Shown here piece by piece: positions 1 to 64,000 of a DNA stretch of 64,000 nucleotides. The stretch covers positions 250,284-314,283 of the forward strand of contig JAXLYI010000006.1 in NCBI GenBank assembly GCA_046351555.1, read 5' to 3'. This stretch comes from Polyangiales bacterium (GTDB lineage Bacteria > Myxococcota_A > Polyangia > Polyangiales > Ga0077539). Numbering within the stretch: the stretch's first letter is position 1; each line of letters begins with the position of its first letter. A model generated the notes under the pieces. It had not been told where the DNA came from. It did no database searches and saw only the letters and a program-made list of their open reading frames with translations. The translations under genes were made by a program, and so were the position numbers.

Positions 1-2297
1 GAGGTCGGCGCGCTCGGGGTCGCGGGCGATGACGCAGACGTTGGCGCGCGGCTCGTCGAGGCTGAGCGAGCGCAGGGCCTCGCCGAGGAAGGCCACCGCC
101 GACCCGATGTCGGGGAAGGCGTGGAGCTCGACGGGGGCGCCGTGGCGGGTGGCGAGGGGGGGCTCCGGGTCGGCGAGGGGGCCGAGCACGGCGCGGGCGA
201 AGGCGAGCACCTCCATCGTCGAGCGGTACCCGATGCGCAGGGGCTCGACCGCGACGCCCTGGAGCCCGAGGTCGCCCAGGACGCCGCGCCAGTCGGTGAA
301 GCCGTTGTCCATGTGGAGCCGCTGCGCGGTGTCGCCGGCGAGGGTCACCGAGCGGTCGTCGGAGGCGGTGTCCATCACGACGGCGAGCTCGACGGGGGAG
401 AGGTCCTGCGCCTCGTCGATGAAGACGTGCTCGTAGCGCAGGGGCTGCTTGGCGGGGCCGCGCAGCGCGCCGCGCTTCACCTGGTAGATGCGCATGAGGA
501 GCGCGTCGTCCTCGGGGTCGATGGTGGGGGCCTCGTCGTCCTCGGCGACGCCGTCGGCGCCCACCGCGGGCCCGGCGTCGTCGTCGAGGTGGTCGTCGCC
601 CTCCTCGTCGCGGCCGTCCTCGCGCCACGAGCGGACGCTCTCGCGGGCCTCCTCGACGGCCTCGCCGGCGGCGAGCTCCTCGCGCTCGGTGCCCTCGTCG
701 CGGCGCTCGCCCCGCTCCTTCGCGCGGGCGGCGCGGCGCTCGGCGCGCTCGGCGCGGGCGGCGCGGCGGCCCTCCTTCGCCTCGGTCTCCTCGTCGTCCT
801 CGTCGCGCTCGGCGTGGACCCACCGGGCCGCGCGCTCGCTCGACCAGCGCACCGCGCCGGCGATCTCGTCGGCGCTGAACTCCCCGGGCGCGTGCGCGGC
901 CGCGGCCGCGGCGATCGCCTTGGCGTCGGTGACGAGCTCGGCCCAGTCCCACACCACGTCGCGGGCGCGGCGGTTCCAGCGGTCGAGGGGCTTCTGGAGG
1001 TCGTGGGCGGCGCGGGAGCCGAGCGAGGGGCCCGCCACGCCGCCGAGCTCGCGCTCGCCGCGGAGCCACTGCATCAGCCCGGCGACGCGGCGCGAGAGCG
1101 GCGACCCGTCGAGCGCGGCCCACGCCCGCCCCACCGCCTCGCCGACGCCCGTGCGCTCGGCCACGCGGAGCAGCTCCTCCTTCGCGGCGGCCTCCTCCTT
1201 CGCGGCGCGCGCGTCGATGAGCTTGAGCATCAGCGGGTGCTTCTTCAGCCGCGTCACCGCCGCGGGCGTGTCGTCGGAGTACGCGTCGGGCGCGCGGGAG
1301 ACGTGGCGCTGGCGGGCGCGGGAGATCCACTCGGCGTACGTGGCCACCTGCACGCCCTCGACCCCGAGCGCCGGCAGCACCCGCACGATGTACGACGCCA
1401 GCGCGCGGTTGAACACCACGATGAGCATCTTGTCGGGCGCGAAGCGCTTGGGCTGGTTGAAGGCGAGCCACGCCATGCGGTGCAGGCCGATGGTGGTCTT
1501 GCCGCTGCCGGCGCCGCCCTGGATGAGCACGATCCCCGAGTGGGGCTTGGTGATGAGCTCGAACTGCCGCGGGTCGATGAGCGCCGGGATCTCCGGCAGG
1601 TGGTGGTCCTCGCGGCCCTCGACGCCGGCGCCGAGCCGGCCCTTGCGGTTGGCGGCGGCGCGGCGCTCCTCCTCGGTGGGCGGGCGCACGGCGGAGAGCT
1701 GGCCGCCCTCGAGCTTCGCGGGGCCCTCGTCGCCGCGCGTCCACGCGCCCTTCACGTGGTAGTAGGTGCCCTGCGGAGCGATGATGCGGCGCAGCTTCGA
1801 GTCGCGGATCACCACCGCGCGGCGCATCGCCACCTCGCCCTCGACGAGGCGCCCGCCGATCTCCTCCTCGTAGGGGTCGCCCTCGCCGTAGCGGTAGTAG
1901 ATCTTCGAGACCGGGGCGTCGCGCCAGTCGACGATGCGCACGCCGCTGTCGATGTCGACGTACGTCCCGTTGCCGATGAGCACGTCGCGGACGCGCCCGC
2001 CCTCCATGAGCTTCATGTGCCCGAAGTAGGGCGAGGCGGGGTTGACGGCGCCGGTCACCACCTCGGCGCGGCGGCTGGCGACGTTGCGCAGGCGCTCCAT
2101 CTCGGCGAGCAGCGCGGGCACGTCCTCCATGCGCGCCTCACCGATCGCGTCGCGCAGCTCGATGAGCTCCTGGTCGTAGTCCTTGCGGGATGACTCGCGC
2201 GCGGTGCGGGCGTTGGCCAGGACGCGGGCGAGGGTCTTCTCCTCCTCGGCGGTGACGCGGGCGAGGTCGGGGTCGGCGGGGCGCGGCGGGTCGCTCA
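1..2297 (-). CDS. SF1 helicase, UvrD/HelD-like (helicase IV-like), partial; runs off the window start
   Basis: Minus-strand translation starts MSDPPRP at 2297 and has no stop inside the window. Walker A reads QGGAGSGKT (about nt 1500-1560). The ATPase core sits after a roughly 250-aa N-terminal region, as in HelD. There is a charged E/R/A-rich low-complexity insert. The plus-strand ORFs over this region have junk composition. Confidence 0.75.
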
Positions 2298-2340
2298 TGG
2301 CGTCTATGGGGGTCTCCGATTTCGGGGGGCGGGGGTTGTA

Positions 2341-3279
2341 GTGCAATCCCGGACGGTTGTCATTGAGTCCGCGCCCGCGGGGCGCGTAGCGTCCGCCGCC
2401 GTGGACCCACCGCTCCCGATCGAGGTGGCCGGCCTCGCCGTCGCGGTCGCCCCGGTGGCGGCCCTGCTGATGGCCTTCCGGCGGGCCGACGCGGCGCGCC
2501 CGGAGCCGAAGCGGGAGGTGTTCGCGACGATGGCGCTCGGCTTCGCGGCGTGCGTGCCGGCGGCCGCGCTGGAGGTGGCGGAGAAGCGCCTGCTCGGGAG
2601 CTGGGCGCTGGCGGGCGGGCGCTTCCTCGACGCCTACCTCGTGGCCGCGCTCACCGAGGAGGGCGCCAAGCTCCTGGTGGTGCTCGCGTGGCCCTGGCGC
2701 CGGGGCTTCGACGAGGTGATGGACGGGATCCTCTTCACCGCCGCGGCCTCCCTCGGCTTCGGCCTGCTCGAGAACCTCATCTACGTCGACGCGCGCTTCG
2801 CCTCGCTCTTCTGCGCGGTGCCGGGCATCGACGCGCTCTGCAGCGAGCACGGCGCCGCGGGCACGCTCGAGGGCGTGGTGCTCGGCGTGGTGCGCGCGGT
2901 GACGGCCGTCCCGATGCACGCGGTCGCGTCGGGCATCATGGGCTACTACCTCGGGCGCGCGCGCTTCCACGACTGGAGCCCCGCGGCCGACGTCTTCGAC
3001 GACCTCCCCGAGCTCCTGCCCGCGTGGGTGCCGCGCAAGGTGGCGTGGGCGCTCTTCGGCCTCGCGGCCGCGGTCGCGGTGCACGGCACCTACGACTGGG
3101 CGGTGTTCGCGATGGGCACGCGGCCCGTGATCTTCCTCGTGCTCCCGACGATGCTCCTCGTGTCGGGCTATGCGCTCACGCGGCTCATGCGGCACGCGCT
3201 CGCGATCGACGACGAGCGCCTCGGGCCGGGGCACAAGGCCGCGCCCACCGGCACCCACACCGCCCCCGACAGCCCATGA
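2341..3279 (+). CDS. PrsW-family intramembrane metalloprotease
   Basis: Polytopic membrane protein. It carries an EEGAK-type motif and the FTAAASLGFGLLEN segment typical of the PrsW/CAAX-like protease family. It is divergent from the helicase. Confidence 0.65.
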   Translation: MQSRTVVIESAPAGRVASAAVDPPLPIEVAGLAVAVAPVAALLMAFRRADAARPEPKREVFATMALGFAACVPAAALEVAEKRLLGSWALAGGRFLDAYLVAALTEEGAKLLVVLAWPWRRGFDEVMDGILFTAAASLGFGLLENLIYVDARFASLFCAVPGIDALCSEHGAAGTLEGVVLGVVRAVTAVPMHAVASGIMGYYLGRARFHDWSPAADVFDDLPELLPAWVPRKVAWALFGLAAAVAVHGTYDWAVFAMGTRPVIFLVLPTMLLVSGYALTRLMRHALAIDDERLGPGHKAAPTGTHTAPDSP

Positions 3280-3309
3280 AACAAGCGCTTTGCAGCGCCG
3301 TGCCCACCC

Positions 3310-5826
3310 TTGACCGCGCAACGCCGGCGTGAGACGCAGGGGATGCGCCGAATCGTCCGGCGGCTCTCCGTGACCGACGCCCCGAAGGAGACCACACACC
3401 CCGTGAACCAACGACGCACCCCCTGGCGCTCCGGCCTCGCGCGCGTCGCCGCGCTCTCGCTGCTCTCGACCACCGCGCTGGGGTCGGGCTGCATCGAGGG
3501 CAACATCGGCGAGCCGGGCGCGAGCTGCGAGTCGACGCGCGCCTACTTCCTCCGCGACGTGTGGGGCCCGGTGCTGGCCACCAAATGCGTCGGCTGCCAC
3601 ACGCCGGGCGGGCAGGCCGAGGGCCACGGCGCCCGCTTCATCCTGCTGCCGGCGTCGTTCCCCGACTTCGCCGACGCCAACCTCGCGAGCGTGATCGCGA
3701 TGGTGAACCAGAGCTACGCGACGGGCTCGGGGCAGACGGCGGCGATCCTGGCCAAGCCCCTGTCGATGGTGCAGCACGGCGGCGGCGCGGTGATCCACGA
3801 GGGCACGGCGGAGCACCGCGCGCTCGAGGGCCTCGTCGAGCGGCTGCAGAGCGAGGACGACGCGACCGCGTGCCGGGACTTCGGCTCGGTGGCGGCGCCG
3901 TCGGGCGTGGTGATGCTCGACTGGCGGCAGACGCTGCGCAAGGCGTCGCTCGACATGCTCGGGCGGCTGCCGACGGAGGCCGAGCTGGCCCGCGCGGGCG
4001 CCGGCGAGCAGGGCTTCGAGCAGGCCGCCCTCGCGATGTTCGAGGACCCGGCCTTCTACCAGCGGTGGCGCACGGCGTGGAACGACCTGATGCTCACCGA
4101 CCGCTACCTGACCAACGACGGGTGCACGCAGCCGGCGCTCAACCTCATCTCGGGCGACGACTTCCCCAACCGCGGGGCCTACGGCGGCGCGGCGTCGACG
4201 TCGGGCCTCGACTGCTGCGGGCGCGACCGCGACAACGCGATGTGCGGCGACGTGCGGGAGTTCTTCAAGCGCGCCAACAACGCGGTGGCGCAGGAGCCGG
4301 TCAACCTCTTCGACTACATCGTCCGCAACAACCGCCCGTTCTCGGAGATCCTGACGGCCGACTACGTGATGGTGAACGCGCCGTCGGCCAACGTGTACGG
4401 CGTGGGCGACCAGGTGCGCTTCGACTCGTACACGTCCAACGACGTGCTCCCCGCGCGCATCACCTACACGTGGCGGGAGTACCGCAACAACAACAACATG
4501 CGCGAGCTCGTGCGGGAGGAGCGCTCGGAGTACCCCCACGCGGGCGTGCTGACGACGCCGGCCTTCCTCGCGCGGTACCCCACCACGGAGACCAACCGCA
4601 ACCGCCACCGCGCGCGCATCGTCCAGTCGTACTTCCTCGGGACGGACATCCTGCGCGTGGGCGAGCGCCCGCTCGACCCGACGGCGAGCGAGGCCCTGGT
4701 GCAGACGCCGACGCTCAACTACGCGCCCTGCGTCACCTGCCACCGGATGAACGACCCGATCGCGGGCGCCTTCCGCGCCTTCCCGCCGAGCAACGTCCCC
4801 GGGCGCTACCGGGCGAGCGCGACGTGGTACGCCGACATGTTCCCGCCGGGCTTCTCGGGGGAGAACATGCCGGCGTCGAGCTACTCGGCGGGCGTGCGGT
4901 GGCTGGCGCAGCGGGTGGTGTCCGACCCGCGCTTCGCGATGTCGACGGTGCGCTTCATCTACAAGTCGCTGACGGGCCGCGAGCCGCTGGTGTACCCGAC
5001 CGACACCGCCGACCCCCTCTACGCCGCCCGCGCCTCCGCGTGGAACGAGCAGGACCGCGCCCTCCGCGCCATCGCCCGCCGCCTCACCGCCTCCAACATG
5101 AACTTCAAGGCGGCCCTGGTGGAGATGCTCAAGTCCCCGCTCTACCGCGCCACCGCCGCCGTCGGCGTGACCGACCTCGCCGGGCGCACCGCCCACGCGG
5201 GCATCGGCACCGCGATGCTGCTCACCCCCGAGCTGCTCGACCGGCGCATCCGCGCGATCACGGGCTTCACCTGGTCGAAGACGCCGGGCCGCAACGACTC
5301 CTGGCTGCTCAACGACTTCTACTACCCGTACGGCGGCATCAACTCCGACACGATCGTGCGGCGCGCCACCGACCCGAGCGGGGTGATCACGGGCATCGCG
5401 CACCGCATGGCGACCGAGGTCGCGTGCCGCGCGACGGCCTGGGACTTCTCCTTCCCGCAGGCCGACCGGCGCTTCTTCCGCCACGTGCGCATCGACACGG
5501 TGCCCGAGTCGGGCGGCCAGCCGGTGCCCGGCAGCGTCGCGCAGATCCGGCAGAACATCGCGTGGCTGCACGAGGCGATCCTCGGCGAGCGGCTCTCGGT
5601 CGACGACCCCGAGGTGACGCGCACCTACGGCCTCTTCGCCGAGACGTGGCGCGAGACGAGCCAGACGAACTTCCTGCCCGACCCGTGCCGCGCGCAGGGC
5701 TCGCCGGTCGACGGCGTGCGGCTGCCGATGGAGCGGATGATCGTCGCCGACCCCAACGGCACCGTGCGCGCGTGGATGACCGTGCTCACGTACCTCTTCT
5801 CGGACCACCGCTTCCTGTACCAGTGA
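3310..5826 (+). CDS. Secreted DUF1592/DUF1588-family protein with two c-type heme CxxCH motifs
   Basis: N-terminal signal/lipobox (LLSTTALGSGC). CxxCH motifs at CVGCH and CVTCH. About 830 aa. This is the architecture of planctomycete/myxobacterial PSCyt/DUF1592-type proteins. The true start may instead be 3343 or 3403. Confidence 0.6.
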   Translation: MTAQRRRETQGMRRIVRRLSVTDAPKETTHPVNQRRTPWRSGLARVAALSLLSTTALGSGCIEGNIGEPGASCESTRAYFLRDVWGPVLATKCVGCHTPGGQAEGHGARFILLPASFPDFADANLASVIAMVNQSYATGSGQTAAILAKPLSMVQHGGGAVIHEGTAEHRALEGLVERLQSEDDATACRDFGSVAAPSGVVMLDWRQTLRKASLDMLGRLPTEAELARAGAGEQGFEQAALAMFEDPAFYQRWRTAWNDLMLTDRYLTNDGCTQPALNLISGDDFPNRGAYGGAASTSGLDCCGRDRDNAMCGDVREFFKRANNAVAQEPVNLFDYIVRNNRPFSEILTADYVMVNAPSANVYGVGDQVRFDSYTSNDVLPARITYTWREYRNNNNMRELVREERSEYPHAGVLTTPAFLARYPTTETNRNRHRARIVQSYFLGTDILRVGERPLDPTASEALVQTPTLNYAPCVTCHRMNDPIAGAFRAFPPSNVPGRYRASATWYADMFPPGFSGENMPASSYSAGVRWLAQRVVSDPRFAMSTVRFIYKSLTGREPLVYPTDTADPLYAARASAWNEQDRALRAIARRLTASNMNFKAALVEMLKSPLYRATAAVGVTDLAGRTAHAGIGTAMLLTPELLDRRIRAITGFTWSKTPGRNDSWLLNDFYYPYGGINSDTIVRRATDPSGVITGIAHRMATEVACRATAWDFSFPQADRRFFRHVRIDTVPESGGQPVPGSVAQIRQNIAWLHEAILGERLSVDDPEVTRTYGLFAETWRETSQTNFLPDPCRAQGSPVDGVRLPMERMIVADPNGTVRAWMTVLTYLFSDHRFLYQ

Positions 5827-5840
5827 GGGAGACGCGCACC

Positions 5841-7130
5841 ATGGAGCGAAGGAAATTTCTCGGTCTGGGCGTGCTCGCCGGCCTCGCCGCCGGCGTCGCC
5901 CCCGGCACGCGCCGGATGCTCGATGCGCAGCCGATGCCGCCGTCGTCCAACTCGGAGCCCTACACGGGCCGCTTCTTCCTGATGATCGACGCGGGCGGCG
6001 GCTGGGACCCGACGATGGTCTGCGACCCGAAGGGCGGGGACATCAACCACCAGTTCATGCCGAGCGCGATCCGGTCGGCGGGCAACATCCCGTACGCGCC
6101 GATCACCTACGCCGACGGCTACAGCAACCAGCGCTTCTTCGAGAAGTTCCACTCGCGGCTGCTGGTGCTGAACGGGGTCGACACGCAGACGGTCAACCAC
6201 GACTCGGGCAACCGCTTCACGTGGTCGGGGCGCCTGGAGGACGGCTACCCCCCGCTCGCGGCCATCATCGCCGCGGCGCTCGCGCCTGGCCGCCCGCTCG
6301 GCTTCCTCAGCAACGGCGGCTACGAGAACACCGTCGGCGTGGTGCCCCTCGCGCGCCTGCCGAGCCTCGACACCATCGGGCGCATCGCGTACCCCAACCG
6401 CACCGACCCCTCCATGGAGCAGGCCCGCTACCTCTCCGAGGCGTCGTACCAGCGCATCCGCCGCTACCAGCGCGAGCGCACCCTCGCCCAGGCCGACCAG
6501 TCCACCCTGCTCGCCTACGAGAACTCCCTGCGCCAGCTCGCGGCCACGCGCGCCGGGTCGAACCTCCTCGAGCGGCTGATGCAGTTCCTCCCCGGCAACG
6601 ACGTGCTCGGGCGGACGCAGAACCCCATCCTGCGCCAGGGCATGGTGGCGCTCGCGGCCTACCAGGCCGGCGTGACGGCGGCGGCCAACCTCGCGGTCGG
6701 CGGCTTCGACACCCACGGCCAGCACGACACCAACCAGGGCGCCGCCCTCTCGCGCCTCCTCCAGGGCGTCGACCAGCTCATGGACCGCGTCGACATGCTC
6801 GGCCTCGCCGACAAGGTCACCGTGGTCGTCGGCTCGGACTTCGGCCGCACGCCCGTCTACAACGCCCAGATGGGCAAGGACCACTGGTCGGTCACCAGCA
6901 TGCTGATGATGGGCGCGGGCGTGCGCGGCGATCGGGTGATCGGCGCCAGCAACGAGGCCCAGCGCGCGCGCGGCCTCGACTACACCACCCTCGCCGTCAG
7001 CGACGCGAGCACGCGGAAGCTCAACCCCAAGGCGATCCACACGGCGCTGCGCCGGCTCGCGGGCGTCGAGTCCTCCGAGGTGGCGCGGCAGTTCCCCATC
7101 TACGGCGACCGGATCGACCTGTTCAGTTGA
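5841..7130 (+). CDS. Tat-secreted DUF1552/DUF1501-like partner protein
   Basis: Twin-arginine signal MERRKFLGLGVLAGLAAG. About 430 aa. It starts 15 nt after the heme protein. This family is commonly paired with DUF1592-type proteins. The listed 3561..7130 ORF is a read-through artefact of this frame. Confidence 0.6.
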   Translation: MERRKFLGLGVLAGLAAGVAPGTRRMLDAQPMPPSSNSEPYTGRFFLMIDAGGGWDPTMVCDPKGGDINHQFMPSAIRSAGNIPYAPITYADGYSNQRFFEKFHSRLLVLNGVDTQTVNHDSGNRFTWSGRLEDGYPPLAAIIAAALAPGRPLGFLSNGGYENTVGVVPLARLPSLDTIGRIAYPNRTDPSMEQARYLSEASYQRIRRYQRERTLAQADQSTLLAYENSLRQLAATRAGSNLLERLMQFLPGNDVLGRTQNPILRQGMVALAAYQAGVTAAANLAVGGFDTHGQHDTNQGAALSRLLQGVDQLMDRVDMLGLADKVTVVVGSDFGRTPVYNAQMGKDHWSVTSMLMMGAGVRGDRVIGASNEAQRARGLDYTTLAVSDASTRKLNPKAIHTALRRLAGVESSEVARQFPIYGDRIDLFS

Positions 7131-7133
7131 GCG

Positions 7134-8141
7134 CTACGCCGTGAAGCGGTACCAGCCGTAGCTCACGCGCTCCAGCTTCCCCTCCGCCAGCATCTTCTTC
7201 ACCGCGCCCGGCGTGTGCCCGAGCGCCTTCAGCTCCCCCGCGGTGTACTCCCGCGCGGGTGTGGGGGCCTTCTTCGGCGCGGCCGCGGGCGCCTTCTTCG
7301 GCGCGGCCTTCTTCGGCGCGGCGGCCTTCTTCGGCGCGGCGGCCTTCTTCGGCGCGGCCGCGGGCGACGCGCTGACGGCGCCGTCGAGGTCGATGCCGAA
7401 CAGGTCGGCGAGGGCCTCGTCGCTCGCCTCGATCGCCCGCGGGGAGGCCACCCGCGCGCCCACGCGGCGGCCGGCCTCGGCGACGAGCTCGTTCATGTCG
7501 ACGCCGCGGAGCACGAAGAGGAGGTCGGGCTTCGTGTCGAGGCGCGCCCCGACGCCGTAGAGCACCGCGGCGACGTGCTTGCACACGTAGGCCCCGTCGG
7601 GGCACGAGCACGCGGCGTTGAGCTCCGACGCGCGGGGGATCATCCCGTCCTTGCTGTGCGTGAGCGCGCCCATCGCCTCGCCCGACACCTTGCCCTGGAG
7701 CAGCTCGAGCAGCGAGCCCACCCGCCCCGCGCACGACTCCCGCAGGCGCCTCCAGCGGTCGGCCGGGAGCGGCGTCACCGTCACCTGCACCGTGTAGAGC
7801 GACGAGCCGCTCACGAGGGCCTCGACGCGCCCCTTGGAGATGCCCAGGTGCGCCACGGAGCCGTTGCGGAGGTACGTCTTCCCCCGCGGGAGGCGGTTGG
7901 AGAAATCCGCCATGGACTCCAGCGCGTCGCACCACTGCTTGCCCCAGAAGGTGGTCGCCATCGCGCGCCCCGTCACCGACACGGGCTCGACCGGGAGGCC
8001 CTTCTTCTTCCGGGCCGCCATCGCCTTGTCGGCCGTCGCGCGGCGCGCGGCCACGGGCACGTACGGGGCCCACTGTGAGGCGCTGTAGCGCTCTCGGCTG
8101 CTCCATCTCGCCATGGGCGTGATGAGAGCTCCCGACCTCAC
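7134..8141 (-). CDS. SWIM zinc-finger protein with lysine-rich histone-H1-like tail
   Basis: CxCx6CxH SWIM motif (CSCPDGAYVCKH). A KKAAAP repeat tail is encoded by the 21-bp tandem repeat. It overlaps the upstream SNF2 gene by 4 nt. Confidence 0.75.
   Translation of the reverse strand: MRSGALITPMARWSSRERYSASQWAPYVPVAARRATADKAMAARKKKGLPVEPVSVTGRAMATTFWGKQWCDALESMADFSNRLPRGKTYLRNGSVAHLGISKGRVEALVSGSSLYTVQVTVTPLPADRWRRLRESCAGRVGSLLELLQGKVSGEAMGALTHSKDGMIPRASELNAACSCPDGAYVCKHVAAVLYGVGARLDTKPDLLFVLRGVDMNELVAEAGRRVGARVASPRAIEASDEALADLFGIDLDGAVSASPAAAPKKAAAPKKAAAPKKAAPKKAPAAAPKKAPTPAREYTAGELKALGHTPGAVKKMLAEGKLERVSYGWYRFTA
7264..7365. repeat. 21-bp tandem repeat (about 5 copies, GCCTTCTTCGGCGCGGC-like) encoding the KKAAAP tail of the SWIM protein
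   Basis: Visible tandem copies of ggccttcttcggcgcggc(g) on the + strand. Confidence 0.7.
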
Positions 8142-10861
8142 CCCTCGTCAAGGGCGCGCGCGAGGTCGAGGGAGACCACCTTCATCAGCTCGTCGTCGGA
8201 GAGCGCGGTGAGGTTCACCTCGGCGCCGCCCGGCGCGTCGAGGACGGCGTCGGCCAGCGCCCGCTTGCTCGTGAGCATCGCGTCGATCTTCTCCTCCAAC
8301 GTGCCGCGGCACACGAAGCGGTGCACCATCACGTTGCGCCGCTGCCCGATGCGGTAGGCGCGGTCGGTGGCCTGGTTCTCCACCGCGGGGTTCCACCAGC
8401 GGTCGAAGTGGACGACGTGCTGGGCGGCGGTGAGCGTCAGCCCGGTGCCCCCGGCCTTCAGCGACAGCACGAAGAAGGGGACGTTGGGGTCGCTCTGGAA
8501 GGCGGCCACCAGCTTCGCCCGCTGCTTCACCGGCACCTTGCCGTCGAGCACCACCCCCGCCGCGCCGAACACCCCCGCCAGCAGCGCCGCCAGCGGGCCC
8601 GTCATCTCTTGAAACTGCGTGAACACCAGCGCCTTCTCGCCGCGCGAGGCGACCTCCTCCGCGAGCTCGCGCAGCCGCGCGTACTTGCCGCTCGCGCCCG
8701 GGTCGAAGCGCCCGTCGCCCGTGAGCTGCGAGGGGTGGTTGCACGCCTGCTTGAAGCGCGTGAGCGACGCCAGCACCGCCCCCCGCCGCGCCGCCGGGTC
8801 GGCCGCGTCGGAGAGCTTGCGCTTCAGGTCGGCGATCACCTCGGCGTAGAGCTTCGCCTGGAGCGCGGTGAGCGAGCACCACGCCGTCACCTCCGTCTTG
8901 TCGGGCAGGTCGGCGATGACGCGCTTGTCGGTCTTGAGGCGCCGCAGGATGTACGGCCCCACGAGGCGCCGCAGGGGCCCGTAGCCCTCGCGCGACCCCT
9001 CCCCCGCGAGCGCCTTCGCGTAGCGCGAGAAGCTCTTCGCGCCGCCCAGAAGGCCCGGCTGGAGGAAGTCGAAGAGCGACCAGAGGTCGCCGAGGCGGTT
9101 CTCGACGGGCGTGCCCGTGAGCGCGAGGCGGGCGGCGCCGCGGAGCGACTTCACCGCGCGCGACTGCTTCGTGTCGGCGTTCTTGATCGCCTGCGCCTCG
9201 TCGATCACCACGACGTTCCACGGGCGCTCGCGGAGCCACGCGGCGCGGGCCACCATGCCGTAGCTGGTCACCACGACGTCGAGCCCGTCGCCCCACCCGG
9301 CCCCGTCGTCGGGCGGCGCCTCGGCGCCCGCGGAGGGGTGCGCGGTGCCCACGCGGAGCGACGGCGCGAAGCGGGCGAGCTCCGCGCGCCAGTTGGCCAG
9401 CAGCGACGCCGGCGCCACCACGAGGCTCGGCGGCGCGGCCTTCCGCTGGTGCTTCTTCTCCACCGCGAGCAGCGCGATCACCTGGAGCGTCTTGCCGAGC
9501 CCCATGTCGTCGGCGAGGCAGCCCCCGAGGCCGACCGTGCGGAGGAGCCAGAGCCACCGCAGGCCGTGCTCCTGGTAGGGCCGGAGCTTCGCCGTGAGGG
9601 CCTTGCCGGGGTCGACGTCGCCGAGGCCGCCCGGGTCGCGCAGGCCGCGCAGCAGGTCACGCAGCCAGGGCCCGGGCTCGACGCGGACCCACGCCGCGGC
9701 GCCCTCGTCGACGAGCGCGGGGTCGAGCTCCGCGGGGGCGGCGCCGGCGAGCAGGCGGAGGGCCTCGTGGACGGAGAGCCCGTCGCGCGCGCTCCGCTGC
9801 ACGTCGCGCCACCGCGCGAGGAGGGCCTCCAGGCGCCCCGCGTCGACCTCCACCCAGCGGCCGCGGAGGTTGACGAGCCCGGTGCCTGCGGCGCGGAGCA
9901 CGGCGAGGTCGTCGGGCGTGAGGGCCTCGTCGCCGAGCGCGAGCTCGACGGAGAAATCGAGCAGCGCGTCGAGGGAGAGGCGCTCCCGGTGCTCGGCGCC
10001 GACGCGCACGCGGACGGCGGGGCGCGCGGGGGCGCGGGGGTTCCACCAGTCGGGGAGGCGGACGGAGACGCCCGCGGCCTCGCAGTCGGGCGCGGCCTTG
10101 AGGAAGGCGTAGGCGCGCGCGGCGCTCCAGGCGAGGGGCTGGAAGATGTCGCCCGCGTCGACGAGGCCCTTCACGAAGGGGACGGTCTCCGACGCGCGCC
10201 GCACAGGCTCGAGGAGCGACTCCAGCCGCGCGCGGTCGCCCGTCTCCGCGGCCTCCTTCATCGCGCGCCCGAGCGGCGCGTGCTGCACCCTCCCCGCCGC
10301 GGAGACCCCCGTGGTGTAGGTCGCGAGGAAGGCGAAGGGGGCGGCCGCGTCGCCCTTGCGCTCCGCGAGGTGGAAGCACACGCGCCCCACGCGGTGCCAG
10401 AGCGGGCTCTGCGCCTGGAGCCACTGCTCCGCCGTGCCCTGCCACGCGCCGAGCGCCTCCGCGAGCGGGCCGTGGAGGCTCTCCCACCAGCGCCCGAGGA
10501 GCTCGACGTCGACGTACTCCGCGCCGGGCATCGGCGGCACGGCATCGGCGAGCGCCTCGAGCTCGTCGTCGGGCGGCGGCGGGACGCGCGCGTCGGCGCG
10601 GAGGGACTCGAGGTCGGGGAGTGCGCAGAGGCGGGCGACGAAGGCGCGGGCGACGTCGCGCAGCCACGCGAAGGGCGCCGGGAGCTGCGCGGCCACCTCG
10701 CGGGCGCCGAGTTGGAGGAGCCCGTGCCAGGGGCCGCGCGCGAAGGCCGCGAGGGTGCGCGCGGCGACGGCCTCGTCGACGAAGGGAGCGGCGCCGTCGA
10801 GGGCGCGCAGCGTGAGGTCGCCGGCGGCGGTGACGTGCGGCGAGGGGGGGGCGGCGGTCAT
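8138..10861 (-). CDS. SNF2/RapA-family helicase
   Basis: SNF2 N-terminal motifs LADDMGLGKT, DEAQAIKN and LTGTPVENRLGDLWSLF. Helicase C motifs LKAGGTGLTL and FDRWWNPAVENQATDRAYRIGQ. Confidence 0.85.
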   Translation of the reverse strand: MTAAPPSPHVTAAGDLTLRALDGAAPFVDEAVAARTLAAFARGPWHGLLQLGAREVAAQLPAPFAWLRDVARAFVARLCALPDLESLRADARVPPPPDDELEALADAVPPMPGAEYVDVELLGRWWESLHGPLAEALGAWQGTAEQWLQAQSPLWHRVGRVCFHLAERKGDAAAPFAFLATYTTGVSAAGRVQHAPLGRAMKEAAETGDRARLESLLEPVRRASETVPFVKGLVDAGDIFQPLAWSAARAYAFLKAAPDCEAAGVSVRLPDWWNPRAPARPAVRVRVGAEHRERLSLDALLDFSVELALGDEALTPDDLAVLRAAGTGLVNLRGRWVEVDAGRLEALLARWRDVQRSARDGLSVHEALRLLAGAAPAELDPALVDEGAAAWVRVEPGPWLRDLLRGLRDPGGLGDVDPGKALTAKLRPYQEHGLRWLWLLRTVGLGGCLADDMGLGKTLQVIALLAVEKKHQRKAAPPSLVVAPASLLANWRAELARFAPSLRVGTAHPSAGAEAPPDDGAGWGDGLDVVVTSYGMVARAAWLRERPWNVVVIDEAQAIKNADTKQSRAVKSLRGAARLALTGTPVENRLGDLWSLFDFLQPGLLGGAKSFSRYAKALAGEGSREGYGPLRRLVGPYILRRLKTDKRVIADLPDKTEVTAWCSLTALQAKLYAEVIADLKRKLSDAADPAARRGAVLASLTRFKQACNHPSQLTGDGRFDPGASGKYARLRELAEEVASRGEKALVFTQFQEMTGPLAALLAGVFGAAGVVLDGKVPVKQRAKLVAAFQSDPNVPFFVLSLKAGGTGLTLTAAQHVVHFDRWWNPAVENQATDRAYRIGQRRNVMVHRFVCRGTLEEKIDAMLTSKRALADAVLDAPGGAEVNLTALSDDELMKVVSLDLARALDEG

Positions 10862-10902
10862 CGGGGCCGCGGACGCTACCAGAGGTTTTCGACGGCGCGC
10901 GG

Positions 10903-11883
10903 ATGCGCTACGGAGCCGCGGACATGTTCGCCGCGACCTCCCCCTCCGCCGCCGAGCCCCTCCGCCTCGTCGAGCTCCCCCAACGGCCGCTCCGCTTCGA
11001 CGAGGTTCGCGTGAAGGTGCGCGCCGTCGGGGTGAACCCCGTCGACTGGAAGATGCGCGGCTTCGGCAGCCCGCTCGGCCTCGCGCAGCGCCTCCTCGGG
11101 CCGCGCGGGCCCCTCGTCGTGGGGACGGATTTCGCCGGCGAGGTCGTCGAGGTGGGCGCGAGCCTCGGCGGCACGAAGCCGGGCCTCCGCGTGGTGGGCG
11201 GGACGGACTTCTCGCGCGGTCAGCGCGGGAGCTACGCCGACGAGGTGGTGGTGCGCACCGACCAGTTCGCCGCGCTGCCCGACGGCGTGCGCTTCGAAGA
11301 CGCCGCGTGCCTGCCCGTGCCGGGCGTGACGGCGTGGCGGGCGCTCACGGAGGTGGGCGGGCTGCGCGAGAAGCGGGGCGCGCGCGTGCTGGTGCTCGGC
11401 GCGGCGGGCGGCGTCGGGCTGATGGCGGTTCAGCTCGCGCGCTCGCTCGGCGCGTCGGCGGTGGGCGTGTGCTCGGCGCGCAACGCGGCGCTCGTGGGGG
11501 CGATGGGCGCGGAGGTGGTCGACTACGGCGCGGGCGACGCGCTCGCGGCGGCGCGCGCGAAGGGCCCCTACGCGCTGGTGCTCAACGCGGTGGGCTCGGA
11601 CGCGTACCCCGTCGGCGCGTGCCGCGCGCTCCTCACGCCGACGGGCGCGGTGTGCCTCGTGGCCGCGCGGCCGCACGACTACCCGTCGCTCGTCGCGTAC
11701 GGCAACGTCCGCGCGGTGCTCGGGCGGCCGACGCGCGCGCTCCTCGAGCCGCTGGTGGCGGCGCTGGCGAAGGGCGAGCTGAAGGTGACCATCGAGGCCA
11801 CGCTCCCGCTCGCGGAGGCCGAGGAGGCGCACCGACGGTCGCGCACGGGCAAGGTGGTGGGGAAGATCGTGCTGCTGCCGTAG
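10903..11883 (+). CDS. Zinc-type alcohol dehydrogenase / NADPH:quinone oxidoreductase family
   Basis: MDR-family motifs (VKVRAVGVNPVDWK) and a Rossmann segment GAAGGVGLMAVQLA. The start may instead be 10924. Confidence 0.75.
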   Translation: MRYGAADMFAATSPSAAEPLRLVELPQRPLRFDEVRVKVRAVGVNPVDWKMRGFGSPLGLAQRLLGPRGPLVVGTDFAGEVVEVGASLGGTKPGLRVVGGTDFSRGQRGSYADEVVVRTDQFAALPDGVRFEDAACLPVPGVTAWRALTEVGGLREKRGARVLVLGAAGGVGLMAVQLARSLGASAVGVCSARNAALVGAMGAEVVDYGAGDALAAARAKGPYALVLNAVGSDAYPVGACRALLTPTGAVCLVAARPHDYPSLVAYGNVRAVLGRPTRALLEPLVAALAKGELKVTIEATLPLAEAEEAHRRSRTGKVVGKIVLLP

Positions 11884-12044
11884 CGCCCCCGTCCGCGCGG
11901 CGAACACGCGTTGAAATTCCCGCGTCGCCCCTGCGCCCGCCGCGCGCTCCCGACGTTGCGAGAGACTGAGCCCGCGGCGTTTGGCGGGGGACGTTTCTTG
12001 TCGTCTCCCACCTCACCCCCGCCGCGCGGCCGGAGACACCCCCG

Positions 12045-12782
12045 ATGGGAACGAGCGACGACAGCACACCAAGACCCGACCGCGCCACCTTGGATCGCGC
12101 CGCCCGGCGCGCCCTCACCTTCCTCCTCGCCGTCGGCCGCGACCCGGTCGCGCGGGGCTTGCTGGAGACCCGCGGCTACAGCGCCAACGAGCACGCCGAG
12201 GGCTGGCGCCTCCTTCGCGCGGTCGACCCCACGGCGCGGGCCGGCGGGCACCGCGACGAGGACGAGGCCGCCGCGCGCCTCGCCGTCGCCCGCGTCGACG
12301 CCTGGGGCCACCAGAACCTCCCCATCCTCGACCTCGCGCTCCGCCGCCGCGAGCCCGCCGCCCACCGGTTCGTCTTCGCGGGCGACCTCGCGCCCGCCGA
12401 CGGCGCCGCGTCGACGCGTTCGGTCGCGGTCTTCCTCGAACGTGTCGACGCGCTGGTCGGCGTCGCGTCGCGGGGCGTCGACCCGGCGGTCGCCGTCACC
12501 CCGCGGCAGGCGCGGGTCGCGCTCGCGATCCTGACGAGCCGCGGCGCGGGCGACGACGTGCGCGAGACCGTCCACCGCTGGCTCGACTTCGCGCGGAAGC
12601 ACGCGGCCCCGGCGGAGGCGGGCGACCCCGACGCGGCGCTCGTGGCGCTCCACGAGTGGCTGAGCGAGTGGCGGCTCATCGCGCGCAAGGTCGTGACGCG
12701 CAGGGGCCACCTCGTCGCGCTCGGGCTCGTCGGGAAGAGGCCCGCCGCGAAGCCCCCGCGCGACCTCGCGCCGAACCGTTGA
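12045..12782 (+). CDS. Hypothetical protein
   Basis: This ORF has balanced amino-acid composition. The competing frames are R/P-rich junk. I recognise no domain. Confidence 0.4.
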   Translation: MGTSDDSTPRPDRATLDRAARRALTFLLAVGRDPVARGLLETRGYSANEHAEGWRLLRAVDPTARAGGHRDEDEAAARLAVARVDAWGHQNLPILDLALRRREPAAHRFVFAGDLAPADGAASTRSVAVFLERVDALVGVASRGVDPAVAVTPRQARVALAILTSRGAGDDVRETVHRWLDFARKHAAPAEAGDPDAALVALHEWLSEWRLIARKVVTRRGHLVALGLVGKRPAAKPPRDLAPNR

Positions 12783-13137
12783 CAGCCCGCGCGCGCGGCG
12801 CTACCTCTCGGCCCGCCGTCATGGTCCCCCGTGCGCCCACGTCCGTCCGCCCCCTCCGCCGCTCGACGAGCCTGGCGGCCGCGGACGCGTACGTGCGCCC
12901 CACGCTGGAATTGATCCTCGCACGCTGAGCCCGCGGGGGCGCAGCAACGGGCGAGCGACCCGACGTCCGCACGTCGAGGCCGCCGCCGTCGCCCCCGCCG
13001 CTCGCCCGCGTCCGCCGCCGCGCTGAACCGCGCGCCGGGCGCGCTGCCTCGTGCGGAGTGACCACCATTTCCACCACGCGATCACGCGCGGCGGGCGCGA
13101 CGACGCGCGCCCATCGACCGCGCGAAGGGAGACCTCC

Positions 13138-15240
<2,103 letters not shown>

Positions 15241-15258
15241 CGCTCACCCCAACGGCGG

Positions 15259-15289
15259 GGCGGCGCCCTCCTCTCCCGAGGGCGCCGCC
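15259..15289 (+). terminator. Perfect 12-bp-stem hairpin immediately after the EF-G paralog stop (no U-tract)
   Basis: ggcggcgccctc / ctctccc / gagggcgccgcc. The arms are exact reverse complements. Confidence 0.35.
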
Positions 15290-15331
15290 CACCGCCACTT
15301 CACCGCACGACGCGCTCGCGCTTGCCTTCGG

Positions 15332-16564
15332 GTGACGCCCTCGCCGACACTCACGCCCTTCCACCGAAAGGGCTTCGTCGTGGTCGCTCCGGGTCGCCGC
15401 CTGCGCCTGTGCCTCAAGGACCTCTACCACCAGGACGTGGTCGAGATGATCGAGCGCGAGACGCGCGCGTTCGAGCTCTGGGAGATCGTCGACCCCGACG
15501 ACCCGGGCTTCGCGGCGGCCTACAAGGTGCTCTGGGACGCCTTCGGCGCGCACGGCGAGATGGAGCGCGAGGACGTGATCAAGCGCTTCCTCCGCGACGA
15601 CGCCTTCGACCCGCTCCCGTCGGGCACGTACGTCCGCTACTTCCTCATCGCCGCGCGCGACAAATCGGGCCGGCTCCTCGGCGTGCGCGACGGCTCGGTG
15701 CTGGTCAACCCCGCCTACGACCCCGACCTCTGCCTCGTGTACCTGTCGCACCTCTACATGGTGCCCGAGGCGCGCGGCACGGTGCTCTCGTACGAGCTCC
15801 GCATCGCGCCCGTCGAGGTGGCGATGGACTACCTCGCCGAGCTCCACGCGCGCGGCAAGGTGAAGCTCCCGGCGCCCGACCAGCCCGGACGTCACTTCGG
15901 GATGCGCGTCGACCTCACCGCGGAGATGGAGTACTACGCGCCCGACGACCCGGTGTCGTGGCAGCGCATCTTGTTCTACGGCCGCGGGGGCTTCGACGCG
16001 GTGAACCCGCGCCACTTCCCCTACCTCCAGCCCGACTTCCGCGAGCCCGAGGAGATCCGCGCGACCGGCAACCGCCCGCTCCCCTTCATGGTGCTCGTGC
16101 GGCGCATGGGCCGCGAGCGCCAGGCCGCGATGCCGATCGCCGAGGCGCGCGCGATCCTGCGGCTGCTCTACGACGACTTCGCCTGCCACTGCGAGCCCGA
16201 GCACCTCGGCAACAGCCTCCAGCGCGTGCTCGACCGCCTCGCCGAGCGCGCGACGCGGAAGTCCTTCGTCGAGCTCCTCCCGCTGCCGAGCGGCCCGAAG
16301 GACCTCCACCGCATCCGCCCCCTCTTCCGGTACAGCGTCTTCCAGAAGTACTACCGCGGCGCGACGCCGGTGGTGGACGAGTACCTCGAGGGCCCCGTGC
16401 GCGAGCGGATCAAGGCCAACGCGGCGTACCTCGACGAGGAGCTGCGCAGGCTCGCGAAGCACCTGGAGAGCCGCCCCCGCTACGTCTACGCCAGCCGCGA
16501 CAAGGACCAGACCTGGGAGGGCAAGTCCGCCGGCACGCTCGACCCGCCGGACTTCAACCCGTAG
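15332..16564 (+). CDS. Hypothetical protein with N-terminal GNAT-like fold
   Basis: Normal amino-acid composition. The segment LYMVPEARGTVLSYEL resembles GNAT motif A. The C-terminal roughly 200 aa are unassigned. Confidence 0.5.
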   Translation: MTPSPTLTPFHRKGFVVVAPGRRLRLCLKDLYHQDVVEMIERETRAFELWEIVDPDDPGFAAAYKVLWDAFGAHGEMEREDVIKRFLRDDAFDPLPSGTYVRYFLIAARDKSGRLLGVRDGSVLVNPAYDPDLCLVYLSHLYMVPEARGTVLSYELRIAPVEVAMDYLAELHARGKVKLPAPDQPGRHFGMRVDLTAEMEYYAPDDPVSWQRILFYGRGGFDAVNPRHFPYLQPDFREPEEIRATGNRPLPFMVLVRRMGRERQAAMPIAEARAILRLLYDDFACHCEPEHLGNSLQRVLDRLAERATRKSFVELLPLPSGPKDLHRIRPLFRYSVFQKYYRGATPVVDEYLEGPVRERIKANAAYLDEELRRLAKHLESRPRYVYASRDKDQTWEGKSAGTLDPPDFNP

Positions 16565-16651
16565 CGCGGCGGAGGGTCGACACGCCCCCGCGCGGTGCTA
16601 CCGTGCGCGGCCCCCGGAATCGTCCGCGGGAAGAAGCGGGAACGGCCCCAA

Positions 16652-17092
16652 ATGCTCATCGAGGAGATTCGCAAGCGTCGCACGGAGGCCCTCAAGGCCC
16701 GCGACACCGTCACCAAGGAGGTCCTCAACGTCGCCATCGGCGAGATCGACACGATCGCCGCGCGGGCGGGGCGCGAGGCGACCGACGAGGACTGCCTGCA
16801 GGTGGTCCGCAAGCTGGTGAAGTCGAACGAGGAGACGCGCGCCGCCGCGACCGACGAGGCCCAGCGGGCGACGCTCACGCGCGAGATCGAGGTGCTCTCG
16901 GCGCTCCTCCCGCGCACGCTCGGGGTGCCCGAGGTGGTGGCCGCGCTCGCGCCCGTCGCCGACGCCCTGCGCGCCGCGCCCAACGACGGCGCGGCCACCG
17001 GCGTCGCGATGAAGCACCTCAAGACGGCCGGCGCCGCGGTGGACGGCAAGGTCGTCGCGCAGGCCGTCAAGCAGGTACGCGGGGGCGGTTGA
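16652..17092 (+). CDS. GatB/YqeY domain protein
   Basis: About 147 aa. The pattern matches the YqeY family (EALKARD ... REIEVLSALLP ... MKHLK). Confidence 0.7.
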   Translation: MLIEEIRKRRTEALKARDTVTKEVLNVAIGEIDTIAARAGREATDEDCLQVVRKLVKSNEETRAAATDEAQRATLTREIEVLSALLPRTLGVPEVVAALAPVADALRAAPNDGAATGVAMKHLKTAGAAVDGKVVAQAVKQVRGGG

Positions 17093-17108
17093 CCGCCGGC
17101 CCGCAACC

Positions 17109-17657
17109 GTGCGTAGTCTGCGACGCGCGTGCCCTCCTTCCCCGCCCACGACCTTGCTCCTGCCGCGCACCGTGCGCCTCCGCGCCGGCGCGGGAGGAGA
17201 CGTCGATGCCGTCATCGAAGCCGCCTCGCCGTCTCGGATGAAGGCCGTCCTCGATGCGTGGCCCACGCGGTTGTTTCTCCAGGGCGAGCCCGACAGCGAC
17301 TGGTATGACCCCGACGCCGGCAAGGAGCGCAACCTCCGCTACCCCGGCGAAGGGATCGAGCACGTCTACCTCGTGGCAGGCGGTGAGGTGCAAGGGTTGC
17401 TCATCACCTCACTGCCGGCGGTCACGCGAGCACCTTCGGAGCCGCTCGTCGCGTACATCGAGTACATCGCAGCGGCGCCTTGGAATCGTCCGTCCTCCGG
17501 CGAGGCACCGCGCTATCGCGGGGTCGGCAAGGCCCTTGTGCAGCACGCCGTCGCACGGAGCGCGACCGAGGGTCGCGAGGGGTGCCTCGGTTTGAACTTT
17601 CTCGGTGACCGTGCGTGGGCCGAAGGGTTCATGGGCGGAGAAAGGTCGGCACCATGA
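17109..17657 (+). CDS. GNAT-family N-acetyltransferase (putative)
   Basis: The segment YRGVGKALVQHAVARSATEG is motif A-like. The start may be the internal Met at 17238. The stop overlaps the next ATG (ATGA). Confidence 0.45.
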   Translation: MRSLRRACPPSPPTTLLLPRTVRLRAGAGGDVDAVIEAASPSRMKAVLDAWPTRLFLQGEPDSDWYDPDAGKERNLRYPGEGIEHVYLVAGGEVQGLLITSLPAVTRAPSEPLVAYIEYIAAAPWNRPSSGEAPRYRGVGKALVQHAVARSATEGREGCLGLNFLGDRAWAEGFMGGERSAP

Positions 17658-17836
17658 CGCAGGAGAACAAGACGCCGCAGGTCGCCGAGGAGAAGGCCGC
17701 GCCCCTCTGCGCGGACGCGCGTGGCGACGACTTCCCTGGGGTCGGCGGCGCGCTCCCGGCGCGTGGGCGCTCGGCGCCGATCCTCGATCAGGTGCGCCGC
17801 CGTGTGCGCCGCCGTGCGGTGATCACGCGCGCATGA
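17654..17836 (+). CDS. Small ORF (60 aa), translationally coupled between the GNAT and the ATPase
   Basis: ATG 17654 overlaps the GNAT stop. Its own stop overlaps ATG 17833. GGAGAAAGG lies 12 nt upstream. No homology is recognisable, so this is speculative. Confidence 0.3.
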   Translation: MTQENKTPQVAEEKAAPLCADARGDDFPGVGGALPARGRSAPILDQVRRRVRRRAVITRA

Positions 17837-19350
17837 CCGCTCCCCCTGTCCAGGTGGTCGACCCGGGCGTGCCCGGCCTCGCGATGGTGCTCGGTGGGGG
17901 CGTGTCGCTCCTCAAGCGGACGCCCAACGCCGCGCCGAGCGGCACGCTCCTCATCCGCGGCGCGCCGGGCGCGGGCAAATCGCTGCTCGGCCTACACGTC
18001 GCGGTCGGCGTCGCCGACGCGCTGGGGGGCGACGTCTGCTGCGCGTGCGTCGAGATCCTGCCGGTCGAGTTGCACGCCCAGGCCGCCCCCTTCGGCCTGT
18101 CGGAGCGCTTCGTCGAGGCGCCGTTCCCGCCGCCCCCGGGGGAGGCGTCGGGGAGGGCGCGCATCTTCGCCGGCCTGCTCGACCTCGGCGCGCGCCCGCA
18201 GGAGCAGGAGAACCTCGGCGCGGCGCTCTCGGCGCTCATCGGCGCCGCCGGCAGGGGCGGGGCGAAGCCGCGCGTGCTCGTGATCGACTCCCTCTCCGAC
18301 GGCTACGGGCTCGGCGGCTCGGCGCCCCGCGATCTCGCAGACGCGGTGTGCAAGCTCGCCGGGGAGCTCGGGCTGTACGTCATCCTGCTCGAGGAAGCCG
18401 TGGCCGCGAAGCCCACGGTGTGGAGCTTCGCCGTCGACGCGGTGTTCGAACTCGCCGTGCTCGAAGACGACGCGCGAGACCCCGCGCGTACCCTCGTCGA
18501 CCGGCGCCTCCGGGTCATCAAGAACCGCTTCGGCGAGGCCGATGCGAGCGTGCACCGGCTGGCCGTGTCGCCGGGGGAGTTCCGCGTGCTCCCCTGGCCT
18601 TCGTCGTACCTGCGCGCGGACTTCCTCGCGACGGGGCGCCCGTCGGCGCTACGAAAGCCCTTCCCGGTCGCGCAGCCGTGGCCCTTCCCGGAGGCCAACG
18701 GGACGTGGCCTGAATTCCGCCAGTGCGTCACGGCCGTCTTCGGGCCGGAGACGCATGAGGTCACTGCGCTCGCGCTGCGGCTCGGCGCGAAGACGCGCGA
18801 AGGACGCGACGCGCCCGGCCGCGACGTGCGGGTCGACCTGGGCTCCGCCGTGCCGCGAGAGGTGAAGGGCGCACCAACGGAGGTGATCAGCGTCGGGCGC
18901 CCCCACGTGAACGGCCACCGCTGGGTCGCCAGCGTATGGGCGGCGCTGGAGCGTGTGTCGCGTGACGACGAGGTCGGGGTACGACGCGTGATCCTCGGCG
19001 ACCTGCGGGTGTTGCGCACCTTCCAGCACCCGCACCTGATGTGGTCGGGCGTCTACGCAGTCGCGGGCCTGTGCCGCGCTTTGGGGGTCCCGCTGGTCGC
19101 GTACGCGACGGCCGAGCCGCGGGTGACCTACCAGGCGCTCGGGGTCGCGGGGGCTGTGTTTCCCTCGGAGACGATGGCGGATCACCCCCCTGTGGTCGAC
19201 ATCGCTGATGTAGTCATCGAGGTCCGTAGTCGGAGCGCAATGCAGGGCGAGGGGAAAATGGCCGGCGCTAACCAGCACGTCCAGGTCGCTGTCTCCGAGG
19301 TGTACGCCGGTCGACGGCTGCGCGAGTTCGTGCCCTGGCCGGCACCATAG
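17833..19350 (+). CDS. KaiC/RadA-like RecA-superfamily ATPase with C-terminal extension
   Basis: The segment DPGVPGLAMVLGGGVSLLKRT ... GTLLIRGAPGAGKS is Walker A in a KaiC-like context. A Walker B-like VLVIDSLSD follows. The C-terminal roughly 250 aa are unknown. Confidence 0.55.
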   Translation: MTAPPVQVVDPGVPGLAMVLGGGVSLLKRTPNAAPSGTLLIRGAPGAGKSLLGLHVAVGVADALGGDVCCACVEILPVELHAQAAPFGLSERFVEAPFPPPPGEASGRARIFAGLLDLGARPQEQENLGAALSALIGAAGRGGAKPRVLVIDSLSDGYGLGGSAPRDLADAVCKLAGELGLYVILLEEAVAAKPTVWSFAVDAVFELAVLEDDARDPARTLVDRRLRVIKNRFGEADASVHRLAVSPGEFRVLPWPSSYLRADFLATGRPSALRKPFPVAQPWPFPEANGTWPEFRQCVTAVFGPETHEVTALALRLGAKTREGRDAPGRDVRVDLGSAVPREVKGAPTEVISVGRPHVNGHRWVASVWAALERVSRDDEVGVRRVILGDLRVLRTFQHPHLMWSGVYAVAGLCRALGVPLVAYATAEPRVTYQALGVAGAVFPSETMADHPPVVDIADVVIEVRSRSAMQGEGKMAGANQHVQVAVSEVYAGRRLREFVPWPAP

Positions 19351-19393
19351 GGGCGCGACGGCGCCTTCGTTTTTCTGGTAGCGTCCGCCCCCT

Positions 19394-20323
19394 ATGAGCG
19401 GCACGGATCGGCCTCGGATCGGCGTGGCGGGACTCGGGATCATGGGCTCGGGGATGGCCGCCAACCTCGTGCGCAAGGGCTTCCCCGTCGCGGTGTGGAA
19501 CCGCACGCGCAAGGCCGCCGACACGCTCGCCGCGCTCGGCGCGAAGGTGGCCGCGACGCCGCGCGCGCTCGCCGAGCAGAGCGACGTGGTGGTGACGTGC
19601 CTCTCGACGCCGACGGTGGTGGGCTCGGTGGCGACGGGCCACGACGGGCTGCTCTCGGGCGTGCGCCCGGGGATGCGCTGGGTCGACACGAGCACCATCG
19701 GCCGCCCCACCGCGCTCGCGATGGCCGAGGCGGCGCGGAAGTACGGGGTGGAGTTCCTCGAGGCGCCGGTGACGGGGTCGAAGCAGGGCGCGCGCGACGG
19801 GACGCTGGTGGTGATGACCGGCGGCGCCTGGGAGACCCACCTCGCGTGTTTGCCTGTGCTCGAGGCGATCGGGTCGAAGGTGATCTACGTCGGGCCGCTC
19901 GGCACCGCCGCGGTGATGAAGCTCATCGGCAACACGGTGATCTCCTTCATGCTCGAGGGGCTCGCCGAGGGCGCCACGCTCGGCGCGCGGGCGGGCATTC
20001 CGTTCGAGAAGATTCTGGAGGTCATCCAGGCCTCGGGCTTCGCCTCGCCCTACTGGAACTTCAAGGGCGGCGCGATGGCCCGCCGCGACTTCGATCCGCA
20101 CTTCTCCATCAACCTCCTGCACAAGGACCAGTCGCTCGCCCTCGCCGAAGCCGCCTGGTACCGCGTGCCGATGCCGGGGCTCGCGGTGATCCAGCAGGTG
20201 ACGGCGACGGCGCGCGCGCTCGGCCACGGCCACGAGGACATCGCCGCGCAGATCAAGGCCGTCGAGGCGATGGCCGGCGCCCCCGAAGGGCGCGTGAGCG
20301 ACCGCCCCTCCGAGCTGCCCTGA
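19394..20323 (+). CDS. NAD(P)-dependent oxidoreductase, 3-hydroxyisobutyrate dehydrogenase family
   Basis: N-terminal GLGIMGSGMAANL Rossmann motif and overall HIBADH-family pattern. Confidence 0.8.
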   Translation: MSGTDRPRIGVAGLGIMGSGMAANLVRKGFPVAVWNRTRKAADTLAALGAKVAATPRALAEQSDVVVTCLSTPTVVGSVATGHDGLLSGVRPGMRWVDTSTIGRPTALAMAEAARKYGVEFLEAPVTGSKQGARDGTLVVMTGGAWETHLACLPVLEAIGSKVIYVGPLGTAAVMKLIGNTVISFMLEGLAEGATLGARAGIPFEKILEVIQASGFASPYWNFKGGAMARRDFDPHFSINLLHKDQSLALAEAAWYRVPMPGLAVIQQVTATARALGHGHEDIAAQIKAVEAMAGAPEGRVSDRPSELP

Positions 20324-20429
20324 GCACCGGCACGCTTCCTGGTAAGAACCTCCCCGAAGCCCGCGGGCGGCGCCGTTGTGCCACCGCGAGCCACGGGCGT
20401 GAAGCCCGCGCAACACCAGGAGCGAGACG

Positions 20430-21356
20430 ATGCGAACGATGCGATGGGTACTGATGGCCGCGCTGGCTGCCGCCGCGGCGGGCTGTGGCAGCGTGGTGGT
20501 TCAGCCCGGGCCCGGCGACGCGGCCGCGGTCGACGTCCCGGCGACGTCCGACACGCCCGCGCCGCCGCCGGACGCGCGGCGCACCTGCACCTCGAGCGCC
20601 GACTGCGCCCCCGGCGAGGAGTGTTACATCGCCGAGGGGTGCGCGGTGCCGAGCGTCTGCGGCCCTGCGCTCGGGCGGCCCTGCACCGACGACCTCGCGG
20701 CCTTCTGCGGCTGCGACGGCCAGACCTTCTCCTCCAGCTCGTCGTGCCCCTCGCGCACCTACGCCCACCGCGGGCCCTGCGAGGCGGCGGACGGCGGCCC
20801 TGGGGGCTGCGCGTTCCCTGACGGGCGCGTGTGCCCCTTCGGGCAGACGTGCCCCGCCGGCGACGGCTGCAACTCGTGCTCGTGCGGCCGCGACGGGACG
20901 ATCGCGTGCACGGGCCTGGCGTGCGTCGACGCGGGGCCGCCGGTGGACGTGCCCGCGCCCGGCTCGTGCCGGAGCGGCGCCGACTGCCCGCCCTCGATGA
21001 TGTGCGACGGCCCGGCCGGCTGCGGCGTGCCCTGGTCGTGCGTGCCGCCGCATCCCTGCACGGCGGACGTCGCGCCCTTCTGCGGCTGCGACGGGGCGAC
21101 CTTCTACGGGAGCTCGAGCTGCCCCGGCCAGATGTACCAGTCGCGCGGCGCGTGCCCCGCGGCGGACGGCGGCGCGGTGGCGTGCCGCGCGCAGGACGCC
21201 CGCGGCGACGGCCTCTGCGACGCCATCTTCGGCTACGCGTGGAACGGCATGACCTGCGTCGTCGTCACCGGCTGCCGCTGCGTCGGCGCCGACTGCGGCG
21301 CGCTCCTCCGCGACCCGGCCGCCTGCCGCGCGCGCTACGCCGCCTGCGGCGGCTGA
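20430..21356 (+). CDS. Cys-rich lipoprotein with two Kazal-like repeats
   Basis: Lipobox AAAAGCGS. The unit CxxGExC ... FCGCDGxTFxxSSSCP ... GxC occurs twice. About 36 Cys in total. Confidence 0.6.
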   Translation: MRTMRWVLMAALAAAAAGCGSVVVQPGPGDAAAVDVPATSDTPAPPPDARRTCTSSADCAPGEECYIAEGCAVPSVCGPALGRPCTDDLAAFCGCDGQTFSSSSSCPSRTYAHRGPCEAADGGPGGCAFPDGRVCPFGQTCPAGDGCNSCSCGRDGTIACTGLACVDAGPPVDVPAPGSCRSGADCPPSMMCDGPAGCGVPWSCVPPHPCTADVAPFCGCDGATFYGSSSCPGQMYQSRGACPAADGGAVACRAQDARGDGLCDAIFGYAWNGMTCVVVTGCRCVGADCGALLRDPAACRARYAACGG

Positions 21357-21399
21357 GCGTTCGTTCGCCCCCCGAACCATCGCCCGACGGCGCCGTCGC

Positions 21400-22027
21400 T
21401 CACCGATGGCGCCAGCGCTCGAGCCAGGCGTGGCGCGCCCACGCGCGGCGCTCGCAGGTGTAGTCGCGGAGGTCGCCGCCGAAGCCGTTCCAGGTGACGA
21501 CGGGGGTGCCGGACGGGGCGGCGGCGAGGGCGTCTTCGACGAAGGTGACGTCGGCGTCGAAGCCGTCGCGGCCGCGGGGCCACGCGAGGTCGATGCAGTC
21601 GCCCTCGTCGAGGTGGTGCTCGGCGAAGGGGTTGAAGAGGTAGAAGCCGTCGTGCGCGGCCCAGTCGACGTCGCGCACGTCGCCGCAGACGAAGCGCGCG
21701 CGCGACGCCCCGAGGGCCCCCGCCGCGGCCCGCGCCGCCTCCACCAGCCACGGCCGCCGCTCGACGCCCGTGAACGCGAGGTCCGTCACCAGCGCGCCCG
21801 CCACGCAGAAGCGCCCCGCGCCCGCGCCGACGTCGAGCACCCGCGTCGCGCCCGCCTCCGCGAGCCACGCGGCCGCCGTCGCCGCCACCTCCACCGGCGT
21901 CGCGTGCTGCGGTCGGAAGCGCCGGAACGCCTCGGGGTACGCGCCGTCGAGCATCGCGTCGGCCGCGTCGCTCCCCGCGCGGATCGACGCCGCCACCGCC
22001 GCCGCCACCGCCGCCGGGTCGGTCACC
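21400..22027 (-). CDS. Class I SAM-dependent methyltransferase (putative)
   Basis: VLDVGAGAGRF motif I. GTG start overlaps the upstream stop (GTGA). The longer listed ORF is N-terminal junk. Confidence 0.5.
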
Positions 22028-23663
22028 GCACGCGCCCCAGGCGCATCGGCCGCACCTCGACGGGCTCGCGCGCGCTGTGCCAGCGCTCGCCTCGGTCGTC
22101 CGACCAGAGCACCGCCGTCGTCGCCCCGCTCGCGAAGAGGACCACCCGGTCGTCGACCGCGAAGAGCCACAGGTCGCGCGCCGAGAGCCCGCCGTGCGCC
22201 GCGTCGTCGTCCACCGCGAACGCCCGCGCCGACGAGAACGCGCGGGGCGCCCCGTGGCGTGCGCGCAGCCCGTCGCCACCGTCGCGCGTCGCCCACACCG
22301 CGACGAGCTCGCCACCAACGCGGACGGCCCGCGCCAGGCCCTCCAGCGCGACCGACGGCGGGCAGTCCCCGCCCCGCTCGCAGCCCTGCGCGCGCGAGGC
22401 GCCGACGAGCGCGGCCCCGGACGCGTCGCACGCGAGCTCCGCGGGGGGCGTGACGGCGTCGAAGCTCCCGACGAGGCGCGGCGCGGCGTCTCCCTCCGCG
22501 ACGACGAGGTGCGCGCGGGCGCCGTCGGTGACGGCGACGTAGGCGACGCCCGGCGCGTGACAGCTCGCGAGGAGCGCGCCCGTCGACGAGAGCCCGGTGA
22601 CGCGAACCGCGGGCGCAGGCGCCGCGTCGTCGAGGCGCCGCGCGTCGAGCGAGGGGGTCGCGTCGGGGCCCGCGACGCCCACCCACCAGCGGGCGCGGCC
22701 GGTGGAGAGGATCGCCGACTCGCGCTGCGCGGGGACGCCGAGCGGCGTGAACGCGCACGCGCCGCCGCGCACGCAGCGGGCGAGGGCCGGCGCGCCGGGG
22801 CCCTCGGCGACCGCGTGGAAGACGTCGCCCGCGACGCGCACCGGGAGGCTCGCGGCGAGGGCGCGGCCGACAATGAACACCGGCGCGTCGGGCGCGTCGG
22901 CCGGCGCGACGGAGGCCGTGGGGAGCCCGCGCAGGAGGAGGGCCTCGGGGCCGTCGTTGCCGACGAGCCAGGACGGGGCGTCGTCGCCCGCACCAAGGCG
23001 GCGGCAGGCGACGGTGACGCCGCGGTCGCGCGAGCGGCAGAAGACGCGCTCGTGGGAGGGCTCGACGAAGAGCACCGAGAGCGTGCCGGCCGACGCGCTC
23101 CAGCCGGCGACGGTGGCGCCCGGCGCGACCGACGCGGGCACGACGTCGCCCGCAGTGCTCGCGAGCGCGTGGGCCTCGGGGACGCGTGGGGCACGCGCGG
23201 GGCCGAGGCCGCGGGAGGCCGCGTGCGCGCGGTCGGCGCGGCGGAGCTCGACGGCGCGCGGCACCCACGCGAAGGCCGCGCCCTCGCCCGCCCCCTCGCG
23301 GAAGGCCGTGATGGCGGCGGGGAGCGCGGCGTCGCCGAGGGCGCGGAGGAGGGCCGCGGCGGCAGCGTTGGCGGGCGAGGCGGCGGCGAGGGCGCGCACG
23401 TGCGGGGCGCAGGCGCCGGGCCACGCGGCGGCGGTGTCGGGGTGGAGCGCGACGCGGCGCGCGCGGGCCGCGAGGTCGCGGTCGGGGAGCCCGGGGGCGC
23501 CGAAGAGGCAGGCGTCGACGGCGGCGGCCGCGTCGTGCGCGCGGACGGCCGCGGCGCGTTCGGCGGCGAGGCGCGCGGTCTCGCGGCGGCGCACGCGGGC
23601 GAGGAGGCCGGCGGCGGCGAGGGCCGCGATTAGCGCGGCGAGCGCGGCGAGGCGGGGGCGCAT
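22023..23663 (-). CDS. Secreted/membrane-anchored hypothetical protein
   Basis: Starts MRPRLAALAALIAALAAAGLL (signal/TM). About 546 aa with normal composition. Confidence 0.45.
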   Translation of the reverse strand: MRPRLAALAALIAALAAAGLLARVRRRETARLAAERAAAVRAHDAAAAVDACLFGAPGLPDRDLAARARRVALHPDTAAAWPGACAPHVRALAAASPANAAAAALLRALGDAALPAAITAFREGAGEGAAFAWVPRAVELRRADRAHAASRGLGPARAPRVPEAHALASTAGDVVPASVAPGATVAGWSASAGTLSVLFVEPSHERVFCRSRDRGVTVACRRLGAGDDAPSWLVGNDGPEALLLRGLPTASVAPADAPDAPVFIVGRALAASLPVRVAGDVFHAVAEGPGAPALARCVRGGACAFTPLGVPAQRESAILSTGRARWWVGVAGPDATPSLDARRLDDAAPAPAVRVTGLSSTGALLASCHAPGVAYVAVTDGARAHLVVAEGDAAPRLVGSFDAVTPPAELACDASGAALVGASRAQGCERGGDCPPSVALEGLARAVRVGGELVAVWATRDGGDGLRARHGAPRAFSSARAFAVDDDAAHGGLSARDLWLFAVDDRVVLFASGATTAVLWSDDRGERWHSAREPVEVRPMRLGRVR

Positions 23664-23692
23664 GGGGCGGCGGTTATAGTAGAGTCCGGCGC

Positions 23693-23986
23693 GTGCGCGC
23701 ACGGTTCCTGTGGCTGGCGGTGGCGTTGGGCGCGTGCGGCGGCGCGCAGCGGCCGCGCGCGGCGGGGTATTACCGCTTCCAGTGCGACCCGCCCGACGCG
23801 CGGGTGATCGTCGACGAGGAGGACCGCGGCGCCTGCTCGCTCTGGTCGACCCGCGCGCTCGGGCTGCGCGCGGGCGTCCACCGCATCCGCGTGGCGCGCG
23901 ACGGCTGGCTCCCGATGGAGTCCGAGGCCACCCCCGCGGGCGGCGTCGTGACGGTGACCGCGCGGCTGCGGCGCGTGCCGGACTGA
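23693..23986 (+). CDS. Small lipoprotein with PEGA-like domain
   Basis: Signal plus Cys. The segment GVHRIRVARDGWLPMESE ... VVTVTARL is PEGA-like. Confidence 0.4.
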   Translation: MRARFLWLAVALGACGGAQRPRAAGYYRFQCDPPDARVIVDEEDRGACSLWSTRALGLRAGVHRIRVARDGWLPMESEATPAGGVVTVTARLRRVPD

Positions 23987-24086
23987 CGGCGGGTGGGGAA
24001 GCACCGGGGCACGGGGCGTGGGCCTTGACGCCAGGGTGCGGCGCGGCGCATCTAGCGGCGCCCCCGTGGAAGGAGGGGGCGCCACG

Positions 24087-25064
24087 GTGAAACACGCGAC
24101 GCGATGGTTCCTGCTCGGCGCGGCGCTCGCTTCGTCGGCGTGCAGCTTCCGCAAGCTGACGGCCGACTCGACGGCGGACCTGCTGCACGCGAGCGCGCCG
24201 CAGTTCAACACGCTCGAAGACCTCGATTTCGCCGAGGAGAGCGCGCCCGCCAACCTCGTCACGATGGAGAGCGTGTGGCACGTGTCGCGCGAGAACGAGG
24301 ACGTCCTCGTCGAGCTCGTGCAGGGCTACGCGGCCTACGGCTACGCCTTCCTCGAAGACCGCCTGGAGCGCGCGCGGGCCGCCGACGACGAGGCCGCCGA
24401 GCAGCGGTACCGGCGGCGGACGCAGGCGGCCTACCGGCGCGCGAAGCTGTTCGGGATGACGCTGCTCGGCGTCCGCGAGTCGGTCGACGGCGGGCCGCAG
24501 GGGCGCGTCGCGGCGGGCCTCGCGGCGTGGCGCGCGTACCTCCGCCGCTTCGACGACCGGGCCGACGTCCCCGCGCTCTTCTGGACGGCCAACGCCTGGG
24601 CGTCGCTCATCGGCGTGTCGGTCGACGACACCGACGCGCTGCTCGACCTGCCCTTCGCCGTCGCGCTCGCCGAGCGGGCGCGCGAGCTCGACCCGGACTT
24701 CGCGCACGGCGCCGCGCAGGCCTTCTTCGGCGTCTACCACGCGAGTACCCCGCAGGCCGCCGGGGGCCGCCCCGACCTCGCGCGCGCCGCGTTCGAACGC
24801 GCGCTGGCCGCGTCGGGCCGCCGCTACCTCACCTGGCAGGTGCTGATGGCGCGGAGCTACGCGGTGATGGTGCAAGACCGCGCGCTCTACCGCGCGCTCC
24901 TCCAGGAGGTGCTCGACGCGGGCGACGTGATGCCCGAGGAGCGCCTCTCCAACCTCGTCGCGAAGCGCCGCGCCGAGCGCTACCTCGCCGAGATCGACGA
25001 GGTGTTCCCCCCCGAGGAGGGCGCCGCCGCGGCGACCCCTTCGACCGCCGGAGAGACGCCATGA
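24087..25064 (+). CDS. TRAP-transporter-associated TatT-like TPR lipoprotein
   Basis: GTG start preceded by GGAAGGAGGGGG. Lipobox LASSAC. TatT-like helical repeat protein. Overlaps DctP by 4 nt. Confidence 0.6.
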   Translation: MKHATRWFLLGAALASSACSFRKLTADSTADLLHASAPQFNTLEDLDFAEESAPANLVTMESVWHVSRENEDVLVELVQGYAAYGYAFLEDRLERARAADDEAAEQRYRRRTQAAYRRAKLFGMTLLGVRESVDGGPQGRVAAGLAAWRAYLRRFDDRADVPALFWTANAWASLIGVSVDDTDALLDLPFAVALAERARELDPDFAHGAAQAFFGVYHASTPQAAGGRPDLARAAFERALAASGRRYLTWQVLMARSYAVMVQDRALYRALLQEVLDAGDVMPEERLSNLVAKRRAERYLAEIDEVFPPEEGAAAATPSTAGETP

Positions 25065-26212
25065 ACGCACGCCCCCTCGGCGCCCTCGCCCCGCTCGCCG
25101 CCGCCGTCACCTGCGTGGCGATCCCGCTCCTCGTGTGGGCCCAGCCCGCACGCCGCGACGCGGGCGCGGCTTTGCGGGACGCGGGCGTTGCACGACCCGA
25201 CGCGGGCCCCGCGCGGCGCGACGCGGGCGCCACCGACGCAACCGCGGGCGCGCCGGCCGACGCCGCGGTTCCGCCGGACGCCGCAGCGAGCGCAGTGCGG
25301 ACGCTCTCGCTCGCGACGCTGGCGCCGATCGGCTCCACCTGGATGCGCACCCTCGAGGCGTGGAACCGCGACCTCCGCCGCCGCACCGGCGCGACGCTCT
25401 CGCTGCGCATCTACCCGAACGGGGTGCAGGGCGACGAGGGCGAGGTGGTGCGCAAGGTCCGCAGCGGTCGCCTCGACGGCGGCGCCCTCACCGCGGTGGG
25501 GCTCGCGCTCATCCACCGGCCCGTGCTCGTCTTCCAGGCGCCCGGGCTCTTCGCCGACGACGCGGCCCTCGACCGCACGCGCGACGCGCTCGCCCCCGAG
25601 CTCGAGGCGGGCTTCGCGCAGGCGGGCTTCGCGCTCGTGGGCTGGGGCGACGCCGGCACCGACCGCGTCTTCTCCGACCGCGCCGTCCGCTCGCCCGACG
25701 ACCTCGCCCGCACCCGGCTCTTCCTCTGGAGCGACGACCTGCTCAGCCCCACGCTCTACGAAGAGCTCCACGTCCGCGGCGTGCCCATGGGCCTGCCCGA
25801 GGTGCTCACGTCGCTCCAGACGCGCACGCTCGACACGGTGATCGCGCCGCCGATCGCCGTCGCCTCGCTCCAGTGGGCCGCGCACGTCACCCACATGACC
25901 GACCTGCGCGTCGCCACCGAGGTCGGCGCGCTGGTGTTCGGCCGGGCGCAGCTCGATTCGCTCTCGCCCGCGCAGCGCGACGCGTTGCGCGAGACGGCGC
26001 GGCAGTACGCCGGGCTCCTCGTGCGCAACGTCCGCCGCGAGGACGACGGCGCCGTCGCCCCGATGCGGGCGCGCGGCCTCGCCGTCGACGCCGTCACGCC
26101 CGCCGAGCGGGCCCGCTGGGAGGCGGCCTTCGCGCGCACCCGCGCCCGGCTCGTCGGCGTGCTCGCGGAGGCGCCCTTCCTCGAGCGCGTCGAGCGGCTC
26201 GCCCGCCCCTGA
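25061..26212 (+). CDS. TRAP transporter solute-binding protein, DctP family
   Basis: Signal peptide and DctP-family pattern (SLATLAPIGSTWMRTLEAWNRDL ... RIYPNGV). No DctQ/DctM genes are adjacent. Confidence 0.7.
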   Translation: MNARPLGALAPLAAAVTCVAIPLLVWAQPARRDAGAALRDAGVARPDAGPARRDAGATDATAGAPADAAVPPDAAASAVRTLSLATLAPIGSTWMRTLEAWNRDLRRRTGATLSLRIYPNGVQGDEGEVVRKVRSGRLDGGALTAVGLALIHRPVLVFQAPGLFADDAALDRTRDALAPELEAGFAQAGFALVGWGDAGTDRVFSDRAVRSPDDLARTRLFLWSDDLLSPTLYEELHVRGVPMGLPEVLTSLQTRTLDTVIAPPIAVASLQWAAHVTHMTDLRVATEVGALVFGRAQLDSLSPAQRDALRETARQYAGLLVRNVRREDDGAVAPMRARGLAVDAVTPAERARWEAAFARTRARLVGVLAEAPFLERVERLARP

Positions 26213-26338
26213 CGCGCGGCGTGCGCCGCGTGCACGGCGCGCACGCCGCGTCGTCCCCTTCGCGTCGCGCTCGCCGCCCATCGTCGGCCGTCGTGCGCGC
26301 TTCTAGGCGCCGCTTTGGGGTGGTAGCGTGCGCGCGCC

Positions 26339-29300
26339 GTGAACGCGCGCAACGATGACGTCGAAGGCCCGCCCGGCGGGACGGCCCCGGCGACCTCCCG
26401 CGAGGCCGTCGACGACCGCTACGCCGCGGACATCCTCGACTCGATGTCGGCCCACGTCGCCGTGCTGGGGTCCGACGGGCGCATCCGCCAGGTGAACCGC
26501 GCGTGGCGGCGCTTCGCGTGCGACAACACCCCCGGCGGGTGCGCGCCCGAGTCCACCGGCCTGGGCGTCGACTACGTGGCCGTCTGCCGGGCCGCGCGCG
26601 GCGACATGAGCCTGGAGGGCGCGCCCGCCGCGGACGGGATCGAGGACGTGCTCCGGGGCCGGCGCGACGCGTTCGAACTCGAGTACCGCTGCGACTCGCC
26701 CACCGAGGAGCGGTGGTTCTCGATGCAGGTGACGCCGTTCTCGCACCCCGGCGCGGGCGCGGTGGTGGCCCACCACGACATCACCGCGCGCAAGGTGGCG
26801 GAGCTGCGCGTCGCGGCCCAGTCGCGCCACGTCGAGCTCGCGCTGTCGGCCGCGCACCTCGGGGTCTGGTCGCTCGACCTCGCGACGGGTCGGCTCGAGT
26901 GGTCGAAGGAGGTGGCGCAGATCGTCGGCCTGAGGGAGCCGCTCCGCCACATCGACGCGTGGCTGCCGCTGCTCCACCCCGACGACCTCGGGCCCATGCG
27001 CAAGAGCTTCTTCGAGGCGGTGGAGCGGCGGCTGCCCTTCACCGCGGAGTTCCGCGTCGTCCGGCCGGACGGCCGCGTGCAGTGGCTCGCGAACCTCGCC
27101 CGCGTGGAGTGCGGCGCGGACGGCGAGGCGACGGGCGTCGTCGGCACCGTCGAAGACATCACCGAGCGCAAGCGCACCGAGTGGACGCTGGTCGCGTACA
27201 ACCGCATCCTCGAGCTCGTCGCCACGGGCGCGGGCCTCCGGCGCACCCTCGAGGAGGTCGTGCGGCTGGTGGAAGAGCTGCTGCCGGGGGCGCTCTGCAG
27301 CGTGCTGGTGGTCGACCCCTCGGCGCAGCGCCTGAGGTTCGGCGCCGGGCCGTCGCTGCCCGACGAGTACAACCGCGCCGTTGACGGCGTGGCCATCGGG
27401 CCGAGCGCGGGCTCGTGCGGCACCGCGGCGCACCGCAAGCAGACGGTGGCGGTCGACGACATCGCGACCGACCCCCTCTGGCGGGACTACCGCGAGCTCG
27501 CGCTGCGGCACGGCCTGCGGTCGTGCGTGTCGGTGCCGATCTTCGGCGGCGGCGACCTGCCGGGCCTGGAGCGCGGCGCCGTGATCGGCACCTTCGCGCT
27601 CTACGGCCGCCGGCCCGGGCCCGTCGCGCCGCTCACGTACGCCGTGCTCTCGGGCGCGGGCCGCCTCGCGCGCGAGGCCATCGAGACGCGCGGCGCCGAG
27701 GGCTCGTCCGCGGCCGCCGCCCAGACCGCGCACGTCGCCGAGGCGGCGAGCCTCGCCGGGATGGCGATCGAGCGCGACCGGGCCGAGCACGCGCTGCGGG
27801 AGGGCGAGGAGCGCTTCCGCGACGTCCTCGACTCCTCGCCGGCCGCCGTGTGCCTCGAGGACCTCGGCGGGGCGTTCCTCTTCGCCAACCGCGCGGCGGC
27901 CGACCTGTTCGGCGTCCCGCGCGCCGGCTGGGCCGGCAAGCGCGCGCGCGACCTGCTCCCGGCGCCCGTGGCCGACGTCTTCGACGCCCGCCGCGCCTCC
28001 GTCCGCGAGGCCGGGCGGCGCGTCGACGAGCGCCTCACGCTGCGCATCGCGCCCGGGCGCGAGGTGACCGTGCTCGCGACGTACTTCCCCCTGATGCGCG
28101 GCAGCGAGGTGTACGCCGTCTGCGGCATCCTCACCGACATCACCGCGCTCGTGAGCGCGCAGCGCGAGCTCCTCCAGCTCTGGGCCCACGCGCCCGAGCC
28201 GCTGTGCGTCGCCCGCCTCGACGGGCGCCTGGAGCAGCTCAACCCCGCGTGGTCGCGCCGCCTCGGGTGGACGGAGGCCGAGCTCCTCGCGCGGCCCTGG
28301 CTCGACCTCGTCCACCCCGACGACCTCGGCGCGACGGAGGCCGCCCTCGGCCGGCTGGCCGGCGGCGCGCCGAGCGAGCGCTTCGAAGCGCGCCTCCGCT
28401 GCGCGGACGGGTCGTACCGGTGGTTCTCCTGGGACACGATCCACGCGCCGGGCGCGCGCGCGATGTACGGCTTCGTCCGCGACGTGACGGAGGAGCGGCG
28501 CCTCGCCGACCAGGTCCGGCAGGTGCAGAAGATGGAGGCGATCGGCCAGCTCGCGAGCGGCGTCGCCCACGATTTCAACAACCTCCTCACCGTGATCAAC
28601 GGGGAGTGCGAGATCCTGCTCGAGGCGATGCCGCGGTCGGACCCGCACCGCGAGCCGCTGCTGGAGGTGCTCTCCGCGGGGCAGCGGGCCGCCGAGCTCA
28701 CCGCGCAGCTCCTCGCCTTCAGCCGCAAGGCCATCGTCGAGCCGAAGGTGGTCGACCCCAACGCCGTCGTGGAGTCGTCGACCAAGATCCTCCGCCGGCT
28801 CATCGGCGAGGACATCGAGCTGGAGACCTCGCTCGGCCCCGTGCCGGCGATCCGCGTCGACCCGGGGCAGCTCGAGCAGGTGCTCATCAACCTCGCCGTC
28901 AACGCGCGCGACGCCATGCCCACCGGCGGCAGGCTGCGGATCGCCACCGGGCCCGCCGACGTGGCGCCCGGCGGCCGCCCGGAGCACGCGGAGCTCGCGC
29001 CCGGGCGCTACGTCGAGCTGAGCCTCGCCGACGACGGGGCGGGGATGGCGCCCGAGGTGAAGGCGCACGTCTTCGAACCCTTCTTCACCACCAAGGGCGT
29101 GGGCAAGGGGACGGGCCTCGGCCTCGCCACCGTGTACGGCATCGTACGGCAGGCGGGCGGCGCGATCTGGGTCGACAGCGAGGCGGGCCGCGGCACCGCC
29201 TTCCACATGCTGTTCCCGCCGGCGCGCGGGGCCGCCGTCGGGTCGCCCCCGGCGCCCGAGGTCGCGCCGCGCGGGACCGAGACCGTCCTCCTCGTCGAGG

Positions 29301-29647
29301 ACGAGGCCGGCGTCCGCAAGGTCGCCCACGCCATCCTCGCGGGCCACGGCTACGAGGTGCTCGACGCGCGCAACGGCGACGACGCCGTCCGCGTCGCCGC
29401 CGCGCACGCCGGCCCGATCCACCTGCTCGTCACCGACGTGGTGATGCCGGGCCTCGGGGGCCGGGCCCTCGTCGACCGGATCCGCGCCGCGCGCGCCGCC
29501 ATCCGGGTGCTCTACATGAGCGGCTACACCGACGACGCCGTCCTCCGCCACGGCGTCGAGGCGTCGCAGGACCAGTTCGTCCAGAAGCCCTTCACGCCGT
29601 CGACCCTCGCCCGCCGCGTGCGCGAGACGCTCGACCACGCGTCCTGA
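26339..29647 (+). CDS. Hybrid sensor histidine kinase (multi-PAS, GAF, HisKA, HATPase, receiver)
   Basis: H-box HDFNNLL. G-boxes GTGLGLATVYGIV. C-terminal receiver LLVEDEAGVR ... LVTDVVMPG. Several PAS-like segments and a GAF domain. Confidence 0.85.
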   Translation: MNARNDDVEGPPGGTAPATSREAVDDRYAADILDSMSAHVAVLGSDGRIRQVNRAWRRFACDNTPGGCAPESTGLGVDYVAVCRAARGDMSLEGAPAADGIEDVLRGRRDAFELEYRCDSPTEERWFSMQVTPFSHPGAGAVVAHHDITARKVAELRVAAQSRHVELALSAAHLGVWSLDLATGRLEWSKEVAQIVGLREPLRHIDAWLPLLHPDDLGPMRKSFFEAVERRLPFTAEFRVVRPDGRVQWLANLARVECGADGEATGVVGTVEDITERKRTEWTLVAYNRILELVATGAGLRRTLEEVVRLVEELLPGALCSVLVVDPSAQRLRFGAGPSLPDEYNRAVDGVAIGPSAGSCGTAAHRKQTVAVDDIATDPLWRDYRELALRHGLRSCVSVPIFGGGDLPGLERGAVIGTFALYGRRPGPVAPLTYAVLSGAGRLAREAIETRGAEGSSAAAAQTAHVAEAASLAGMAIERDRAEHALREGEERFRDVLDSSPAAVCLEDLGGAFLFANRAAADLFGVPRAGWAGKRARDLLPAPVADVFDARRASVREAGRRVDERLTLRIAPGREVTVLATYFPLMRGSEVYAVCGILTDITALVSAQRELLQLWAHAPEPLCVARLDGRLEQLNPAWSRRLGWTEAELLARPWLDLVHPDDLGATEAALGRLAGGAPSERFEARLRCADGSYRWFSWDTIHAPGARAMYGFVRDVTEERRLADQVRQVQKMEAIGQLASGVAHDFNNLLTVINGECEILLEAMPRSDPHREPLLEVLSAGQRAAELTAQLLAFSRKAIVEPKVVDPNAVVESSTKILRRLIGEDIELETSLGPVPAIRVDPGQLEQVLINLAVNARDAMPTGGRLRIATGPADVAPGGRPEHAELAPGRYVELSLADDGAGMAPEVKAHVFEPFFTTKGVGKGTGLGLATVYGIVRQAGGAIWVDSEAGRGTAFHMLFPPARGAAVGSPPAPEVAPRGTETVLLVEDEAGVRKVAHAILAGHGYEVLDARNGDDAVRVAAAHAGPIHLLVTDVVMPGLGGRALVDRIRAARAAIRVLYMSGYTDDAVLRHGVEASQDQFVQKPFTPSTLARRVRETLDHAS

Positions 29648-29669
29648 CCGGGCGCCGCCCCGCGGAGGG

Positions 29670-31118
29670 TTGACACCCGCGCGCCCGTGCCGTCTCGTCG
29701 CCCCGATGGCACCGAAGAGTCCCCGCCGCATCGAACCGCTCTTAGCACTCGCGGGGGGCGCGCCGATGGGCACGCTCCGCTACACCGCGGCGCTGCTGCT
29801 GTCGCCCGACGGGGCGACGCTGTACTCGGGCCACACCGACGGCCTGCTCGGCGTGTGGGACGCGCGCACCGGGGCGCACCGCGCGACGTGGCGCGCCCCC
29901 GACTCGCGCTCCACCCTCGCGCACCTCGCGCTGTCGCCGTCCGGCGATCGGCTCGTCGCCGCGGTCGACCGCGCGCTGGTGGTGTTCGATGTTGCCAGCG
30001 GGGAGGTCGTCGCGTCGCACCCGGTGCTGCCCGGCGCGGCGCTCTCGATGGCCGCGGTGCCCCCCGGCGACGCCGTGGTGGTCGGGTGCGACGGCGGCGG
30101 CGCGGCGGTGGTCTCCCTCGACGGCGCCGTCCGCGCGACCGTCCGCCACGGCGAGGCGGTGCTGTCGGTGGCGGCGTCGGCCGACGGGCGGGAGTTCGTC
30201 ACCTCGGGGCGCGTCGAGCGCGGGGAGGCGCTGCGCTGGGGCGTCGACGGGCGTGCGCACGGCCGCGTCGGCGCGTCGAGCGACGACCGCGTCACGGCCC
30301 TCGCGTACGACCCCGGGGGCGACGTCTACGTCCTGCGCAACGCCGCGGGCGGGGCCTCGCTGTCGCGCGAGGCGCCCGGCCGGGCGCCGCGCTGGGAGCG
30401 CCGCTACCACGACAACGCCACCGCCCTCCGCGTCCTCGACGGCGGCCGGCGGCTCCTCACCGCGCACCAGGACCGCGCGCTCTGCGTGTGGGACGCCGAC
30501 ACCGGCACGGTGCTCTCGCGCTTCGACTGCGCGGAGGTCGGCGACGCGCGCAACCCCGCGACCGCGCTGGCCGAGCGCCCCGGCGGCCCGCTCTACGCCG
30601 CGCTCGCGTACCTGCGCGTCGCGCGGCTCTCCCGCGACGCGTCCGTGCTGACGCCCGACGACCCGCCGCCCCTCCCGCCGCACGAGGGGGGCGTTCGCGC
30701 GATGGCCTTCGTCGGCGAGAAGGCCCTCGTCACCCTCGGCGCCCGCGGCGACCTCGCGCGCTGGGACCTCACCTGGTCCGACGCGCCGACCCGCGCGACG
30801 CCTGGCGCCGAGGGCGTCGAGCTCGCGGGCGAGCGCGCGGCGGTGCTGCTTCGAACCGCCGGCGGCGTGCTGCGCCTGCACGGGCGCACGCTGAAGCAGG
30901 CCGCGTCGCTCCCGCCGAGCGCGTGGGCGCCTCCCGCCGCGCCCGACCTCCGCGCGGCGCCCGACGGCCTGCGCCTGCACGACGCGTCGGGCGCGCACGT
31001 CGCGACGCTGTCCGGGCCTGTGGGGGCCGCGACGGCCTGGGCGCGCTCGCCGTCGGGCAAGCTCGTGGCCGCGAGCGACGGCGCGAAGCTGCTGGTGTGG
31101 AAGGCGCCGAAGGCGTGA
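29670..31118 (+). CDS. WD40/beta-propeller repeat protein
   Basis: Repeated xLSPDGxxLxS ... VWD units. It lies 22 nt downstream of the kinase. The start may instead be 29705 or 29763. Confidence 0.55.
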   Translation: MTPARPCRLVAPMAPKSPRRIEPLLALAGGAPMGTLRYTAALLLSPDGATLYSGHTDGLLGVWDARTGAHRATWRAPDSRSTLAHLALSPSGDRLVAAVDRALVVFDVASGEVVASHPVLPGAALSMAAVPPGDAVVVGCDGGGAAVVSLDGAVRATVRHGEAVLSVAASADGREFVTSGRVERGEALRWGVDGRAHGRVGASSDDRVTALAYDPGGDVYVLRNAAGGASLSREAPGRAPRWERRYHDNATALRVLDGGRRLLTAHQDRALCVWDADTGTVLSRFDCAEVGDARNPATALAERPGGPLYAALAYLRVARLSRDASVLTPDDPPPLPPHEGGVRAMAFVGEKALVTLGARGDLARWDLTWSDAPTRATPGAEGVELAGERAAVLLRTAGGVLRLHGRTLKQAASLPPSAWAPPAAPDLRAAPDGLRLHDASGAHVATLSGPVGAATAWARSPSGKLVAASDGAKLLVWKAPKA

Positions 31119-31140
31119 CGCGCGCGGCGCGGAGGCGGCT

Positions 31141-31377
31141 TCAGGCGCTCGGCGCCTCCGTCGACCACTCGCGCATGGCCTGGTCGCCGGGGCGGTCGAT
31201 GTGGACCTTGTTGTCGACCGAGGTCACCCAGCTCAGCGGGATGTAGTGGTGGCGACCCTGGTCGTCCCGGGCGAGCTTGATGGTGCTGTCGCCCTCCATG
31301 TGATCGACCACGGCGAACTGCCCGTCCTTCGAGCAGACGACCGGCATGTGGGGCTTGATCTGGTGGATGTCGACCAT
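31141..31377 (-). CDS. DUF2171-like small protein
   Basis: The sequence MVDIHQIKPHMPVVCSKDGQFAVVDHMEGDSTIKLARDD matches the DUF2171 pattern. Confidence 0.55.
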   Translation of the reverse strand: MVDIHQIKPHMPVVCSKDGQFAVVDHMEGDSTIKLARDDQGRHHYIPLSWVTSVDNKVHIDRPGDQAMREWSTEAPSA

Positions 31378-31624
31378 GGCTTTCCTCCTGTGTGAAGACC
31401 CCGGGGGAAGAGCACCGCACATGCCATCGCGGTCTCGCCGGTTCGACGTGCGTTCGAAGGCGCTGGCCCGGCGCGAACGTCACACCACCAGAGGGCGCCT
31501 GTGGCGCAGCGCGACAGGTCCACGCGCCCCGCGCGACGGCGGTGGCCGCTCGACGCGCCGCCCCCGCGGGCCTGGCCTCGCCGCGCGCCACCCTGCAAAT
31601 CACAACGAATTCAAGGCATTTGCG

Positions 31625-31641
31625 TGGGCACGCCGGTTGCG
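31625..31641 (+). promoter_or_regulatory. Candidate sigma-54 (-24/-12) promoter gGGCACG-N4-TTGCG
   Basis: GG and GC are separated by 10 nt as in TGGCAC-N5-TTGC. It lies 16 nt upstream of ATG 31657. An AT-richer imperfect palindrome caaatcacaacgaattcaaggcatttg is adjacent. Confidence 0.3.
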
Positions 31642-31656
31642 ATCCGCGGCGCCGTC

Positions 31657-32385
31657 ATGAACCTCAACACGCCTCGCCTCGCGCTCGTCGCGCTCGCCTC
31701 GCTGGCCCCGCTCGCCGGCTGCGCCACCGTCACCCCGCCGCCGCCCGTCATGGCGCTGGAGGGCGCGTCGCGCGGCGCCGCGGGCGGCACCTCGGTCACG
31801 GCCTTCGGCGGCGCCAACGCGGGCGTGTTCCTCGAGTCCGCCCTCGGCGGGGGCGCGCGCGTCGCGCACCGCGTGTCCGACGAGGTCTCCCTCGGCGTCG
31901 AGGGGGTGGCCGGCGCGGTGATCGACTCGAACGGCGACCCGGCGTCCCCGCGGCGGCTCTTCGCCGGGCGCGCGCACGTGCAGCTCAACCCGGGGGCGAG
32001 CGAGCACCTCGCGCTCACGCTCGGCTTCGGGGGCGGGGGCGCGAACAACGACCTCGGCTACGTCACCGCGGACGTCGGGGCGCGCGTCTCGACCCGCGTC
32101 GCGCGCGGCGTGCTCGAGCCCTACGCGGGCGCGGTGCTCGCGGGCAGCGTCCCCGTCTCGGCGCCCGCCGAGGCGGTGCAGCGCGTCGAGGGCGGCGACC
32201 ACCGGTACGCGGCCACGGCGTACGCCGGCCTCGACCTCGGGCTCGTGGTGCGCGCGACCGAGCGGCTCGACGTGGCGTTCGACGTGCTGCTGCTCGGCGG
32301 CGTCAGCGCGTCGAACAACGCGCTCATGGCGACGCCCACGCTCGGGCTCCGGTACAACTTCGGCGCGCCCCGCGCCGCGCGCTGA
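31657..32385 (+). CDS. Outer-membrane beta-barrel lipoprotein (putative)
   Basis: Lipobox PLAGC. Alternating beta-strand pattern. C-terminal LGLRYNFG-type OMP signature. Confidence 0.5.
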   Translation: MNLNTPRLALVALASLAPLAGCATVTPPPPVMALEGASRGAAGGTSVTAFGGANAGVFLESALGGGARVAHRVSDEVSLGVEGVAGAVIDSNGDPASPRRLFAGRAHVQLNPGASEHLALTLGFGGGGANNDLGYVTADVGARVSTRVARGVLEPYAGAVLAGSVPVSAPAEAVQRVEGGDHRYAATAYAGLDLGLVVRATERLDVAFDVLLLGGVSASNNALMATPTLGLRYNFGAPRAAR

Positions 32386-32403
32386 GTTGCGCGCCGGCGC
32401 GCG

Positions 32404-34708
32404 CTACGGCGTCGGCCGGAAGCGGATGCGCGTGCCCGTGGTGTTCGAGCACACGGCGCCGCCGGAGGCGCAGCCGAGCGCGAAGGGCCCGGCGTACCCG
32501 GGCGAGCGGAACCCGACGATCCCGATGCGGCCGGCGGCGAGGATCGTCCCCTCCTGCGTGAGGACGTCGACGGTGCCGTCGGCCTCGTTGAGCACGGCCT
32601 CGGTGGTGATCGAGCCCCCGGCGGGCGCGCTTGCGAGGCGGCTGCCTGCCCACTCGACGACGAAGCGCCGCGAGGGCGAGGCGCCGACGGTGGCGACGCA
32701 CACGCCCTCGGCGCTCGACACGAGGTCGGCGAGGAAGGGGACGACGCCGTCGAGCGCGGACTCGGAGCCGATCGGGCCGCTCAGGGTCATGTTGAACGAG
32801 GGGTTGAGGGAGAAGAACCCGTTGGAGGAGATCCGCACCGCGCTGCCCACCCGGTAGAGCCGGTCGAAGAAGGGGAACGCGAACGGGAGCGCGGACTCCG
32901 CGAAGGCGTCGTCGGCGTTCCGCAGCACGTGGGCGGCCCCGGGCGCGGCGCAGGCGTCGACGAAGGTCGCCGACGCGGGCGGCGCCTCGCGCGCGTACGT
33001 CTGGGTCGGCACGAAGGGGACGCACGCGCCCGCGCGGCAGTGGCCGGAGGCGCGCGGGCCCGTGCCGCAGGCGCGGCCGCACGCGCCGCAGTGGGCGGGG
33101 TCGCTCTGCAGGTCGACGCACCAGCCGTCGCATGCGGCGAGGGGCGGCGCGCACGCGGCCGGCGCGCCCACGGCGAAGGTCGCGGGGCAGTGGCCGACGT
33201 ACGCCCGCCCCGCCGCGCCGCCGACCTCGCTCGCGCCGCTCTGGGACCAGAACCACCGGCCGCGCGCCGGCGACGCCGTGAAGCCGTCGGGCGGGGGCGA
33301 CGCGAACGTCCGGAGCACCGTGGTCTGCCCGTCGGGCACGCGCACCCGCACGGCCTGATCGCCCATCATGCCCGCGAGGTAGAGGTGGTTGTCGAAGAAC
33401 TCCGCCACGCCCGCGCGGAGGTTCGGGACCGCCCACATCCAGCCGAGGTGGACGACCCGGCCCGTGGCGAGCGAGAGGTCGTAGAGGTCCCACCGGTCGA
33501 CCTGGGCGAGGGATTCGACGACGAACACCAGGCGCCCCGCGCCCGGGACGACCCTCGGGGAAGCGCGGACGGTGCTCTCGTTGAGGTCGACGACGGGGCT
33601 CAGCGCGATCCGACGCGCCGCCGGCCCCGACGGGTACGCGTCGTTCTCGTAGAGCAGCGCCGGGGAGTTCGACCACGGCACGGTCTCCTCGCGGAACATG
33701 CCGACGTCGTTGTGCCACACGAGCGCGGTAGGCGGGCCGGGGGAGCAGCGCGAGCGTGTCGATGTCGTGCTCGAGCAGGCCATCCCCGCCGACGATCGGG
33801 CTGGCGTAGGGGGGCCCCGGCTGTTCCACGAGGCGGCACCCGTCGAGGGAGAGCGAGGTGATCTGCAGCGTGGGCGTGGGCGTGGGCGGCGGGGCGGCGC
33901 ACGTGCCCGCGGCGCACCCCAGGCCCGCCCCGCACGCGCGCCCGCAGACGCCGCAGTTCGCCGGGTCGGTCGCCGTGTCGACGCACGCGCCGCAGAGGGT
34001 CATGCCCGGCGGGCACGCGCAGACCGCGCCAACGCACGCGAGCCCCGCCGCGCACGCGCGCCCGCAACCGCCGCAGTGCGCCGCGCTCGCGCCGGTGTCG
34101 ACGCACGCCCCGCCGCAGCGGGTCGTCCCCTCGGCGCAGGCCGCGTCGGGCGCGACGTCCGGGGCCGCGTCGATCGTCGCGTCGTCCGCCACGTCGTCTG
34201 CATCGCCCGCGTCATCCGACACGTCATCGCCCGCGTCCGCGAGCTCCGCGCCCACGAAGCCCTCGCTGAAGTGCGTGACCTGCGCGGTCAGCGCCGCGCC
34301 CGTCACTGCACCGCCCAACGGCTCGTAGCCCGTGCCCCCGCGCCGCGACCAGTAGAGCTGCGCCCGGCTCGGGTCGCCCGAGAACGCCAGCGTGACGGAC
34401 AGGGGGCGCGCGAACGTGATCCCCTCGGGCGAGGCGCGGTACACCGGCGAGTAGCCCGTGTAGCCCGCGGGCACGGGCGCGGCGGTCGGCACGATCGAGA
34501 GATCGACCTCGCGGTCGAGCGCGCCCGAGGGCACGACGACCGTGATCGCGCGCCCGACGAGCGTCGCGCCCCCCGGCCCCACCCGGCCCTGAACGCCCGG
34601 CGACGTCGGCGCATCGGAGGAGGCGTCGGGCGCGACGGCCGGGCCCTCGCACGACGGCAGCGCCGCGGCGAAGAGGGCGCACGAGGGCCAAAGACGGCGC
34701 GGGTCCAT
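32404..34708 (-). CDS. Secreted myxo-type Cys-rich repeat protein with an apparent frameshift
   Basis: Signal peptide. Repeats of CGGACVDTxxDxxNCGxCGxAC. Two frames (794-aa and 459-aa ORFs) join if one C is removed from the C5 run at + strand G5 33738-33742. Confidence 0.55.
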
Positions 34709-34793
34709 CGCGGGGTGCGTTGCCGTCGAGGCGGCGCGTGTTCACGCGGCGCGCGTGATCCCGCGGGTGCGCGGTCGCAGCGAGCGCGGGCCG

Positions 34794-35471
34794 CTACCGG
34801 GGTGCGGCTGGGGGCGCCTCGGGCGAGGTCGTTCGGTACCGGACGGACGCGAGGACGAGCAGCCACGACCCGAGGCGCCCGCGGCGCACTTGCACACGAA
34901 ACACGCCGAGCCTCCGGGGCGTCTCGGGGCTGCGGAAGAAAGAGCCGCGGGCCCGCGCGCCGTCCAAACAGGTGCAGGTGACGACGCACGTGTAGCCCCG
35001 GCAGCGGGTCACCTCGCACGTCGCCTCGCGCGGCGGCCCGGCGTCGCGCGCGTCGAGGTAGAAGGCCACCCCGCTCAGCCCCAGCGCCAGCCAGAGCGTG
35101 AGGAGGAGCCAGATCGGGGCGGCGACGAAGAGGGCCCCGAACGCCTGGATCGCCAGCCCCGCGCCCCGCGGCGTGAAGTCCGGCACGGCGTCCGCAACCT
35201 TTCGTCGCGCCCGCCAGGCCCGCACGGCCGCGGCGAGGACGAGGCCCACGGCCACCGCCACGGCGGACGCGGCGGCGGCCCAGCGGAAGGCGGCGTTCGA
35301 CGCGTGCTGATCGATCGCCAGGAGCCCGCGCGTGAGCTTCCCGCCCACGAGCGGCGAGGCGCAGGACAGGGCGAAACACGCGATCATCGCGGCGGCGCCT
35401 GCCGGGTTCACCGACCTCCGCGGCGGGCCGGCGGGGGCGCCCGGGGCCCGGCGGTAGACCGACTCGCTCAT
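34794..35471 (-). CDS. Hypothetical membrane protein
   Basis: Starts MSESVYRR. Several hydrophobic TM-like segments. Divergent from the phosphoesterase. Confidence 0.35.
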   Translation of the reverse strand: MSESVYRRAPGAPAGPPRRSVNPAGAAAMIACFALSCASPLVGGKLTRGLLAIDQHASNAAFRWAAAASAVAVAVGLVLAAAVRAWRARRKVADAVPDFTPRGAGLAIQAFGALFVAAPIWLLLTLWLALGLSGVAFYLDARDAGPPREATCEVTRCRGYTCVVTCTCLDGARARGSFFRSPETPRRLGVFRVQVRRGRLGSWLLVLASVRYRTTSPEAPPAAPR

Positions 35472-35573
35472 GGCGCGCGAGGATACCGCGACGCCTCCGG
35501 CCCTTGCTCCGCCTTCCGCGCCGGGCTGCGCTCGCCGGTGACATCGGCGGGGGGCCGGTGCATCCTCGCGCCC

Positions 35574-36872
35574 ATGCGATGCACCCACTGGCTCCTCGGC
35601 GCGCCGCTCCTCCTCGCGGCGTGCAGCGACGAGGCCGCGCCCGCCCCCGCGCCCGCCGGCCCCCGCGCCCGCACCAACATCCAGCACGTGGTGGTGGTCT
35701 GGCAGGAGAACCACACCTTCGACAACTACTTCGGGCGCTACTGCACCGCGGCGCCCGGCTCCAACCCCGCGTGCACCGAGGGCCCCGCGTGCTGCGAGGC
35801 CGCGCCGGCGCGCGAGGCGTCGGGCGCCGCGCCGATCGCCCTCGACGACGCCAGCAACGCCCGCCGCGACCCCGACCACAGCCGCGCCTGCGAGTCGCAG
35901 CAGGTCAACGGCGGCGCGATGGACCGCTTCGTCGCGGGCGCCGCGGTGCCCGGGTGCAGCGACCCGGGCAACTTCGCGGTGGCCGCGCCCGAGGCGGTGG
36001 CGGCGTACCACGCTTTCGCGCGGGAGGGCGCGCTGGCCGACCGGTACTTCCAGCCCGAGGTGGGGTCGACCTCCGCCAACGACATGCACCTCGCGGTGGC
36101 GCGCCACGTCTTCGACGACAACACCGTCGCGCCGGAGGCCGACCACGCCGAGTGCAACAGCCTCTCGCCGCGGATGCGCCTCACGGGCCGCACGGTGGCC
36201 GACGTGGTGCTCGACGCGGGCTTCACCTTCGCGACGTACATCGAGGGCTACGCGGCCGCGCGGGCGTCGCTGCCCGACTGCGCCCAGGCGCCCGACGAGT
36301 GCCCGGCCCACCGCAACATCTACCCCTGCACCTACGACCCGTCGGACATCCCCTTCGCGTACTACGGCCGCTTCGCCGACAACCCGACGTACATGCGCGA
36401 CCACGGGCAGCTCGCCCGCGACGTCGCGGCCGGGGCGCTCCCGCACGTGTCGTATGTGAAGGCGATCGGGTACCGCACCGAGCACCCGGGCTACGGCACC
36501 ACGATCGGCGACGGGATGCGCTTCGTGTCGAGCCTCGTCTCGCTCATCCGCGGGTCGCGGTACGCCAACGACACGCTGATCCTGCTGACGTGGGACGAGG
36601 GCGGCGGCTACTACGACCACGTCGCGCCGCCGGGGCGCAGCGCGGTCGACATGCAGGAGTACGGCACGCGCGTCCCGCTGGTCGCGATCGGCCGCTTCGC
36701 GCGGCGCAACCGCGTCTCGCACGTGACGATGGAGCACGCGTCGATCGTGAAGTTCATCGAGTTCAACTACACGGGGGCGACGGGGCAGCTCGGGGCGCGC
36801 GACGCGTCCGCGGCCAACCTCGGGAGCCTGCTCGACCCCGCCGCCACCGGGACCGCCGTCCCCGAGCGCTGA
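35574..36872 (+). CDS. Phosphoesterase-family protein (phospholipase C / acid phosphatase AcpA-like)
   Basis: Lipobox LLAACSD. Signature VVVWQENHTFDNYFG. C-terminal TWDEGGGYYDHV. Confidence 0.75.
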   Translation: MRCTHWLLGAPLLLAACSDEAAPAPAPAGPRARTNIQHVVVVWQENHTFDNYFGRYCTAAPGSNPACTEGPACCEAAPAREASGAAPIALDDASNARRDPDHSRACESQQVNGGAMDRFVAGAAVPGCSDPGNFAVAAPEAVAAYHAFAREGALADRYFQPEVGSTSANDMHLAVARHVFDDNTVAPEADHAECNSLSPRMRLTGRTVADVVLDAGFTFATYIEGYAAARASLPDCAQAPDECPAHRNIYPCTYDPSDIPFAYYGRFADNPTYMRDHGQLARDVAAGALPHVSYVKAIGYRTEHPGYGTTIGDGMRFVSSLVSLIRGSRYANDTLILLTWDEGGGYYDHVAPPGRSAVDMQEYGTRVPLVAIGRFARRNRVSHVTMEHASIVKFIEFNYTGATGQLGARDASAANLGSLLDPAATGTAVPER

Positions 36873-37772
36873 CTACGCCTCGGGGTCGCCCTCGCGCAGC
36901 GCGGCCACCGCGGCGGCGACGGCCCCGGGGCGCGGGAGCCCGGCGTTGACGAGGGCCTTGCTGAAGGCCGACGCCGAGGCGAAGCCCATCGCGCGGCCCA
37001 CCGCCTCGGCCCCCGCGCCGGGCGCCGTCATGAAGCCCGCGCCGAGCAGGAGCCGCCGGCGGTTGCGCGCGTCGATCCAGCCCTCGGCGTTGAAGCCGAA
37101 GCGCTGGTGGAACTCCACCACCACGCGCTGGAAGTGCCGCACCGAGAGCCCCATCTGCGACTCGACGGAGCCCTTGAGGCGCTCGGACGCGAGGTCGGAC
37201 AGCAGCCGGTCGAGCGCGTCGCTGAGCCGCTGGAGCTGCGGGTCGTCGGCGCCGTCGAACGCCCCCGCGAGGCGCCCCACCGGGAGCCCCTGCGCGCCGA
37301 GCACCTCGCCCCAGGCGTCGAGCGCGCCGTCGTCGCGGCGCCTCTCGCGCACGGCGTCGAAGGCCGCATGGGCCGCGTCGAGGTCGCGCGCGGCGAGGCG
37401 CAGGGGCCGCGCGCGGTCGGGCGGCGCGGCGTGGCGGGCGGCGTCGCACTCGCACACGAGGCTGGCGTAGCGCGCGCCCTCCTGGCGCATCACCACGGCG
37501 GCCTTCTGGGGCATCGCCAGCGCGTCGCCGGGCGCGAGCCAGTGGTGCGCGCCGTCGAGCGAGACGCGCGCCCGCCCGTCGAGCACCACCGTGACGACCG
37601 GCCGCGCGAGGTGCCCGCGCCGCGCGAAGGCGCGCAGCGAGAGGGCGTCTTCCGAGGTGACCGCGGCGTTGTCGACCGCGTGAAGACGCGCCTCGGCGCT
37701 CACCAGAGCCGCGGTGGAGAAGCGGGCGCCGAGCGACTCGATGGCGGTGGTGCGGGTCGACCAGATCGGCAT
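36873..37772 (-). CDS. AraC-family transcriptional regulator
   Basis: C-terminal AraC HTH (MGFASASAFSKA). Confidence 0.75.
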   Translation of the reverse strand: MPIWSTRTTAIESLGARFSTAALVSAEARLHAVDNAAVTSEDALSLRAFARRGHLARPVVTVVLDGRARVSLDGAHHWLAPGDALAMPQKAAVVMRQEGARYASLVCECDAARHAAPPDRARPLRLAARDLDAAHAAFDAVRERRRDDGALDAWGEVLGAQGLPVGRLAGAFDGADDPQLQRLSDALDRLLSDLASERLKGSVESQMGLSVRHFQRVVVEFHQRFGFNAEGWIDARNRRRLLLGAGFMTAPGAGAEAVGRAMGFASASAFSKALVNAGLPRPGAVAAAVAALREGDPEA

Positions 37773-37854
37773 CGCGGGCGCAGGTGCCCGGGAGCCTATC
37801 GCGGGGTGACGGTTCTCCGCGACGCGGAACGGGCGCGACGCCGCGCCGCGCGGG

Positions 37855-39063
37855 TCACGGGTGGTGGTACCAGTACGCCCCCATCGGGAGGGCGGCGTAC
37901 GCGCCGGGGGGCATGTTGTCGGTGGAGCTGGTGACCGCGACCACGCGGCGGTTGGCGCCCGTCGCGGCGGGGACGTTGGTGAACTGGATCCCCGTGAGCG
38001 TGGGGAAGGTGAAGCGCATCGGCTCGCTCACGTCGGTGAGGTTGATCGGCGCGCGGTAGAAGGTCGACGGCGTGGTGCTCGGCTCCTCGAGCTCGCCGCC
38101 GAGGGCGCGCGCGATCACCGTGCCCGTCATCGACGAGGCCGAGACGTGGTTGTGGAAGGACACCCCCCGCCACGCGCAGCCCGCGCCGGCGCAGTCGAAG
38201 GTGACGCCCGGCTCCACGACGAGCCCCGCGGTGTTGTCGTCGGAGCCGCCGACCGAGACGCTCTCGTCGGGCGCGATGAGGACGCGGTTGGGCCCGGCGA
38301 TGGTCGTCGTCGCGCGGGTGACGTTGAGCGACCCGAGCACGTGGATGGGCACGGGCTGCGGCCGGACGGTACCGCCGGCGGCGATGGCCCCGCCCTCCAC
38401 CAGGATCTCGCGCGCCATGCCCGCGGCGTCGACGGTGATCGCGGGGAGCTCGACGAGGCGCTCCTGGCGGAGGTGGACGGCGGCGAGCGCGGGCGACTCG
38501 ACGCGCACGCCGGCCGACGCCGGGGCCAGCGGGCCGAACACCTCGAGCCCGTGCCCGCGGCTCTGCGAGAACACCACGTCGTCGAGCAGCAGGGCGGTGC
38601 TGGCGTTGTGCTGGAGGAGCCCCTCGCCGTGGTCGCCGCCGCCGGAGACGCGGACGTGGTGGAGCTCGAGGCGCGCCGGCGCCTGGTCGCTGCCGCTGTC
38701 GGCGGTGGTGACGACGCGCCAGGGCGCCGCGCCCTTCGCGCGCAGCACGACGGGGGCCTGCGCGGTCCCCTGCGCGACGAGCCCGCCGGGGCCGTTGACG
38801 TGGAGGCTGGTGCCGGGCGCGAACTCGATCGCCACGCCGGCCTCGATGGTGAGGCCGCCGCTGAAACTCGTCTCGACGCTGAGGTCGTAGGGCGAGCACG
38901 CGGCGGTCAGGGTGACGGGGTTGCTGCCGCCGAGCATCGCGAGGTCGCGGGGGGTCGTGCACGTGCCGCCGGGGTCGCCGCAGCCGACGGCGAGGGGCGC
39001 GAGCGCGAGGGCGAACAGCGGGAGCGAGCGGGGCGGGAAGGTCTGCTTCATCGGGTGCCTCAT
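37855..39063 (-). CDS. Lipoprotein, probable right-handed beta-helix
   Basis: Lipobox LAVGCG. Repetitive G/V/A-rich turns typical of pectate-lyase-like beta-helix. Overlaps the upstream gene by 4 nt. Confidence 0.5.
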   Translation of the reverse strand: MRHPMKQTFPPRSLPLFALALAPLAVGCGDPGGTCTTPRDLAMLGGSNPVTLTAACSPYDLSVETSFSGGLTIEAGVAIEFAPGTSLHVNGPGGLVAQGTAQAPVVLRAKGAAPWRVVTTADSGSDQAPARLELHHVRVSGGGDHGEGLLQHNASTALLLDDVVFSQSRGHGLEVFGPLAPASAGVRVESPALAAVHLRQERLVELPAITVDAAGMAREILVEGGAIAAGGTVRPQPVPIHVLGSLNVTRATTTIAGPNRVLIAPDESVSVGGSDDNTAGLVVEPGVTFDCAGAGCAWRGVSFHNHVSASSMTGTVIARALGGELEEPSTTPSTFYRAPINLTDVSEPMRFTFPTLTGIQFTNVPAATGANRRVVAVTSSTDNMPPGAYAALPMGAYWYHHP

Positions 39064-39866
39064 GCCCCGGATGTACGGACCTCCGCGCGCAGACCCGCCA
39101 TGTCATTTTCGGACGTCGCGCCCGCCACGAGGCGGCGCGCCGAACGAGCGGTCACGCGCGCGAGCGCGGCGGCCCAGTTGGTCGCGGTGAGCGGCACGAG
39201 GCCGAGCACGAACTCGCCGTTCACGTGGCCCGGGTTGATGCGGGCGTAGAAGGCGACGTCGGGGTCGCGCAGGGCCTCGGGCTCGATCGCGACGTTGCCG
39301 TCGACGTACACGAGGTCGGCGTAGGGGTTCGCGCCCGCCGACGGCTTGTCCATCGCGTCGGTCACAGAGGCGAGGAGCGCGCGCTCGCGCGCGGGCGGGG
39401 ACGCGTCGGGGCGGGGCCAGTACTCCGCGAAGTTGCGCGGCATCAGCAGGTAGCTCTTGTACGAGCTCGCCGCGAAGAGCCAGTAGACGCGGCGCCCCGG
39501 GTGGGCTCGGCGCTCGCGGAGGTAGTAGCGGAAGCCCACGCGCTGGATGACGTTGCGCCCGCGCAGCGCGGGCAGGAGGCACACGCGGCCGGTGAAGATC
39601 AGCGTGTGCGGGCGGCCCTGCCACTCGGGGCGGAAGACGCGCACGCCGCCGAAGCCGACGACGGCGCCCGCCTGCGACACGACGAAGACCTCGTCCATCG
39701 CGCGCAGCCCCTCGGCCATCACCTCGCGCGTGGTGCGGGCCACCGTGCGGAAGACCTCCCACAGCGCGTCGAGCTCGCCGTCGGTGAGCGCGTCCGCGCG
39801 CCGGTACTCGATGTGGAACGGCGCGGCGGCGGCGTGGCGGGGGGCGACCGTGATGGAGGGCGTCAT
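39060..39866 (-). CDS. Hypothetical protein (possible acyltransferase-like fold)
   Basis: Real-looking composition from MTPSITV. The N-terminal part of the listed 554-aa ORF is junk. It heads an ATGA-coupled operon and is divergent from the RNA ligase. Confidence 0.4.
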   Translation of the reverse strand: MTPSITVAPRHAAAAPFHIEYRRADALTDGELDALWEVFRTVARTTREVMAEGLRAMDEVFVVSQAGAVVGFGGVRVFRPEWQGRPHTLIFTGRVCLLPALRGRNVIQRVGFRYYLRERRAHPGRRVYWLFAASSYKSYLLMPRNFAEYWPRPDASPPARERALLASVTDAMDKPSAGANPYADLVYVDGNVAIEPEALRDPDVAFYARINPGHVNGEFVLGLVPLTATNWAAALARVTARSARRLVAGATSENDMAGLRAEVRTSGA

Positions 39867-40100
39867 CGTCCGCGACGCAGTGCAGCCGCGGTGCCGTACG
39901 CGTTTCCGCGGGAGATGCGGGGCTCGCGCGTGCCGCGAGGGCGCGTCGGCCTCGTGGCGCGTCCGACACGGCGTGGCGCCGGCGCGACGCCCCCAGGGTC
40001 CGTGCGTGCTGACGCGCTCCGCCCCGCGCGTTGCCCCGCGGCGCGCCGCTGCTACCCTGCGCGCCCCTCCATCCCCTCGCGCTGCCCCGAGGCGCCCGCC

Positions 40101-40772
40101 ATGAGCCCCACCGACGAAGCCCCGCGCCGCCCCGACGGGCGCGTGAAATACCCCCGCACGCACCACCTCCCGTGGAGCCCCGGGCGCACGAGCGACGACC
40201 GCGTCCTCGAGTCGCTCGCGGGCTTCGAAGGCCAGGACGTCGTCGTCACCGCGAAGATGGACGGCGAGAACACCACGCTCATGCGCTCGTGCCTCCACGC
40301 GCGCTCGCTCGACTGGGAGCCGCACCCGTCGCGCACGATGATCAAGGCGCTCCACGCGCGCGTCGCCGACGACATCCCCGAGGGGTGGCGGCTCTGCGGC
40401 GAGAACCTCCAGGCCGTCCACTCGATCCGCTACGCGAACCTCCCCGACGTGTTCCTGCTGTTCTCCGTGTGGGACGAGAAGAACTGGTGCCTCTCGTGGG
40501 GCGAGACGCTCGACTGGGCCTCGCTGCTCGACCTCGCCACCGTGCCCGTGCTCTACCGCGGCCCGTGGGACGAAGACCTCGTGCGCGGGCTCTACACCCC
40601 GACGCTCGACGGCGACGCGTGCGAGGGCTACGTCGTCCGCACGAGCGAGGGCTTCCCCTACGCGGACTTCAAGCGCCGCGTGGGCAAGTACGTGCGCGCC
40701 CACCACGTGCAGACCGACCAGCACTGGATGCGCCGGGCCGTCGAGCTCAACGGGATCGTCAGGAAGCGGTAG
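40101..40772 (+). CDS. ATP-dependent RNA ligase family protein (Rnl2/PF09414-like nucleotidyltransferase)
   Basis: N-terminal KYPRTHHLPWS. KxDG adenylylation motif TAKMDGEN. About 223 aa. Confidence 0.6.
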   Translation: MSPTDEAPRRPDGRVKYPRTHHLPWSPGRTSDDRVLESLAGFEGQDVVVTAKMDGENTTLMRSCLHARSLDWEPHPSRTMIKALHARVADDIPEGWRLCGENLQAVHSIRYANLPDVFLLFSVWDEKNWCLSWGETLDWASLLDLATVPVLYRGPWDEDLVRGLYTPTLDGDACEGYVVRTSEGFPYADFKRRVGKYVRAHHVQTDQHWMRRAVELNGIVRKR

Positions 40773-40808
40773 CGGGAAGGCGGAGGCGGGGCGGAGGGAG
40801 GGGCGCGG

Positions 40809-41126
40809 TCACTCGACCGGCGAGGCGAGCCCGCCGCTGCGCGGGATCGGGATCTGCGGCGTGGGGCCGGCGAGCTGGAGATCGCGGGCCGGGAGCGCGG
40901 GCTCGGGCAGGGGGATGCCCTCGCGCGTGCCCTCGGGGACGCGCACGGCGTCGACCGCGGCGGGGAGGCTCGCGCGGACGTCGTGCTCGTGGCCCGACGC
41001 GACGGCGACGAGGCCGCTCCGCGTGGTGGCGAACACCGGGGACGCCGTCGTCACGGAGGAGGAGGCGCAGCCCGTGAGCCAGGCGCCGAGCGCGGAGGCG
41101 AGGAGCAGGGCGGACAGTCGCTTCAT
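40809..41126 (-). CDS. Small lipoprotein
   Basis: MKRLSALLLASALGAWLTGC lipobox. ATG overlaps the stop of the upstream regulator gene. Confidence 0.4.
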   Translation of the reverse strand: MKRLSALLLASALGAWLTGCASSSVTTASPVFATTRSGLVAVASGHEHDVRASLPAAVDAVRVPEGTREGIPLPEPALPARDLQLAGPTPQIPIPRSGGLASPVE

Positions 41127-44100
41127 GACTCGGGAGTATCGGTCGGATCGGACCCCCTGGCAAGGCCGTACTCCCGCACGAGCTGGGAGAGCCGCGGGCG
41201 CTTCATCCCGAGCAGCGCGGCGGCGCGGGTGATGTTGCCGCCGGCCTCGTCGAGGGCGCGCGCGATGCAGCCGCGCTCCACCTCGCGGCGCATGTCGAAG
41301 AGCGACACGCCGCCGTGCCGGATGCGGTCGTAGACGGCGTCGACCTCGTCGCGCGCGGCGGGCGCAGGCGCGGCGGGCGCGGTTGTCGAGGGCGCGAGTG
41401 TCATGGGCGCGCGCACCAGCTCGGGGAGGCCCTGGAGGTCGTCGGGGGCGATCTCGTCGCCGTCGGCGAAGAGGGCCGAGGCGCGCAGGACGTTCTCGAG
41501 CTCGCGGACGTTGCCCGGCCACGGGTGCTCGGCGAGCCGCCGCAGCGCCGCCGCGGTGAGCCGCCGGGGCGCCGCCTCCCCCGCGTCGCGCTCGAGGAAC
41601 CACGCCGCCAGCAGCGGCAGGTCTTCGAGGCGCTCGCGCAGCGGCGGGAGCTGGATGGTGAGCGACGAGAGCCGGAAGTAGAGGTCCTCGCGGAAAGTTC
41701 GGTCGCGAACCATCTGGGCGAGGTCGCGGTTGGTGGCGGCGATGATCCGCACGTCGACCTTGAGCGTCTCGTTGCCGCCGACGCGTTCGAAGGTGCGCTC
41801 CTGGAGCACGCGCAGCAGGGCGGCCTGGGTGGCCGGCGTCACGTCGCCGATCTCGTCGAGGAAGATCGTGCCGCCGTCGGCGAGTTCGAAGCGCCCGCGG
41901 CGGCGGCGGTCGGCGCCGGTGAAGGCCCCGCGCTCGTGGCCGAAGAGCTCCGAGAGCAGCACGCCCTCGGCCAGCGCCGCGCAGTTGACCTTCACCAGCG
42001 GCGCCGCCCGCCGGTGCGAGCCCTGGTGGAGCGCCTCGGCCACGCGCTCCTTGCCCGTGCCCGACTCGCCGTGCAGGAGCACCGTGACGTCCTGCGGCGC
42101 GACGCGCGCGATGCGTCGCCGCAGCTCGCGCATCGCCGCGCTCTCCCCGATGAGCCCGTGGCCCGTCGCGCGCACCGCCGCGGCCGGCGCGGGCCGCGGT
42201 CGCTCCGTCGGCGCCGCGCCCCCGGCGCCCTCCAGCCGCGCCGCGAGGAGCGCGCCGCCGCCGCGCGCGAGCTGCGCCCCGTACGACACCCGCAGCGCCT
42301 CGGGCACGCGCGCGAGGATCTCCTGCCGGAGCGCCTCGGCGAAGCCCGCCTGGCGCCGCGCGGCCGTCGGGTCGTCGCGGTCGAGCAGCGCCATCCCGAC
42401 GGCGACGTGGGCGCGGTAGCGGAGGTCGCGGTCGCTGGTGGCCTCGGCCAGCTCGAGGGCGCGGCGCGCGTGGGGAAGGCGTCCTCGCCGCGGCTGCGCG
42501 CGAGCTCGGCGGCGAGGAGCGCGCGCTCGACCCGCGCGGACGGGGCGCCGCCCTCCTCGGGCACGAAGGCGAGCTCGGCCTCGGCGCGCGGGAGGTCGCC
42601 GTCGACCAGGGCCGCGCGGGCGAGCAGGAGCCGCGCGTCGGCCTGCTGGAGCGCGTCGCCGACGGCGGCGAAGACCCCGAGCGCCTGGCCGAGCGAGGCG
42701 CGGGCGGCCTCGGTGCGCGCGTCGGCGAGCTCGACGCGGGCGCGGAGCATGAGGTTCTCCGCGGCGATGGGGCCGGTGAAGCCGCGGGCCACCTGGGCGG
42801 CGTACTCGCAGAGCCGCCGGGCGCGCGCCACCTCGCCGACGTGGGCGTAGAGCTCGCCGAGGTTGTGCGCGACGCGCGCGAGGAAGCGCCGGTTGCCCAC
42901 GCGCGTGAGGATCCCGAGGGCCTCCTGGTAGCGCTGGAGCGCGTCGCCGTAGCGGCCCTGGAGGTGCGCGACGACGGCCTCGTTCTCCCGCAGCACGCCG
43001 CGGAGCATCATCGAGCCGGCGCCGTCGGCCACCGCGCGCGCCTCGCCGAGCTGGCGGGCCGCCTCGTCGAGGTCGCCGCGCCAGATCGCCACCACGCCGA
43101 GGTTGATGAGCCCGCGCAGGATCTCCGTCCCCGCGCCCCGCGCCCGCGCCCGCTCCAACCCCTCGCGCGACCACTCCCACCCCGCGTCGAGCTCGCGCCG
43201 CGCGAGGAACACCTTCGTCATCGTGTTGCGCGCCCGCGTCGCCACCGGGTCGACGTCGCGCGACAGCGCGATCGCCTCCCGCGCGAGGCGCTCGGTCTCG
43301 TCGAGGCGGCCGCGAACGTACGAGAGCTCCGCGCGCAGCGCCGCGTTGGCCGCCCGCTGGGCGGTGTCGTCGTCGCGGGTGCGCGCGTCGGCCCGCCCGA
43401 GCGCCGCCTCGGCCGCGTCCCAGTCGCCCGCGCCGAGGGCGAGCGAGGCGTCGAGGCGCGGGAGCTCCGGGTCGTCGGGGGCGACGCGCTCGGCCGCGGC
43501 CACCACCGCGCGCGCCTCCGCGTGGGCCGCGATCGGGGGCGCCGCCGCGGCCGCGACGCGGGCGAGCTCGCGCGCGGTGTGGGGCGCGGCGTGCGGCGAG
43601 GCGAGGTGCGCGAGCGCGAGCGCCGACGCGGGCGCGTGACGTCGCAGGAGCGAGCGGGCAACGGCGACGGCCTCCGCAGCGGCCTCGGCGGGGCGGTCGC
43701 CGGCGAGTCGGTGGAGGACGGCTTCTTCGGGCGACGCGCGGCCCCAGGCGTCGAGCGCGACCCCGAGCGACTCGCGGAGGATCAGCAGCTCGCCCGCGTC
43801 GAGGCGCGCGAGGGCCGCCTCACCCTCGTCGTGGCGCGCGAGGCCCACCACCACGTCGCCCGCCGCCGGGTCGAGCGCGCGCCACGCCGTCGAGGCCGCG
43901 ATCAGCGTCGGGATCGCGCGGGTGACCGCCTGCGCGTCGACCCCGAGGGCCCCGGCCACCACGCCCGCGGGCAGCGGCCGGTCGGCGAGGCTCAGCGCGG
44001 CGAGCACCCGGCGCGGCAGCTCGCCGAGCTCGTCGAGGCGCGCGGCCACCTCGCTCTCGCGCGGCGGCGGCAGGCGCTCGAGCATCGCGAGGACGGCCGC

Positions 44101-44808
44101 GGGGTTGCCCGACGTCGCCGCGTGCAGGCGGGTGACGGCGGCCTCCGTGACGAGGATGCGCCGGACGCCGTCGGGCGAGAGGCCCTCGAGTTCGAAGCGC
44201 TCGGCGCGCGGGTGGTCGAGCGGGTCACCGAGATCGGCGGCTCGGATGCCCGCGACGAAGAGGGCCGCGGGCGCGCCGGGCGTGGGCTCGCCGGCGGGCC
44301 CGGCGGCGTCGAGGAGCGCGCGCACCAGGGCCCGCGTCGCGTCGTCGGCCCGCGACCAGCCGCGCAGGAGCACGAGCACCGGGCGCAGCCGGGCCACCGC
44401 GGCGAGCAGCCGGGCGACGGCCTCGGTGAAGCGGATCGCGGCCTCCTCGTCGCCGTCGTCGAGCGCGTCGCCCTCGCGGGCCCGCGCCGAGCGGGCGCCG
44501 ACCAGCGGGGCGAGGGCGTCGAGGTCGGCGGGCGAGAGGAGGTCCTGCGCGTCGCGGGCGCGCAGCCAGGCGAGGGCCTGCGCGGCGATCGGGACGAAGG
44601 GCGCGTAGGCCGCGTGCCGCACGCACCAGCCTTCGAGCGCGGGGAAGCCCGCCGCGCGGCACTGCTCGCGGAGCTCGTCGAGCAGGCGCGACTTGCCGAT
44701 GCCCGGGGGGCCGGTGACCGTCACCATCGACGCGCCGTTGGCCCCGGTGGCCTCGAGGCGCGAGGTGACCCACGCGAGCTCGCGCTCTCGTCCGACGCAG
44801 GCCGTCAT
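41123..44808 (-). CDS. Large AAA-ATPase/TPR/sigma-54 activator/HTH regulator with an apparent frameshift
   Basis: N-terminal Walker A VTGPPGIGKS and TPR-like repeats (938-aa ORF). C-terminal sigma-54 interaction domain (GESGTGKE, GAFTG, ESELFGHE-like) plus Fis-type HTH (685-aa ORF). The frames join if one C is added at the C4 run (+ strand G4 42473-42476). Confidence 0.65.
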
Positions 44809-45536
44809 GGCCCGGCGGTTCTATCACCACCGCGCGCCGCGACGCCATGGAGCACCAGCTCGATCAGCGCGCCGGTGACGGCCTCCGGCGAGCCGATCGC
44901 GCCCTCCGAGAGCGTGCGGAAGAGGATCGCCTCCACCGCCCCGAGCACCGCCGCCGCGCTCACCTCCGGGTCGACCGGGCGCAGCAGCCCGTGCGCGCGG
45001 CCCGCGAGGGTGAGCGCGAGGGCCCCGTCGCGCAGCGAGCGCGCGAGGGCCGCGATCGGGCGGCGCGCGCCGACGCCCGGGGCGCGCGACTCCTGGAGGT
45101 AGAGCCGCGCGACGGAGGGGTGGTCCATCAGGGCGGCGCCGCAGTCGGCGGCGAGCGCGGCGTAGGCGGCGACGAGGGCGCCGGGCTCCTCCGCGGCGCG
45201 CAGCGCGGCCTCGCAGCGCGCGAAGGCGTCGCGGAGCCGCGCGGACACCGGCTCGAGCAGCGCGTCGACCACGTCGGCCTTGTCCTTGAAGTACGTGTAG
45301 AAGCTGGCCTTGGAGACGCGGGCCCGCGCGGCGATGTCCTCCACCGCCACGGCCTCCACCCCCTGCTCGAGGAAGAGCCGCAGCGCCGCCGTGGCGATCG
45401 CCTCGGTGCGGGCGCGGCGCCGGCGGTCGCGGGGCCCCCCCTCGGGCCCGGGCCGCTCCTCGGGCACGCTCCGGGGCTCGACCCGCACGCGCTTCACCCG
45501 CGGGCTTGACACGGCGCCCCCGCGGGGTAGATGCAT
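44805..45536 (-). CDS. TetR-family transcriptional regulator
   Basis: HTH AIATAALRLFLEQGVEAVAVEDIAARARVSKASFYTYF. The stop overlaps the regulator ATG. The start is probably an internal GTG. Confidence 0.8.
   Translation of the reverse strand: MHLPRGGAVSSPRVKRVRVEPRSVPEERPGPEGGPRDRRRRARTEAIATAALRLFLEQGVEAVAVEDIAARARVSKASFYTYFKDKADVVDALLEPVSARLRDAFARCEAALRAAEEPGALVAAYAALAADCGAALMDHPSVARLYLQESRAPGVGARRPIAALARSLRDGALALTLAGRAHGLLRPVDPEVSAAAVLGAVEAILFRTLSEGAIGSPEAVTGALIELVLHGVAARGGDRTAGP
45506..45533 (+). promoter_or_regulatory. Candidate sigma-70-like promoter (TTGACA-N16-TAGATG) in the TetR/hydroxylase divergent region
   Basis: Perfect -35 hexamer and a weak -10, about 45 nt upstream of ATG 45578. 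Confidence 0.3.
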
Positions 45537-45577
45537 TGACCAGACGGTCGGGTTTTCAACGCACGCACGGAGCCCCC

Positions 45578-46135
45578 ATGATCGGAATCCCCCTGGCGCT
45601 CGCGGCCTTCAACGCGAGCGAGTGGCTGGTCCACCGCTACGTCCTCCACGGCCTCGGCCGGCGCAAGGGGACCTACTGGAGCTTCCACTGGCACGAGCAC
45701 CACCGCAACGCGCGGCGCCACGGCATGGACGACAGCGACTACCGCCGCGGGCTGCTCGGGTGGCACGCGCAGGCCAAGGAGGCCCTCGGGCTGGGGCTCT
45801 CGGCGCTGACGCTCCTGCCCCTGGCGCGGCGGGCGCCGTGGTTCGTCGCGACGGCCTGGGCGTGCCACGGGTACTACTACTACGTGCACCGCCGGTCGCA
45901 CCGCGACCCGGCCTGGGCGCGCGAGCACCTGCCCTGGCACTACGACCACCACATGGGGCCCAACCAGCACGCCAACTGGTGCGTCACGTACCCCTGGTTC
46001 GATCGGGTGATGGGCACGCGCGAGCCCTACGTCGGCACCGACCGGGAGGCGGCCGACCGGGCGCGCGCGGCGAAGCGGGCGGGGCGCGGGGGCGGGGCCG
46101 ACGACGCGGTGGAAGCGGGCGCGGTCACCGCGTGA
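45578..46135 (+). CDS. Fatty-acid hydroxylase/sterol desaturase superfamily membrane protein
   Basis: Histidine boxes HWHEHH, HRRSH and HYDHH. Divergent from TetR. Confidence 0.7.
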   Translation: MIGIPLALAAFNASEWLVHRYVLHGLGRRKGTYWSFHWHEHHRNARRHGMDDSDYRRGLLGWHAQAKEALGLGLSALTLLPLARRAPWFVATAWACHGYYYYVHRRSHRDPAWAREHLPWHYDHHMGPNQHANWCVTYPWFDRVMGTREPYVGTDREAADRARAAKRAGRGGGADDAVEAGAVTA

Positions 46136-46511
46136 CCTCGCCCCCGGCGGAGCGCGCCGGGGTCTCGTCGCCGACGTACTCCACGGCGGTGCCCACCATG
46201 ATCCGGCGCCCGCGCGTGGGGCGGCTGGTCACGTCGATGATGGCGTCGGCCTGGGCCTCGCAGCCGCCGAGGGCGAGGTGCTGGCGGCACTCGGCCTCCT
46301 TCGACTCGCCGCACTCCGCGGTCACCACGGCGAAGGCCTCGCGGGGCTGGTCGGGGCCGTGGTCGTTGTGAACCGGCAGGGACTCGGGCGTGCAAGCCTC
46401 TGCACGGGGGGCCCGGCGGTCGCCCATGCGCCGGACGTGGTGCGACGGTGACACGCACCCGAAGGCCGAGGCGAGGGCGAGGGTGGAGAGGAGAACAACG
46501 AAGCGGGGCAT
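46125..46511 (-). CDS. Small Cys-containing lipoprotein
   Basis: MPRFVVLLSTLALASAFGC lipobox. The listed ORF's N-terminal extension is rejected. Confidence 0.4.
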   Translation of the reverse strand: MPRFVVLLSTLALASAFGCVSPSHHVRRMGDRRAPRAEACTPESLPVHNDHGPDQPREAFAVVTAECGESKEAECRQHLALGGCEAQADAIIDVTSRPTRGRRIMVGTAVEYVGDETPARSAGGEVTR

Positions 46512-46711
46512 CGCGCGGATGATCGACGCAGGGCCGGTGCCCTGGCAATCACCTTCGCGGTGACGAACCCCATGGATCTGCGACGGCGTCTCGAGGTGCC
46601 GCGAGGACGGGGGAGCCCCCCGCGTCGTGGCCGGGATGGCGGTCCCCCATTCGGAGGGACCCACCGACGCGCCACGAAGCTCTTTCTCCAACATCAGCGC
46701 ACACCGTCGCC

Positions 46712-46733
46712 CCGTCGCAGATCGATGGGGTCC
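46712..46733. repeat. 22-bp direct repeat, copy 1 (ccgtcgcagatcgatggggtcc)
   Basis: Matches copy 2 at 20 of 22 positions. Intergenic. Confidence 0.5.
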
Positions 46734-46980
46734 GTTGTGGGCGCGGGATGTGAGATCCAGCGAAAGCCTCCGGTGACCGCGACCACGTCCGAAGTTGGAG
46801 CATGGTCCGTGCCGACGCTCGCGAGGGCGCAGCCGCGGGCGCGGGGAACCTCAACGATCTACGCCGGCGCCGCGGGCGGCCAGGTTGGCTGGTCCTCCCC
46901 CGGACCCGGAGTTCCGAACCGCCCGTCAAGTGCCCCCACTGTATGGGTCCTTTCAAACAGCCTCGTGGGAGCGAACGGCG

Positions 46981-47002
46981 CCGTCGCAGATCGTTGGTGT
47001 CC
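46981..47002. repeat. 22-bp direct repeat, copy 2 (ccgtcgcagatcgttggtgtcc)
   Basis: Matches copy 1 at 20 of 22 positions, 269 bp downstream. Confidence 0.5.
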
Positions 47003-47343
47003 TCCAAAAATGAGCAGACTGCTCAGTGCAACGGACAGACCGTCCTCGCCAAACCCTGCAACCCTCGAAACTCCGCAGTTTTCCTGAGAAATCCGCGGCC
47101 CTCACGATGCTCCCTAGCTACCCGAAGATGCAGTCGAGCATCGCGTGGGCGGAGGCGACCAACGCGCGGATGTCCCTGTGCAGCAAGGGGATGTGCTCGA
47201 ACATCCACCGCGCATCCCCCGGCGCGGCGTCCAGGGCGAGGGCGCTGGTTGGACGTTCCCGTCCACTGGGGGAGGGCCCCTGGCACGGTGCGGGCCGCCG
47301 GAAAGTGGGCGGCGTTGCACCGGTGCGACGATACTCGCGATCG

Positions 47344-48333
47344 ATGCAACCGCAGCCCGCCGCGCCCGATCTCCGCATGGTCGACCTCCGCTCGGTGCGC
47401 GTCCCCCCCTGGCGGCTCCGGGCGCTGGGTGACCTCGACGCCCTGCGCGAGTCGATCGCAGCCGCCGGGCTCCTCCACCCGATCGTGGTCGACCCGTCGC
47501 TCACCCTCGTGTGCGGGATGCACCGCCTCGAGGCCTGCCGCGCGCTCGGGTGGGAGACCATCCCCGCGCTCGTGACGTCGCTCGAGGGCCCCTACGCCCA
47601 GCTCGCCGAGGTGGACGAGAACCTCTGTCGACGCGAGCTCACCGTGCTCGAGCGCGCCGAGCACATCGCCCTCCGCCTCAAGCTCTGGGAGCAGACCCAG
47701 CCCCCGCCCCCCGAAGAGGCCGCCGCGAAGAAGAAGCCCCCGAAGCGCGCCGAGGCCCCGCTGGTGGCCTTCCTCGACGACACCGCGCGCCGCACCGGCC
47801 GCGGCAAGGCGGCGGTGCGCGAGGAGCTCCGCATCGGCGAGCTCCCCGAGGACGTGCGCGCCACCGCCCGCGAGACGCCCATCCACGACAACAAGCGCGA
47901 GCTCCTCGCCCTCACCCGCATGCCCGAGGAGGAGCAGCGCCGCGCCGTCCAGGCCGTGCGCGACGGCGAGGCGAAGAGCGTCCGCAAGAAGAAGCCCCCG
48001 CGCCCCAAGAGCGCCCCCGAGGCGGGCGAAGCCGCGGGCGCCGACGCACCCCCCGCGGGCACCGGGGGCCTGGTCGCGTCCGCGCTCCCCGAGGAGGAGG
48101 CGCCCACCTGGTCGCAGGACGGGAGCGCCTTCCTCGAGGAGCGCGCGCGCGCCGACGTGATCCGCATCGTCGGCGAGCTCCAGCGCCTGCTCGCGAAGGC
48201 CGGCACGCTCTGGACGTCGCAGCGCGACGAGAGCGGCGAAGGGCGCGAGCGCCTCGACGACGCGACGCGCGCGGTGGGCCGCCTCGCGCGCTGGATGGAG
48301 GGCGCCGGCGAGCCCGCCTCCGACGCCGCCTGA
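47344..48333 (+). CDS. ParB/Spo0J-like protein (orphan, no ParA)
   Basis: ParB N-terminal box LLHPIVV ... GMHRLEACR. HTH region ELRIGELPEDVRA ... LTRMPEEEQ. K/P-rich low-complexity segments. Confidence 0.6.
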   Translation: MQPQPAAPDLRMVDLRSVRVPPWRLRALGDLDALRESIAAAGLLHPIVVDPSLTLVCGMHRLEACRALGWETIPALVTSLEGPYAQLAEVDENLCRRELTVLERAEHIALRLKLWEQTQPPPPEEAAAKKKPPKRAEAPLVAFLDDTARRTGRGKAAVREELRIGELPEDVRATARETPIHDNKRELLALTRMPEEEQRRAVQAVRDGEAKSVRKKKPPRPKSAPEAGEAAGADAPPAGTGGLVASALPEEEAPTWSQDGSAFLEERARADVIRIVGELQRLLAKAGTLWTSQRDESGEGRERLDDATRAVGRLARWMEGAGEPASDAA

Positions 48334-48442
48334 GCGCGCCCGCGCCCGCGACGTCGCGCCGGTAGAAGGTTGACGGCGCGCGCGCAGAAGCCTTGGATTG
48401 CCGCGATTTTCACGCGGCCCGGCGATTGCTTTTCTCCGCCGC

Positions 48443-48952
48443 ATGCGACTCGCGACGCTCACGCTCGCATGGCTCGCGGCGGGCTGCGCGTCGACCGTCG
48501 ACGGCGACGTCGACGGCGGCGGCCGCGACGTGGCCGACGCGCGCGGCGACGCGTTCGCGCGCGAGGTCGCGTACTTCGACGCGTCGGCGTACGAGATCTT
48601 CCGCGACCCGCCGTGCCCCGACGGCGGCGCGGGCCCGCGGCGCGTGTACGAGTGCGACCCGCTGCGGCAGACGGGCTGCCCCGTGCGCCAGGGCTGCTAC
48701 GTGTACGTCGACCCGCCCGCCGACCGCTGCGGCGCGGAGACGTACCGCGCGCGGTGCTTCGGCGAGGGGGCGCGCACGCAGGGGCAGTTCTGCACCGGCG
48801 GGGCGGAGTGCGCCGTCGGCTACAGTTGCTTCATCACGGGCGCGATGAACCGCTGCCTCCGCCTCTGCCGCCTCGACGGCGACGGGGCGCCGTGCGCGCG
48901 CGGGCTGGTGTGTCAGCCGACCGACCTTCCCGACTTCGGGGCGTGCAACTGA
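48443..48952 (+). CDS. Cys-rich lipoprotein
   Basis: MRLATLTLAWLAAGCAST lipobox and 16 Cys. The stop overlaps the next ATG. Confidence 0.5.
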   Translation: MRLATLTLAWLAAGCASTVDGDVDGGGRDVADARGDAFAREVAYFDASAYEIFRDPPCPDGGAGPRRVYECDPLRQTGCPVRQGCYVYVDPPADRCGAETYRARCFGEGARTQGQFCTGGAECAVGYSCFITGAMNRCLRLCRLDGDGAPCARGLVCQPTDLPDFGACN

Positions 48953-50520
48953 TGACCCCCTTCGCGCGACTCCGAGCGCTCGTCGCGTGCGTCGCCGCGC
49001 TCGGCTGCGGCGCGCGCACGGGGCTCACCGACCGCGAGCCCGCGGCGCCGTGCGAGCACGACGAGTCGTGCGACGACGGGCTCTGGTGCAACGGCGCCGA
49101 GACCTGCCGCGCGGGCCGCTGCGCGCCGGGCACGCCCGTCGTGTGCGAGGGCGCCGCGCAATGCCTCGCGGCGACGTGCGACGAAGCGACGCGCGCCTGC
49201 GTCCGCGGGCCCGCCACGGAGGATCGCGACGGCGACGGGCACCGCGCGCCGCGCCCGGGGACGCGGCCCGGCGCGCCGGGCGCGTGCGGTGATGACTGCG
49301 ACGACAACGACCGCTTCGTCCGCCCCGGCGCGACCGAGGTGTGCAACGGCCGCGACGACGACTGCGACGGCGCCGTCGACGAGGGCGCGACGCTCTCCGC
49401 GCAGGACGACCCGGTGCTCGTGAGCGAGGCGGCGATGGCCCCGTCGGGGCCCGGCGGGCTCGCGTGGACGGGGTCGTCGTACGCGGCGAGCTACTGGGGC
49501 TACAGCGCGTCGAAGGCCCACGTGTACTTCTCGCGGCTGTCGCGCGAGGGGGCCGCGGTGGCGCCGCGCCGGCAGCTCACGACGATGCCGGCGGACGCGT
49601 TCGGCGCGGCGATCGCGTGGACGGGCGAGCGGCTCGGCGCCGCCTGGCAAGACCGCCGCGACGCCACCGGGGGCTACGAGGCGTACCTCAACCGCCTGAC
49701 GCTCGACGGCGAGAAGCTCGGGCCCGACCAGCGGGTCTCCTTCGCGCGCGGCTACTCGGTCAACGCGTCGATCACGTGGACGGGCGCGGCCTTCGTGCTC
49801 GCGTGGCAGGACGAGCGCGACCGGCTCGGCAGCGGGCTCTACGAGCTCTACGCGCAGCGGGTCGACGCCGAGGGCGGGCTGCTCGGCCCCGACCAGCGCC
49901 TCACCCGCGACGCGAGCACCAGCGAGAACCCCTCGGTCGAGCGCGGCCCCGACGGGCGCGTCGGCCTCGCGTGGATGCGCCGCGGGGGCGACGGACGCGC
50001 GGTGTGGTTCATGACGGCCGACGACGCGCTCCACCGGGTCGGGGCGGAGGCGCGGCTCTCCCCGCCCGGCCAGCAGGCCGTCAACGCCGCCCTCACCTGG
50101 AGCGGCGACCGCTGGGTCGTCGCCTGGTACGACGACGACCCGTCGTCGCCCGACCACGAGGTGTGGGGCGCCGCGGTCGACCGCGAGGGGCGCCCGCTCG
50201 TCGCCGCGCGGAGGCTCACGCGCGACCCGGGCTTCTCGCGCTACCCGGCCCTCCTGCCGCTCGGCGACCGCTTCCTCATGGTGTGGAGCGACGACCGCGA
50301 GGGCGGGCGCTACGGGCTCTTCGCGCAGGTGTTCTCGTTGGCGCTCGACCCGCTGACGGAGGCGTCGGCGGTGACGCGCGCGACGACGCCCACCACCGCG
50401 AGCGTCTACCCCGCGCTCTCACGCGGCCCCGAGGGCGACGTCGGCGTGCTCTTCCGCGACCAGCGCGACGGGCGCATCCAGACGTGGTTCACGCGATTGC
50501 GCTGCGCCATCCCGCGCTGA
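48952..50520 (+). CDS. Lipoprotein with MopE-like putative metal-binding Cys/Asp motifs and propeller-like repeats
   Basis: Lipobox ALGCGA. DRDGDGHR ... CGDDCDDND ... CNGRDDDCDG motifs. Then W/D-rich repeats (AWQDRRD, AWQDERD, VWSDDRE). Confidence 0.5.
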   Translation: MTPFARLRALVACVAALGCGARTGLTDREPAAPCEHDESCDDGLWCNGAETCRAGRCAPGTPVVCEGAAQCLAATCDEATRACVRGPATEDRDGDGHRAPRPGTRPGAPGACGDDCDDNDRFVRPGATEVCNGRDDDCDGAVDEGATLSAQDDPVLVSEAAMAPSGPGGLAWTGSSYAASYWGYSASKAHVYFSRLSREGAAVAPRRQLTTMPADAFGAAIAWTGERLGAAWQDRRDATGGYEAYLNRLTLDGEKLGPDQRVSFARGYSVNASITWTGAAFVLAWQDERDRLGSGLYELYAQRVDAEGGLLGPDQRLTRDASTSENPSVERGPDGRVGLAWMRRGGDGRAVWFMTADDALHRVGAEARLSPPGQQAVNAALTWSGDRWVVAWYDDDPSSPDHEVWGAAVDREGRPLVAARRLTRDPGFSRYPALLPLGDRFLMVWSDDREGGRYGLFAQVFSLALDPLTEASAVTRATTPTTASVYPALSRGPEGDVGVLFRDQRDGRIQTWFTRLRCAIPR

Positions 50521-50574
50521 ATCTTTGCCCCCGCCCCTTCCCGCGCTCCCCCCGCTCGCATAGAACACCCGCTC

Positions 50575-52797
50575 ATGGGAACCCCTCCGCTTGCTTGCCG
50601 CATGCGCGCGCTCGCCGCCGTCGCTGTCGCGCTCCTCGCCGCCCGCTGCACCGGCGCCACCGCGCCCCTCACGCCCGACGACGTCCCGCGCGCCACGCCC
50701 TGCACCGCGGGGATGACGGTCGCGTGCCCCTGCCCCAACGGCGCGGCGGGGATCCAGACCTGCGACCCGAGCTCCGGCGTCTTCAGCGCGTGCGCGTGCC
50801 TGTCCGTCGACGGCGGCCTCGACGCGACCGTGGTCCCGGACGCGACGCCGACCGACACGACCGTCGTCCCGGACGCGTCGCCCGCGGACGTCTCGGACGC
50901 GACGATCGTCTCGGACGCGCCGCCGGCCGACCGCCCCGTCTCCCCCGATGCGCCCGACGTCCCCGTCGCCACCGACGTCCCCATCGCCACCGACGTCCCC
51001 ATCTCGCCGACCGACGTCCCCGACGCGCCCAGCACATCGGGCACGCTCGTCTACGCCATCACGGGCCTCTCGGTCGACCGCGGCCCCGGCGGCGTAGCCC
51101 CCAACCCGGCGACGCAGGCGCAGGGGGTGGCGGGCTTCAACCTCGACGGGCGCTTCTCGGGCTTCACGGGCTCCGCCGCCGCCGACTGCGCGCACGGCGA
51201 TTTCTTCTCCGACCTCGACCCCGACCAGAACATGGGCACCTGCGCCACGGGCACGCTGCGCGGCGGCCCCTCGTGCACGGGTGGCGTCGACAACCAGCTC
51301 CCCGAGTTCGCCAGCATCTTCTCGGGCTTCGGCACCGACATCGCCACGGCCCTCGCCGACGACGTCCGCCAGGGCCGCACCGCGGTCGTCCTCCGCGTGA
51401 CGGGCGTCGACGGCGCGCCGGGCCCCTCGCTCGACGACCCCGCGGTGCGCGTGCTGGTGTACCCCGTCGCGCACCCCGCCTTCGCCAACTGCGCCTCCCT
51501 CGGCACGCCGGGTCTGGTCTACGCGGTCGACGACGCCTCGCTCGCGACGCCCGGCGACCTCGAGAGCGCGCGCCTCACGTTCACCGGCCGCATCGCGCGC
51601 GGCAGGCTCATCGTCGACCCGCCCGCCTCGGCCGCGGGCGCCGTCTTCCCGCTCACCTTCTCGACGCCGGCGCCGCTCACCGTGCCCCTCCAGGCCGCGC
51701 AGATCCGTTTCTCCGTCGCGCCCGACCAGGCGACCGGCGGCAACCTCGGCGGCTACACGCCCCTCGGCACGCTCGTCGCGCAGTTTCGCACCGTCCTCCC
51801 CGAGAGCATCCCCGACAGCACCGTCGCGACGGTGCTCTCGTCGCTCATCGACGTGCAGCTCCCGGCGGGGTCGGCGGCGGGCTGCGCTCCTCCCAACGGC
51901 GCCATCGCGATGGGCCTCGGGTTCACCGCCACGCGCGCGGCGATCGCGCCCACCACCGTCCGCGCGGCGGCGCCCGGCACCTGCGGCGGCCCACCGGGCC
52001 CCACCCTCGGCGCCTGCTACACCGAAGAGGCCGCCGGCGCCCTCTGCCCCGCCGCCGCCGTCGCGCAGGCGGACGCGACGCGCCCCTCGTACCGCGTCAC
52101 GCACGTCCGCGTCACCGCGCCCACCGCCCTCACCTCGCCCATCCTCCAGAACACCCTCAACGACGCGCTCCACCGCGGCAACTTCCTCTGGGGCCTCTCG
52201 CTCGACGTGCCGGGCCGCGCGCTTCGAAGCGGCGCGCTCAACCCCGCGCGCGTCACGCACGGCACCGTGGGCCAGGGCCTCTTCGACGGAACCTTCCGCT
52301 ACCACGCCGGCGACGCCCCCGGCGGATCCGCGACCCGCTACGACCCCGCGTCCACCACGCTCACCGGCACCGCCGCGAGCGCGTCGAGCGGCACCCTCAC
52401 CTCGCTCCGCCTGCCGATCTTCGACGCGTCCGGGGCGCCGCTCGCCGAGCTCCCGCTGCGCGACGTGCGCTTCACCGCGATCCGCCCCGCGGACGGGACG
52501 CGCTGCGTCGGGCTCGGACTCCTGAGCGGCGGCCGCTTCAACGAGTGCACGAGCGCGTGGCAGACCGCCGACGCGACGTCGCCCAACGGCGCCGTCGAGG
52601 GCGTCTTCACCGTCGCCGACGCGCGCACCGTCCAGATCCCCGCGCTCGCGACCTCGCTCTGCAACGTGCTCGCGGGCAGCGACTGCGACATGGTCCCGCA
52701 GGCGATGTGGATGCGGCCGCCCGACGCGACCGCCGGGGGCGCCGCGGGCTGGCGCTTCACCGCGGAGTTCGCCGCCGTGTCCGCGCGCATCCCGTGA
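50575..52797 (+). CDS. Secreted hypothetical lipoprotein
   Basis: Signal peptide and P/D/T-rich linker. The 740-aa ORF has normal composition. Confidence 0.45.
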   Translation: MGTPPLACRMRALAAVAVALLAARCTGATAPLTPDDVPRATPCTAGMTVACPCPNGAAGIQTCDPSSGVFSACACLSVDGGLDATVVPDATPTDTTVVPDASPADVSDATIVSDAPPADRPVSPDAPDVPVATDVPIATDVPISPTDVPDAPSTSGTLVYAITGLSVDRGPGGVAPNPATQAQGVAGFNLDGRFSGFTGSAAADCAHGDFFSDLDPDQNMGTCATGTLRGGPSCTGGVDNQLPEFASIFSGFGTDIATALADDVRQGRTAVVLRVTGVDGAPGPSLDDPAVRVLVYPVAHPAFANCASLGTPGLVYAVDDASLATPGDLESARLTFTGRIARGRLIVDPPASAAGAVFPLTFSTPAPLTVPLQAAQIRFSVAPDQATGGNLGGYTPLGTLVAQFRTVLPESIPDSTVATVLSSLIDVQLPAGSAAGCAPPNGAIAMGLGFTATRAAIAPTTVRAAAPGTCGGPPGPTLGACYTEEAAGALCPAAAVAQADATRPSYRVTHVRVTAPTALTSPILQNTLNDALHRGNFLWGLSLDVPGRALRSGALNPARVTHGTVGQGLFDGTFRYHAGDAPGGSATRYDPASTTLTGTAASASSGTLTSLRLPIFDASGAPLAELPLRDVRFTAIRPADGTRCVGLGLLSGGRFNECTSAWQTADATSPNGAVEGVFTVADARTVQIPALATSLCNVLAGSDCDMVPQAMWMRPPDATAGGAAGWRFTAEFAAVSARIP

Positions 52798-54707
52798 AGG
52801 CACCTCGACTCGCCGCGCGGGTCTCCGCCGCCGTCCTCGCCGCGGCCTCCGGCGCTACCCTCCGCTCGATGACGCCCTTCACCCCGTGGTGGGGCGACGT
52901 CGCGCTCTTCGCGAGCTTCGCCGCCATGGGCTGGTGGGGCGTCCGCACCGCCGAGCGCCTCCCCGACGCGACGCCGCGCGCGCAGGTGTTCGCCGGCGCC
53001 CGCTGGATCGCCCTCGCCGGCCTCCTCGTCGTCGGCTTCGGCTTCGCCGTGACGGCCTCGTCGCGCGCGGAGATGGCCGGGCTCCTGGGCTTCGCGTTCC
53101 TCACGCTGGGGGCGCTGCTGACGGCGGTGGCCGCGGGGGGCGTCGCGATCGGCTGCGCCACGGGCCGCGTCGTCGTCGCGCTGGGCGACGCCCCACCGCG
53201 CGACGCGCTCGACCACCTCGCCGCCCGCGTGGCGCTCTGGCACGGGCTCGCGGGCGCGCTGCTGTTCGTGGCGGGGCGCGGGATGGTCGTCTGGCTCGGC
53301 CTCGCCGAATCGCTCGCGGCGGTCGCGCTGGCCGCCGTCGCGTGGCGCCGCGACGGCGCGCGCCTCGCGTGGGTCGAGCGCGTGAAGGCCGGGCGCGAGC
53401 CCCCGTGGCGCTGGGAGACGTCGCCGCGCGCGGGCGCGCCCCGCTGGTCGGCGGCCGACGACGCGACGGCCACGGCCGCGATCGTGCGGGGCCCCGAGGC
53501 GCGCGCGGAGTCCCCCTTCCGCGATGCGCCCGCGGAGCCGCTGGAGGCGTGGTCCGCGTCGGAGGCGCTGACCGACCGGCTCCGCGCGCGCCGCCGGCGA
53601 ACCGCGGTGACGGCGGGCGCGACCCTCTGCGCGCTCGGCGTGGCCGCGCTCGTGTACCGCTCGGTGGCCGCGCACTCCTTCCCAGAAGGGACCACCGTCC
53701 CCGCGCGCGTCCGCTCGCTCGGCGGCGACGTCGCCCGCGCGCGCGGCGCCAACGGGGCCGTGTGCGTCGAGCTCGACGGCGACCCGACGCCGCGCTGCTG
53801 GGGCAACCACGCCTGGCGCTTCGCCGGGATCGACCAGGCCCGCCGCGCGCCGACGTCCCTCGACGCGCTCCGCGGGCTGCGCGGACTCTCGCTGGGCTTC
53901 ATGCACGCGTGCGCGGTCCGCGCGGACGGGCGCGTCGCGTGCTGGGGCCACGGCGGCGACGGGCGCCTCGGCGGCAACGGCGAGGACGCACGGCGCCCGC
54001 GGGTGGTGGCCGGCGTCGACGGCGTCGCGCAGGTGGCGGTGGGCGGCGCCTTCTCCTGCGCGCTCCGCCGCGACGGGAGCGCGTGGTGCTGGGGATGCTC
54101 GCCGCTCCGCGCGCGCACCGACCCCGGTGGCTGCGCGGTGTACGCACCCGAGCGCGTCGCGAACGTCCCCGCCTTCGCGGAGCTCGCCGCGGGCGAGGCG
54201 CACGCCTGCGGCCGCACCGAGGACGGCGCCGTGTGGTGCTGGGGCGCCATCGGCGCGATGCCGGCCGAGCAGGGCGTGTTCGCGCTCGGCCCGCAGCCAC
54301 CGCGGCGCGTGCCGTTGGAGGCGCCGGCGCGCGCGATCTTCGCGGGGCCCTACGGCGGTATTGCGCTCGACGCGCGCGGCCGCGCGTGGTGGTGGGGCGA
54401 CGTGCGCGGGCTCGACCGGCCGCCGGGCGTCGTGCCGGGCGGCGTCGCGGAGCTGCCGCTGGCGGTCGCGTCGGTGTCGCAGGCGGCGGATGGCGGCTGC
54501 GCGCTCCTGCGCGACGGGGCGGTGGCGTGCTGGGGCGACAACGGCCGCGGGCAGCGGGGCCTCGGGCACCGGAACGCGGTGGTGGGCGTGACGCGCGTGC
54601 CGGGCGTCGCGGGGATGCGGGGCGTGACGACGGCCGACGGCGGCGCGTGCGCGTGGGGCCCCGCGGGCGTGGTGTGCTGGGGAACGATGGGGCAGGAGGG
54701 CTGGTAG
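52794..54707 (+). CDS. RCC1-repeat protein with N-terminal polytopic membrane domain
   Basis: GTG overlaps the previous stop. Hydrophobic N-terminal roughly 200 aa. Then RCC1-like repeats (ACWGHGGDGRLG, AWCWG, AVWCWG, VACWGDNGRGQRG). The listed 1788-aa ORF is chimeric. Confidence 0.6.
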   Translation: MKAPRLAARVSAAVLAAASGATLRSMTPFTPWWGDVALFASFAAMGWWGVRTAERLPDATPRAQVFAGARWIALAGLLVVGFGFAVTASSRAEMAGLLGFAFLTLGALLTAVAAGGVAIGCATGRVVVALGDAPPRDALDHLAARVALWHGLAGALLFVAGRGMVVWLGLAESLAAVALAAVAWRRDGARLAWVERVKAGREPPWRWETSPRAGAPRWSAADDATATAAIVRGPEARAESPFRDAPAEPLEAWSASEALTDRLRARRRRTAVTAGATLCALGVAALVYRSVAAHSFPEGTTVPARVRSLGGDVARARGANGAVCVELDGDPTPRCWGNHAWRFAGIDQARRAPTSLDALRGLRGLSLGFMHACAVRADGRVACWGHGGDGRLGGNGEDARRPRVVAGVDGVAQVAVGGAFSCALRRDGSAWCWGCSPLRARTDPGGCAVYAPERVANVPAFAELAAGEAHACGRTEDGAVWCWGAIGAMPAEQGVFALGPQPPRRVPLEAPARAIFAGPYGGIALDARGRAWWWGDVRGLDRPPGVVPGGVAELPLAVASVSQAADGGCALLRDGAVACWGDNGRGQRGLGHRNAVVGVTRVPGVAGMRGVTTADGGACAWGPAGVVCWGTMGQEGW

Positions 54708-54722
54708 GGAGCAGCGGGACGC

Positions 54723-55544
54723 TCACCCCCTCGGCGCCCACGCCGCGTCGAGGAAGCCGAGCAGCTCGCGGTCGAGGCGCGCCGGGCTCCAGCGCCACTC
54801 GAGGATCGACGTCGCCTCCACCAGCCGCGCACCCGGCAACTCGCGCGCGAGCATGTCGGCGTCGCTGAAGGGGTGGATCGGGTCGCGCGCGTGGCCGATC
54901 ACCAGCGCCGGGTGCTTGAGCCGCTTGCGCTCGGAGGCCGGCGGCGCGACGCGGCCGAAGGTGATCCCGTCGAGGATCGCCAGGGACGTCTCCGGGTCGC
55001 GCCGCACGAAATCGATCATCAGGTCGGCGAGGAAGACCGTCCGCGGGATGAGCCGCGTGGCGGCGGCGAGGAGGTTCATCCCGCGGCGGCTGACGCGGAT
55101 GGCGAAGGCCAGGGGAACGAAGAGCGCGCCGGCGCCGGCGAGGCCGTTCTCGAGCACGGGCATCTCGACGACGAGGGCGCGCACGCGGTCGGGCGCGGCC
55201 ACCGCCACCTCCAGCGAGACGTTGGCCCCGAGCGACGTGCCGCCCACCACCGCCTGCGGGACGCCGAGGTGGTCGAGCAGCGCGATCACGTCGCGCCCGT
55301 AGAGCGTCATCGAGTGGGCCGTCATGTCGCGCACCGGGTCAGAGTCGCCGTGGCCCAGCATGTCGACCGTCAGCACCCGGTACCCCCGCGCCGCCAGCTC
55401 CGGCGCCAGCTTCTGGAACATCCTCCCGTCCATCAGCAGCCCGTGCGTGAGAACCACCACGCGCATGCCCGCGCCGTACTCGCGCCACGCGATCCGCCGG
55501 CCGTCGCGTTCGAAGTGCTGGGAGGGGGGGACGTTGTTCGCCAT
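54723..55544 (-). CDS. Alpha/beta hydrolase
   Basis: VLTHGLLMDG and the GTSLG nucleophile elbow. Confidence 0.8.
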   Translation of the reverse strand: MANNVPPSQHFERDGRRIAWREYGAGMRVVVLTHGLLMDGRMFQKLAPELAARGYRVLTVDMLGHGDSDPVRDMTAHSMTLYGRDVIALLDHLGVPQAVVGGTSLGANVSLEVAVAAPDRVRALVVEMPVLENGLAGAGALFVPLAFAIRVSRRGMNLLAAATRLIPRTVFLADLMIDFVRRDPETSLAILDGITFGRVAPPASERKRLKHPALVIGHARDPIHPFSDADMLARELPGARLVEATSILEWRWSPARLDRELLGFLDAAWAPRG

Positions 55545-55597
55545 ACGCCCGCGGAGACTACGACAGGCGCGCGCCGCGAGACGAGCCTCCGTCGCGC

Positions 55598-57583
55598 TCA
55601 GCCGCCGTCGATCGCGTCGCGGGGGGCGTCCGCGGCCGCGTCCACCGCCGCGTCGGCGTCGCGGGGGACGTCCGCCGCGTCCACCGTCGCGTCGGCGTCG
55701 CGGGGGACGTCCGCGGCCGCGTCCACCGTCGCGTCGGCGTCGCGGGGAACATCCGCCAGAACGTCCGCCGCGGCGTCCGCCCCCGCGTCAGGGCCCGGCG
55801 CGCGGCACGCGCCCGCGACGCAGCTCTGCCCCGTCGGGCACGCGGCGCCGCACACGCCGCAGTGGGCCGAGCTCGTCTGGAGGTTGACGCAGACGGCCGA
55901 CGCGCCCGTGCCGCAGGCGATCTGTCCGGCCGGGCACGCGCACTCGTTCGCGACGCACGACGCGCCCCCGACGCACGCGCGGCCGCACGCGCCGCAGTGG
56001 GCCGAGCTCGTCTCCAGCACCGTCTCGCAGCCGTTGGCCTCGACCGCGTCGCAGTTGCCGAAGCCCGTCACGCACGTCCCCAGCCGGCACACGCCCGCCG
56101 CGCAGGAGGCCGCCGCGTGGGCGAAGGCGCACACCGTCCCGCAGCGCCCGCAGTTGCGCCCGTTGACCGCGAACTCCGCCTCGCAGCCGTTGGCGAGGCT
56201 CGCGTCGCAGTCGCCGAAGCCTGCCCGGCACGCGATGGCGGCGCACGCCCCGCCGGCGCAGGTGGGCGTCCCGTTGGTGGCGTTGCAGGCGCGGCCGCAG
56301 CCGCCGCACGCGGTCGCGCTGGTGAGGGTGTTCTGCTCGCAGCCGTTGGGTGCCATGCCGTCGCAGTCGGCCAGCGGGGCCGCGCAGGTGGCGCCGACGA
56401 CGCACATGCTCCCGACGCACGTCGCCGTGCGCCCGGTCGGGGCGGTGCACCGCACGCCGCACGCGCCGCAGTTGGCGGGGTCGGCGGCGGTGTTCACCTC
56501 GCAGCCGTCGGCGGGCATCCCGTTGCAGTCGGAGAAGCCCGGGTCGCAGGCGTCGAGCGCGCAGGCGCCATCGTCGCAGCGCGCCCGCGCGTTGGGGAAG
56601 CGGCAGCGGGCGCTGCACGCGCCGCAGTTGGCGGGGTCGGACGCGGTGCTCACCTCGCAGCCCGCGCCCGCGCCGCAGTCGGCGAAGCCCGGCGCGCAGG
56701 CCACCTGCACGCAGCCCCCGGCGAGGCACACCGCCAGCCCGTTCGGGAAGGCCGTGGCGCAGTTGACCCCGCAGGCGCCGCAGTGGCGGTTGCTCGACCC
56801 GAGGTCGGCGCAGACCTCGCCGCACGCCGCGAGCCCCGCCGGGCAGCGGCACGCCCCGCCCGAGCACACCCGGCCCTCCGGGCACGCCATCCCGCACCCG
56901 CCGCAGTGGAGCGCGTCGGTGGCGGGGTTCACGCAGCCCGCGCCAGCGCAGAACGTCTGCCCCGACACCGGGCACGCGCACGCGCCCGCGGCGCACACCT
57001 GGCCGCCCGGGCACGCCATGCCGCACGCGCCGCAGTTGAGCGCGTCGGTCGCGAGGTTGGTGCAGCCAACGCCGGCGCAGAAGCTCTGCCCGGTCACCGC
57101 GCACTGACACGCCCCCGCGCGGCACACCTCGCCGGGGTTGCACGCGCGGTCGCACGCGCCGCAGTGCTCGCTGTTGGTCTGCGCGTTGACGCAGCCCGCG
57201 GCCACGCAGAAGGTGAGCCCCGGCGTCGGGCACGCGGCCGCCTCGGGGGCGACGTCGGGCGCGACGTCGGGCGCGACGTCGGGCGGCTCGCGGAGGTCGG
57301 GCGCGACGTCGGCGGCCGCGTCGAGGCAGGCGGCGGCGCAGCGCCCGCCGCAGAGCGTCTGGCCCGCGGGGCAGGGCGCGCAGTTGGAGAGCTCGGCGGG
57401 GTCTCCCTCGCACGCGAGCCCGGGGGCGCAGGGCGACGCGCCGCCGTCTTCATTGGGGCGGCAGCAGCGCTGGCCGGCGGCGCCGCAGGGCCCGCGCGGC
57501 GGCGCGTCGAGCGCGGGCGCGCACGCCGCGAGGAGCGCCAAGGCCGCGAGGCGCGCGAAGCGAAGGAGGGTGCGTCCGTGCAT
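55598..57583 (-). CDS. Secreted myxo-type Cys-rich repeat protein
   Basis: Signal peptide. Many C-x-CG-x-CG-x-C repeats. C-terminal tandem DVPRDADATVDAA repeats. Confidence 0.6.
   Translation of the reverse strand: MHGRTLLRFARLAALALLAACAPALDAPPRGPCGAAGQRCCRPNEDGGASPCAPGLACEGDPAELSNCAPCPAGQTLCGGRCAAACLDAAADVAPDLREPPDVAPDVAPDVAPEAAACPTPGLTFCVAAGCVNAQTNSEHCGACDRACNPGEVCRAGACQCAVTGQSFCAGVGCTNLATDALNCGACGMACPGGQVCAAGACACPVSGQTFCAGAGCVNPATDALHCGGCGMACPEGRVCSGGACRCPAGLAACGEVCADLGSSNRHCGACGVNCATAFPNGLAVCLAGGCVQVACAPGFADCGAGAGCEVSTASDPANCGACSARCRFPNARARCDDGACALDACDPGFSDCNGMPADGCEVNTAADPANCGACGVRCTAPTGRTATCVGSMCVVGATCAAPLADCDGMAPNGCEQNTLTSATACGGCGRACNATNGTPTCAGGACAAIACRAGFGDCDASLANGCEAEFAVNGRNCGRCGTVCAFAHAAASCAAGVCRLGTCVTGFGNCDAVEANGCETVLETSSAHCGACGRACVGGASCVANECACPAGQIACGTGASAVCVNLQTSSAHCGVCGAACPTGQSCVAGACRAPGPDAGADAAADVLADVPRDADATVDAAADVPRDADATVDAADVPRDADAAVDAAADAPRDAIDGG
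55610..55800. repeat. About 42-bp coding tandem repeats (DVPRDADATVDAA units)
   Basis: gtcgcgggggacgtccgc ... gtccaccg repeated about 3.5 times. Confidence 0.6.
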
Positions 57584-57591
57584 GCGGTGAC

Positions 57592-58713
57592 TCAGAAGCG
57601 AAGGTGGAGCGACGCGCCGGCCGCGCCGGCGCCGAACATCGGGGACACGCGCACGGCCGCCGCCCGCCGCGCGGGGGACGGGAGCGCGAGCAGCACGGCG
57701 CCCGCGCCCGCGAGCGCGAGGCCCGCCACGCCGAAGCCGACGTACAGCGCCGCGGCCCCGTCGCGCCCGTCGCAGAGCGAGCGCGCTGGAGAAGCGACCG
57801 GGCGCGCGTCGGCCCGCGCGCGGTCGCACACCACGTCGGCGGAGAGGCGTCGGTCGAGGTTCACCGCGTCCTGGTAGCGCTGCCAGCCGGCGCCGAACTC
57901 GCCGGTCGCGTTCGAAGCGTCGTCGGCCGCGGCGGAGGCGCGCGCGTAGAAGACGATCGACGCCACCCCCGACGCGACGCCGAGGCCCACCAGCGCGAGG
58001 CCCGTCGCGCGCAACGGCGTGAAGAACGAAGCCGGGGGCGGGGGTGGCGGAGGTGGAGGAGGCGGTGGAGGCGGAGGCGGCGGCGGAGGCGGCGGAGGCG
58101 GTGGCGCGACCGGCAGCGGGAGCGCGACCTCGACGCGCTCGGTGGCGCCCGCGGCGAGGGTGAGGTCGCGGCGGAAGGGCGCGCGCTCGGGCGCCGAGGC
58201 GTCGACGGTGACGGCGCCGGGGAGGAGGGCGATCGGGGCGTTCCACGCGGCAGCGGGGACGGTGCGGTCGCCGACGTGGACGAGGAGCCCGTCGGGCGCG
58301 GGCGACGCGACGCGGAGCTCGAGGTGCGCGAGCTGCGGCGCCACGCGGTCGCGGACCTCGGCGCACTCGCGGAGCACGCGCTCACGATGGCGCAGCCCGG
58401 CCTGCGCCTCGGCCTCCGCGAGGCACGCGCGCGCCATCGCCTCGGCGTCGATCAGGTGCGCCGCGCCCCCCGGCTCGCGCGCGAGCGCGGCGTGCTCCTC
58501 GGCGAGGAAGAGCCGCAGCGCCGGGGTCATCTGGGTGGCGCCGGCCTCGGTCGCGCGCCGCAGCGCCTCCGCGTGGTCGCCGCGCGTCGAGAGTTCGAAC
58601 GCGCGCTCGAGCTCGGCCTGCCAGCGCCGCCGCGCGCCGCCCGAGAGCTGCGCGCGGGCGTCGGCCGACGCCAGGAGCGCCGCCGCGGCGATCGCGATCG
58701 AGAGGGGGCGCAT
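57592..58713 (-). CDS. Secreted protein with 26-residue poly-proline tract
   Basis: Signal peptide. A P26 run. C-terminal hydrophobic segment ending in F. Lies 9 nt upstream of the Cys-rich gene. Confidence 0.45.
   Translation of the reverse strand: MRPLSIAIAAAALLASADARAQLSGGARRRWQAELERAFELSTRGDHAEALRRATEAGATQMTPALRLFLAEEHAALAREPGGAAHLIDAEAMARACLAEAEAQAGLRHRERVLRECAEVRDRVAPQLAHLELRVASPAPDGLLVHVGDRTVPAAAWNAPIALLPGAVTVDASAPERAPFRRDLTLAAGATERVEVALPLPVAPPPPPPPPPPPPPPPPPPPPPPPPASFFTPLRATGLALVGLGVASGVASIVFYARASAAADDASNATGEFGAGWQRYQDAVNLDRRLSADVVCDRARADARPVASPARSLCDGRDGAAALYVGFGVAGLALAGAGAVLLALPSPARRAAAVRVSPMFGAGAAGASLHLRF
58030..58110. repeat. GGN/CCN simple repeat encoding P26
   Basis: ggcgggggtggcggaggtggaggaggcggtggaggcggaggc ... 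tract. Confidence 0.7.
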
Positions 58714-58722
58714 GCCGGCGGC

Positions 58723-60066
58723 CTACTGCTCCCAGGGGCGGACGCGGTTGCTCCGGCGCACCCGGCCGCGGCGCGCGCGCGGGGTCTCCTCGGCGGGCGC
58801 CGGGGGCACGACCACGGACGCGTCGGCCGCTGCGATCGCGGGCGCGGCGGGGGGCGGCGCGACAGGGGGCTGCGCCGCAACGCGCGCAGGCACCGCGGGC
58901 GGCGCGGCGGGCGGCGACGACGAGGCGCGGACGGCGACGACGGCCACCGCCGCCCCGAGCGCGACGAGGCCGAGCGCCGAGGCCCACGCGCGGAGCGGGC
59001 CGCGGGGCGGCGGCGTCGTGACGATCGTGGTGGTCGGCGAGGTGGTGTGCGCGGGCTCCGAGGTCGCCGAGACCGCGAACGACTCGCCCGACACGCGCGC
59101 CGCCGGGAGAACAGAGACGCGCTCGGGCACCGCGGCCTCCAGCGCGTCGAGGAGCTCGCCCGCGTTGGCGTAGCGGTCGGCGGGCAGGAGGGCGACGGCC
59201 TTCGCGAGCACGGGCTCCCACGCGCCGACGTCGACGCCGAAGCGCGCGGGCGTCGGCCGCGTCGGCGACATCACCCGGATCTGCAGGGTCATCTTGTCGG
59301 CGGCCTTGTAGGGCGGCGCGTCGACGAGGAGCTCGGTGAGGATGAGCCCGAGCGCGTGCACGTCCGTCCACGGGCCCGTGCGCGTGCCGCTGGCCTGCTC
59401 GGGCGAGGCGTAGCGCGGGGAGAAGGCCGGCATCGCGGAGGCCGTGCGGGTCTGGCCGCTGGCGGGGCCGTCGGACTCGTCGACCACCTTGGCGAGCCCG
59501 AAGTCGAGCAGCCGCAGCGTCGGGGTGATCGGGCGCGACGAGGTGCGCGTGGTGGTGGCCGTCGCGGTGGTCCCGAGGTCGAGCTTCGGGATCATCAGGT
59601 TGCCCGGCTTGAGGTCGCGGTGGACGACCCCGCGCTCGTGGGCGAGGGCGACGGCCTCGAGCACCGGGCGCATCAGGGCGAGGGCCTCGCGCGGCGAGCG
59701 CCCGCCGCCTCCGCGGCGCGCCGCGAGGTGCTGCGAGAGGGTCTCGCCGTCGATCCACTCCAGCGCCATCCACGGGGCCTGGAGGTCGTCGCGGAGCAGC
59801 ATCACGCCGAAGTCGGTCACCCGCACGATGCACGGGTGCTGGAGCTGCGAGACGATCCGCGCCTCCTCGAAGAACTGCCGGACGAAACCCGCGTGGAGCC
59901 TACGCGGCAGGGTCTCTGGGATCTTCAGCACCTTGAGCGCAACGGGCGCCCCGAGCACGGCGTGGCGCGCGCGGTACACGACGCCGAAGCCCCCCGTCGC
60001 GACGACGGCCTCGACGACGTACTTGTTCTCCAGCGTCAGGCCGACGAGGCCAAAGACATCTTCCAT
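58723..60066 (-). CDS. Membrane-anchored Ser/Thr protein kinase
   Basis: GGFGVVYRA, VALKVL and HRDLKPGN motifs. TM helix ALGLVALGAAVAVVAV. P/A-rich tail. An alternative start lies at 60117. Confidence 0.85.
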   Translation of the reverse strand: MEDVFGLVGLTLENKYVVEAVVATGGFGVVYRARHAVLGAPVALKVLKIPETLPRRLHAGFVRQFFEEARIVSQLQHPCIVRVTDFGVMLLRDDLQAPWMALEWIDGETLSQHLAARRGGGGRSPREALALMRPVLEAVALAHERGVVHRDLKPGNLMIPKLDLGTTATATTTRTSSRPITPTLRLLDFGLAKVVDESDGPASGQTRTASAMPAFSPRYASPEQASGTRTGPWTDVHALGLILTELLVDAPPYKAADKMTLQIRVMSPTRPTPARFGVDVGAWEPVLAKAVALLPADRYANAGELLDALEAAVPERVSVLPAARVSGESFAVSATSEPAHTTSPTTTIVTTPPPRGPLRAWASALGLVALGAAVAVVAVRASSSPPAAPPAVPARVAAQPPVAPPPAAPAIAAADASVVVPPAPAEETPRARRGRVRRSNRVRPWEQ

Positions 60067-60192
60067 GCGCGACGACTGCGCCGATGAGACACGGTCGAGT
60101 GCGCCGGCGTCAAGCACGGGTCGTCACAACACGGCGCGTCGCTCACGGTTGACGCGCCACGGCCCCGCGACGGCGTGCGAGCATCGGCCGCC

Positions 60193-61746
60193 ATGTCGAC
60201 GCGCCCCCCCGCCGACCCGTCGCTCGAACGCGCGCTCCTCGTCAACCTCGCCGTCCACGCCCTCGCGATGCTCTCGATGGCCCTGGTGCTCCTGCCGATG
60301 CTCCCCGGCGGCCCCGTCGCCGACCCGCTGGAACGAGCGCGGGCCATCGCGGCCTCCCCCTGGGCGCTCCGGCTCGGGTGGGTCCCGTGGCAGCTCTGCG
60401 CGGCCGTCGACGTGTGGATGGGCGTCGCGATGGCGCGGGCGTCGTGGCTGCCGCGGGCCGTCACCGCCCCGACGCTGCTGGTGACGTTGGCGGCGGTGAT
60501 CCCCGACCAGTGGGGCGAGACGCGCTGGCAGACGGAGCTGGTGGAGCTCGCGCGGGAGGCCGTGCGGACGGGCGACGCGGCGGCCTTCGCGGCGCGGGAG
60601 GCGCAGGCGTTCACGGCGACGGCGGCGTGGGGCGCGGGGCTCTACACGCTCGGCGCGCTCGGGTGGACGCTGGCCTTCCAGCGGGCTGGGGCGTGGTCGC
60701 GCGGGCTCTCGCTGCTCTCGGGGCCCACCTGGGCGGTGCTCGGCGCCGCGTCCGTCGCCCCGATGCTCCCGCCCGCGTGGCGCCCGCCGGGCCCGGTTGT
60801 CGGTGCGATGAACGCCCTCGGCTTCGTGTTGCTGGAAGCGTGGCTCTGGCTCGCGGCGGAGGCCGTGCTGCGCCGCGCCCGCCCCGACGCCCACGCGGGC
60901 CGCCACGCGCCCTGGCGCTACCCCGAGCGCGGCGCGGTGGGCGCGCTGTGGGACTTCGCCGCCAACAGCCGCGTGGCCGAGGCCCTCATCGAGCCGATGC
61001 CCGTGCCCCCGATGGTGAGCGACATCGGCGAGGTTCTCTACGTCAACCACCTGGTGGAGGCCGAGCGCCTCGCGCCGCTCGTCCCCGCGGGGCTCGAGCT
61101 CCAGCGCCTCGGGCCCGACGGGCGCTACGCGCTCTTCACGTGGCTCACCTTCCGCCACGGCAATTTCGGCTTCGAGTTTTTGGGGCCGCTGCGGAGGCTG
61201 CTGCCGTCGCCGGTTCAGACCAACTGGCGCATCCACGTCGTCGACCCGCGGACGGGCGTGCGGGGCATCCATTTCGTCACCAACGCGATCGACCGCGCGC
61301 CGCCCGCGCTCGCCGCCCGCCTCACCACCGAGGGGATGCCGATGCACGTGCTCCGCGCGGCCTCGCTCGAGCGCCACCCCGACGGCGCGGTCACCCTCGC
61401 GCTCGACCCCGGCGACGGCAGCGCGCCCGATGGCCGCTGCGCGCTCCGCCCCTGCCCGACGCCCGCGCTCGAGGGCCCGTGGCGCGCGTGCTGGGGCGAC
61501 TGGCGCGCCTTCCTCGACTACTGCGTCCCGCAGGACCGGGCGATGTCCACCGAGCCCTGGCTCGACCGGGTGACGCGCCACGAGATCGAGCTCGGCCTCG
61601 ACCCGGCCCGCTGCGAGCCGCTGGCCGGCGAGGTCTCTTCGAAGCGCGCCGCGGCGTACGTGGGCGACGCGCCGCCGCTGTGCTTCCGCGTGCCGGCGGT
61701 GCGCTTCCGCTACGCCGTCGAGCGCCACGACCGCCTCGGGGCGTGA
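60193..61746 (+). CDS. Hypothetical membrane protein with soluble C-terminal domain
   Basis: Multiple TM segments N-terminally. The C-terminal roughly 280 aa are hydrophilic. Normal composition. Confidence 0.45.
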   Translation: MSTRPPADPSLERALLVNLAVHALAMLSMALVLLPMLPGGPVADPLERARAIAASPWALRLGWVPWQLCAAVDVWMGVAMARASWLPRAVTAPTLLVTLAAVIPDQWGETRWQTELVELAREAVRTGDAAAFAAREAQAFTATAAWGAGLYTLGALGWTLAFQRAGAWSRGLSLLSGPTWAVLGAASVAPMLPPAWRPPGPVVGAMNALGFVLLEAWLWLAAEAVLRRARPDAHAGRHAPWRYPERGAVGALWDFAANSRVAEALIEPMPVPPMVSDIGEVLYVNHLVEAERLAPLVPAGLELQRLGPDGRYALFTWLTFRHGNFGFEFLGPLRRLLPSPVQTNWRIHVVDPRTGVRGIHFVTNAIDRAPPALAARLTTEGMPMHVLRAASLERHPDGAVTLALDPGDGSAPDGRCALRPCPTPALEGPWRACWGDWRAFLDYCVPQDRAMSTEPWLDRVTRHEIELGLDPARCEPLAGEVSSKRAAAYVGDAPPLCFRVPAVRFRYAVERHDRLGA

Positions 61747-61747
61747 C

Positions 61748-62998
61748 TCACAACGCGGTGAGCAGCGCGCTCCGCGTCGCCGGCCCCACGCCGTCGAGCA
61801 GCGGCAGGAGCTCGGCCCGGTCGACGCCGCGGACGCGGGTGAAATCGAGGTCCTCGGCGCGCTCGACGACGAGGCGCTCGGCCTCGGCGGGGTCGACGTC
61901 GGCCAGGAGGGCGATCGCGATGGGCCCCTTCCACGGCCCCCAGTACGCGTCGGGCCCGAACACCACGTCGAGCGCGAAATGCCGCCGCCACGGCGCCGGC
62001 GCGCGACGCAGCACCGCGAGCGCGTAGCCCGGCGCGGGCGAGGCCTGGTTCGCATGGTCGTCGAGGTTGAGGAAGGGCTCCGCCCGAGGCGCGCACGAGG
62101 GGTCGCGCGCCACCGCGAGCACGCCGAGGCCGTTGACGATCATGTGGCTGTGGGGCCGGTTGCGCGCCCGGGTCGCGGCCGCGGCCTCGAGGATCTCGTC
62201 CACGCTCCACGCCGCGCTCAGCGCGTGGAGCGTGGGGAAGTTCACCTGGAAGCCGCACACCTGCTCGGGCGTCATCGCGGGCGCCGCCAGCAGGATCGCG
62301 TCGGGCGACGGGTACAGCGGGAACGTCCCCGGCTGCGTCGCGACGGCGCCGTGCCCCGCGAGGAGCGCGCGGTGCGCGTCGGCGAGGTCTTCGACGAGGG
62401 CGGGGCCGAAGAGCCTTCCCGCGACGGCGACCATCGCCGCGCGGCGCGCCTCCTCGGGGTGGGCGACGCGTGTCACGACGTTGTTCTCCACGGTGAAGCC
62501 CGGCACCGTCATCCCACCGGCGGCCCAGGCGCTCGCGAGCGACGCGCGGAGCGCCGCGGAGACGCCCGGCGGGGCCACGCCCGACTCGGCGCGGGCCAGC
62601 TCGACGAGCGCGCGGACGGCGGGGTTCTCGCTCGCGGCGGCGGCGTCGAGCGCGCGTGAGTCGTCGCGCAGCGCGCGCCCGAGCATCGGGCCCACCGTGT
62701 GGTAGTTGGCCAGCGCGGAGACGTACCCCTCGGGCACCGCGCAAAGCACCTCGCACGCGAAGCGCGTCGGCACGTGGTCCGCCACCTCCCAGCCGACGAA
62801 CCACGGCGCCACCGCGGGCATCTTCCCAGCTTCGAAGGTCGCCGCGAGGGCCTCCCAGGTGCCGGGCTCGTGCAGCACCGTGCGGAGCGACGCGTAGCGC
62901 TTCGCGGCGGCCTTCTCGCCGACGTTCTTCCAGGCGGTGATCAGCTTGCGGTCGTAGGGGAGCGCGGGCTTCGGGGGCTGTGGCGGGCGCGGGGGCAT
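61748..62998 (-). CDS. Hypothetical protein
   Basis: 416-aa ORF with balanced composition, convergent with the preceding gene. No motifs recognised. Confidence 0.4.
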   Translation of the reverse strand: MPPRPPQPPKPALPYDRKLITAWKNVGEKAAAKRYASLRTVLHEPGTWEALAATFEAGKMPAVAPWFVGWEVADHVPTRFACEVLCAVPEGYVSALANYHTVGPMLGRALRDDSRALDAAAASENPAVRALVELARAESGVAPPGVSAALRASLASAWAAGGMTVPGFTVENNVVTRVAHPEEARRAAMVAVAGRLFGPALVEDLADAHRALLAGHGAVATQPGTFPLYPSPDAILLAAPAMTPEQVCGFQVNFPTLHALSAAWSVDEILEAAAATRARNRPHSHMIVNGLGVLAVARDPSCAPRAEPFLNLDDHANQASPAPGYALAVLRRAPAPWRRHFALDVVFGPDAYWGPWKGPIAIALLADVDPAEAERLVVERAEDLDFTRVRGVDRAELLPLLDGVGPATRSALLTAL

Positions 62999-63044
62999 GG
63001 CGCACCGTACCGGCGGGCGCGGCGCGGTTTCAACCCCGCGAACT

Positions 63045-63467
63045 CTACGGCTTCACGAGGGCGATGGGCTGCCCCTCGGGGACGTGCTTCATCGAGACGG
63101 AGTTGATGCAGTAGCGCAGCCCCGTGGGCGGCGGGCCGTCGGGGAAGACGTGCCCGAGGTGCCCGTCGCAGCGCGCGCAGAGCACCTCGGTGCGCATCAT
63201 CCCGTGCGATCGGTCGACCCGCTCGGCCAGCGCGTCGGGCGCCGCGGGCCGCGTGAACGACGGCCACCCGGTGCCCGACTCGAACTTCTCGCCCGAGCGG
63301 AACAGCGGGTTGCCGCAGCCCGCGCACACGAACGTGCCGGGCTCCTTGGTGCCGACGAAGCAGCCCGTCCAGGGCCGCTCGGTGCCGTGCTGGCGGAGCA
63401 CGGCGAACTCCTCGGCGCTCAGGCGCCGACGCCACTCGTCTTCGGGGAGGTTCAGCTTGTCGATCAT
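63045..63467 (-). CDS. msrB: Peptide-methionine (R)-S-oxide reductase MsrB
   Basis: Two CxxC zinc motifs (CAGCGNPLF, CARCDGHLGHVF). The catalytic RYCINS signature. Confidence 0.9.
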   Translation of the reverse strand: MIDKLNLPEDEWRRRLSAEEFAVLRQHGTERPWTGCFVGTKEPGTFVCAGCGNPLFRSGEKFESGTGWPSFTRPAAPDALAERVDRSHGMMRTEVLCARCDGHLGHVFPDGPPPTGLRYCINSVSMKHVPEGQPIALVKP

Positions 63468-63542
63468 GTGGGGGCTCGCTCCTCGTCGCGTTGGATGCGG
63501 ACGGGGGAGCCTACGCCGCGCGGGCCGCGGCGGTCACGGCGG

Positions 63543-63992
63543 TCACTGCGGGACGACGAAGTGGTAGCGGAGCCCGCCGAGGGGCAGGTCGACGCTGCCG
63601 TCGGCGTTGACGGTGGCGACGTACACCGACCCGGTGGCGGCGTTGCGGAAGTCGAAGGTCGAGGGGGCGCCCTCGCGCGCGCGGTAGGTGCCGGCGGAGA
63701 CGTGGGTCCCGCTGGCGTCGAGGTTGGCGCCGAGGTCGCGGTAGTCGTAGCGGAGTTCCCAGGTCCAGTCGGCGCGCACGGTCAGCGAGCCGGCGCTGAT
63801 CTGCCGCGAGGCGTCGGCGGTGACGCCGATGGACACCGGGACGCGCCAGGCGCCGACGCCGTCGAGCGACCACGACTGGTCGAGGGGCGTGACGGTGATG
63901 GCCGCGGCGCCGCCCTCGGCGACGTCGCCACAACCGGCGAGCGCCCCGAGGGCGAGGGAGAGGGCGAACACGAACGGACGGATGGTCTTCAT
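63543..63992 (-). CDS. Hypothetical lipoprotein
   Basis: MKTIRPFVFALSLALGALAGCG lipobox. 149 aa. Confidence 0.5.
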   Translation of the reverse strand: MKTIRPFVFALSLALGALAGCGDVAEGGAAAITVTPLDQSWSLDGVGAWRVPVSIGVTADASRQISAGSLTVRADWTWELRYDYRDLGANLDASGTHVSAGTYRAREGAPSTFDFRNAATGSVYVATVNADGSVDLPLGGLRYHFVVPQ

Positions 63993-64000
63993 GGGCGGTG

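Follow-up and report, generated by a model that had tools for sequence, protein, structure and literature searches.

An SsoRad54-like SNF2 ATPase paired with a SWIM protein that carries a lysine-rich linker and a predicted winged helix: a candidate DNA-tethered motor in a Polyangiales genome

The locus lies in a 64,000-nucleotide stretch of Polyangiales (Myxococcota) DNA, referred to here as the window, and contains two genes on the minus strand. The first encodes a SNF2-family ATPase of 907 residues (8138..10861, from the open reading frame and its translation); the second, directly downstream, encodes a SWIM protein of 326 residues when read from the ATG at 8114, with a TAG stop at 7134-7136 (7134..8114). 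All features described below are on the same (-) strand. The 907-residue SNF2 frame and a SWIM frame that ends at 7134 agree with an earlier note on this DNA. The 4-nt overlap (GTGA) that was also proposed there arises only if translation of the SWIM gene begins at an alternative GTG at 8141. All aligned SWIM homologues begin, however, at the methionine equivalent to ATG 8114, a gene caller picks the equivalent ATG on the syntenic contig L081, and the relative L116, with a SNF2 protein 98% identical to this one, has lost the GTG and shows an indel of 1 nt in the spacer. Translation therefore most likely starts at ATG 8114, leaving a gap of 23 nt (8115..8137) after the SNF2 stop codon (8138-8140), with a GGAG at 8132-8129 inside it. 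The neighbours in the window are housekeeping genes according to Pfam (an EF-G paralogue, an oxidoreductase, DUF1501/PSD and PrsW); the SWIM gene is flanked by the SNF2 gene and the DUF1501 gene, and gene order around the pair is preserved in relatives. The locus is best explained as a chromosomal two-gene operon.

NCBI entry MFO0603718.1, from a Polyangiales MAG, has exactly the sequence of the SNF2 protein, whose ATPase motifs GLGKT, DEAQ, TGTPVENR and QATDRAYRIGQ are intact. Pfam identifies a DUF3670 domain (PF12419, E 1.5e-34) at residues 240-370 (9752..10144), the SNF2-related ATPase lobe 1 (PF00176, E 2e-62) at residues 429-711 (8729..9577) and the Helicase_C lobe 2 (PF00271, E 2.9e-18) at residues 728-839 (8345..8680). 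Among solved structures the best match is to SSO1653 from Sulfolobus (1z63, E 3.6e-119), followed by ZorD (8qy7, E 2.7e-71). The protein is a relative, not an equivalog, of the SCO1167/SCO6262 family helicase, which is its top NCBIfam match at 565 bits against a cut-off of 1200. The RapA-like label of the earlier note can be set aside, as the NCBIfam RapA/HepA model PRK04914 gives 37.6 bits where 576 would be required; Zorya ZorD (288 bits, cut-off 1500) and Dpd DpdE (43.4 bits, cut-off 500) are likewise rejected as equivalogs. Judged by these profile and structure matches, the ATPase belongs to the SsoRad54/SSO1653-like, SWIM-associated type with DUF3670. SsoRad54, the closest solved relative, is described as a dsDNA translocase (PMC2677860). 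The N-terminal 400 residues carry a net charge of -12, and DUF3670, which belongs to this net acidic half, may be where the SWIM subunit docks.

The SWIM protein, which has more than 4,400 homologues in the databases, begins with a conserved basic segment of near-invariant columns (residues 1-50, 7965..8114, net charge +8) that carries the motif W-x-PYVPVA-x-RR...KKG and a helix predicted by AF2 at residues 21-37 with pLDDT above 90. The folded core that follows (residues 51-245, 7380..7964) comprises a three-stranded sheet, several helices and the zinc finger, and ends in an invariant L-x-D-L-F-G-I-D-L motif, of which F239 and G240 are encoded by nucleotides 7395-7400. Sequence and Pfam locate the zinc-binding motif at C169-x-C171-x6-C178-x-H180 (7575..7610; C178/C180/C187/H189 when numbered from the GTG). 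This segment, CSCPDGAYVCKH, matches the CxCx6CxH pattern noted earlier, scores 24.5 bits with Pfam SWIM (PF04434), above the gathering cut-off of 19.6, and has all four zinc ligands invariant in 116 sequences, and the protein is of the SWIM fold type.

Between the core and the last domain lies a linker of about 42 residues, AVSASPAAAPKKAAAPKKAAAPKKAAPKKAPAAAPKKAPTPA (residues 246-287, 7254..7379, delimited by TRF, codons and AF2), with 10 lysines, no acidic residue, 86% A+K+P and a charge of +10; its AF2 pLDDT of ∼50-65 and lack of secondary structure predict disorder. The five KK units that had been read as a KKAAAP repeat are present, together with the tandem DNA repeat that underlies them (∼7263-7361), but the period is 18 nt and not 21 bp: TRF reports an imperfect array at 7263-7361 of 4.5 copies with 88% matches, in which the individual units measure 15, 18 and 24 nt and two 18-nt copies are exact. 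At the DNA level the array is unexceptional, about a dozen others reaching a similar TRF score in this 75% GC window. Across the six frames of the 64-kb window, the encoded tract is the sole stretch with at least 7 lysines per 40 residues, and lysine makes up 1-3% of the neighbouring proteins. Comparison with close relatives shows 95-99% identity in the SWIM core, 100% in the winged helix and 72-81% in the tract, which measures 38-47 residues in these sequences and retains 8-10 lysines despite the changes. Over all the close relatives compared the tract spans 34-47 residues, the differences being in-frame indels only; in this lineage the tract is a fast-evolving inter-domain linker. Its likeness to histone H1 is one of composition and not of homology, as the earlier note might be taken to imply: no Pfam linker-histone or HC2 profile matches the SWIM protein at E ≤0.1, and an H1 tail has roughly twice the charge density of the tract (+0.24 per residue). 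A distant homologue, P0070, does carry a precomputed PF07382 match.

The lysine-rich tract had been described as the C-terminal tail of the protein, but a conserved 39-residue module, REYTAGELKALGHTPGAVKKMLAEGKLERVSYGWYRFTA, follows directly after it and forms the true end of the chain (residues 288-326, 7137..7253). A winged-helix fold is predicted for this mini-domain, in the order β-α-α-β-β. Its profile matches are weak, to Pfam AbiEi_4 (14.2 bits, E 0.048, gathering score 25) and to the PADLOC AbiEi model (E 5.6e-4).

In a survey of the family the pair comes out as an unexceptional example of a very large and widespread bacterial SNF2 + SWIM module. In 74 of 77 evaluable loci the SNF2 gene shares the strand of the SWIM gene and lies directly upstream of it, and the pair is found in Planctomycetota, Verrucomicrobiota, Proteobacteria, Desulfobacterota, Acidobacteriota, Chlamydiota, Myxococcota and other phyla, bearing out the conserved pairing claimed earlier. 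There is no third conserved gene: any other gene recurs in at most 5 of 80 loci. Natural fusions provide a further view of the partnership. In 108 full-length proteins of ∼1,170-1,190 residues, the SWIM core, DUF3670, SNF2 and Helicase_C are joined in one chain, with DUF3670 between the SWIM core and the ATPase; SWIM residues 55-215 align with fusion residues 7-169, and SNF2 residues 225-898 with fusion residues 531-1175. The basic N-terminal segment, kept in the stand-alone SWIM proteins, is missing from the fusions, as is the tract, and we conclude that the tract is not essential to the function of the SWIM-SNF2 core everywhere.

Among 193 family members, 182 carry a basic low-complexity tract with a net charge of at least +4 after the invariant FG motif. 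The first interpretation was to be refuted by orthologues lacking the K-rich tail and by an invariant repeat with no evidence of DNA binding; the orthologues do have a basic tract, and its length differs between close relatives. The tract ranges from 24 to 172 residues, may be K/A/P, K/T or R-rich in composition, and is followed by nothing (100/193), by an XRE HTH or by a winged helix. Its median charge is +16.5 in the tail-only class, +11 with an XRE HTH and +8 with a winged helix, the tail-only values exceeding those of the XRE class (p=1e-7) and of the winged-helix class (p=7e-10; Mann-Whitney). The conserved property of the tract is its positive charge rather than its A/P content.

The whole is best explained, at a probability of roughly 0.55, if the SWIM protein acts as an accessory subunit that tethers a SNF2 dsDNA translocase to DNA. 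The folded SWIM core would bind the DUF3670-containing N-terminal half of the ATPase, perhaps with assistance from the conserved basic segment at the N-terminus. The lysine-rich Ala/Pro linker would bind DNA non-specifically through its charge, and the winged helix would add a second DNA contact, so that the elements of the SWIM protein jointly hold the motor on DNA or bring it there. ATP-driven translocation could then remodel or strip proteins bound to the DNA; RapA and the reported association of YwqA with RNA polymerase in B. subtilis suggest, by analogy, RNA polymerase or nucleoid proteins as possible substrates. A targeting of the tract to DNA or the nucleoid is plausible and would fit the family-wide pattern of charge; the drop in charge when an HTH or winged helix is present suggests that the DNA-binding job is shared between them. 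A precedent is Streptomyces TopA, a DNA-tracking enzyme whose lysine repeats make its complex with DNA more stable and increase processivity (PMC5714199). The observation made in the earlier note is in this way confirmed in part, and its first interpretation in part supported.

A more far-reaching proposal, which we offer tentatively, is that the stand-alone SWIM subunit is a modular DNA-targeting adaptor, its conserved core plugging into the motor and its interchangeable C-terminal arms (tail, tail + XRE HTH, tail + winged helix) directing the motor on the chromosome. If so, it would correspond, in prokaryotes, to the subunits that target eukaryotic chromatin remodelers, with site-specific eviction of DNA-bound proteins in the HTH and winged-helix classes and nucleoid-wide action in the tail-only class.

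The basic parts of the SWIM protein could instead bind an acidic partner protein rather than DNA, as the charge of -12 on the N-terminal 400 residues of SNF2 suggests when set against +8 on the SWIM N-terminal 50 residues and +10 on the tract, and some winged helices bind protein, as in RPA32C. The tract and N-terminal segment would then dock electrostatically on the acidic half of SNF2, joining a two-chain enzyme or gating the ATPase as a trans-acting regulatory tail, and their joint absence from the covalent fusions is what would be expected if they substitute for a covalent link. We nevertheless consider docking in place of DNA binding unlikely. The extreme variability of the tract in sequence and length, whether K- or R-rich, would be odd for a specific protein interface, its lower charge beside an HTH or winged helix suggests a DNA-binding job in common with them, and many family members have a recognised DNA-binding domain appended, for example the XRE HTH (PF01381).

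It is similarly improbable that the tract is a semi-rigid Ala/Pro spacer, modelled on the linkers of 2-oxoacid dehydrogenase E2 chains, that keeps the SWIM core and the winged helix at a set distance and in which the lysines are incidental. Such a role would suit its position between two folded domains in this lineage, the median A+K+P content of 69% in the winged-helix class, and its sole, weak matches to solved-structure sequences, which are to A/P-rich linker or tail segments of E2o and uS3 (E 0.12-0.46). About half of the family, however, has nothing beyond the tract to be linked, it is charge rather than A/P content that is conserved, and lysines otherwise scarce in a 75% GC genome are kept through changes of length.

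A third alternative is that the pair defends against phages or plasmids as a module akin to Zorya ZorD or Dpd DpdE, foreign DNA being sensed or tethered by the SWIM protein. The PADLOC profiles of ZorD (E 8.6e-122) and DpdE (E 3.3e-114) match the ATPase strongly, the family occurs on 126 plasmids, with the copy on pHG1 lying near toxin-antitoxin and restriction genes, SWIM-associated SNF2 ATPases have been placed among relatives of conflict systems (PMC5512222), and in M. tuberculosis the presence of helZ and Rv2102, comparable with this pair by description only, is variable. Yet the profile matches are confined to the generic ATPase core (residues ∼416-890; 416-874 for PADLOC ZorD), and the equivalog cut-offs are far from reached. 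No nuclease domain, of the Mrr-like kind expected for ZorD or any other, was found among the Pfam matches of the pair, no zorABC or dpd partner genes are conserved neighbours in the 80 loci, no dpd cluster is present here, and a third conserved gene is lacking. The neighbours are housekeeping genes in conserved order, a single phage record among 50,697 matches the family, and the plasmid carriers, counted by genus among the matches listed, are largely megaplasmids or chromids. The literature search found no paper linking SWIM + SNF2 to anti-phage activity, and we regard a defence role as doubtful.

The suggestion that the repeat is a contingency locus, whose slippage would alternately turn on and off the SWIM protein or its winged helix, has in its favour the tandem array with two exact 18-nt copies and the length differences among close relatives, but is already contradicted, since the repeat units and all indels observed between these relatives (3 nt, 9 nt and others) have lengths divisible by three and so keep the winged helix in frame, and comparable arrays are common in this genome; of the phase or length variability foreseen in the earlier note, the tract shows length variation and not phase variation.

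Comparisons with known systems place the pair most closely with the SSO1653-type family, with which it shares the ATPase subfamily and the adjacency of SNF2 and SWIM genes; PMC5512222 names a SWIM-associated SNF2 family. Among bacteria, the literature gives YwqA of B. subtilis and HelZ-Rv2102 of M. tuberculosis as examples, likened here by description only. YwqA, called 'poorly characterized', gives mild phenotypes only on deletion (PMC7385302) and is, like this pair, functionally uncharacterised, while helZ and Rv2102 are jointly lost in a natural deletion (PMC12817950). We found no characterisation of the SNF2 + SWIM pair in the searchable literature, as the earlier note had stated, and no mention of a polycationic tract or of alternative C-terminal modules on the SWIM subunit in the literature found.

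The fusion helicases of Rickettsiales, Holosporales, Endozoicomonas and Marinobacterium have a SWIM core, DUF3670 and ATPase homologous to those of this pair, with median identities of 33% and 37.5%. They differ in being single chains of ∼1,175 residues rather than two proteins, and have neither the basic N-terminal segment nor the basic tract nor any C-terminal HTH or winged helix. ZorD, DpdE and RapA/HepA share the SNF2 ATPase core, whereas the nuclease domain and partner genes of those systems are absent from this locus. The N-terminal wHTH of the AbiEi antitoxin appears to share with the 39-residue module a small wHTH pattern with a G-x-Y-R end; unlike AbiEi, the module here is joined to a SWIM protein, whose chain stops after it with no AbiEi C-terminal domain, and no gene for an AbiEii nucleotidyltransferase toxin lies nearby. 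The tract itself resembles the C-terminal domain of Streptomyces TopA, HupS (PMC5714199, PMC11229371) and the C-terminal tail of H1 in being A/K/P-rich, disordered, repetitive and positively charged. It differs from them in being internal, in its lower charge density and lack of sequence homology, and in that its DNA binding is putative; and where TopA carries its lysine repeats on the enzyme, here they are placed on the accessory subunit.

Two open reading frames occupy the minus strand of the window (G+C ~75%) in this region, the first encoding a 907-residue SNF2 ATPase (8138-10861) and the second, which ends at 7134, a SWIM zinc-finger protein. Both can be seen in the translations, as the earlier note described, and the zinc motif of the second, CSCPDGAYVCKH, conforms to the pattern CxCx6CxH and, at 24.5 bits, passes the cut-off of 19.6. 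The same note had the two genes overlap by 4 nt (GTGA), an arrangement that requires the SWIM gene to start at GTG 8141. Homologues and close relatives favour ATG 8114 instead. The Met equivalent to this codon is the start in nearly all of 33 aligned homologues (the column is at least 90% invariant), a few of which have a later start or a short N-terminal extension. In L081, a syntenic contig from a close relative, the gene caller picks the equivalent ATG, 23 nt past the SNF2 stop. In a second relative, L116, whose SNF2 protein is 98% identical, the GTG is replaced by CTG and the spacer is 1 nt longer, with the ATG and downstream codons unchanged. We conclude from these observations that the two genes are most likely 23 nt apart; they are clearly co-transcribed.

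The neighbours of the pair are of housekeeping type, comprising a divergently transcribed quinone-oxidoreductase-like gene, an EF-G paralog, DUF1501 and PSD-family genes and a PrsW protease gene, and the gene order around the pair is also present on a close relative's metagenomic contig. Only 3 nt (window 7128-7136) separate the SWIM stop codon, TAG (7134-7136, minus strand), from the one that ends the convergent DUF1501 gene (7128-7130, plus strand), too short a gap to hold an intrinsic terminator. Beyond PrsW, L081 carries a UvrD-type helicase gene, so that the ORF at 121-2193 (+) in the window may be the shadow of a minus-strand UvrD gene running past the window start. This ORF belongs to a set of long ORFs with no Pfam match at E ≤ 1e-4, the others being 15332-16564 (+), 20253-21380 (-), 22023-25070 (-) and 12045-12782 (+), for the last of which the threshold was 0.1.

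Pfam places DUF3670 at residues 240-370 of the SNF2 protein, SNF2-rel_dom at 429-711 and Helicase_C at 728-839, and the translation can be seen to retain intact ATPase motifs. NCBI entry MFO0603718.1 (Polyangiales, Myxococcota, from a MAG) is identical to this protein; the SWIM and oxidoreductase proteins of the window had no exact sequence in the protein collection searched. By far the best solved relative is Sulfolobus SSO1653 (SsoRad54), with an E-value of 3.6e-119. The label "RapA-like" given earlier must be withdrawn and RapA identity rejected, since the protein reaches 37.6 bits with the RapA model, whose cut-off is 576.

An AlphaFold2 model of the SWIM protein, built from a 116-sequence alignment (mean pLDDT 84, pTM 0.68), shows a folded core followed by a disordered stretch and a small C-terminal module; residues are counted from ATG 8114. 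The N-terminal segment (residues 1-50) is conserved and basic, with the motif W-x-PYVPVA-x-RR...KKG; its pLDDT is low for the first ~20 residues and above 90 from about residue 21. The core (residues about 20-222, pLDDT above 90) consists of helices, a three-stranded sheet and the zinc finger. Its end, to residue 245, has a pLDDT of about 51-65, and F239-G240 are invariant there within L-x-D-L-F-G-I-D-L. Next comes an Ala/Pro/Lys tract (residues about 245-287; nt 7254-7379), with a pLDDT of about 50-65 and secondary structure absent. This tract had been taken for the C-terminus of the protein, but a further 39 residues follow it, REYTAGELKALGHTPGAVKKMLAEGKLERVSYGWYRFTA, and residues 289-326 are predicted with pLDDT above 90 to form a beta-alpha-alpha-beta-beta module. 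Weak profile agreement suggests a winged helix, with Pfam AbiEi_4 at a sub-threshold E of 0.048 and the PADLOC AbiEi profiles at 5.6e-4; membership of the AbiEi antitoxins was rejected on this sub-threshold score and on the absence of a toxin gene and of the AbiEi C-terminal domain. Positive charge is found in three spots, the N-terminal 50 residues (+8), the tract (+10, free of acidic residues) and the winged helix (+3), and the core is about neutral. A PADLOC candidate-system profile, PDC-S62 (566 aa), matches a 43-residue beta-sheet segment only (E 3.6e-6; residues 81-123 when numbered from the GTG, about nt 7773-7901), suggesting a common small element and not family membership.

Homologues of the SWIM subunit are widespread, more than 4,400 having been scored across most bacterial phyla. 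Taking one genome per species, we retained 80 loci, from Planctomycetota, Verrucomicrobiota, Gamma-, Alpha- and Betaproteobacteria, Desulfobacterota, Acidobacteriota, Chlamydiota, Myxococcota and others. The conserved pairing proposed in the earlier note is borne out, a homologue of the window SNF2 gene lying directly upstream of the SWIM gene on the same strand in 74 of the 80; three more are truncated where their contig stops, and three have no upstream SNF2. Clustering of flanking ORFs over the same 80 loci gave no other gene common to more than 5, indicating a self-contained two-gene module in variable surroundings. At a few loci, among them L009, L036 and L065, the two genes are 0.5-2.8 kb apart instead of adjacent, which suggests insertions between them. 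Among 72,556 plasmids, 126 carry the SWIM family, and most of these are large replicons from Bradyrhizobium, Streptomyces and Cupriavidus; of 50,697 phage records one has a match, which is a fusion protein. On the conjugative megaplasmid pHG1 of Cupriavidus necator H16 (L136, 183318-196016), a pair whose SWIM protein ends with the tract has, no more than a few kb away, genes for a restriction endonuclease and for the toxin-antitoxin couple ParD/ParE.

Comparison across the family identifies what is conserved in the tract, defined as whatever follows the invariant FG motif, as far as the C-terminal domain where one exists. We scored 193 members (the window protein, database matches and scorable proteins extracted from genome loci). 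Tract length varies from 24 to 172 aa and composition from K/A/P to K/T/S or R-rich; net charge is at least +4 in 182 members, so that a basic tail is a family-wide trait and not one that orthologues lack. Three endings are seen. The tract stands alone in 100 members (median net charge +16.5, median length 63.5 aa), is followed by an XRE-type HTH (Pfam PF01381) in 71 (+11, 46 aa) and by the GWYRF winged helix, the window type, in 22 (+8, 42.5 aa); the tail-only class differs significantly from the other two (Mann-Whitney p = 1e-7 and 7e-10). What is conserved is thus positive charge, in a trade-off with the possession of a DNA-binding domain, and this pattern is the strongest indirect sign that the tract may serve to bind a polyanion, most simply DNA.

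Information on how the two subunits fit together comes from single-chain proteins. The fusion from the phage record, used as query, gave 1,137 matches at E ≤ 1e-10, and 108 full-length fusions of about 1,170-1,190 aa carry, within a single polypeptide, the SWIM core, a stretch of about 360 aa, DUF3670, SNF2 and Helicase_C. In the alignment, residues 55-215 of the window SWIM protein correspond to fusion residues 7-169, and residues 225-898 of the window SNF2 protein to 531-1175. Proteins of this architecture include L135:5001-7841, from the Wolbachia WO-associated record MN180251.1, and the database proteins P0121-P0240; their hosts are Rickettsiales, Holosporales, Endozoicomonas and Marinobacterium. 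Such fusions are Rosetta-stone evidence that SWIM and SNF2 probably function as a single enzyme in which the SWIM core sits beside the N-terminal region of the ATPase. The fusions have neither the basic N-terminal segment nor the basic tract.

We favour, with a probability of about 0.55, a reading in which an SsoRad54-type dsDNA translocase has the SWIM protein as its accessory subunit. The SWIM core would dock onto the N-terminal, DUF3670-containing half of the motor, and the polycationic linker and winged helix would hold the complex on DNA; this tethering would raise local concentration or processivity, and translocation would then displace DNA-bound proteins. Alternatively, the basic segments may dock not on DNA but on the N-terminal half of SNF2, which is acidic (net -12 over 400 residues), an idea that the absence of these segments from the fusions also fits. 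The tract may also be a passive Ala/Pro spacer; in a search of the SWIM protein against solved-structure sequences the only matches were low-complexity linkers, with E 0.12 or worse. A role for the pair in defence is suggested by strong PADLOC matches of ZorD and DpdE to the SNF2 core, but these involve the ATPase core alone and fall far under all the equivalog cut-offs, a nuclease domain and the partner genes are absent, and the gene context is of housekeeping type; membership of either family was rejected.

The remaining proposal, phase variation, concerns the repeat that encodes the tract. This had been read as KKAAAP units in a 21-bp DNA repeat. A tandem lysine repeat is indeed present, but six residues correspond to a period of 18 nt, as Tandem Repeats Finder reports (7284-7361, 4.5 copies, 88% matches), with alternative 15- and 24-nt registers beginning at 7263; at the protein level the array is made of AAAPKK, AAPKK and APAAAPKK units. 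As DNA the array is not unusual, about a dozen of similar score being present in the window. The number of lysines that it encodes does stand out: no other 40-residue stretch, in any frame of the window, has at least 7 Lys, and the genome's proteins contain 1-3% Lys. The likeness to H1 is not one of homology, the H1/HC2 profile giving no match. Other repeats in the window include a further 18-nt array at 50943-51023 (3.6-4.3 copies, score about 100) and stronger ones at 56839-57212 (129-nt unit, 2.3-2.7 copies, score about 350) and 55614-55756 (42-nt unit, 3.5 copies, score 237), whose periods are multiples of 3 and which may therefore code for repeated protein segments.

Three relatives show how the tract changes. 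Identity to the window SWIM protein in core, winged helix and tract is 99.2%, 100% and 81% for L081, 95.5%, 100% and 72% for L116, and 75.9%, 82% and 52% for L082. A metagenome scan with a 22-nt anchor from the winged-helix coding region returned 52 stretches, of which two were relative loci, L116 (new) and L112 (L082 again), and the others chance matches. Tract length is 42 aa in the window, 38 in L081, 47 in L116 and 34 in L082, confirming the suggested length variability, and 8-10 Lys are kept in every variant. These fast in-frame differences mark the tract as a place where length changes readily, in line with what a repeat coding a disordered segment should do. Repeat units and indels are all in frame, the differences between relatives being in-frame indels or substitutions without exception, and on/off switching by the tract is thus excluded.

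SNF2 motors power the remodelling of eukaryotic chromatin; we know of no job assigned to their bacterial relatives, RapA excepted. A more speculative proposal, less likely than not, is that the SWIM protein serves a bacterial remodeler as a modular adaptor for targeting. The searchable literature yielded no functional study of the SNF2-SWIM pair, in agreement with its earlier description as uncharacterised, and its papers do not mention the charged arm, the three alternative endings or the arm-less fusions as family-wide patterns. The window locus itself is ordinary, a further member of a known, uncharacterised family with nothing unusual beyond its lineage-specific winged-helix end, and the three patterns amount to a testable model and not to a surprise. 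Together, the conserved core, charged disordered arm, swappable DNA-binding ends and arm-less fusions suggest, in a concrete form that can be tested, how the motor may be recruited to DNA, and they indicate which constructs to make. Among possibly related systems, B. subtilis YwqA is reported to interact with RNA polymerase, is described as "poorly characterized" and has mild deletion phenotypes (PMC7385302), and in M. tuberculosis a natural deletion takes out helZ along with Rv2102 (PMC12817950). For the tethering step, Streptomyces TopA provides an experimental precedent, in which lysine repeats perform such a role on a DNA-tracking enzyme of high-GC bacteria (PMC5714199).

What the first reader, a model, noticed from the sequence alone, without database searches (positions are those of the whole stretch)
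17109..19350. Translationally coupled GNAT / 60-aa ORF / KaiC-like ATPase trio
Two consecutive ATGA stop-start overlaps (17654-17657 and 17833-17836) chain three genes. These are a GNAT-type acetyltransferase, an unannotatable 60-aa ORF and a KaiC/RadA-like RecA-superfamily ATPase. The ATPase carries a 250-aa C-terminal domain of unknown function. Such tight coupling implies fixed stoichiometry, that is, a complex. I do not recognise this combination as a named system. It sits directly after a GatB/YqeY protein and an EF-G paralog. The function could be a modification or signalling module acting on the translation apparatus.
Basis: partly seen in the sequence, partly recalled or inferred. Interest (0 to 1): 0.65.

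Follow-up and report, generated by a model that had tools for sequence, protein, structure and literature searches.

The report
GNAT–microprotein–KaiC-like ATPase conflict cassette
The three overlapping genes are a real, recurring unit: a divergent acetyltransferase-fold protein, a conserved 60-residue partner peptide and a two-lobed KaiC-like ATPase, and they most likely form one variant of an undescribed myxobacterial toxin–antidote–ATPase system rather than a module acting on translation.

Summary
The trio exists as described. Three genes are chained by ATGA overlaps at 17654-57 and 17833-36 and followed by a terminator-like hairpin.

Corrections:
- The first gene starts at GTG 17172, not 17109.
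- It has no Pfam hit but folds as a GNAT.
- The ATPase's "unknown" C-terminal half is a second KaiC-type lobe without a P-loop.

The micro-ORF is a genuine gene. The trio recurs in a 96%-identical ortholog and in six more distant metagenomic loci, five of which are cut by a contig end. A profile search finds a family of 60-91-aa proteins.

The ATPase family (about 44 clusters, Myxococcota) nearly always follows two coupled genes, and these differ between loci. They include a Tse2-like ADP-ribosyltransferase toxin, a DUF4365 nuclease (PDC-M02A), DUF6932 (PDC-M63A), an unknown ~300-aa pair, or this GNAT.

The GNAT clade is usually followed, also on phage contigs, by a coupled partner. That partner often has an acidic DDF motif at its N-terminus, which the micro-ORF carries.

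Best reading: an effector, antidote/adaptor and ATPase-switch conflict cassette. The EF-G and YqeY neighbours are not conserved elsewhere. This window's GNAT has lost 31 conserved residues and is probably inactive. No named system matches.

The parts
17172..17657 (+). Divergent GNAT-fold protein of the 'APWNR' clade, 161 aa, occupying the effector slot. The alternative start is TTG 17154. GTG 17109 is excluded.
   Evidence: AF2 pLDDT 88.6. All top-50 PDB Foldseek hits are GNAT acetyltransferases, best E=7e-5. Exhaustive HMMER finds 396 relatives. Motif A is R-Y-R-G-V-G-K-A. The NCBI product is P0045, 161 aa. Against L018 there are 8 synonymous and 5 nonsynonymous codon changes.
17597..17598 (+). 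Junction of a 93-nt in-frame deletion (31 aa) that removes the conserved beta5-alpha4-beta6 segment of the GNAT.
   Evidence: L018 has SIDAPDTLRWYRQTLRLRDLGADDNDEGRIY inserted here. The segment HSLPxAxxFYxxxGM...LxYFE is conserved across the family, including a nearly invariant Tyr. The same deletion appears in two other assemblies, L014 and L015.
17637..17645 (+). Shine-Dalgarno-like GGAGAAAGG, 9-17 nt upstream of the micro-ORF ATG.
   Evidence: Read directly from the sequence.
17654..17836 (+). 60-aa micro-protein, the proposed antidote/adaptor.
   Evidence: Called by gene finders. Identical except P8Q in L018. Belongs to a 12-member family found with profile A5. The family shows third-position-biased divergence.
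17726..17764 (+). DDFPGVGGALPAR motif, the GNAT-associated half of the micro-protein.
   Evidence: The motif is shared with small ORFs or N-termini that follow GNAT-clade genes in L019, L025, L041, L048 and L042. An acidic DDF motif also occurs in partners on phage contigs.
17780..17833 (+). Basic C-terminal tail ILDQVRRRVRRRAVITRA, the proposed ATPase-facing half. Its stop overlaps the ATPase start.
   Evidence: It ranks 1 of 599 six-frame ORF tails in the window for similarity to tails of the common upstream 'B' proteins, with shuffle p=0.0024. A whole-peptide HMM test was not significant, E=1.6.
17833..19350 (+). 505-aa two-lobed KaiC/RadA-like ATPase, the conserved core of the family.
   Evidence: 44 homolog clusters of 450-515 aa. 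AF2 pLDDT 88.7. Full-length KaiC is the top PDB match, about 520 aligned columns, TM 0.6, E about 1e-19. PDB profile hit to KaiC at E=2.8e-7.
17959..17982 (+). Walker A motif GAPGAGKS in the N-lobe.
   Evidence: G43, G46, G48 and K49 are invariant in 44 sequences.
18271..18291 (+). Walker B strand RVLVIDS.
   Evidence: V150, D152, S153 and L154 are invariant.
18520..18534 (+). KNRFG motif, of the RadA/DnaB/KaiC-clade trans-acting type.
   Evidence: K230 and R232 are invariant. The sequence reads aagaaccgcttcggc. That this motif is typical of RadA rests on my own knowledge.
18700..19347 (+). Second RecA/KaiC-like lobe without a P-loop, a pseudo-ATPase lobe.
   Evidence: Foldseek aligns both lobes to KaiC CI+CII. 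hhalign of the N-lobe against the C-lobe gives E=1.8e-4, in register over 177 columns. The position of Walker A reads GPETHEV.
19350..19377 (+). Terminator-like GC hairpin plus T-run directly after the ATPase stop.
   Evidence: This is a consensus match only: 2 were found against 1.1 expected in shuffles.

Best explanation
The trio is one variant of a modular three-gene conflict cassette, either defence-like or toxin-antitoxin-like, built around a Myxococcota-specific two-lobed KaiC-like ATPase.

**Slot 1** holds an exchangeable effector or toxin. Here it is a divergent GNAT acyltransferase. In other loci it is a Tse2-type ADP-ribosyltransferase, a DUF4365 nuclease, a DUF6932 nucleotidyltransferase-like protein or an unknown ~300-aa protein.

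**Slot 2** holds an antidote/adaptor. Its N-terminal part matches the effector; for the GNAT clade this is the acidic DDF(P)G peptide. Its C-terminal basic tail goes with the ATPase.

**Slot 3** holds the ATPase. I infer that it is a hexameric switch which, through that tail, controls whether the antidote stays on the effector. It would release the effector on a trigger such as infection or stress.

**The 60-aa ORF** is the minimal form of the adaptor: motif plus tail.

**Shown:** the gene order and coupling are conserved, the modules are exchanged between loci, and the folds are as stated.

**Inferred:** physical contacts, toxicity, the trigger, and the direction of control.

In this window the GNAT has lost 31 conserved residues. 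The effector is therefore probably disabled while the micro-protein and ATPase remain intact.
For: 1. **Conserved ATPase position.** The ATPase family is conserved and nearly always preceded by two co-directional genes. The second of these overlaps the ATPase start by 4 or 1 nt in about 24 of 36 loci.
2. **Toxin-type families in slot 1.**
   - Tse2 ADP-ribosyltransferase toxin, PF18648, 34.7 bits above the cut-off (L028; homologs in L002, L023, L024).
   - DUF4365, which matches PADLOC PDC-M02A at E=5e-35 (L017). It is also the nuclease effector of SPARDA systems (PMC10810196).
   - DUF6932, which matches PDC-M63A at E=3e-16 (L034).
3. **The slot-2 protein is bipartite.**
   - In L034 its N-terminal half is unrelated, but its tail is the same as in GNAT-type micro-proteins, and its ATPase sits in their clade.
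   - In L017 it equals only the N-terminal ~90 aa of PDC-M02B.
   - In Sorangium (L041) and L048 the micro-protein motif is the N-terminus of a 355-aa protein that follows the GNAT without any ATPase.
4. **GNAT-clade layout.** The GNAT gene is usually followed at -4 to +4 nt by a partner. On phage contigs the GNAT is the C-terminal domain of larger proteins with an ORF immediately downstream. The best viral fold matches are 'minor capsid proteins'. This is the usual toxin-immunity layout (PMC5576092).
5. **Signs of acquisition.**
   - The trio has lower GC3 than its flanks.
   - Other loci sit next to Uma2, PIN_12, AAA_15/21 and PLDc genes.
   - A second, DUF4365-type cassette occurs in the same sequencing run.
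Against: - No component of the window's trio matches any PADLOC model. The best hit is mad8 at E=3e-4, a generic ATPase similarity.
- The PDC entries are themselves only candidates.
- Nothing shows that the GNAT is toxic. Its closest solved folds are ordinary acetyltransferases such as AAC(6') and Hpa2, not TacT/AtaT-type toxins.
- No ATPase relative is found on plasmids, phages or viral contigs.
- The window's immediate neighbours are housekeeping genes, not defence genes.
- Tail similarity rests on one post-hoc test (p=0.0024), and a broader HMM test failed.
- Many contexts come from short contigs.
- The ATPase tree is a rough neighbour-joining tree.
Confidence: 0.5

Rival explanations
1. 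A regulatory or signalling module without a toxin. The KaiC-like ATPase would be a stress- or timing-type switch, as in KaiC-KaiA/KaiB or GvpD-GvpE. The GNAT and micro-protein would be its modifiers or adaptors, for example through acetylation of the ATPase or of a client protein.
For: The two-lobed KaiC architecture has an active N-lobe. KaiC-family proteins are known to work with small partner proteins (my own knowledge). The GNAT's nearest solved folds are ordinary acetyltransferases. The window's neighbours are housekeeping genes.
Against: This does not explain why the slot upstream of the same ATPase is filled in other loci by a Tse2 ADP-ribosyltransferase toxin, a DUF4365 nuclease or DUF6932. 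It also does not explain why the GNAT and DDF partner travel without the ATPase, including on phage contigs. No kaiA or kaiB-like gene is nearby.
Confidence: 0.2
2. A decaying remnant. In this genome the cassette no longer works, because the GNAT lost its motif-B region. The tight coupling is only inherited history.
For: The 31-aa in-frame deletion removes conserved residues that are present in the 96% ortholog and in all family members. The deletion appears in three assemblies.
Against: The micro-ORF and ATPase are intact. Walker A, Walker B and KNRFG motifs are retained. Against L018 the ATPase shows 24 synonymous and 13 nonsynonymous codon changes, and the GNAT shows differences biased to third positions. 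The deletion is in frame. This reading concerns only this copy and is compatible with the main explanation for the family.
Confidence: 0.15
3. One reading: a modification or signalling module that acts on the translation apparatus, for example by acetylating ribosomal proteins, EF-G or aminoacyl-tRNA as a housekeeping function.
For: In this window the trio lies next to YqeY and an EF-G paralog. Some GNAT toxins and RimI/J/L enzymes do act on translation components (my own knowledge).
Against: EF-G, the 410-aa gene and YqeY accompany the trio only in the window's own copies and the near-identical L018. They are absent from every other fetched ATPase locus and every other GNAT-clade locus fetched by then. 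GC3 of the trio differs from that of these neighbours.
Confidence: 0.05
4. A DNA-repair or recombination helicase of the RadA/Sms type, with two accessory factors.
For: The protein has a KNRFG motif and a RecA-superfamily core. There is a weak TIGR00416 hit.
Against: TIGR00416 scores 16 bits against a cut-off of 403. There is no zinc finger and no Lon-like C-terminal domain; the C-terminus is a second KaiC-type lobe. The family is restricted to about 44 clusters in Myxococcota, with exchangeable toxin-type neighbours.
Confidence: 0.05

Closest known systems
KaiC (cyanobacterial clock ATPase) and archaeal KaiC-like proteins such as PH0284
   Same: Two tandem RecA-type lobes aligned over about 520 columns, TM about 0.6. 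Profile hits to KaiC at E=2.8e-7 and to PH0284 at E=5e-5. The N-lobe has Walker A, Walker B and catalytic Glu.
   Different: The second lobe has no P-loop. Pfam PF06745 scores below its cut-off (25.1 against 26.6). There are no kaiA or kaiB genes. The family is limited to Myxococcota and is tied to exchangeable toxin-type genes.
PADLOC phage-defence candidates PDC-M02 (DUF4365 + B) and PDC-M63
   Same: Sister cassettes of the same ATPase family use PDC-M02A plus the N-terminal ~90 aa of PDC-M02B (L017), and PDC-M63A (L034), in slots 1 and 2.
   Different: The window's own GNAT and micro-protein match no PDC model. No PADLOC model matched the ATPase beyond a weak mad8 hit. The PDC systems are untested candidates.
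Toxin-immunity pairs of polymorphic toxin systems, such as MuF phage toxins and Tse2-Tsi2
   Same: The toxin-type domain comes first, with a short cognate partner gene immediately downstream (PMC5576092). A Tse2-family domain fills slot 1 in some loci. The GNAT clade occurs as a C-terminal domain of larger proteins on phage contigs, with an ORF immediately downstream.
   Different: Here the toxin-type protein stands alone, without a trafficking domain, and a third gene, an ATPase, is coupled to the partner. Acetyltransferase or GNAT is not mentioned in PMC5576092.
Tripartite toxin-antitoxin-chaperone (TAC) systems
   Same: By analogy only. Both have three coupled genes, and in TAC a C-terminal extension of the antidote makes it depend on the third protein (my own knowledge).
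   Different: The third protein here is a KaiC-like ATPase, not a SecB-like chaperone. The gene order is effector, then antidote, then ATPase. No sequence relation was found.
GNAT-RHH type II toxin-antitoxin pairs (TacAT, AtaRT, KacAT)
   Same: A GNAT-fold protein is paired with a small protein.
   Different: In those systems the small gene lies upstream and has an RHH/DUF1778 domain. Here it lies downstream and has no such domain. Solved GNAT toxins are not among the top-50 fold matches.

Membership tests
GNAT (GCN5-related N-acetyltransferase) superfamily | Mixed alpha/beta GNAT fold | tested here: met
   AF2 pLDDT 88.6. All top-50 PDB Foldseek hits are GNATs, best E=7e-5, TM about 0.5. Viral library hits are also N-acyltransferases.
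GNAT (GCN5-related N-acetyltransferase) superfamily | Motif A, the pyrophosphate-binding loop Q/R-x-x-G-x-G/A after beta4 | tested here: met
   The window has R-Y-R-G-V-G-K-A. The family consensus is PRFxGVG.
GNAT (GCN5-related N-acetyltransferase) superfamily | Intact beta5-alpha4-beta6 region (motif B) | tested here: not met
   31 aa are deleted in the window copy. They are present in L018 and in all 49 aligned relatives.
GNAT (GCN5-related N-acetyltransferase) superfamily | Match to a curated GNAT profile (Pfam or NCBIfam) | tested here: not met
   No hit even at E<=10 for the window protein or the intact L018 protein. One relative hits Acetyltransf_10 weakly at E=0.002.
GNAT (GCN5-related N-acetyltransferase) superfamily | Acyl-CoA-dependent transferase activity | not testable with these tools
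   Needs an enzyme assay.
KaiC | Two tandem RecA-like domains (CI and CII) | tested here: met
   Foldseek aligns both lobes to full-length KaiC. Internal hhalign gives E=1.8e-4.
KaiC | Walker A and Walker B motifs in both domains | tested here: not met
   Only the N-lobe has GxxGxGK[ST]. The C-lobe reads GPETHEV at that position.
KaiC | Pfam PF06745 score above the gathering threshold | tested here: not met
   25.1 bits against a cut-off of 26.6.
KaiC | Partner genes kaiA and kaiB nearby | tested here: not met
   No such domains were found in the eight genes of 13051-21356 that were scanned.
RadA/Sms | KNRFG motif | tested here: met
   K230-N-R-F-G234, with K and R invariant.
RadA/Sms | N-terminal zinc finger, C-terminal Lon-like domain, and the TIGR00416 equivalog score | tested here: not met
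   TIGR00416 scores 16.2 bits against a cut-off of 403. The C-terminus is a KaiC-like lobe. No N-terminal Cys cluster is present.
PADLOC-listed defence systems, including candidates PDC-M02 and PDC-M63 | Component proteins match the system's HMMs | tested here: not met
   The window's GNAT and micro-protein have no hit. The ATPase hits only mad8 at E=3e-4. Sister cassettes do match PDC-M02A, part of PDC-M02B, and PDC-M63A.
GNAT-RHH type II toxin-antitoxin | Upstream RHH/DUF1778 antitoxin gene | tested here: not met
   The small gene is downstream and has no Pfam domain. The upstream gene is YqeY.
Toxin-immunity or effector-antidote pair (generic) | Effector toxic alone and neutralised by the adjacent small protein | not testable with these tools
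   Only layout and module covariation support it.

The most novel reading that the evidence does not exclude
The KaiC-like ATPase may be a general 'socket' that reads a short basic C-terminal tail. Any toxin-antidote pair could then be placed under ATP-dependent control by adding that tail to the antidote. On this reading the 60-aa protein is the minimal natural adaptor, consisting only of an effector-binding DDFPG peptide and a tail. This would be a new class of ATPase-gated toxin-antidote immunity, and a new job for the KaiC fold outside clocks.
Probability: 0.25. Interest if true: 0.8.

Novelty: new variant of a known kind. Interest (0 to 1): 0.6.

Why it matters
If the reading is right, myxobacteria carry an undescribed family of three-gene conflict systems. 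None of the libraries or paper searches used here describe it. Its constant part is a KaiC-type ATPase, a fold known mainly from circadian clocks and archaeal regulators. Its variable part is a plug-in toxin-antidote pair.

It would give a clean natural example of a micro-protein that works as a two-ended adaptor. It would also add a large, unannotated GNAT clade (about 400 members, also on phage contigs) to the list of candidate toxin domains.

The system is directly testable with four constructs: effector alone, plus micro-protein, plus ATPase, and tail or Walker A mutants.

Tried and rejected
1. **Tail HMM against the whole window.** I built an HMM from the C-terminal tails of upstream 'B' proteins and searched the window's six-frame translation. 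The micro-ORF ranked 4 of 788 with E=1.6, which is not significant. Only the narrower tail-versus-tail test gave rank 1 of 599, p=0.0024.
2. **Micro-protein as a shortened common 'B' protein.** I tested whether its N-terminal half is homologous to the N-terminus of the common 'B' protein. hhalign gave probability 0.1%, so I rejected this.
3. **L034 slot-2 protein.** I tested it for a PDC-M63B match and found none.
4. **RiPP precursor reading of the micro-ORF.** I rejected it because the C-terminal part is not conserved and the motif is fused to 355-aa proteins elsewhere.
5. **RNA element.** There is no Rfam family in 15000-21500.
6. **Mobile-element carriage of the ATPase.** No hits in plasmids, phages or IMG/VR.
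7. **Profile searches of the trio.** PADLOC, NCBIfam and PHROGs gave nothing useful.
8. **Sequence search of the common 'A' protein against PDB.** No hit.
9. **Literature searches.** Searches for KaiC-like ATPases in defence found nothing relevant.
10. **First tblastn for the GNAT and micro-ORF.** No hits in 13 genome loci. This at first suggested non-conservation. Metagenome loci and the profile search overturned that.
Full report
**What is in the window**

The region lies in a ~75% GC genome. The ATPase product is identical to a protein of a Polyangiales bacterium MAG, locus tag U0324_11160.

Three co-directional ORFs are chained by ATGA overlaps at 17654-17657 and 17833-17836. Position-specific GC shows coding signal in each of the three frames. 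Third-position GC is 0.75-0.9 there, against 0.95-1.0 in the flanking genes. Automatic gene calls on two other assemblies of the same sequence list all three genes.

A GGAGAAAGG sequence lies 9-17 nt before the micro-ORF start. No comparable site precedes the ATPase start, so its translation probably depends on the overlap (inference). A GC hairpin with a T-run follows the ATPase stop at 19350-19377. This is a consensus match only.

**An orthologous locus**

Metagenome contig L018 is collinear with window 15105-23086 at 93-97% identity. It keeps the trio and both overlaps. Codon-wise differences are as follows:

| Gene | Synonymous codon changes | Nonsynonymous codon changes |
|---|---|---|
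| GNAT (from 17238) | 8 | 5 |
| Micro-ORF | 0 | 1 (P8Q) |
| ATPase | 24 | 13 |

Two differences between the window and L018 matter:
- A 2-nt indel at 17142/17143 destroys the frame from GTG 17109. The first gene therefore starts downstream of it. NCBI's 161-aa product starts at GTG 17172, and homologs align from that 'VRLR' N-terminus.
- L018 has 93 extra in-frame nucleotides at 17597/17598, encoding SIDAPDTLRWYRQTLRLRDLGADDNDEGRIY.

**The first gene**

No Pfam, NCBIfam, PADLOC, PHROGs or PDB sequence hit exists for the window protein. Pfam and PDB also gave nothing for the intact L018 version. A word-indexed search found only the protein itself.

An exhaustive HMMER search found 396 relatives at E<=1e-3, mostly 190-215 aa. 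Their alignment shows LVYVEYxAxAPWNR, PRFxGVG, GRxGLHSLPxAxxFYxxxGM and LxYFE. This is the order of GNAT strand beta4, motif A, beta5-alpha4 and beta6.

The AF2 model has pLDDT 88.6. All top-50 PDB matches are GNAT acetyltransferases.

The window copy lacks exactly the conserved beta5-alpha4-beta6 block, including a nearly invariant Tyr. I infer that this copy is catalytically impaired.

**The ATPase**

Forty-four clusters of 450-515 aa were found. Those that carry an organism name are Myxococcota, apart from one MAG labelled Pseudomonadota. Sources name them 'KaiC/GvpD/RAD55 family'. Met-1, Walker A, Walker B, a CVE glutamate and KNRFG are conserved.

The AF2 model has pLDDT 88.7. It matches full-length KaiC over both lobes. 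Profile search of PDB gives KaiC and PH0284. The N-lobe and C-lobe profiles align in register at E=1.8e-4.

The '250-aa domain of unknown function' is therefore a second KaiC-type lobe that has lost its P-loop.

**The micro-ORF is a conserved gene**

The first tblastn in 13 genome loci found neither the GNAT nor the micro-ORF. Metagenome loci changed this picture:
- L025 has a GNAT relative (206 aa), a 74-aa ORF and an ATPase, with the small ORF's stop overlapping the ATPase start by 1 nt.
- L019, L040, L051 and L052 show parts of the same arrangement.
- P0217 is a frame-fused micro-protein plus ATPase call.

A profile of these peptides retrieved 12 called proteins of 60-91 aa (one frame-fused call is 141 aa). 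Among four loci, differences in the core 33-35 codons concentrate at third positions, for example 6/6/17. This shows selection on the peptide.

The window's peptide is the shortest and most divergent member. It keeps DDFPGVGGALPAR.

**Two views of modularity**

*View 1, from the ATPase.* About 24 of 36 loci have an upstream gene whose stop overlaps the ATPase start by 4 or 1 nt. Another co-directional gene precedes that one.

The pairs differ between loci:

| Loci | Slot 1 | Slot 2 |
|---|---|---|
| At least 15 loci with B, incl. Myxococcus (L001), Pyxidicoccus (L008) | Common A, ~300 aa, unknown (clustered in 11 of them) | Common B, ~300 aa, unknown |
| L028, L002, L023, L024 | Tse2-type ADP-ribosyltransferase toxin | ~90-aa (L002, L023, L024) or ~180-aa (L028) protein |
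| L017 | DUF4365 (PDC-M02A) | 122-aa protein equal to the N-terminus of PDC-M02B |
| L034 | DUF6932 (PDC-M63A) | 88-aa protein |
| L006, L009 | Unknown | Unknown |
| Window and relatives | GNAT | Micro-protein |

L034's 88-aa protein has a different N-terminal half but the same C-terminal tail as the GNAT-type micro-proteins. Its ATPase falls within their clade.

*View 2, from the GNAT.* The gene is followed at -4 to +4 nt by one of several partners:
- The micro-protein plus the ATPase.
- A 355-aa protein whose first ~45 residues carry the micro-protein motif, in Sorangium sp. So ce233 (L041) and in L048. Its remainder matches phrog_27609.
- A 91-aa protein (L042).
- An M78 peptidase protein resembling CapP (L050).
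- No tightly linked partner (L045, L046; L047 has only a 62-aa ORF 150 nt downstream).

Ten IMG/VR contigs carry relatives. Five have a ~285-aa partner that overlaps or lies within 4 nt. Three carry the GNAT as the C-terminal domain of 407-651-aa proteins followed by another ORF. The best viral fold matches are 'minor capsid proteins'.

The partners' N-termini repeatedly show an acidic DDF motif: LHDDFT, LLDDFS, LEEDFP, LEDDFP, MDEDFL and MFDDFA. The myxobacterial versions are GDDFPG, EDDLFPG and EADGFPG.

**Interpretation**

The slot-1 families are toxin or effector types. The gene order, effector then short partner, is that of toxin-immunity pairs (PMC5576092). DUF4365 is a proven immune nuclease domain in SPARDA (PMC10810196).

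The slot-2 proteins look bipartite. Their N-terminal part goes with the effector, and their C-terminal tail goes with the ATPase.

For the window's peptide, the tail resembles those of the common B proteins. It ranks 1 of 599, p=0.0024. This test was post hoc, and a broader HMM test failed, so I treat the tail link as moderate evidence.

I therefore read the trio as effector, antidote/adaptor and ATPase switch. Contacts, toxicity, trigger and direction of control are all inferred.

**The translation idea**

EF-G, the 410-aa gene and YqeY accompany the trio only in the window's own copies and in L018. They are absent from all other fetched loci. The adjacency is local, not a conserved association.

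**Limits**

- Many loci are short contigs, and my ORF calls for them are mechanical.
- The PDC systems are untested candidates.
- No window protein matches a defence model.
- The ATPase is not seen on mobile elements.
- The multimer prediction and the experiments that would decide the matter could not be run.

**Verdict**

The interpretation as a coupled functional unit that is not a named system is supported. The proposed link to translation is not.

The finding is best filed as a new variant of ATPase-associated toxin-antidote or defence cassettes. In this particular genome it is seen in a copy whose effector is probably disabled.

Noticed in passing
window 15332-16564 (+): A 410-aa protein sits between the EF-G paralog and YqeY. 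It has no Pfam, NCBIfam, PADLOC or PHROGs hit. Its GC3 is about 1.0, and against L018 it shows 17 synonymous and 3 nonsynonymous codon changes. It is a conserved gene of unknown function.
   Followed up: partly
window 20430-21356 (+): A Cys-rich 308-aa protein with a weak Pacifastin hit is the fastest-evolving gene in the region. Against L018 it shows 50 nonsynonymous and 25 synonymous codon changes and 273 nt of indels.
   Followed up: no
window 17093-17171: The 79 nt between the YqeY stop and the GNAT start have no substitutions against L018, only the 2-nt indel. Flanking genes differ by 2-4%. The micro-ORF itself has 1 difference where about 5 are expected (the Poisson estimate is mine, p about 0.03).
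   Followed up: no
L017 (Logan SRR26348422), 423-2682: The same sequencing run that holds the window's contig also holds a paralogous cassette. It consists of a DUF4365 nuclease (PDC-M02A), a 122-aa protein (the N-terminus of PDC-M02B) and a KaiC-like ATPase, all joined by 4-nt overlaps.
   Followed up: partly
L008/L016 4203-7548 (Pyxidicoccus caerfyrddinensis); L001 (Myxococcus sp. RHSTA-1-4): This is the most common cassette of the ATPase family. It has two ~300-aa proteins with no known domain: A with motifs PFVHFP, HVFAYAGPCCY and ADRRAWTWEAR, and B with GFHGEVD..TPARRA and WWLSRAAL. Its GC3 is about 0.75, against more than 0.9 in the flanks.
   Followed up: partly
tails of the genes upstream of the ATPase in most loci: Most of these proteins end in -(E/K/R)AA, which recalls ssrA-type C-terminal degrons. 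It may instead be a by-product of a GAGG/AAGG ribosome-binding site for the ATPase, read in the upstream frame. The window's peptide ends -TRA.
   Followed up: no
L041 (Sorangium sp. So ce233, CP150319.1) 6001-11500: The GNAT plus 355-aa partner sits beside an APH-family kinase, PLDc_2 fragments and an AAA_15/AAA_21 ATPase with a small partner gene. This neighbourhood resembles a defence island.
   Followed up: no
L060 3324-5279 (IMG/VR contig): A 651-aa protein ends in an APWN-type GNAT domain. Its residues 62-142 match the C-terminal part of a solved phage portal protein (9b41_L, E=3e-10). This suggests a virion-associated carrier for the GNAT domain.
   Followed up: partly

Follow-up and report, generated by a model that had tools for sequence, protein, structure and literature searches.

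The Deinococcus radiodurans protein DR_B0100 (LigB/DdrP) forms a covalent enzyme-AMP (E-AMP) at K40, and no AMP labelling is obtained with the K40A variant (PMC1997131). Purified alone, it sealed neither DNA nor RNA (PMC1997131, PMC5397189). In the summary of earlier work given by PMC6300522, DNA ligation by DR_B0100 appears in one report only (Kota 2010), with DR_B0098 and PprA present. In Runella slithyformis, a ligase ORF lies immediately upstream of HD-Pnk and overlaps it; this ligase-like protein also formed E-AMP and sealed 0 of the tested 3'-OH/5'-PO4 substrates (PMC6097658). The cassette of HD-Pnk plus ligase is known from both Runella and Deinococcus DR_B0098-B0100 (PMC6097658, PMC1997131), and the identical gene arrangement indicates that the Runella 'LIG' probably belongs to the DR_B0100 family. 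Jumbo phages carry Rnl2-family ligases fused to an N-terminal HNH domain (Iyer et al. 2021). It is a long-standing puzzle of this family that its members self-adenylylate, yet that a sealing substrate was never identified. Because no family member has a demonstrated sealing substrate, the name 'ligase' stands, for the two steps that follow self-adenylylation (steps 2 and 3), for what fold and motifs suggest.

We analyzed a homolog of these proteins in a 64-kb stretch of a 534-kb contig from a Polyangiales MAG (the whole stretch is referred to as the window). The ligase gene and its motifs are located as follows, with invariance of residues judged on a 16-sequence alignment:

40101..40772, + strand: ligase CDS (open reading frame with ATG start), encoding a 223-aa adenylyltransferase-domain-only homolog of the DR_B0100/LigB type (PF09414)
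40254..40271, + strand: motif I, KMDGEN, with K52, D54, G55 and E56 invariant
40389..40406, + strand: motif III, RLCGEN (E101), with R97, C99, G100, E101 and N102 invariant
40452..40472, + strand: motif IIIa, FLLFSVW, with F118, F121, S122 and W124 invariant
40623..40640, + strand: motif IV, EGYVVR, with E175, G176, Y177, V178 and R180 invariant
40686..40709, + strand: motif V region, KYVRAHHV, with K196, V198, R199, H202 and V203 invariant

The GC content at third codon positions (GC3 = 0.98) versus second positions (GC2 = 0.46) supports coding, and the product exactly matches the NCBI protein MFO0603745.1, which is named 'RNA ligase family protein' and comes from a Polyangiales MAG. The PF09414 RNA_ligase profile matched end to end (positions 2-171 of 171, E=8.1e-30, 104.6 bits at a cut-off of 27 bits), and PHROG 34045 and PHROG 24030 matched at 3.5e-68 and 7.8e-66, respectively. 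A first-pass annotation of this DNA had described an Rnl-type KxDG ligase of 223 aa with the motifs KYPRTHHLPWS and KMDGEN. This description was upheld, since length and both motifs (residues 16-26 and 52-57, respectively) are as given and the motif set of a lysine-adenylylating nucleotidyltransferase is complete. Absence of motifs III-V had been set beforehand as the sign of a wrong assignment; the opposite was found, motifs III, IIIa, IV and V all being present, in order and invariant. K52 is the predicted AMP-accepting lysine, equivalent to K40 of DR_B0100. The AlphaFold2 model of the protein has a pLDDT of 86 and a pTM of 0.85, and its best fold matches in the PDB by Foldseek were NgrRnl (7e-6, TM ~0.53) and T4 Rnl2 (1.4e-5), followed by Rnl3 and Trl1-LIG. 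The top 37 of these matches are RNA or tRNA ligase entries, except for one Aquifex entry labelled putative DNA ligase; no PDB entry was matched by sequence, profile search included. The model predicts an ATP-grasp-like adenylyltransferase domain as in RNA ligases, a fold which together with motifs I, III, IIIa, IV and V places the protein in the covalent nucleotidyltransferase superfamily of ATP-dependent ligases and capping enzymes. About 20 residues follow motif V, so that a C-terminal domain is absent, and the model likewise contains no extra domain.

Sequence comparisons assign the window ligase to the adenylyltransferase-domain-only family that includes DR_B0100. Its length agrees with that of DR_B0100 and Runella LIG (about 210-225 aa, or about 205-225 aa when used as a family limit), and it carries the N-terminal (R)VKYPRT...PWSPG motif (KYPRT-x-HLPWSPG) with the KxDGE nucleophile 36 residues downstream. 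The nucleophilic lysine lies 36 residues past the K of KYP in both the window protein and DR_B0100, for which the primers in PMC1997131 encode MRVKYP and VVTE(K40)LDG. Deinococcus homologs among the loci that we collected read KYPRTPHLPWSPG...VVVTEKLDGEN, with the same spacing of 36 residues, and are 55-59% identical to the window protein, of which self-adenylylation is to be expected by homology. However, DR_B0100-type ligases are found in operons with HD-Pnk (DR_B0098), sometimes also with PARG or Tpt1, whereas the window gene lacks a neighbour of this kind and branches in another clade, the HNH-fused one. T4 Rnl2 and kinetoplastid REL1 are likewise PF09414 proteins with an adenylyltransferase fold and the same motif set, but they are only about 15-16% identical and possess a C-terminal helical domain that the window ligase lacks and that T4 Rnl2 needs for nick sealing. 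Enzymes of the Rnl5 type (DraRnl DR_B0094, Naegleria NgrRnl) come closest to the adenylyltransferase domain in structure (Foldseek E=7e-6), but their signature N-terminal OB domain is absent from the window ligase, in which only 15 residues precede KYPRT, and the score against TIGR02306 (the Rnl5 equivalog) is 13.8 bits versus a cut-off of 151. The window protein has neither an OB nor a C-terminal nucleic-acid-binding domain, one of which other Rnl families need for sealing.

The partners of such ligases had been called poorly defined, which is wrong for the DR_B0100-type family. An end-healing fusion of an HD phosphoesterase and a P-loop kinase directly adjoins the ligase in 73 of 80 bacterial genome loci, as an AAA_33-HD fusion upstream of the ligase (40 loci) or an HD-AAA_33 fusion downstream (33 loci). 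A second, largely phage-borne clade has an N-terminal HNH domain and no healing-fusion partner. The family occurs, then, in three mutually exclusive contexts: with HD-Pnk downstream, with Pnk-HD upstream, or as an N-terminal HNH fusion. HD-Pnk and Pnk-HD proteins gave 0 matches as tblastn queries within the 64-kb window, and a Pfam scan of about 30 neighbouring genes found no RNA-repair enzyme, including Pnkp, Hen1, RtcB, RtcA and RtcR, in agreement with the earlier observation that no Pnkp, Hen1 or RtcB partner is adjacent. The proposed association with RNA repair or defence found no support: PADLOC gave no defence match in the window, and the genes around the ligase are ordinary chromosomal ones. 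The window gene is genuine and intact, and the family to which it belongs, one of very small ligase-like enzymes, is already known. Because it lies beside unrelated genes, it counts as an ordinary, previously annotated gene and does not represent a new system of RNA repair or defence.

Most proteins that are more than 60% identical to the window ligase are about 340 aa long, carry an N-terminal HNH domain and match PHROG 24030. In a simple neighbour-joining tree, which has no bootstrap values, the window ligase lies inside the HNH-fused sequences, nearest to P0003, P0004, P0005 and P0006, all of them HNH-fused, and its 90% cluster mixes 223-aa and 339/343-aa forms. The window ligase is by these sequence criteria nested in the HNH clade, but has no fused N-terminal HNH (ββα-Me) domain of its own. 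The ligase domains of the fusions are 60-88% identical to the window protein, and the nearest fused relatives (P0123 and P0004) are found at the same chromosomal locus as the window gene. Relatives with about 88% identity retain a 339-aa HNH-ligase there, the gene order in this Polyangiales lineage being deoxynucleoside kinase, 339-aa HNH-ligase, 107-aa gene, σ54 activator and TetR. The contig of the closest relative, L001, carries a truncated ligase with 88% identity, and contig L094 carries an HNH-ligase fusion. The change relative to these contigs maps to one short segment:

40096..40140, + strand: rearrangement scar (blastn breakpoints; alignment with the HNH-fused P0004 and P0123)

By blastn, homology to L001 begins at 40096, 5 bp before the ligase ATG, and that to L094 at 40140, where the codons for RVKYPRT lie. 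The HNH domain of about 130 aa and the linker are deleted, and 13 new N-terminal residues, MSPTDEAPRRPDG, are found instead; tblastn detected no HNH remnant anywhere in the window, and the upstream spacer is non-coding. The HNH loss is recent in the Polyangiales lineage of the window gene. The dN/dS ratio is 0.22 for window versus L001, 0.31 for window versus L094 and about 0.09-0.10 in deeper comparisons, which indicates that the ligase core is still under purifying selection after the HNH loss; this loss and the somewhat higher ratios among the closest relatives could reflect relaxed constraint. The new N-terminus is shared by at least ten different 223-aa variants from separate metagenomes and MAGs, and the short form has therefore persisted and diversified. 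The possibility raised earlier of a conserved ortholog with unrelated neighbours applies in part, as the gene keeps a single chromosomal position across related Polyangiales genomes, and the genes upstream of it vary and bear no relation to it.

The neighbouring features are:

39867..40100, no strand: divergent spacer, non-coding, 234 bp (flat codon-position GC of 0.81/0.81/0.82)
39060..39866, - strand: 268-aa predicted GNAT-fold protein of a rare family (hypothetical protein U0324_11250; AlphaFold2 and Foldseek)
37855..39063, - strand: 402-aa predicted lipoprotein with lipobox LAVGC (from sequence), ATGA-coupled to the GNAT-fold gene
36873..37772, - strand: 299-aa protein with weak, sub-threshold Pfam signals for cupin and HTH_18 (AraC-like); 'hypothetical protein' at NCBI
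40809..41126, - strand: 105-aa protein, convergent with the ligase, a conserved syntenic neighbour (tblastn, 65% identity to L001)

The divergent non-coding region is present as described, at 234 instead of 235 bp, and has no homology to L001 or L094 by blastn and no Rfam match. The suggestion of an acyltransferase-like fold for the 268-aa protein was borne out by its AlphaFold2 model (pLDDT 87.6), which predicts a GNAT fold with AAC(2') and other GNAT enzymes as top Foldseek matches; the protein has no Pfam match and 20 homologs in 5.8 billion proteins. The ATGA-coupled three-gene operon stands for its first two genes, the TGA of the 268-aa gene overlapping the ATG of the lipoprotein gene at 39060-39063 (tcat on the + strand), but the third gene follows after a gap of 82 bp and is uncoupled. 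The 'AraC' regulator at its end has as its sole basis sub-threshold matches to HTH_18 (19.5 bits, cut-off 33.6) and Cupin_2 (16.1 bits, cut-off 27.2). The 402-aa lipoprotein, for which a beta-helix had been proposed, has no Pfam, NCBIfam, PHROG or PDB match that would back this fold. On the other side, the gene for the 105-aa protein, which matches nothing in Pfam or PADLOC, adjoins the ligase in every close relative, including L094-L097. The nearby σ54 activator has AAA_16 and TPR domains, not a CARF domain, and a TGGC-N8-TGC σ54-type site was not found in the spacer upstream of the ligase. The σ54 activator gene carries a frameshift.

We consider it probable that the window gene encodes a minimal ATP-dependent polynucleotide ligase homolog of the DR_B0100 family, solitary and derived from the HNH-fused clade. 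In step 1, as the invariant motifs I and III-V and the predicted fold suggest, lysyl-AMP would form at K52. In steps 2 and 3, by analogy with the superfamily, AMP would be transferred to a 5'-phosphate end, and attack by a 3'-OH would seal the broken RNA or RNA/DNA hybrid; no purified DR_B0100-family member acting alone has carried out these steps. The gene would have originated in the HNH-nuclease-fused clade common in jumbo phages. An ancestor shared by the window and L001 genes would have lost about 640 bp (spacer and HNH domain) and gained the new N-terminus. Replacement of the upstream flank, later and in the window lineage, may then have brought the unrelated GNAT-fold/lipoprotein/AraC-like unit beside the ligase. 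The product would be a solitary sealing module kept by purifying selection. Since no end-healing partner is encoded within the 64 kb, it would act only on clean 3'-OH/5'-PO4 breaks or rely on healing enzymes encoded elsewhere.

HD-Pnk heals both DNA and RNA ends, and HNH (ββα-Me) nucleases cut DNA in such a way that a ligase can act directly on the resulting 3'-OH/5'-PO4 ends. Both points would suit a DNA-repair ligase that, like D. radiodurans LigB/DdrP, seals damage breaks, possibly with accessory proteins. So would the radiation induction of the DR_B0100 operon and, as summarised in PMC6300522, one study in which DNA was ligated with DR_B0098 plus PprA and the mutant was radiation-sensitive. 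We nevertheless regard this reading as unlikely, because sequence and fold are nearest to RNA ligases (PF09414; Rnl5, Rnl2, Rnl3) and DNA ligases score much worse, because the pure protein sealed no DNA in two laboratories (PMC6097658, PMC1997131), and because another study in the same summary found the DR_B0100 mutant radiation-resistant (PMC6300522). It is quite improbable that the protein is not a ligase at all but a self-adenylylating enzyme that passes AMP or another NMP to a non-canonical acceptor (5'-adenylylation, capping-like transfer, a protein or a small molecule) without sealing. Step 1 is robust, two family members failed to carry out steps 2 and 3 on standard substrates, and a nucleic-acid-clamping domain is lacking, all as this idea would have it. 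However, motifs III-V and the conserved basic residues past motif V are those that bind the polynucleotide 5'-phosphate in ligases, and the strong genomic coupling to 5'-kinase/3'-phosphoesterase healing enzymes makes sense only if the substrate is a healed 5'-PO4/3'-OH end. A similarly long shot is that the family reseals or adenylylates the 3'-OH/5'-PO4 cuts of its own HNH domain instead of being a general break sealer, the orphan form having an autonomous non-canonical role such as transfer of AMP to an unusual acceptor. If true, such specialisation would explain the missing sealing substrate of DR_B0100 and Runella LIG. The window gene alone matters little, being annotated already and belonging to a family known from Deinococcus LigB, HD-Pnk operons and HNH-fused jumbo-phage ligases. 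The three-context picture and a recent, clean HNH deletion with a constrained core may, however, help to solve the biochemistry of the family, and the natural pair of near-identical orthologs at one locus (339-aa HNH-ligase and 223-aa HNH-less form) could reveal such a specialisation, should it exist.

The preferred reading of a functional solitary ligase also has to be weighed against decay. Deletion of the HNH domain and linker, lack of a partner, the raised dN/dS among the closest relatives and the frameshift in the σ54 neighbour would all fit a truncated, non-functional leftover of a phage-derived HNH-ligase that is becoming a pseudogene, as would the lack of a conserved promoter region, which follows from homology to relatives starting so close to the ATG. 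Yet the ORF is intact with all invariant family residues kept, dN/dS is still well below 1, the short form exists in its separate variants, and a standalone form of the domain is nothing unusual in HD-Pnk cassettes or in phages (PHROG 34045), so that decay seems rather unlikely. The link between ligase and divergent operon that the first-pass annotation implied, which would make ligase, GNAT-fold protein, lipoprotein and AraC-like regulator one functional RNA-repair/defence module, is scarcely credible and largely refuted by the comparative data. In its favour are the adjacency of ligase and operon across the spacer and an Acetyltransf_3-type GNAT gene upstream of the ligase in L001 and L094, two to several genes away. 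That GNAT is not homologous to the 268-aa protein, however (tblastn, no match), PADLOC is silent on the module, and a 95%-identical relative (P0136) appears without the lipoprotein and AraC-like genes. Because L001 homology ends just before the ATG and no homolog of the GNAT-fold protein lies beside a ligase, the divergent genes are by this comparison a lineage-specific juxtaposition, and 'orphan ligase plus unknown operon' is one of chance. The adjacency is confined to the window lineage: the upstream flanks of L001 and L094 are wholly different and hold a deoxynucleoside kinase, and homologs of the 268-aa protein with 78% and 49% identity, on contigs without a nearby ligase, adjoin YHYH/PQQ genes or phospholipid/phosphonate genes.

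With a G+C content of 76%, the window yields many long spurious ORFs, and we therefore selected the real ones by their G+C at the three codon positions. The features considered here are listed below.

Features of the window, with coordinates, strand and content
40101-40772, plus strand: ligase ORF, 223 aa (GC1/2/3 = 0.67/0.46/0.98)
39867-40100: spacer of 234 bp (G+C 0.81-0.82 at all three codon positions)
39060-39866, 37855-39063 and 36873-37772, minus strand: the three genes of the divergent unit, encoding a 268-aa protein, a lipoprotein and an AraC-like protein (GC3 = 0.96-0.99)
15380-36872: segment between EF-G and the ligase, encoding YqeY, a KaiC-like ATPase, a 3-hydroxyisobutyrate-dehydrogenase-like protein, a methyltransferase, the TRAP transporter proteins TAtT and DctP, a 1102-aa PAS/GAF hybrid histidine kinase, a WD40 protein and a PF04185 phosphoesterase

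The flat codon-position G+C marks the spacer as non-coding. As the first-pass annotation had described, the 223-aa protein carries the motifs KYPRTHHLPWS (residues 16-26) and KMDGEN (residues 52-57), and its assignment to an RNA-ligase-like family was correct: the protein matches PF09414 (RNA_ligase) over the full profile length (E=8e-30). The family is a known one, and an exact-match look-up showed that the NCBI record MFO0603745.1 already names the protein 'RNA ligase family protein', the 268-aa and AraC-like proteins being 'hypothetical' in their records. An alignment of the window ligase with 15 homologs (56-90% identity) revealed invariant residues in motifs I (K52-x-D-G-E), III (R97-x-C-G-E101-N), IIIa (F118/F121/S122/W124), IV (E175-G-Y-V-x-R180) and V (K196-x-V-R199), so that the nucleotidyltransferase motifs III-V, whose possible absence had been raised earlier, are all in place. 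The AlphaFold2 model of the ligase (pLDDT 86, pTM 0.85) matches the adenylyltransferase domains of NgrRnl (Rnl5 of Naegleria), T4 Rnl2, archaeal Rnl3 and fungal Trl1-LIG at 15-17% identity and a TM-score of about 0.5, with DNA ligases scoring far lower. This fold search alone was informative, since PDB searches with the single protein or a profile found no solved structure of the ligase and their matches to fatty-acid-binding proteins were spurious. Because the protein has just 15 residues ahead of the KYPRT motif and ends about 20 residues beyond motif V, it lacks the accessory N- and C-terminal domains that define Rnl1-Rnl5. Its TIGR02306 (Rnl5) score of 13.8 bits, far below the cut-off of 151, also sets it apart from Rnl5.

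A database search returned 5877 relatives of the ligase. Most of those with 57-82% identity are proteins of about 340 aa in which an N-terminal HNH nuclease domain precedes the ligase, joined to it by a conserved linker. Both forms are represented in PHROGs, the fused one as phrog_24030 (named 'RNA ligase') and the standalone one as phrog_34045. Many jumbo phages encode ligase homologs, among them Caulobacter CcrSC-like phages, Salicola SCTP-2, Ralstonia RsoM2USA, Xanthomonas XacN1, Agrobacterium Atu_ph07 and huge metagenomic phages, and several metagenomic ligase contexts look phage-like, with small, unannotated and densely packed ORFs. 'Rnl2 family' ligases with an N-terminal HNH fusion have been described in jumbo phages by Iyer et al. 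2021 (PMC7824862).

For a survey of partners, we took one genome per GTDB species and clustered all ORFs flanking the resulting 80 ligase loci (48-60% identity), which came from Paenibacillus, Brevibacillus, Deinococcus, Enhygromyxa and other Myxococcota, Verrucomicrobiota, Planctomycetota, Cyanobacteria and gammaproteobacteria. A protein of about 320 aa ends just upstream of the ligase at 40 loci, all in Bacillota, and one of about 420 aa starts just downstream at 33 loci, covering all other phyla and including eight Myxococcota. According to Pfam, these two dominant neighbours contain the same two domains in reversed order, namely an AAA_33 P-loop kinase followed by HD, and HD followed by AAA_33. 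The latter order is that of HD-Pnk, which has been characterised as an end-healing enzyme from Runella and Deinococcus. Munir and Shuman reportedly found, in 2017, HD-Pnk homologs in 11 phyla, often sharing an operon with this putative ligase. Neither neighbour was present at the remaining seven loci, four of which encode an HNH-fused ligase while three lie near the ends of short metagenomic contigs. Since the HNH-fused loci fall among these seven, the fusion and an HD-Pnk neighbour never occur together in the sample. The ligase family is thus found in three mutually exclusive contexts: with Pnk-HD upstream, with HD-Pnk downstream, or fused to an N-terminal HNH domain without a healing neighbour. 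In a neighbor-joining tree of 162 ligase domains, which has no bootstrap values and is indicative only, the HD-Pnk-linked and Pnk-HD-linked ligases fall mostly into separate clusters and the window ligase is nested in the HNH-fused clade. At the locus of Deinococcus yunweiensis, ligase and HD-Pnk are 840 bp apart, and the gap probably contains a PARG gene like DR_B0099.

The window ligase itself has no nuclease domain, and its cluster at 90% identity mixes 223-aa proteins with proteins of 339/343 aa. One relative contig (L094) encodes a 339-aa HNH-ligase followed by a convergent 107-aa gene, a σ54 activator gene and a TetR gene, matching the order in the window, and has a deoxynucleoside kinase gene upstream. 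In the closest relative contig (L001), the ligase is 88% identical to that of the window and 224 aa long, its flanks are as in L094, and about 640 bp of L094 comprising the spacer and the HNH domain are missing. By blastn, the alignment of the window with L094 begins only at 40140, at the RVKYPRT codons, and that with L001 at 40096, 5 bp ahead of the common new ATG. These boundaries point to a single deletion in a common ancestor of the window and L001, by which the HNH domain would have been lost and the new N-terminus MSPTDEAPRRPDG would have arisen. No HNH remnant was found in any frame of the window. The upstream flank would subsequently have been replaced in the lineage of the window: the region upstream of the ligase is not conserved with the relatives, and EF-G, upstream of the ligase in both, is 6.7 kb away from it in L001 and 25 kb away in the window. 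A prophage or island origin of this 25-kb segment was considered and rejected, as its gene content is ordinary chromosomal; neither tRNAs nor Rfam matches nor phage hallmarks occur in positions 15380-36872. In L001, the interval from EF-G to the ligase includes a gene pair for an AAA_15/AAA_21 ATPase and an HNH protein (3042-5005) with Septu-like defence architecture, which is absent from the window. The kinase beside the L001 ligase was rejected as a polynucleotide-kinase partner, being a deoxynucleoside kinase (PF01712 at 1.6e-48) without similarity to the Pnk domains of HD-Pnk. Having lost a domain and its former surroundings, the window ligase might be a decaying remnant. We regard this as decidedly improbable: the motifs are intact and the core is still constrained, with dN/dS values of 0.22 against L001, 0.31 against L094 and 0.09-0.10 against a 72%-identical relative (L011).

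By homology, the enzyme would first adenylylate itself at Lys52 in an ATP-dependent manner. It may then transfer the AMP to a 5'-phosphate polynucleotide end and seal this end with a 3'-OH. The strand carrying the 3'-OH would more likely be RNA than DNA, because both sequence and modelled fold are closest to RNA ligases. With no healing partner within 64 kb and no nuclease domain, the ligase would be limited to clean 3'-OH/5'-PO4 breaks, or else depend on enzymes encoded elsewhere.

A biochemically characterised relative is DR_B0100 (LigB/DdrP) of Deinococcus radiodurans. The primers that Blasius et al. 2007 used to clone and mutate its gene specify MRVKYP... and VVTE-(K40A)-LDG (PMC1997131), the Deinococcus homologs among our loci read KYPRTPHLPWSPG...VVVTEKLDGEN, and the nucleophile lies 36 residues after the K of KYP in both DR_B0100 and the window ligase. 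As these features agree, we conclude that DR_B0100 is a family member; both the minimal-ligase family and its usual partner are already known. DR_B0100 attaches AMP covalently to its K40 (PMC1997131) and ligated no DNA or RNA substrate, either alone or with DR_B0098 (its HD-Pnk) and DR_B0099 (PMC1997131; also PMC5397189). An adenylyltransferase that does not seal ends would fit these assays; we hold this reading to be very unlikely. As far as the summary in PMC6300522 goes, a later study reported DNA ligation by DR_B0100 in the presence of DR_B0098 and PprA, and mutant phenotypes were contradictory between studies. That the window ligase is a DNA-repair ligase, as claimed for LigB, is weighed here as unlikely, DNA ligases being the more distant by fold. 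The three exclusive contexts and the recent, clean natural deletion of HNH could help to find the elusive substrate of the minimal-ligase family.

The first-pass annotation had grouped the ligase with an ATGA-coupled divergent operon ending in AraC. The coupling holds for the first two genes, the stop of the 268-aa gene overlapping the start of the lipoprotein gene at 39060-39063, and not for the third, which is 82 bp apart. The label 'AraC' corresponds to sub-threshold Pfam signals only (HTH_18, 19.5 bits vs 33.6; Cupin_2, 16.1 vs 27.2), and the lipoprotein, labelled 'beta-helix', had no Pfam or PDB match. The family of the 268-aa protein is a rare one, with about 20 members and no Pfam domain. 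The acyltransferase-like fold proposed for it was borne out by the model (pLDDT 87.6), a predicted GNAT fold that best matches AAC(2') and other GNAT enzymes. A 78%-identical homolog adjoins YHYH/PQQ genes and a 49%-identical one adjoins genes for a CDP-alcohol phosphatidyltransferase and for PEP-mutase/phosphonate biosynthesis (loci L100 and L101); the setting of the latter hints that the protein might modify lipid head groups or phosphonates. In a 95%-identical relative (P0136), the C-terminal tail matches what the phosphoesterase gene at 35574-36872 would encode in antisense; this implies that about 3 kb with the lipoprotein and AraC-like genes (window about 36200-39100) are missing in that strain, so that this flank, too, would be structurally unstable. 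No ligase was found beside homologs of the 268-aa protein at the neighbourhoods examined. The neighbourhood had been over-interpreted and the divergent operon is unrelated to the ligase; a functional unit of the two, suggested by adjacency, is extremely improbable. Nor did the proposed association with defence find support, as no PADLOC model matched the divergent-unit proteins, the window ligase or its HNH-fused ortholog. Rfam and tRNA scans of the window gave nothing relevant.

Downstream of the ligase lies a σ54 enhancer-binding protein gene (41123-44808, minus strand; AAA_16, TPR, Sigma54_activat and HTH_8 domains). RtcR-like regulation, prompted by this gene, was rejected since the protein has AAA_16 and TPR domains and not CARF; a search for σ54 -24/-12 elements found no site ahead of the ligase in 39867-40100 and, over the whole window, as many sites as chance predicts. 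The gene is split into two overlapping ORFs by a frameshift at 42472-42475, a 1-nt deletion in a C-run compared to the intact 1223-aa ortholog of L001, and is either a pseudogene or an assembly error. In L094, different 1-nt indels are present in the σ54 activator gene and the deoxynucleoside kinase gene, suggesting that the assembly of that contig was prone to errors.

Follow-up and report, generated by a model that had tools for sequence, protein, structure and literature searches.

A STAND–TPR sigma-54 activator gene of a Polyangiales bacterium interrupted by a single-base frameshift, most likely an assembly error

Enhancer-binding proteins of the NtrC/NifA/PspF class (bEBPs) carry a full Sigma54_activat AAA+ domain with a GAFTGA loop and Walker A and B motifs, followed by an AAA lid and, at the C-terminus, a helix-turn-helix (HTH) of Fis type. 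The STAND transcription factors MalT and PH0952 (PDB 6MFV; PMC6468293, PMC10427625) run from a P-loop domain through a winged helix and arm to a TPR sensor, and STAND proteins operate as an inducer-dependent ADP/ATP switch with multimerisation (PMC6468293). The AfsR-type SARP–NOD–TPR activators of Streptomyces (PMC10936776) fuse an activator module to a NOD and TPRs, and in Sorangium and its relatives there are giant proteins of 1400–2100 aa that combine a Ser/Thr kinase, AAA_16, TPR, GAF and sigma-54 modules. A search of the open literature for STAND domains joined to sigma-54 activators returned no example that has been studied.

The regulator described here has the complete output module of the bEBPs, but in place of a receiver, GAF, PAS, V4R or FHA domain its regulatory region consists of a STAND NTPase and a TPR array, together ~780 aa long. 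The protein follows the domain order of MalT and PH0952 up to the TPR sensor, whereas its effector is a C-terminal sigma-54 AAA+ domain with a Fis HTH instead of the LuxR-type (MalT) or ArsR-type (PH0952) DNA-binding domain. In AfsR, the effector is an N-terminal SARP domain (OmpR-type) working with a sigma-70-type polymerase; here it is C-terminal and sigma-54 specific. The kinase giants (P0042–P0119) are similar in the sigma-54 module (41–58% identity) and, in many cases, in possessing AAA_16 and TPR regions, but they have an additional N-terminal protein kinase and GAF, neither of which is present in the window protein.

The locus lies in a stretch of 64 kb (64,000 nt, hereafter the window) on a 534-kb contig of a Polyangiales (Myxococcota) metagenome-assembled genome (MAG), where a TetR-family gene, the regulator and a small lipoprotein gene are arranged as an operon-like unit with the following features.

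44805..45536, minus strand: TetR-family regulator gene (TetR_N 1.3e-14; TetR_C_24 1.8e-05), first gene of the apparent operon
42472..44808, minus strand: 5′ part of the regulator, codons 1–779 (M1 to P779), with STAND-type nucleotide-binding domain, winged-helix and arm region, and TPR sensor
44689..44712, minus strand: STAND Walker A (P-loop) GPPGIGKS; G33, G36, G38 and K39 invariant in 34 sequences
44359..44379, minus strand: Walker B position, strand VLVLLRG, with Arg149-Gly150 replacing the usual Asp-Asp/Glu
42472..42475, no strand assigned: homopolymer run, plus-strand G4 corresponding to C4 on the coding strand; C5 in relatives, one base missing here
41123..42472, minus strand: 3′ portion of the regulator, read in the other frame and running from H780 (CAC, 42472–42470) to the stop at 41123–41125, with the last TPR helices, linker, sigma-54 AAA+ domain and HTH
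41651..42154, minus strand: sigma-54 interaction AAA+ domain (PF00158)
42047–42070, minus strand: AAA+ Walker A GESGTGKE; motif residues invariant in 34 sequences
41912–41929, minus strand: GAFTGA loop; motif residues invariant in 34 sequences
41846–41866, minus strand: AAA+ Walker B IFLDEIG; motif residues invariant in 34 sequences
41189..41290, minus strand: HTH_8, Fis-type helix-turn-helix, the DNA-binding output (PF02954, 1e-08); C-terminal residues near-invariant
40809..41126, minus strand: lipoprotein gene, 105 aa, lipobox LTGC (source annotation U0324_11260)

The regulator is represented by two overlapping minus-strand ORFs in different frames, 41992–44808 (938 aa) and 41123–43180 (685 aa), and the window sequence has no uninterrupted frame joining the sensor to the AAA+ output, the break being at 42472–42475. 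One additional C in the minus-strand C4 run yields an uninterrupted frame of 1228 aa that spans the junction as ...EDAFPHARRALELAEATSDRDL..., and the repaired peptide, EDAFPHARRALELAE, is encoded identically by a relative whose protein is 98% identical (P0001). The original prediction of two domain sets in different frames, reconnected by a single C to give this peptide, agrees with the ORFs, the Pfam assignments and the 1228-aa frame; it also placed the shift correctly at the G4 run and at the exact site of repair, with coordinates (42473–42476) that slipped by one base. Independently of the ORF repair, a Viterbi segmentation of the whole window by codon usage puts a switch of coding frame at ~42460, beyond which the upstream frame stays open for 469 nt before its first stop; apart from the regulator and a second frame-broken gene (below), all coding segments of at least 400 nt end no more than ~145 nt from an in-frame stop. 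Neither regulator fragment has a recorded protein. On this sequence evidence, the two ORFs belong to a single gene, which encodes a sigma-54 enhancer-binding protein of 1228 aa.

All 33 aligned full-length relatives have a single ORF of 1217–1249 aa (54–98% identity, 100% coverage) and, with the repaired window protein, make up the 34-sequence alignment A1; at the contig level, the regulator is a single ORF in L001, L082, L083 and L084. A conserved two-gene arrangement is thereby ruled out. The original prediction had held that orthologs divided at the same point would speak against a broken gene, and the contiguous frames found in relatives leave standing its choice between a sequencing error and recent pseudogenisation. 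Contig L086, which is 99.6% identical over 2922 bp, is separated from the window by a single indel, C5 versus C4, and its partial ORF of 517 aa is 100% identical to the repaired window protein; C5 is likewise present in a contig of 95.8% identity. Against L001, C5 versus C4 is the sole indel inside the coding sequence. Because it differs from the window at 11 other positions, L086 is a different strain or sample and not the same molecule. A pattern scan of metagenomes across the run recovered a single variant, C5, and a contig scan keyed on the generic motif GGTIFLDE returned 80 unrelated sigma-54 activators and no ortholog. Since every relative is intact, including the one of 99.6% identity, the most likely explanation (probability about 0.7) is an assembly error, in which a C5 run was recorded as C4 by a homopolymer miscount in sequencing or assembly, and the organism therefore probably makes the full-length protein.

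A real C4 would instead represent a very recent loss-of-function frameshift in the strain, i.e., a nascent pseudogene or strain-level variant, and would leave the cell without a regulated activator, the product being a sensor fragment of 779 aa that ends in 159 aa of nonsense sequence. We consider this the less likely course, although the sequence as given does read C4, slippage at G/C homopolymer runs is a common genuine mutation, and L086, with its 11 substitutions over the aligned 2922 bp, is not the same strain; by our own estimate, a divergence of 0.4% corresponds to ~250 substitutions per 64 kb, which leaves room for one or two real frameshifts. Such a mutation would, however, need to be extremely young. 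The gene has no other sign of decay: in the regulator part shared with L086 (1554 nt), all eight nucleotide differences are synonymous, comparison with a relative of 96% identity gives a pN/pS of 0.11 overall, with 0.17 for the part past the shift, and the alignment with relatives contains no window-specific change at near-invariant columns. An old pseudogene is ruled out by the same pN/pS values, by the identical amino acids in L086 and by the lack of private substitutions at conserved columns, and the same set of observations, with the C5 of L086, favours an assembly artefact. The 33 intact relatives also weigh against a real frameshift; the database has two more versions of the gene, P0025 and P0035, which are truncated, but in P0025 the frame is left several times in a manner suggestive of assembly errors.

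A second frame-broken gene in the same 64 kb (32404–34708) bears on the issue in either direction. It could reflect genuine gene decay, and because the ortholog is longer by 16 residues at the junction, this break could be a real deletion instead of a miscount; alternatively, the assembly may be indel-prone. For the regulator, where an assembly error is preferred, annotation should join the two fragments as a single gene flagged 'frameshifted, probable assembly error at a C5 run' and avoid listing a STAND protein and a separate orphan activator, and gene calls of the source MAG are best treated as possibly indel-affected. Against the artefact reading, two disrupted genes of ~55 are within the range of real pseudogene loads.

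Removal of the regulatory domain activates several enhancer-binding proteins, which raises the idea that the split itself is functional, either as two separately working halves, namely a free sensor and a sensor-less, constitutively active sigma-54 activator translated from an internal start, or through programmed -1 ribosomal frameshifting or transcriptional slippage that restores the frame at the C run. In-frame GTG codons with AGGA or GAGG upstream do occur 55–61 codons past the shift. Nevertheless, we regard a functional split as highly improbable. Programmed frameshifting was rejected on the grounds that TTC CCC ACG does not fit the slippery heptamer pattern X XXY YYZ, that the run is short and that the closest relatives have C5, so that recoding is unneeded; C4 is likewise too short for transcriptional slippage. 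The break falls within the TPR array, between helices of the AF2 model, and no natural split forms were found among the relatives: four proteins of ~800 aa terminate at the frameshift position, and for the two that were checked (P0219 and P0250) a natural split was rejected, both being cut by contig ends.

Pfam assigns AAA_16 (4.9e-21, residues 4–169), TPR_12 and TPR_MalT (489–770) to the first ORF, and the AF2 model of the N-terminal part (pLDDT 89.5, pTM 0.86) proceeds from an alpha/beta domain through helices and a beta hairpin (308–323) to an all-helical repeat (326–772). A PDB sequence search with this part returned generic TPR proteins alone, and the kinship with STAND proteins emerged from the fold search, where the best match was the STAND-TPR protein PH0952 (6mfv_A; E 6.9e-12, 743 aligned columns, 14% identity). 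The model and this match contain the NOD layout of nucleotide-binding domain, helical domain and winged helix, followed by arm and repeat sensor, and the modelled fold shows the N-terminal 780 residues as a MalT/PH0952-like STAND module with P-loop domain, winged helix and arm, and TPR superhelix. Classification as a defence-type (Avs) STAND protein was rejected; PADLOC matched RtcR-like models alone, via the generic sigma-54 AAA+ region, and gave no match to residues 1–870.

The STAND Walker B signature, hhhhD[D/E], is missing from this module. Residues 144–149 form a beta strand in the AF2 model, which confirms the position of the Walker B strand, and every one of the 34 A1 sequences has Arg149, so that the family has Arg-Gly where MalT and PH0952 have the acidic pair. 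More distant relatives keep hhhhD(D/L), the Asp is kept in paralogs and kinase-STANDs, and the kinase giants examined have a normal Walker B, e.g., LAIDDLQWAD. With an invariant Arg in place of the Walker B acid, the N-terminal domain probably binds nucleotide without hydrolysing it.

In the second ORF, Pfam identifies Sigma54_activat, AAA_lid_14 and HTH_8, the PF00158 match covering profile positions 1–168 of 168 with 234.5 bits against a gathering cut-off of 20.2 (E 7.2e-70). As judged from these matches and motifs, the C-terminal 350 residues are shown to comprise a complete sigma-54 AAA+ activator with intact motifs and, after it, the Fis-type HTH. Pfam found no GerE/LuxR HTH in the regulator, the C-terminus being Sigma54_activat plus HTH_8, and the regulator reached no NCBIfam equivalog cut-off, the best being NifA with 375 bits versus 529.

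The downstream lipoprotein gene overlaps the regulator stop, as had been proposed, with the regulator TGA and the lipoprotein ATG sharing the sequence ATGA, an arrangement by which the two genes appear to be translationally coupled. An ORF of 103–108 aa with the same 4-nt overlap lies 3′ of the regulator in L001, L082, L083 and L084, and the window lipoprotein has a C-terminal motif rich in proline, IPLPEPALPA..GPTPQIPIP. In the lipoprotein alignment A3, the Pro motif and the Gly-Cys of the lipobox (G19, C20) are invariant. From sequence comparison, this conserved, overlapping proline-rich lipoprotein gene and the invariant Arg at the STAND Walker B position are, in our assessment, the details that are new here.

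Solely from domain homology, we infer an activation mechanism in which binding of a ligand or partner at the TPR sensor would release autoinhibition of the STAND core and drive self-association, which would gather the AAA+ domains at upstream DNA sites as an active ring. This ring would then spend ATP to open closed complexes of sigma-54 RNA polymerase at -24/-12 promoters; with nucleotide bound at the N-terminal domain and left unhydrolysed, the sigma-54 module would be the only working ATPase. A joint reading that we put forward as speculation, and consider unlikely, is that the family constitutes a class of sigma-54 activators, so far uncharacterised, under the control of a non-hydrolysing STAND switch, and that its always co-translated lipoprotein could serve the TPRs as ligand or partner; the sensor might, for example, respond to lipoprotein precursor that has not been exported, taking it as a signal of envelope or export state. 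The Walker-B-less core and the conserved lipoprotein partner offer concrete hypotheses for characterising the class, and neither of them alone alters the current view of sigma-54 regulation.

Searching the window for TGGCAC-N5-TTGC with at most two mismatches gave 25 matches versus 44 expected by chance and no target promoter, and relatives have no conserved sigma-54 site upstream of the operon. A weak conserved match, CGGCACGGACCATGCT, at 46799–46814 of the window and 352–367 of L001, is no better than background. The window contains neither rpoN nor an Rfam match.

The original prediction regarded the architecture as uncommon, which is contradicted by the 33 orthologs and many distant clusters with the order AAA_16–TPR–Sigma54_activat–HTH_8. 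Among cluster representatives (50%-identity clusters), the regulator matches 38 at E<=1e-30, a number that rises to 586 at E<=1e-10; all six sampled relatives (1223–1297 aa) have this layout. The STAND ATPase–TPR–sigma-54 AAA+–Fis HTH combination is thus, by these sequence counts, not rare and recurs in dozens of such clusters; public records name such proteins 'sigma 54-interacting transcriptional regulator'. STAND-TPR-sigma-54 activators are numerous in Myxococcota and beyond, with two distinct ATPase switches per transcription factor.

At the other end of the operon-like unit, the TetR gene overlaps the regulator by 4 nt, its TGA and the regulator ATG forming ATGA, in accordance with the original prediction. 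Its product has an N-terminal TetR HTH and a helical ligand-binding domain, with a TetR_C_24 score (1.8e-05) that falls just under its cut-off, and reaches no NCBIfam equivalog. The gene is present upstream in L001 and L082 and absent in L083 and L084, so that the linkage appears confined to the closest relatives. Relatives of the TetR protein have 230–235 aa, and the start of the gene in the window may lie a few codons further downstream.

At 76% G+C, the window carries long ORFs in many frames, so that any ORF needs support from outside. The regulator occupies two minus-strand ORFs, which overlap and are out of frame with each other (Pfam domains):

41992..44808, minus strand: 5' ORF of the regulator, 938 aa, with AAA_16 (4.9e-21, residues 4-169), TPR_12 and TPR_MalT
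41123..43180, minus strand: 3' ORF of the regulator, 685 aa, with Sigma54_activat (7.2e-70, full profile), AAA_lid_14 and HTH_8

On the coding strand, positions 42480-42469 read GCC TTC CCC ACG, and the run of four C (C4) corresponds to a plus-strand G4 at 42472-42475; the original prediction had named the correct run, but with coordinates one base too high. Its proposed repair is exact: addition of one C joins both ORFs in a stop-free frame of 1228 aa, reading EDAFPHARRALELAEATSDRDL. A self-trained codon-usage Viterbi pass places the switch of coding frame at ~42460, and the upstream frame stays stop-free for another 469 nt. The two gene overlaps described earlier are likewise present, both as ATGA, joining the TetR stop to the regulator start and the regulator stop to the lipoprotein start.

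Comparison with relatives shows that the regulator is a single gene and not two. Full-length relatives of the repaired protein (1217-1249 aa, of which 33 were aligned) share 54-98% identity with it at 100% coverage, and the closest, the database protein P0001 (98%, 1228 aa), contains exactly EDAFPHARRALELAE. The contiguous reading frame that the original prediction had proposed to look for in orthologs is found on four comparison contigs (L001, L082, L083 and L084), each with a single ORF of 1224-1228 aa. A split that is functional, or a frame that is recoded, is very improbable, as the shift has no slippery heptamer, slippage would need a longer run than C4 and no recoding is required in the relatives. 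Four relatives of ~800 aa appear to stop at the frameshift position; two of them, P0219 and P0250, were checked, and for these a natural split was rejected, since each gene is truncated where its contig stops. In distant homologs, contig ends repeatedly truncate the gene close to where the TPR module finishes (L088 2059-4431, L089 1173-3545 and L090 2415-4831), perhaps because the sigma-54 domain that follows, highly conserved and present in many copies, interrupts assembly.

An assembly artefact in the MAG is the most likely cause of the split, with a probability of about 70%. L001 (GCA_009612935.1) is 95.8% identical to the window over 7.1 kb and has five C in the run (C5), and this C5 versus C4 difference is the sole indel within the regulator coding sequence. 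The ENA contig L086, probably a short-read assembly judging from its MEGAHIT-style k141 name, is 99.6% identical to window positions 42675..39755, and the single indel is again C5 in L086 versus C4. Its 517-aa partial product is the same as the repaired window protein, and none of the eight nucleotide differences there changes an amino acid. The pN/pS ratio against L001 is 0.11 overall (0.07 upstream and 0.17 downstream of the shift), and the repaired protein carries one substitution at near-invariant columns, common to P0001, compared with 1-6 in intact relatives. By these sequence measures, the missing base is the only sign of decay in the gene. Of the two explanations that the original prediction had left standing, a real mutation is thus possible but rather unlikely, and it would have to be very young, given C5 in L001 and L086 and the absence of decay. 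An exact-pattern scan of metagenome contigs that allowed C4 or C5 returned only the contig of L001, with C5. In either case, the split is not the biological architecture of the regulator.

Two window proteins, MFO0603738.1 (U0324_11220) and MFO0603746.1 (U0324_11260), have database records, both labelled 'MAG: Polyangiales bacterium' and placed on a 534,330-bp contig. Neither regulator fragment has a protein record, which would fit annotation as a pseudogene. Besides the regulator, the Viterbi pass over the window finds a single long coding segment without a stop at its end:

32404-34708, minus strand: second frame-broken gene, for a MXAN_6577-like, cysteine-rich (PF04885/Stig1) secreted protein, with N- and C-terminal halves in different frames

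Its switch lies at ~33728, next to five C at 33739-33743, and of this gene only a C-terminal portion of 438 aa (U0324_11220) is annotated in the source record. Once repaired, the sequence is covered to 77-84% by homologs of 779-831 aa. In the 68% identical ortholog P0122 the frame continues unbroken across the junction but with 16 extra residues there, so that the break could stem either from a miscount or from a genuine 3n+/-1 deletion. Copies of the regulator are also truncated in other assemblies (P0025, 936 aa; P0035, 724 aa), and P0025 has several short frame excursions, one of them close to the frameshift region, which shows that other MAGs from this high-G+C clade also contain indel errors.

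The AlphaFold2 model of regulator residues 1-777 (38 aligned sequences; pLDDT 89.5, pTM 0.86) consists of an alpha/beta P-loop domain, a helical segment whose beta hairpin (308-323) gives it the look of a winged helix, and, over residues 326-772, a repeat array made up entirely of helices. Its best PDB match is the STAND-TPR protein PH0952 (6mfv_A; E 6.9e-12, 743 aligned columns), and the remaining listed matches, mostly plain TPR proteins, have E values of 1.7e-07 or worse. The frameshift position maps to a loop that links TPR helices, ~105 residues ahead of the AAA+ domain, which carries GESGTGKE, GAFTGA and IFLDEIG and is followed by a Fis-type HTH. No equivalog threshold of NCBIfam is reached, and PADLOC matches are limited to the generic AAA+ region. 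The N-terminal domain departs from the canonical STAND type at one site:

44359-44379, minus strand: STAND Walker B position, VLVLLRG, residues 144-150

Here hhhhL-R-G takes the place of hhhhD(D/E), and Arg149 is invariant in all 34 aligned sequences (the repaired protein and its 33 relatives), whereas distant relatives of the same layout and kinase-STANDs keep the Walker B aspartate. This replacement suggests a module that probably binds nucleotide without hydrolysing it.

The original prediction had called the architecture uncommon, which our data do not bear out. An exhaustive search with residues 1-777 returned 38 representatives of 50%-identity clusters at E<=1e-30, and 586 when the threshold is relaxed to E<=1e-10. 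The full-length matches are mostly 1200-1360 aa long, and the order AAA_16-TPR-Sigma54_activat-lid-HTH_8 is present in all six relatives sampled, so the layout is widespread. Public records already label these proteins 'sigma 54-interacting transcriptional regulator', and a limited literature search turned up no description of a sigma-54 activator under STAND control. The regulator adds a further member to a family of STAND-TPR-sigma-54 activators that is populous yet unstudied.

Enhancer-binding proteins are active only as AAA+ rings. STAND proteins at rest are closed, ADP-bound monomers, and an inducer at the sensor leads to opening, ATP uptake and multimerisation (PMC6468293). In the simplest reading, an input sensed by the TPR array would control self-association of the regulator, which in turn would allow ring assembly and sigma-54 open-complex formation.

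A lipoprotein gene of 103-108 aa follows the regulator and overlaps it by 4 nt in all loci examined, including those where regulator identity is as low as 54%:

40809-41126, minus strand: small lipoprotein gene of the window, 4-nt overlap with the regulator
L001, 6044-6358: lipoprotein gene
L082, 11684-11998: lipoprotein gene
L083, 11684-11995: lipoprotein gene
L084, 11672-11998: lipoprotein gene

The protein belongs to no Pfam or NCBIfam family; the lipobox Gly-Cys is kept and a proline-rich motif, IPLPEPALPA...GPTPQIPIP, is conserved. The TetR gene lies upstream of the regulator in the closest relatives only. Divergent from it, at 45506-46135 on the plus strand, is a gene for a protein of ~190-209 aa with histidine-box-like motifs (HWHEHH, HRRSH and HYDHH) and no Pfam or NCBIfam match, a plausible target of the TetR regulator.

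No sigma-54 target promoter was identified in the window, where consensus matches are fewer than expected by chance, nor is there a conserved sigma-54 site upstream of the operon. The 829 nt at 46524-47352 have no coding signal and are indel-rich relative to L001; a weak sigma-54-like -24/-12 match, CGGCACGGACCATGCT, at 46799-46814 (minus strand) is conserved at L001 352-367 and is no better than chance expectation; a gene for a 128-aa lipoprotein (46125-46511) lies ~290 nt downstream of it.

Convergent to the operon is an RNA_ligase (PF09414) gene (39885-40760, plus strand), its position conserved in L001, L086 and L087, another comparison locus. Synteny with L001 stops just past this gene (window ~40008 and below; L001 7146 onward), where L001 has an FHA-sigma-54 activator and a 1327-aa EGF-repeat protein, and the window and L086 continue differently.
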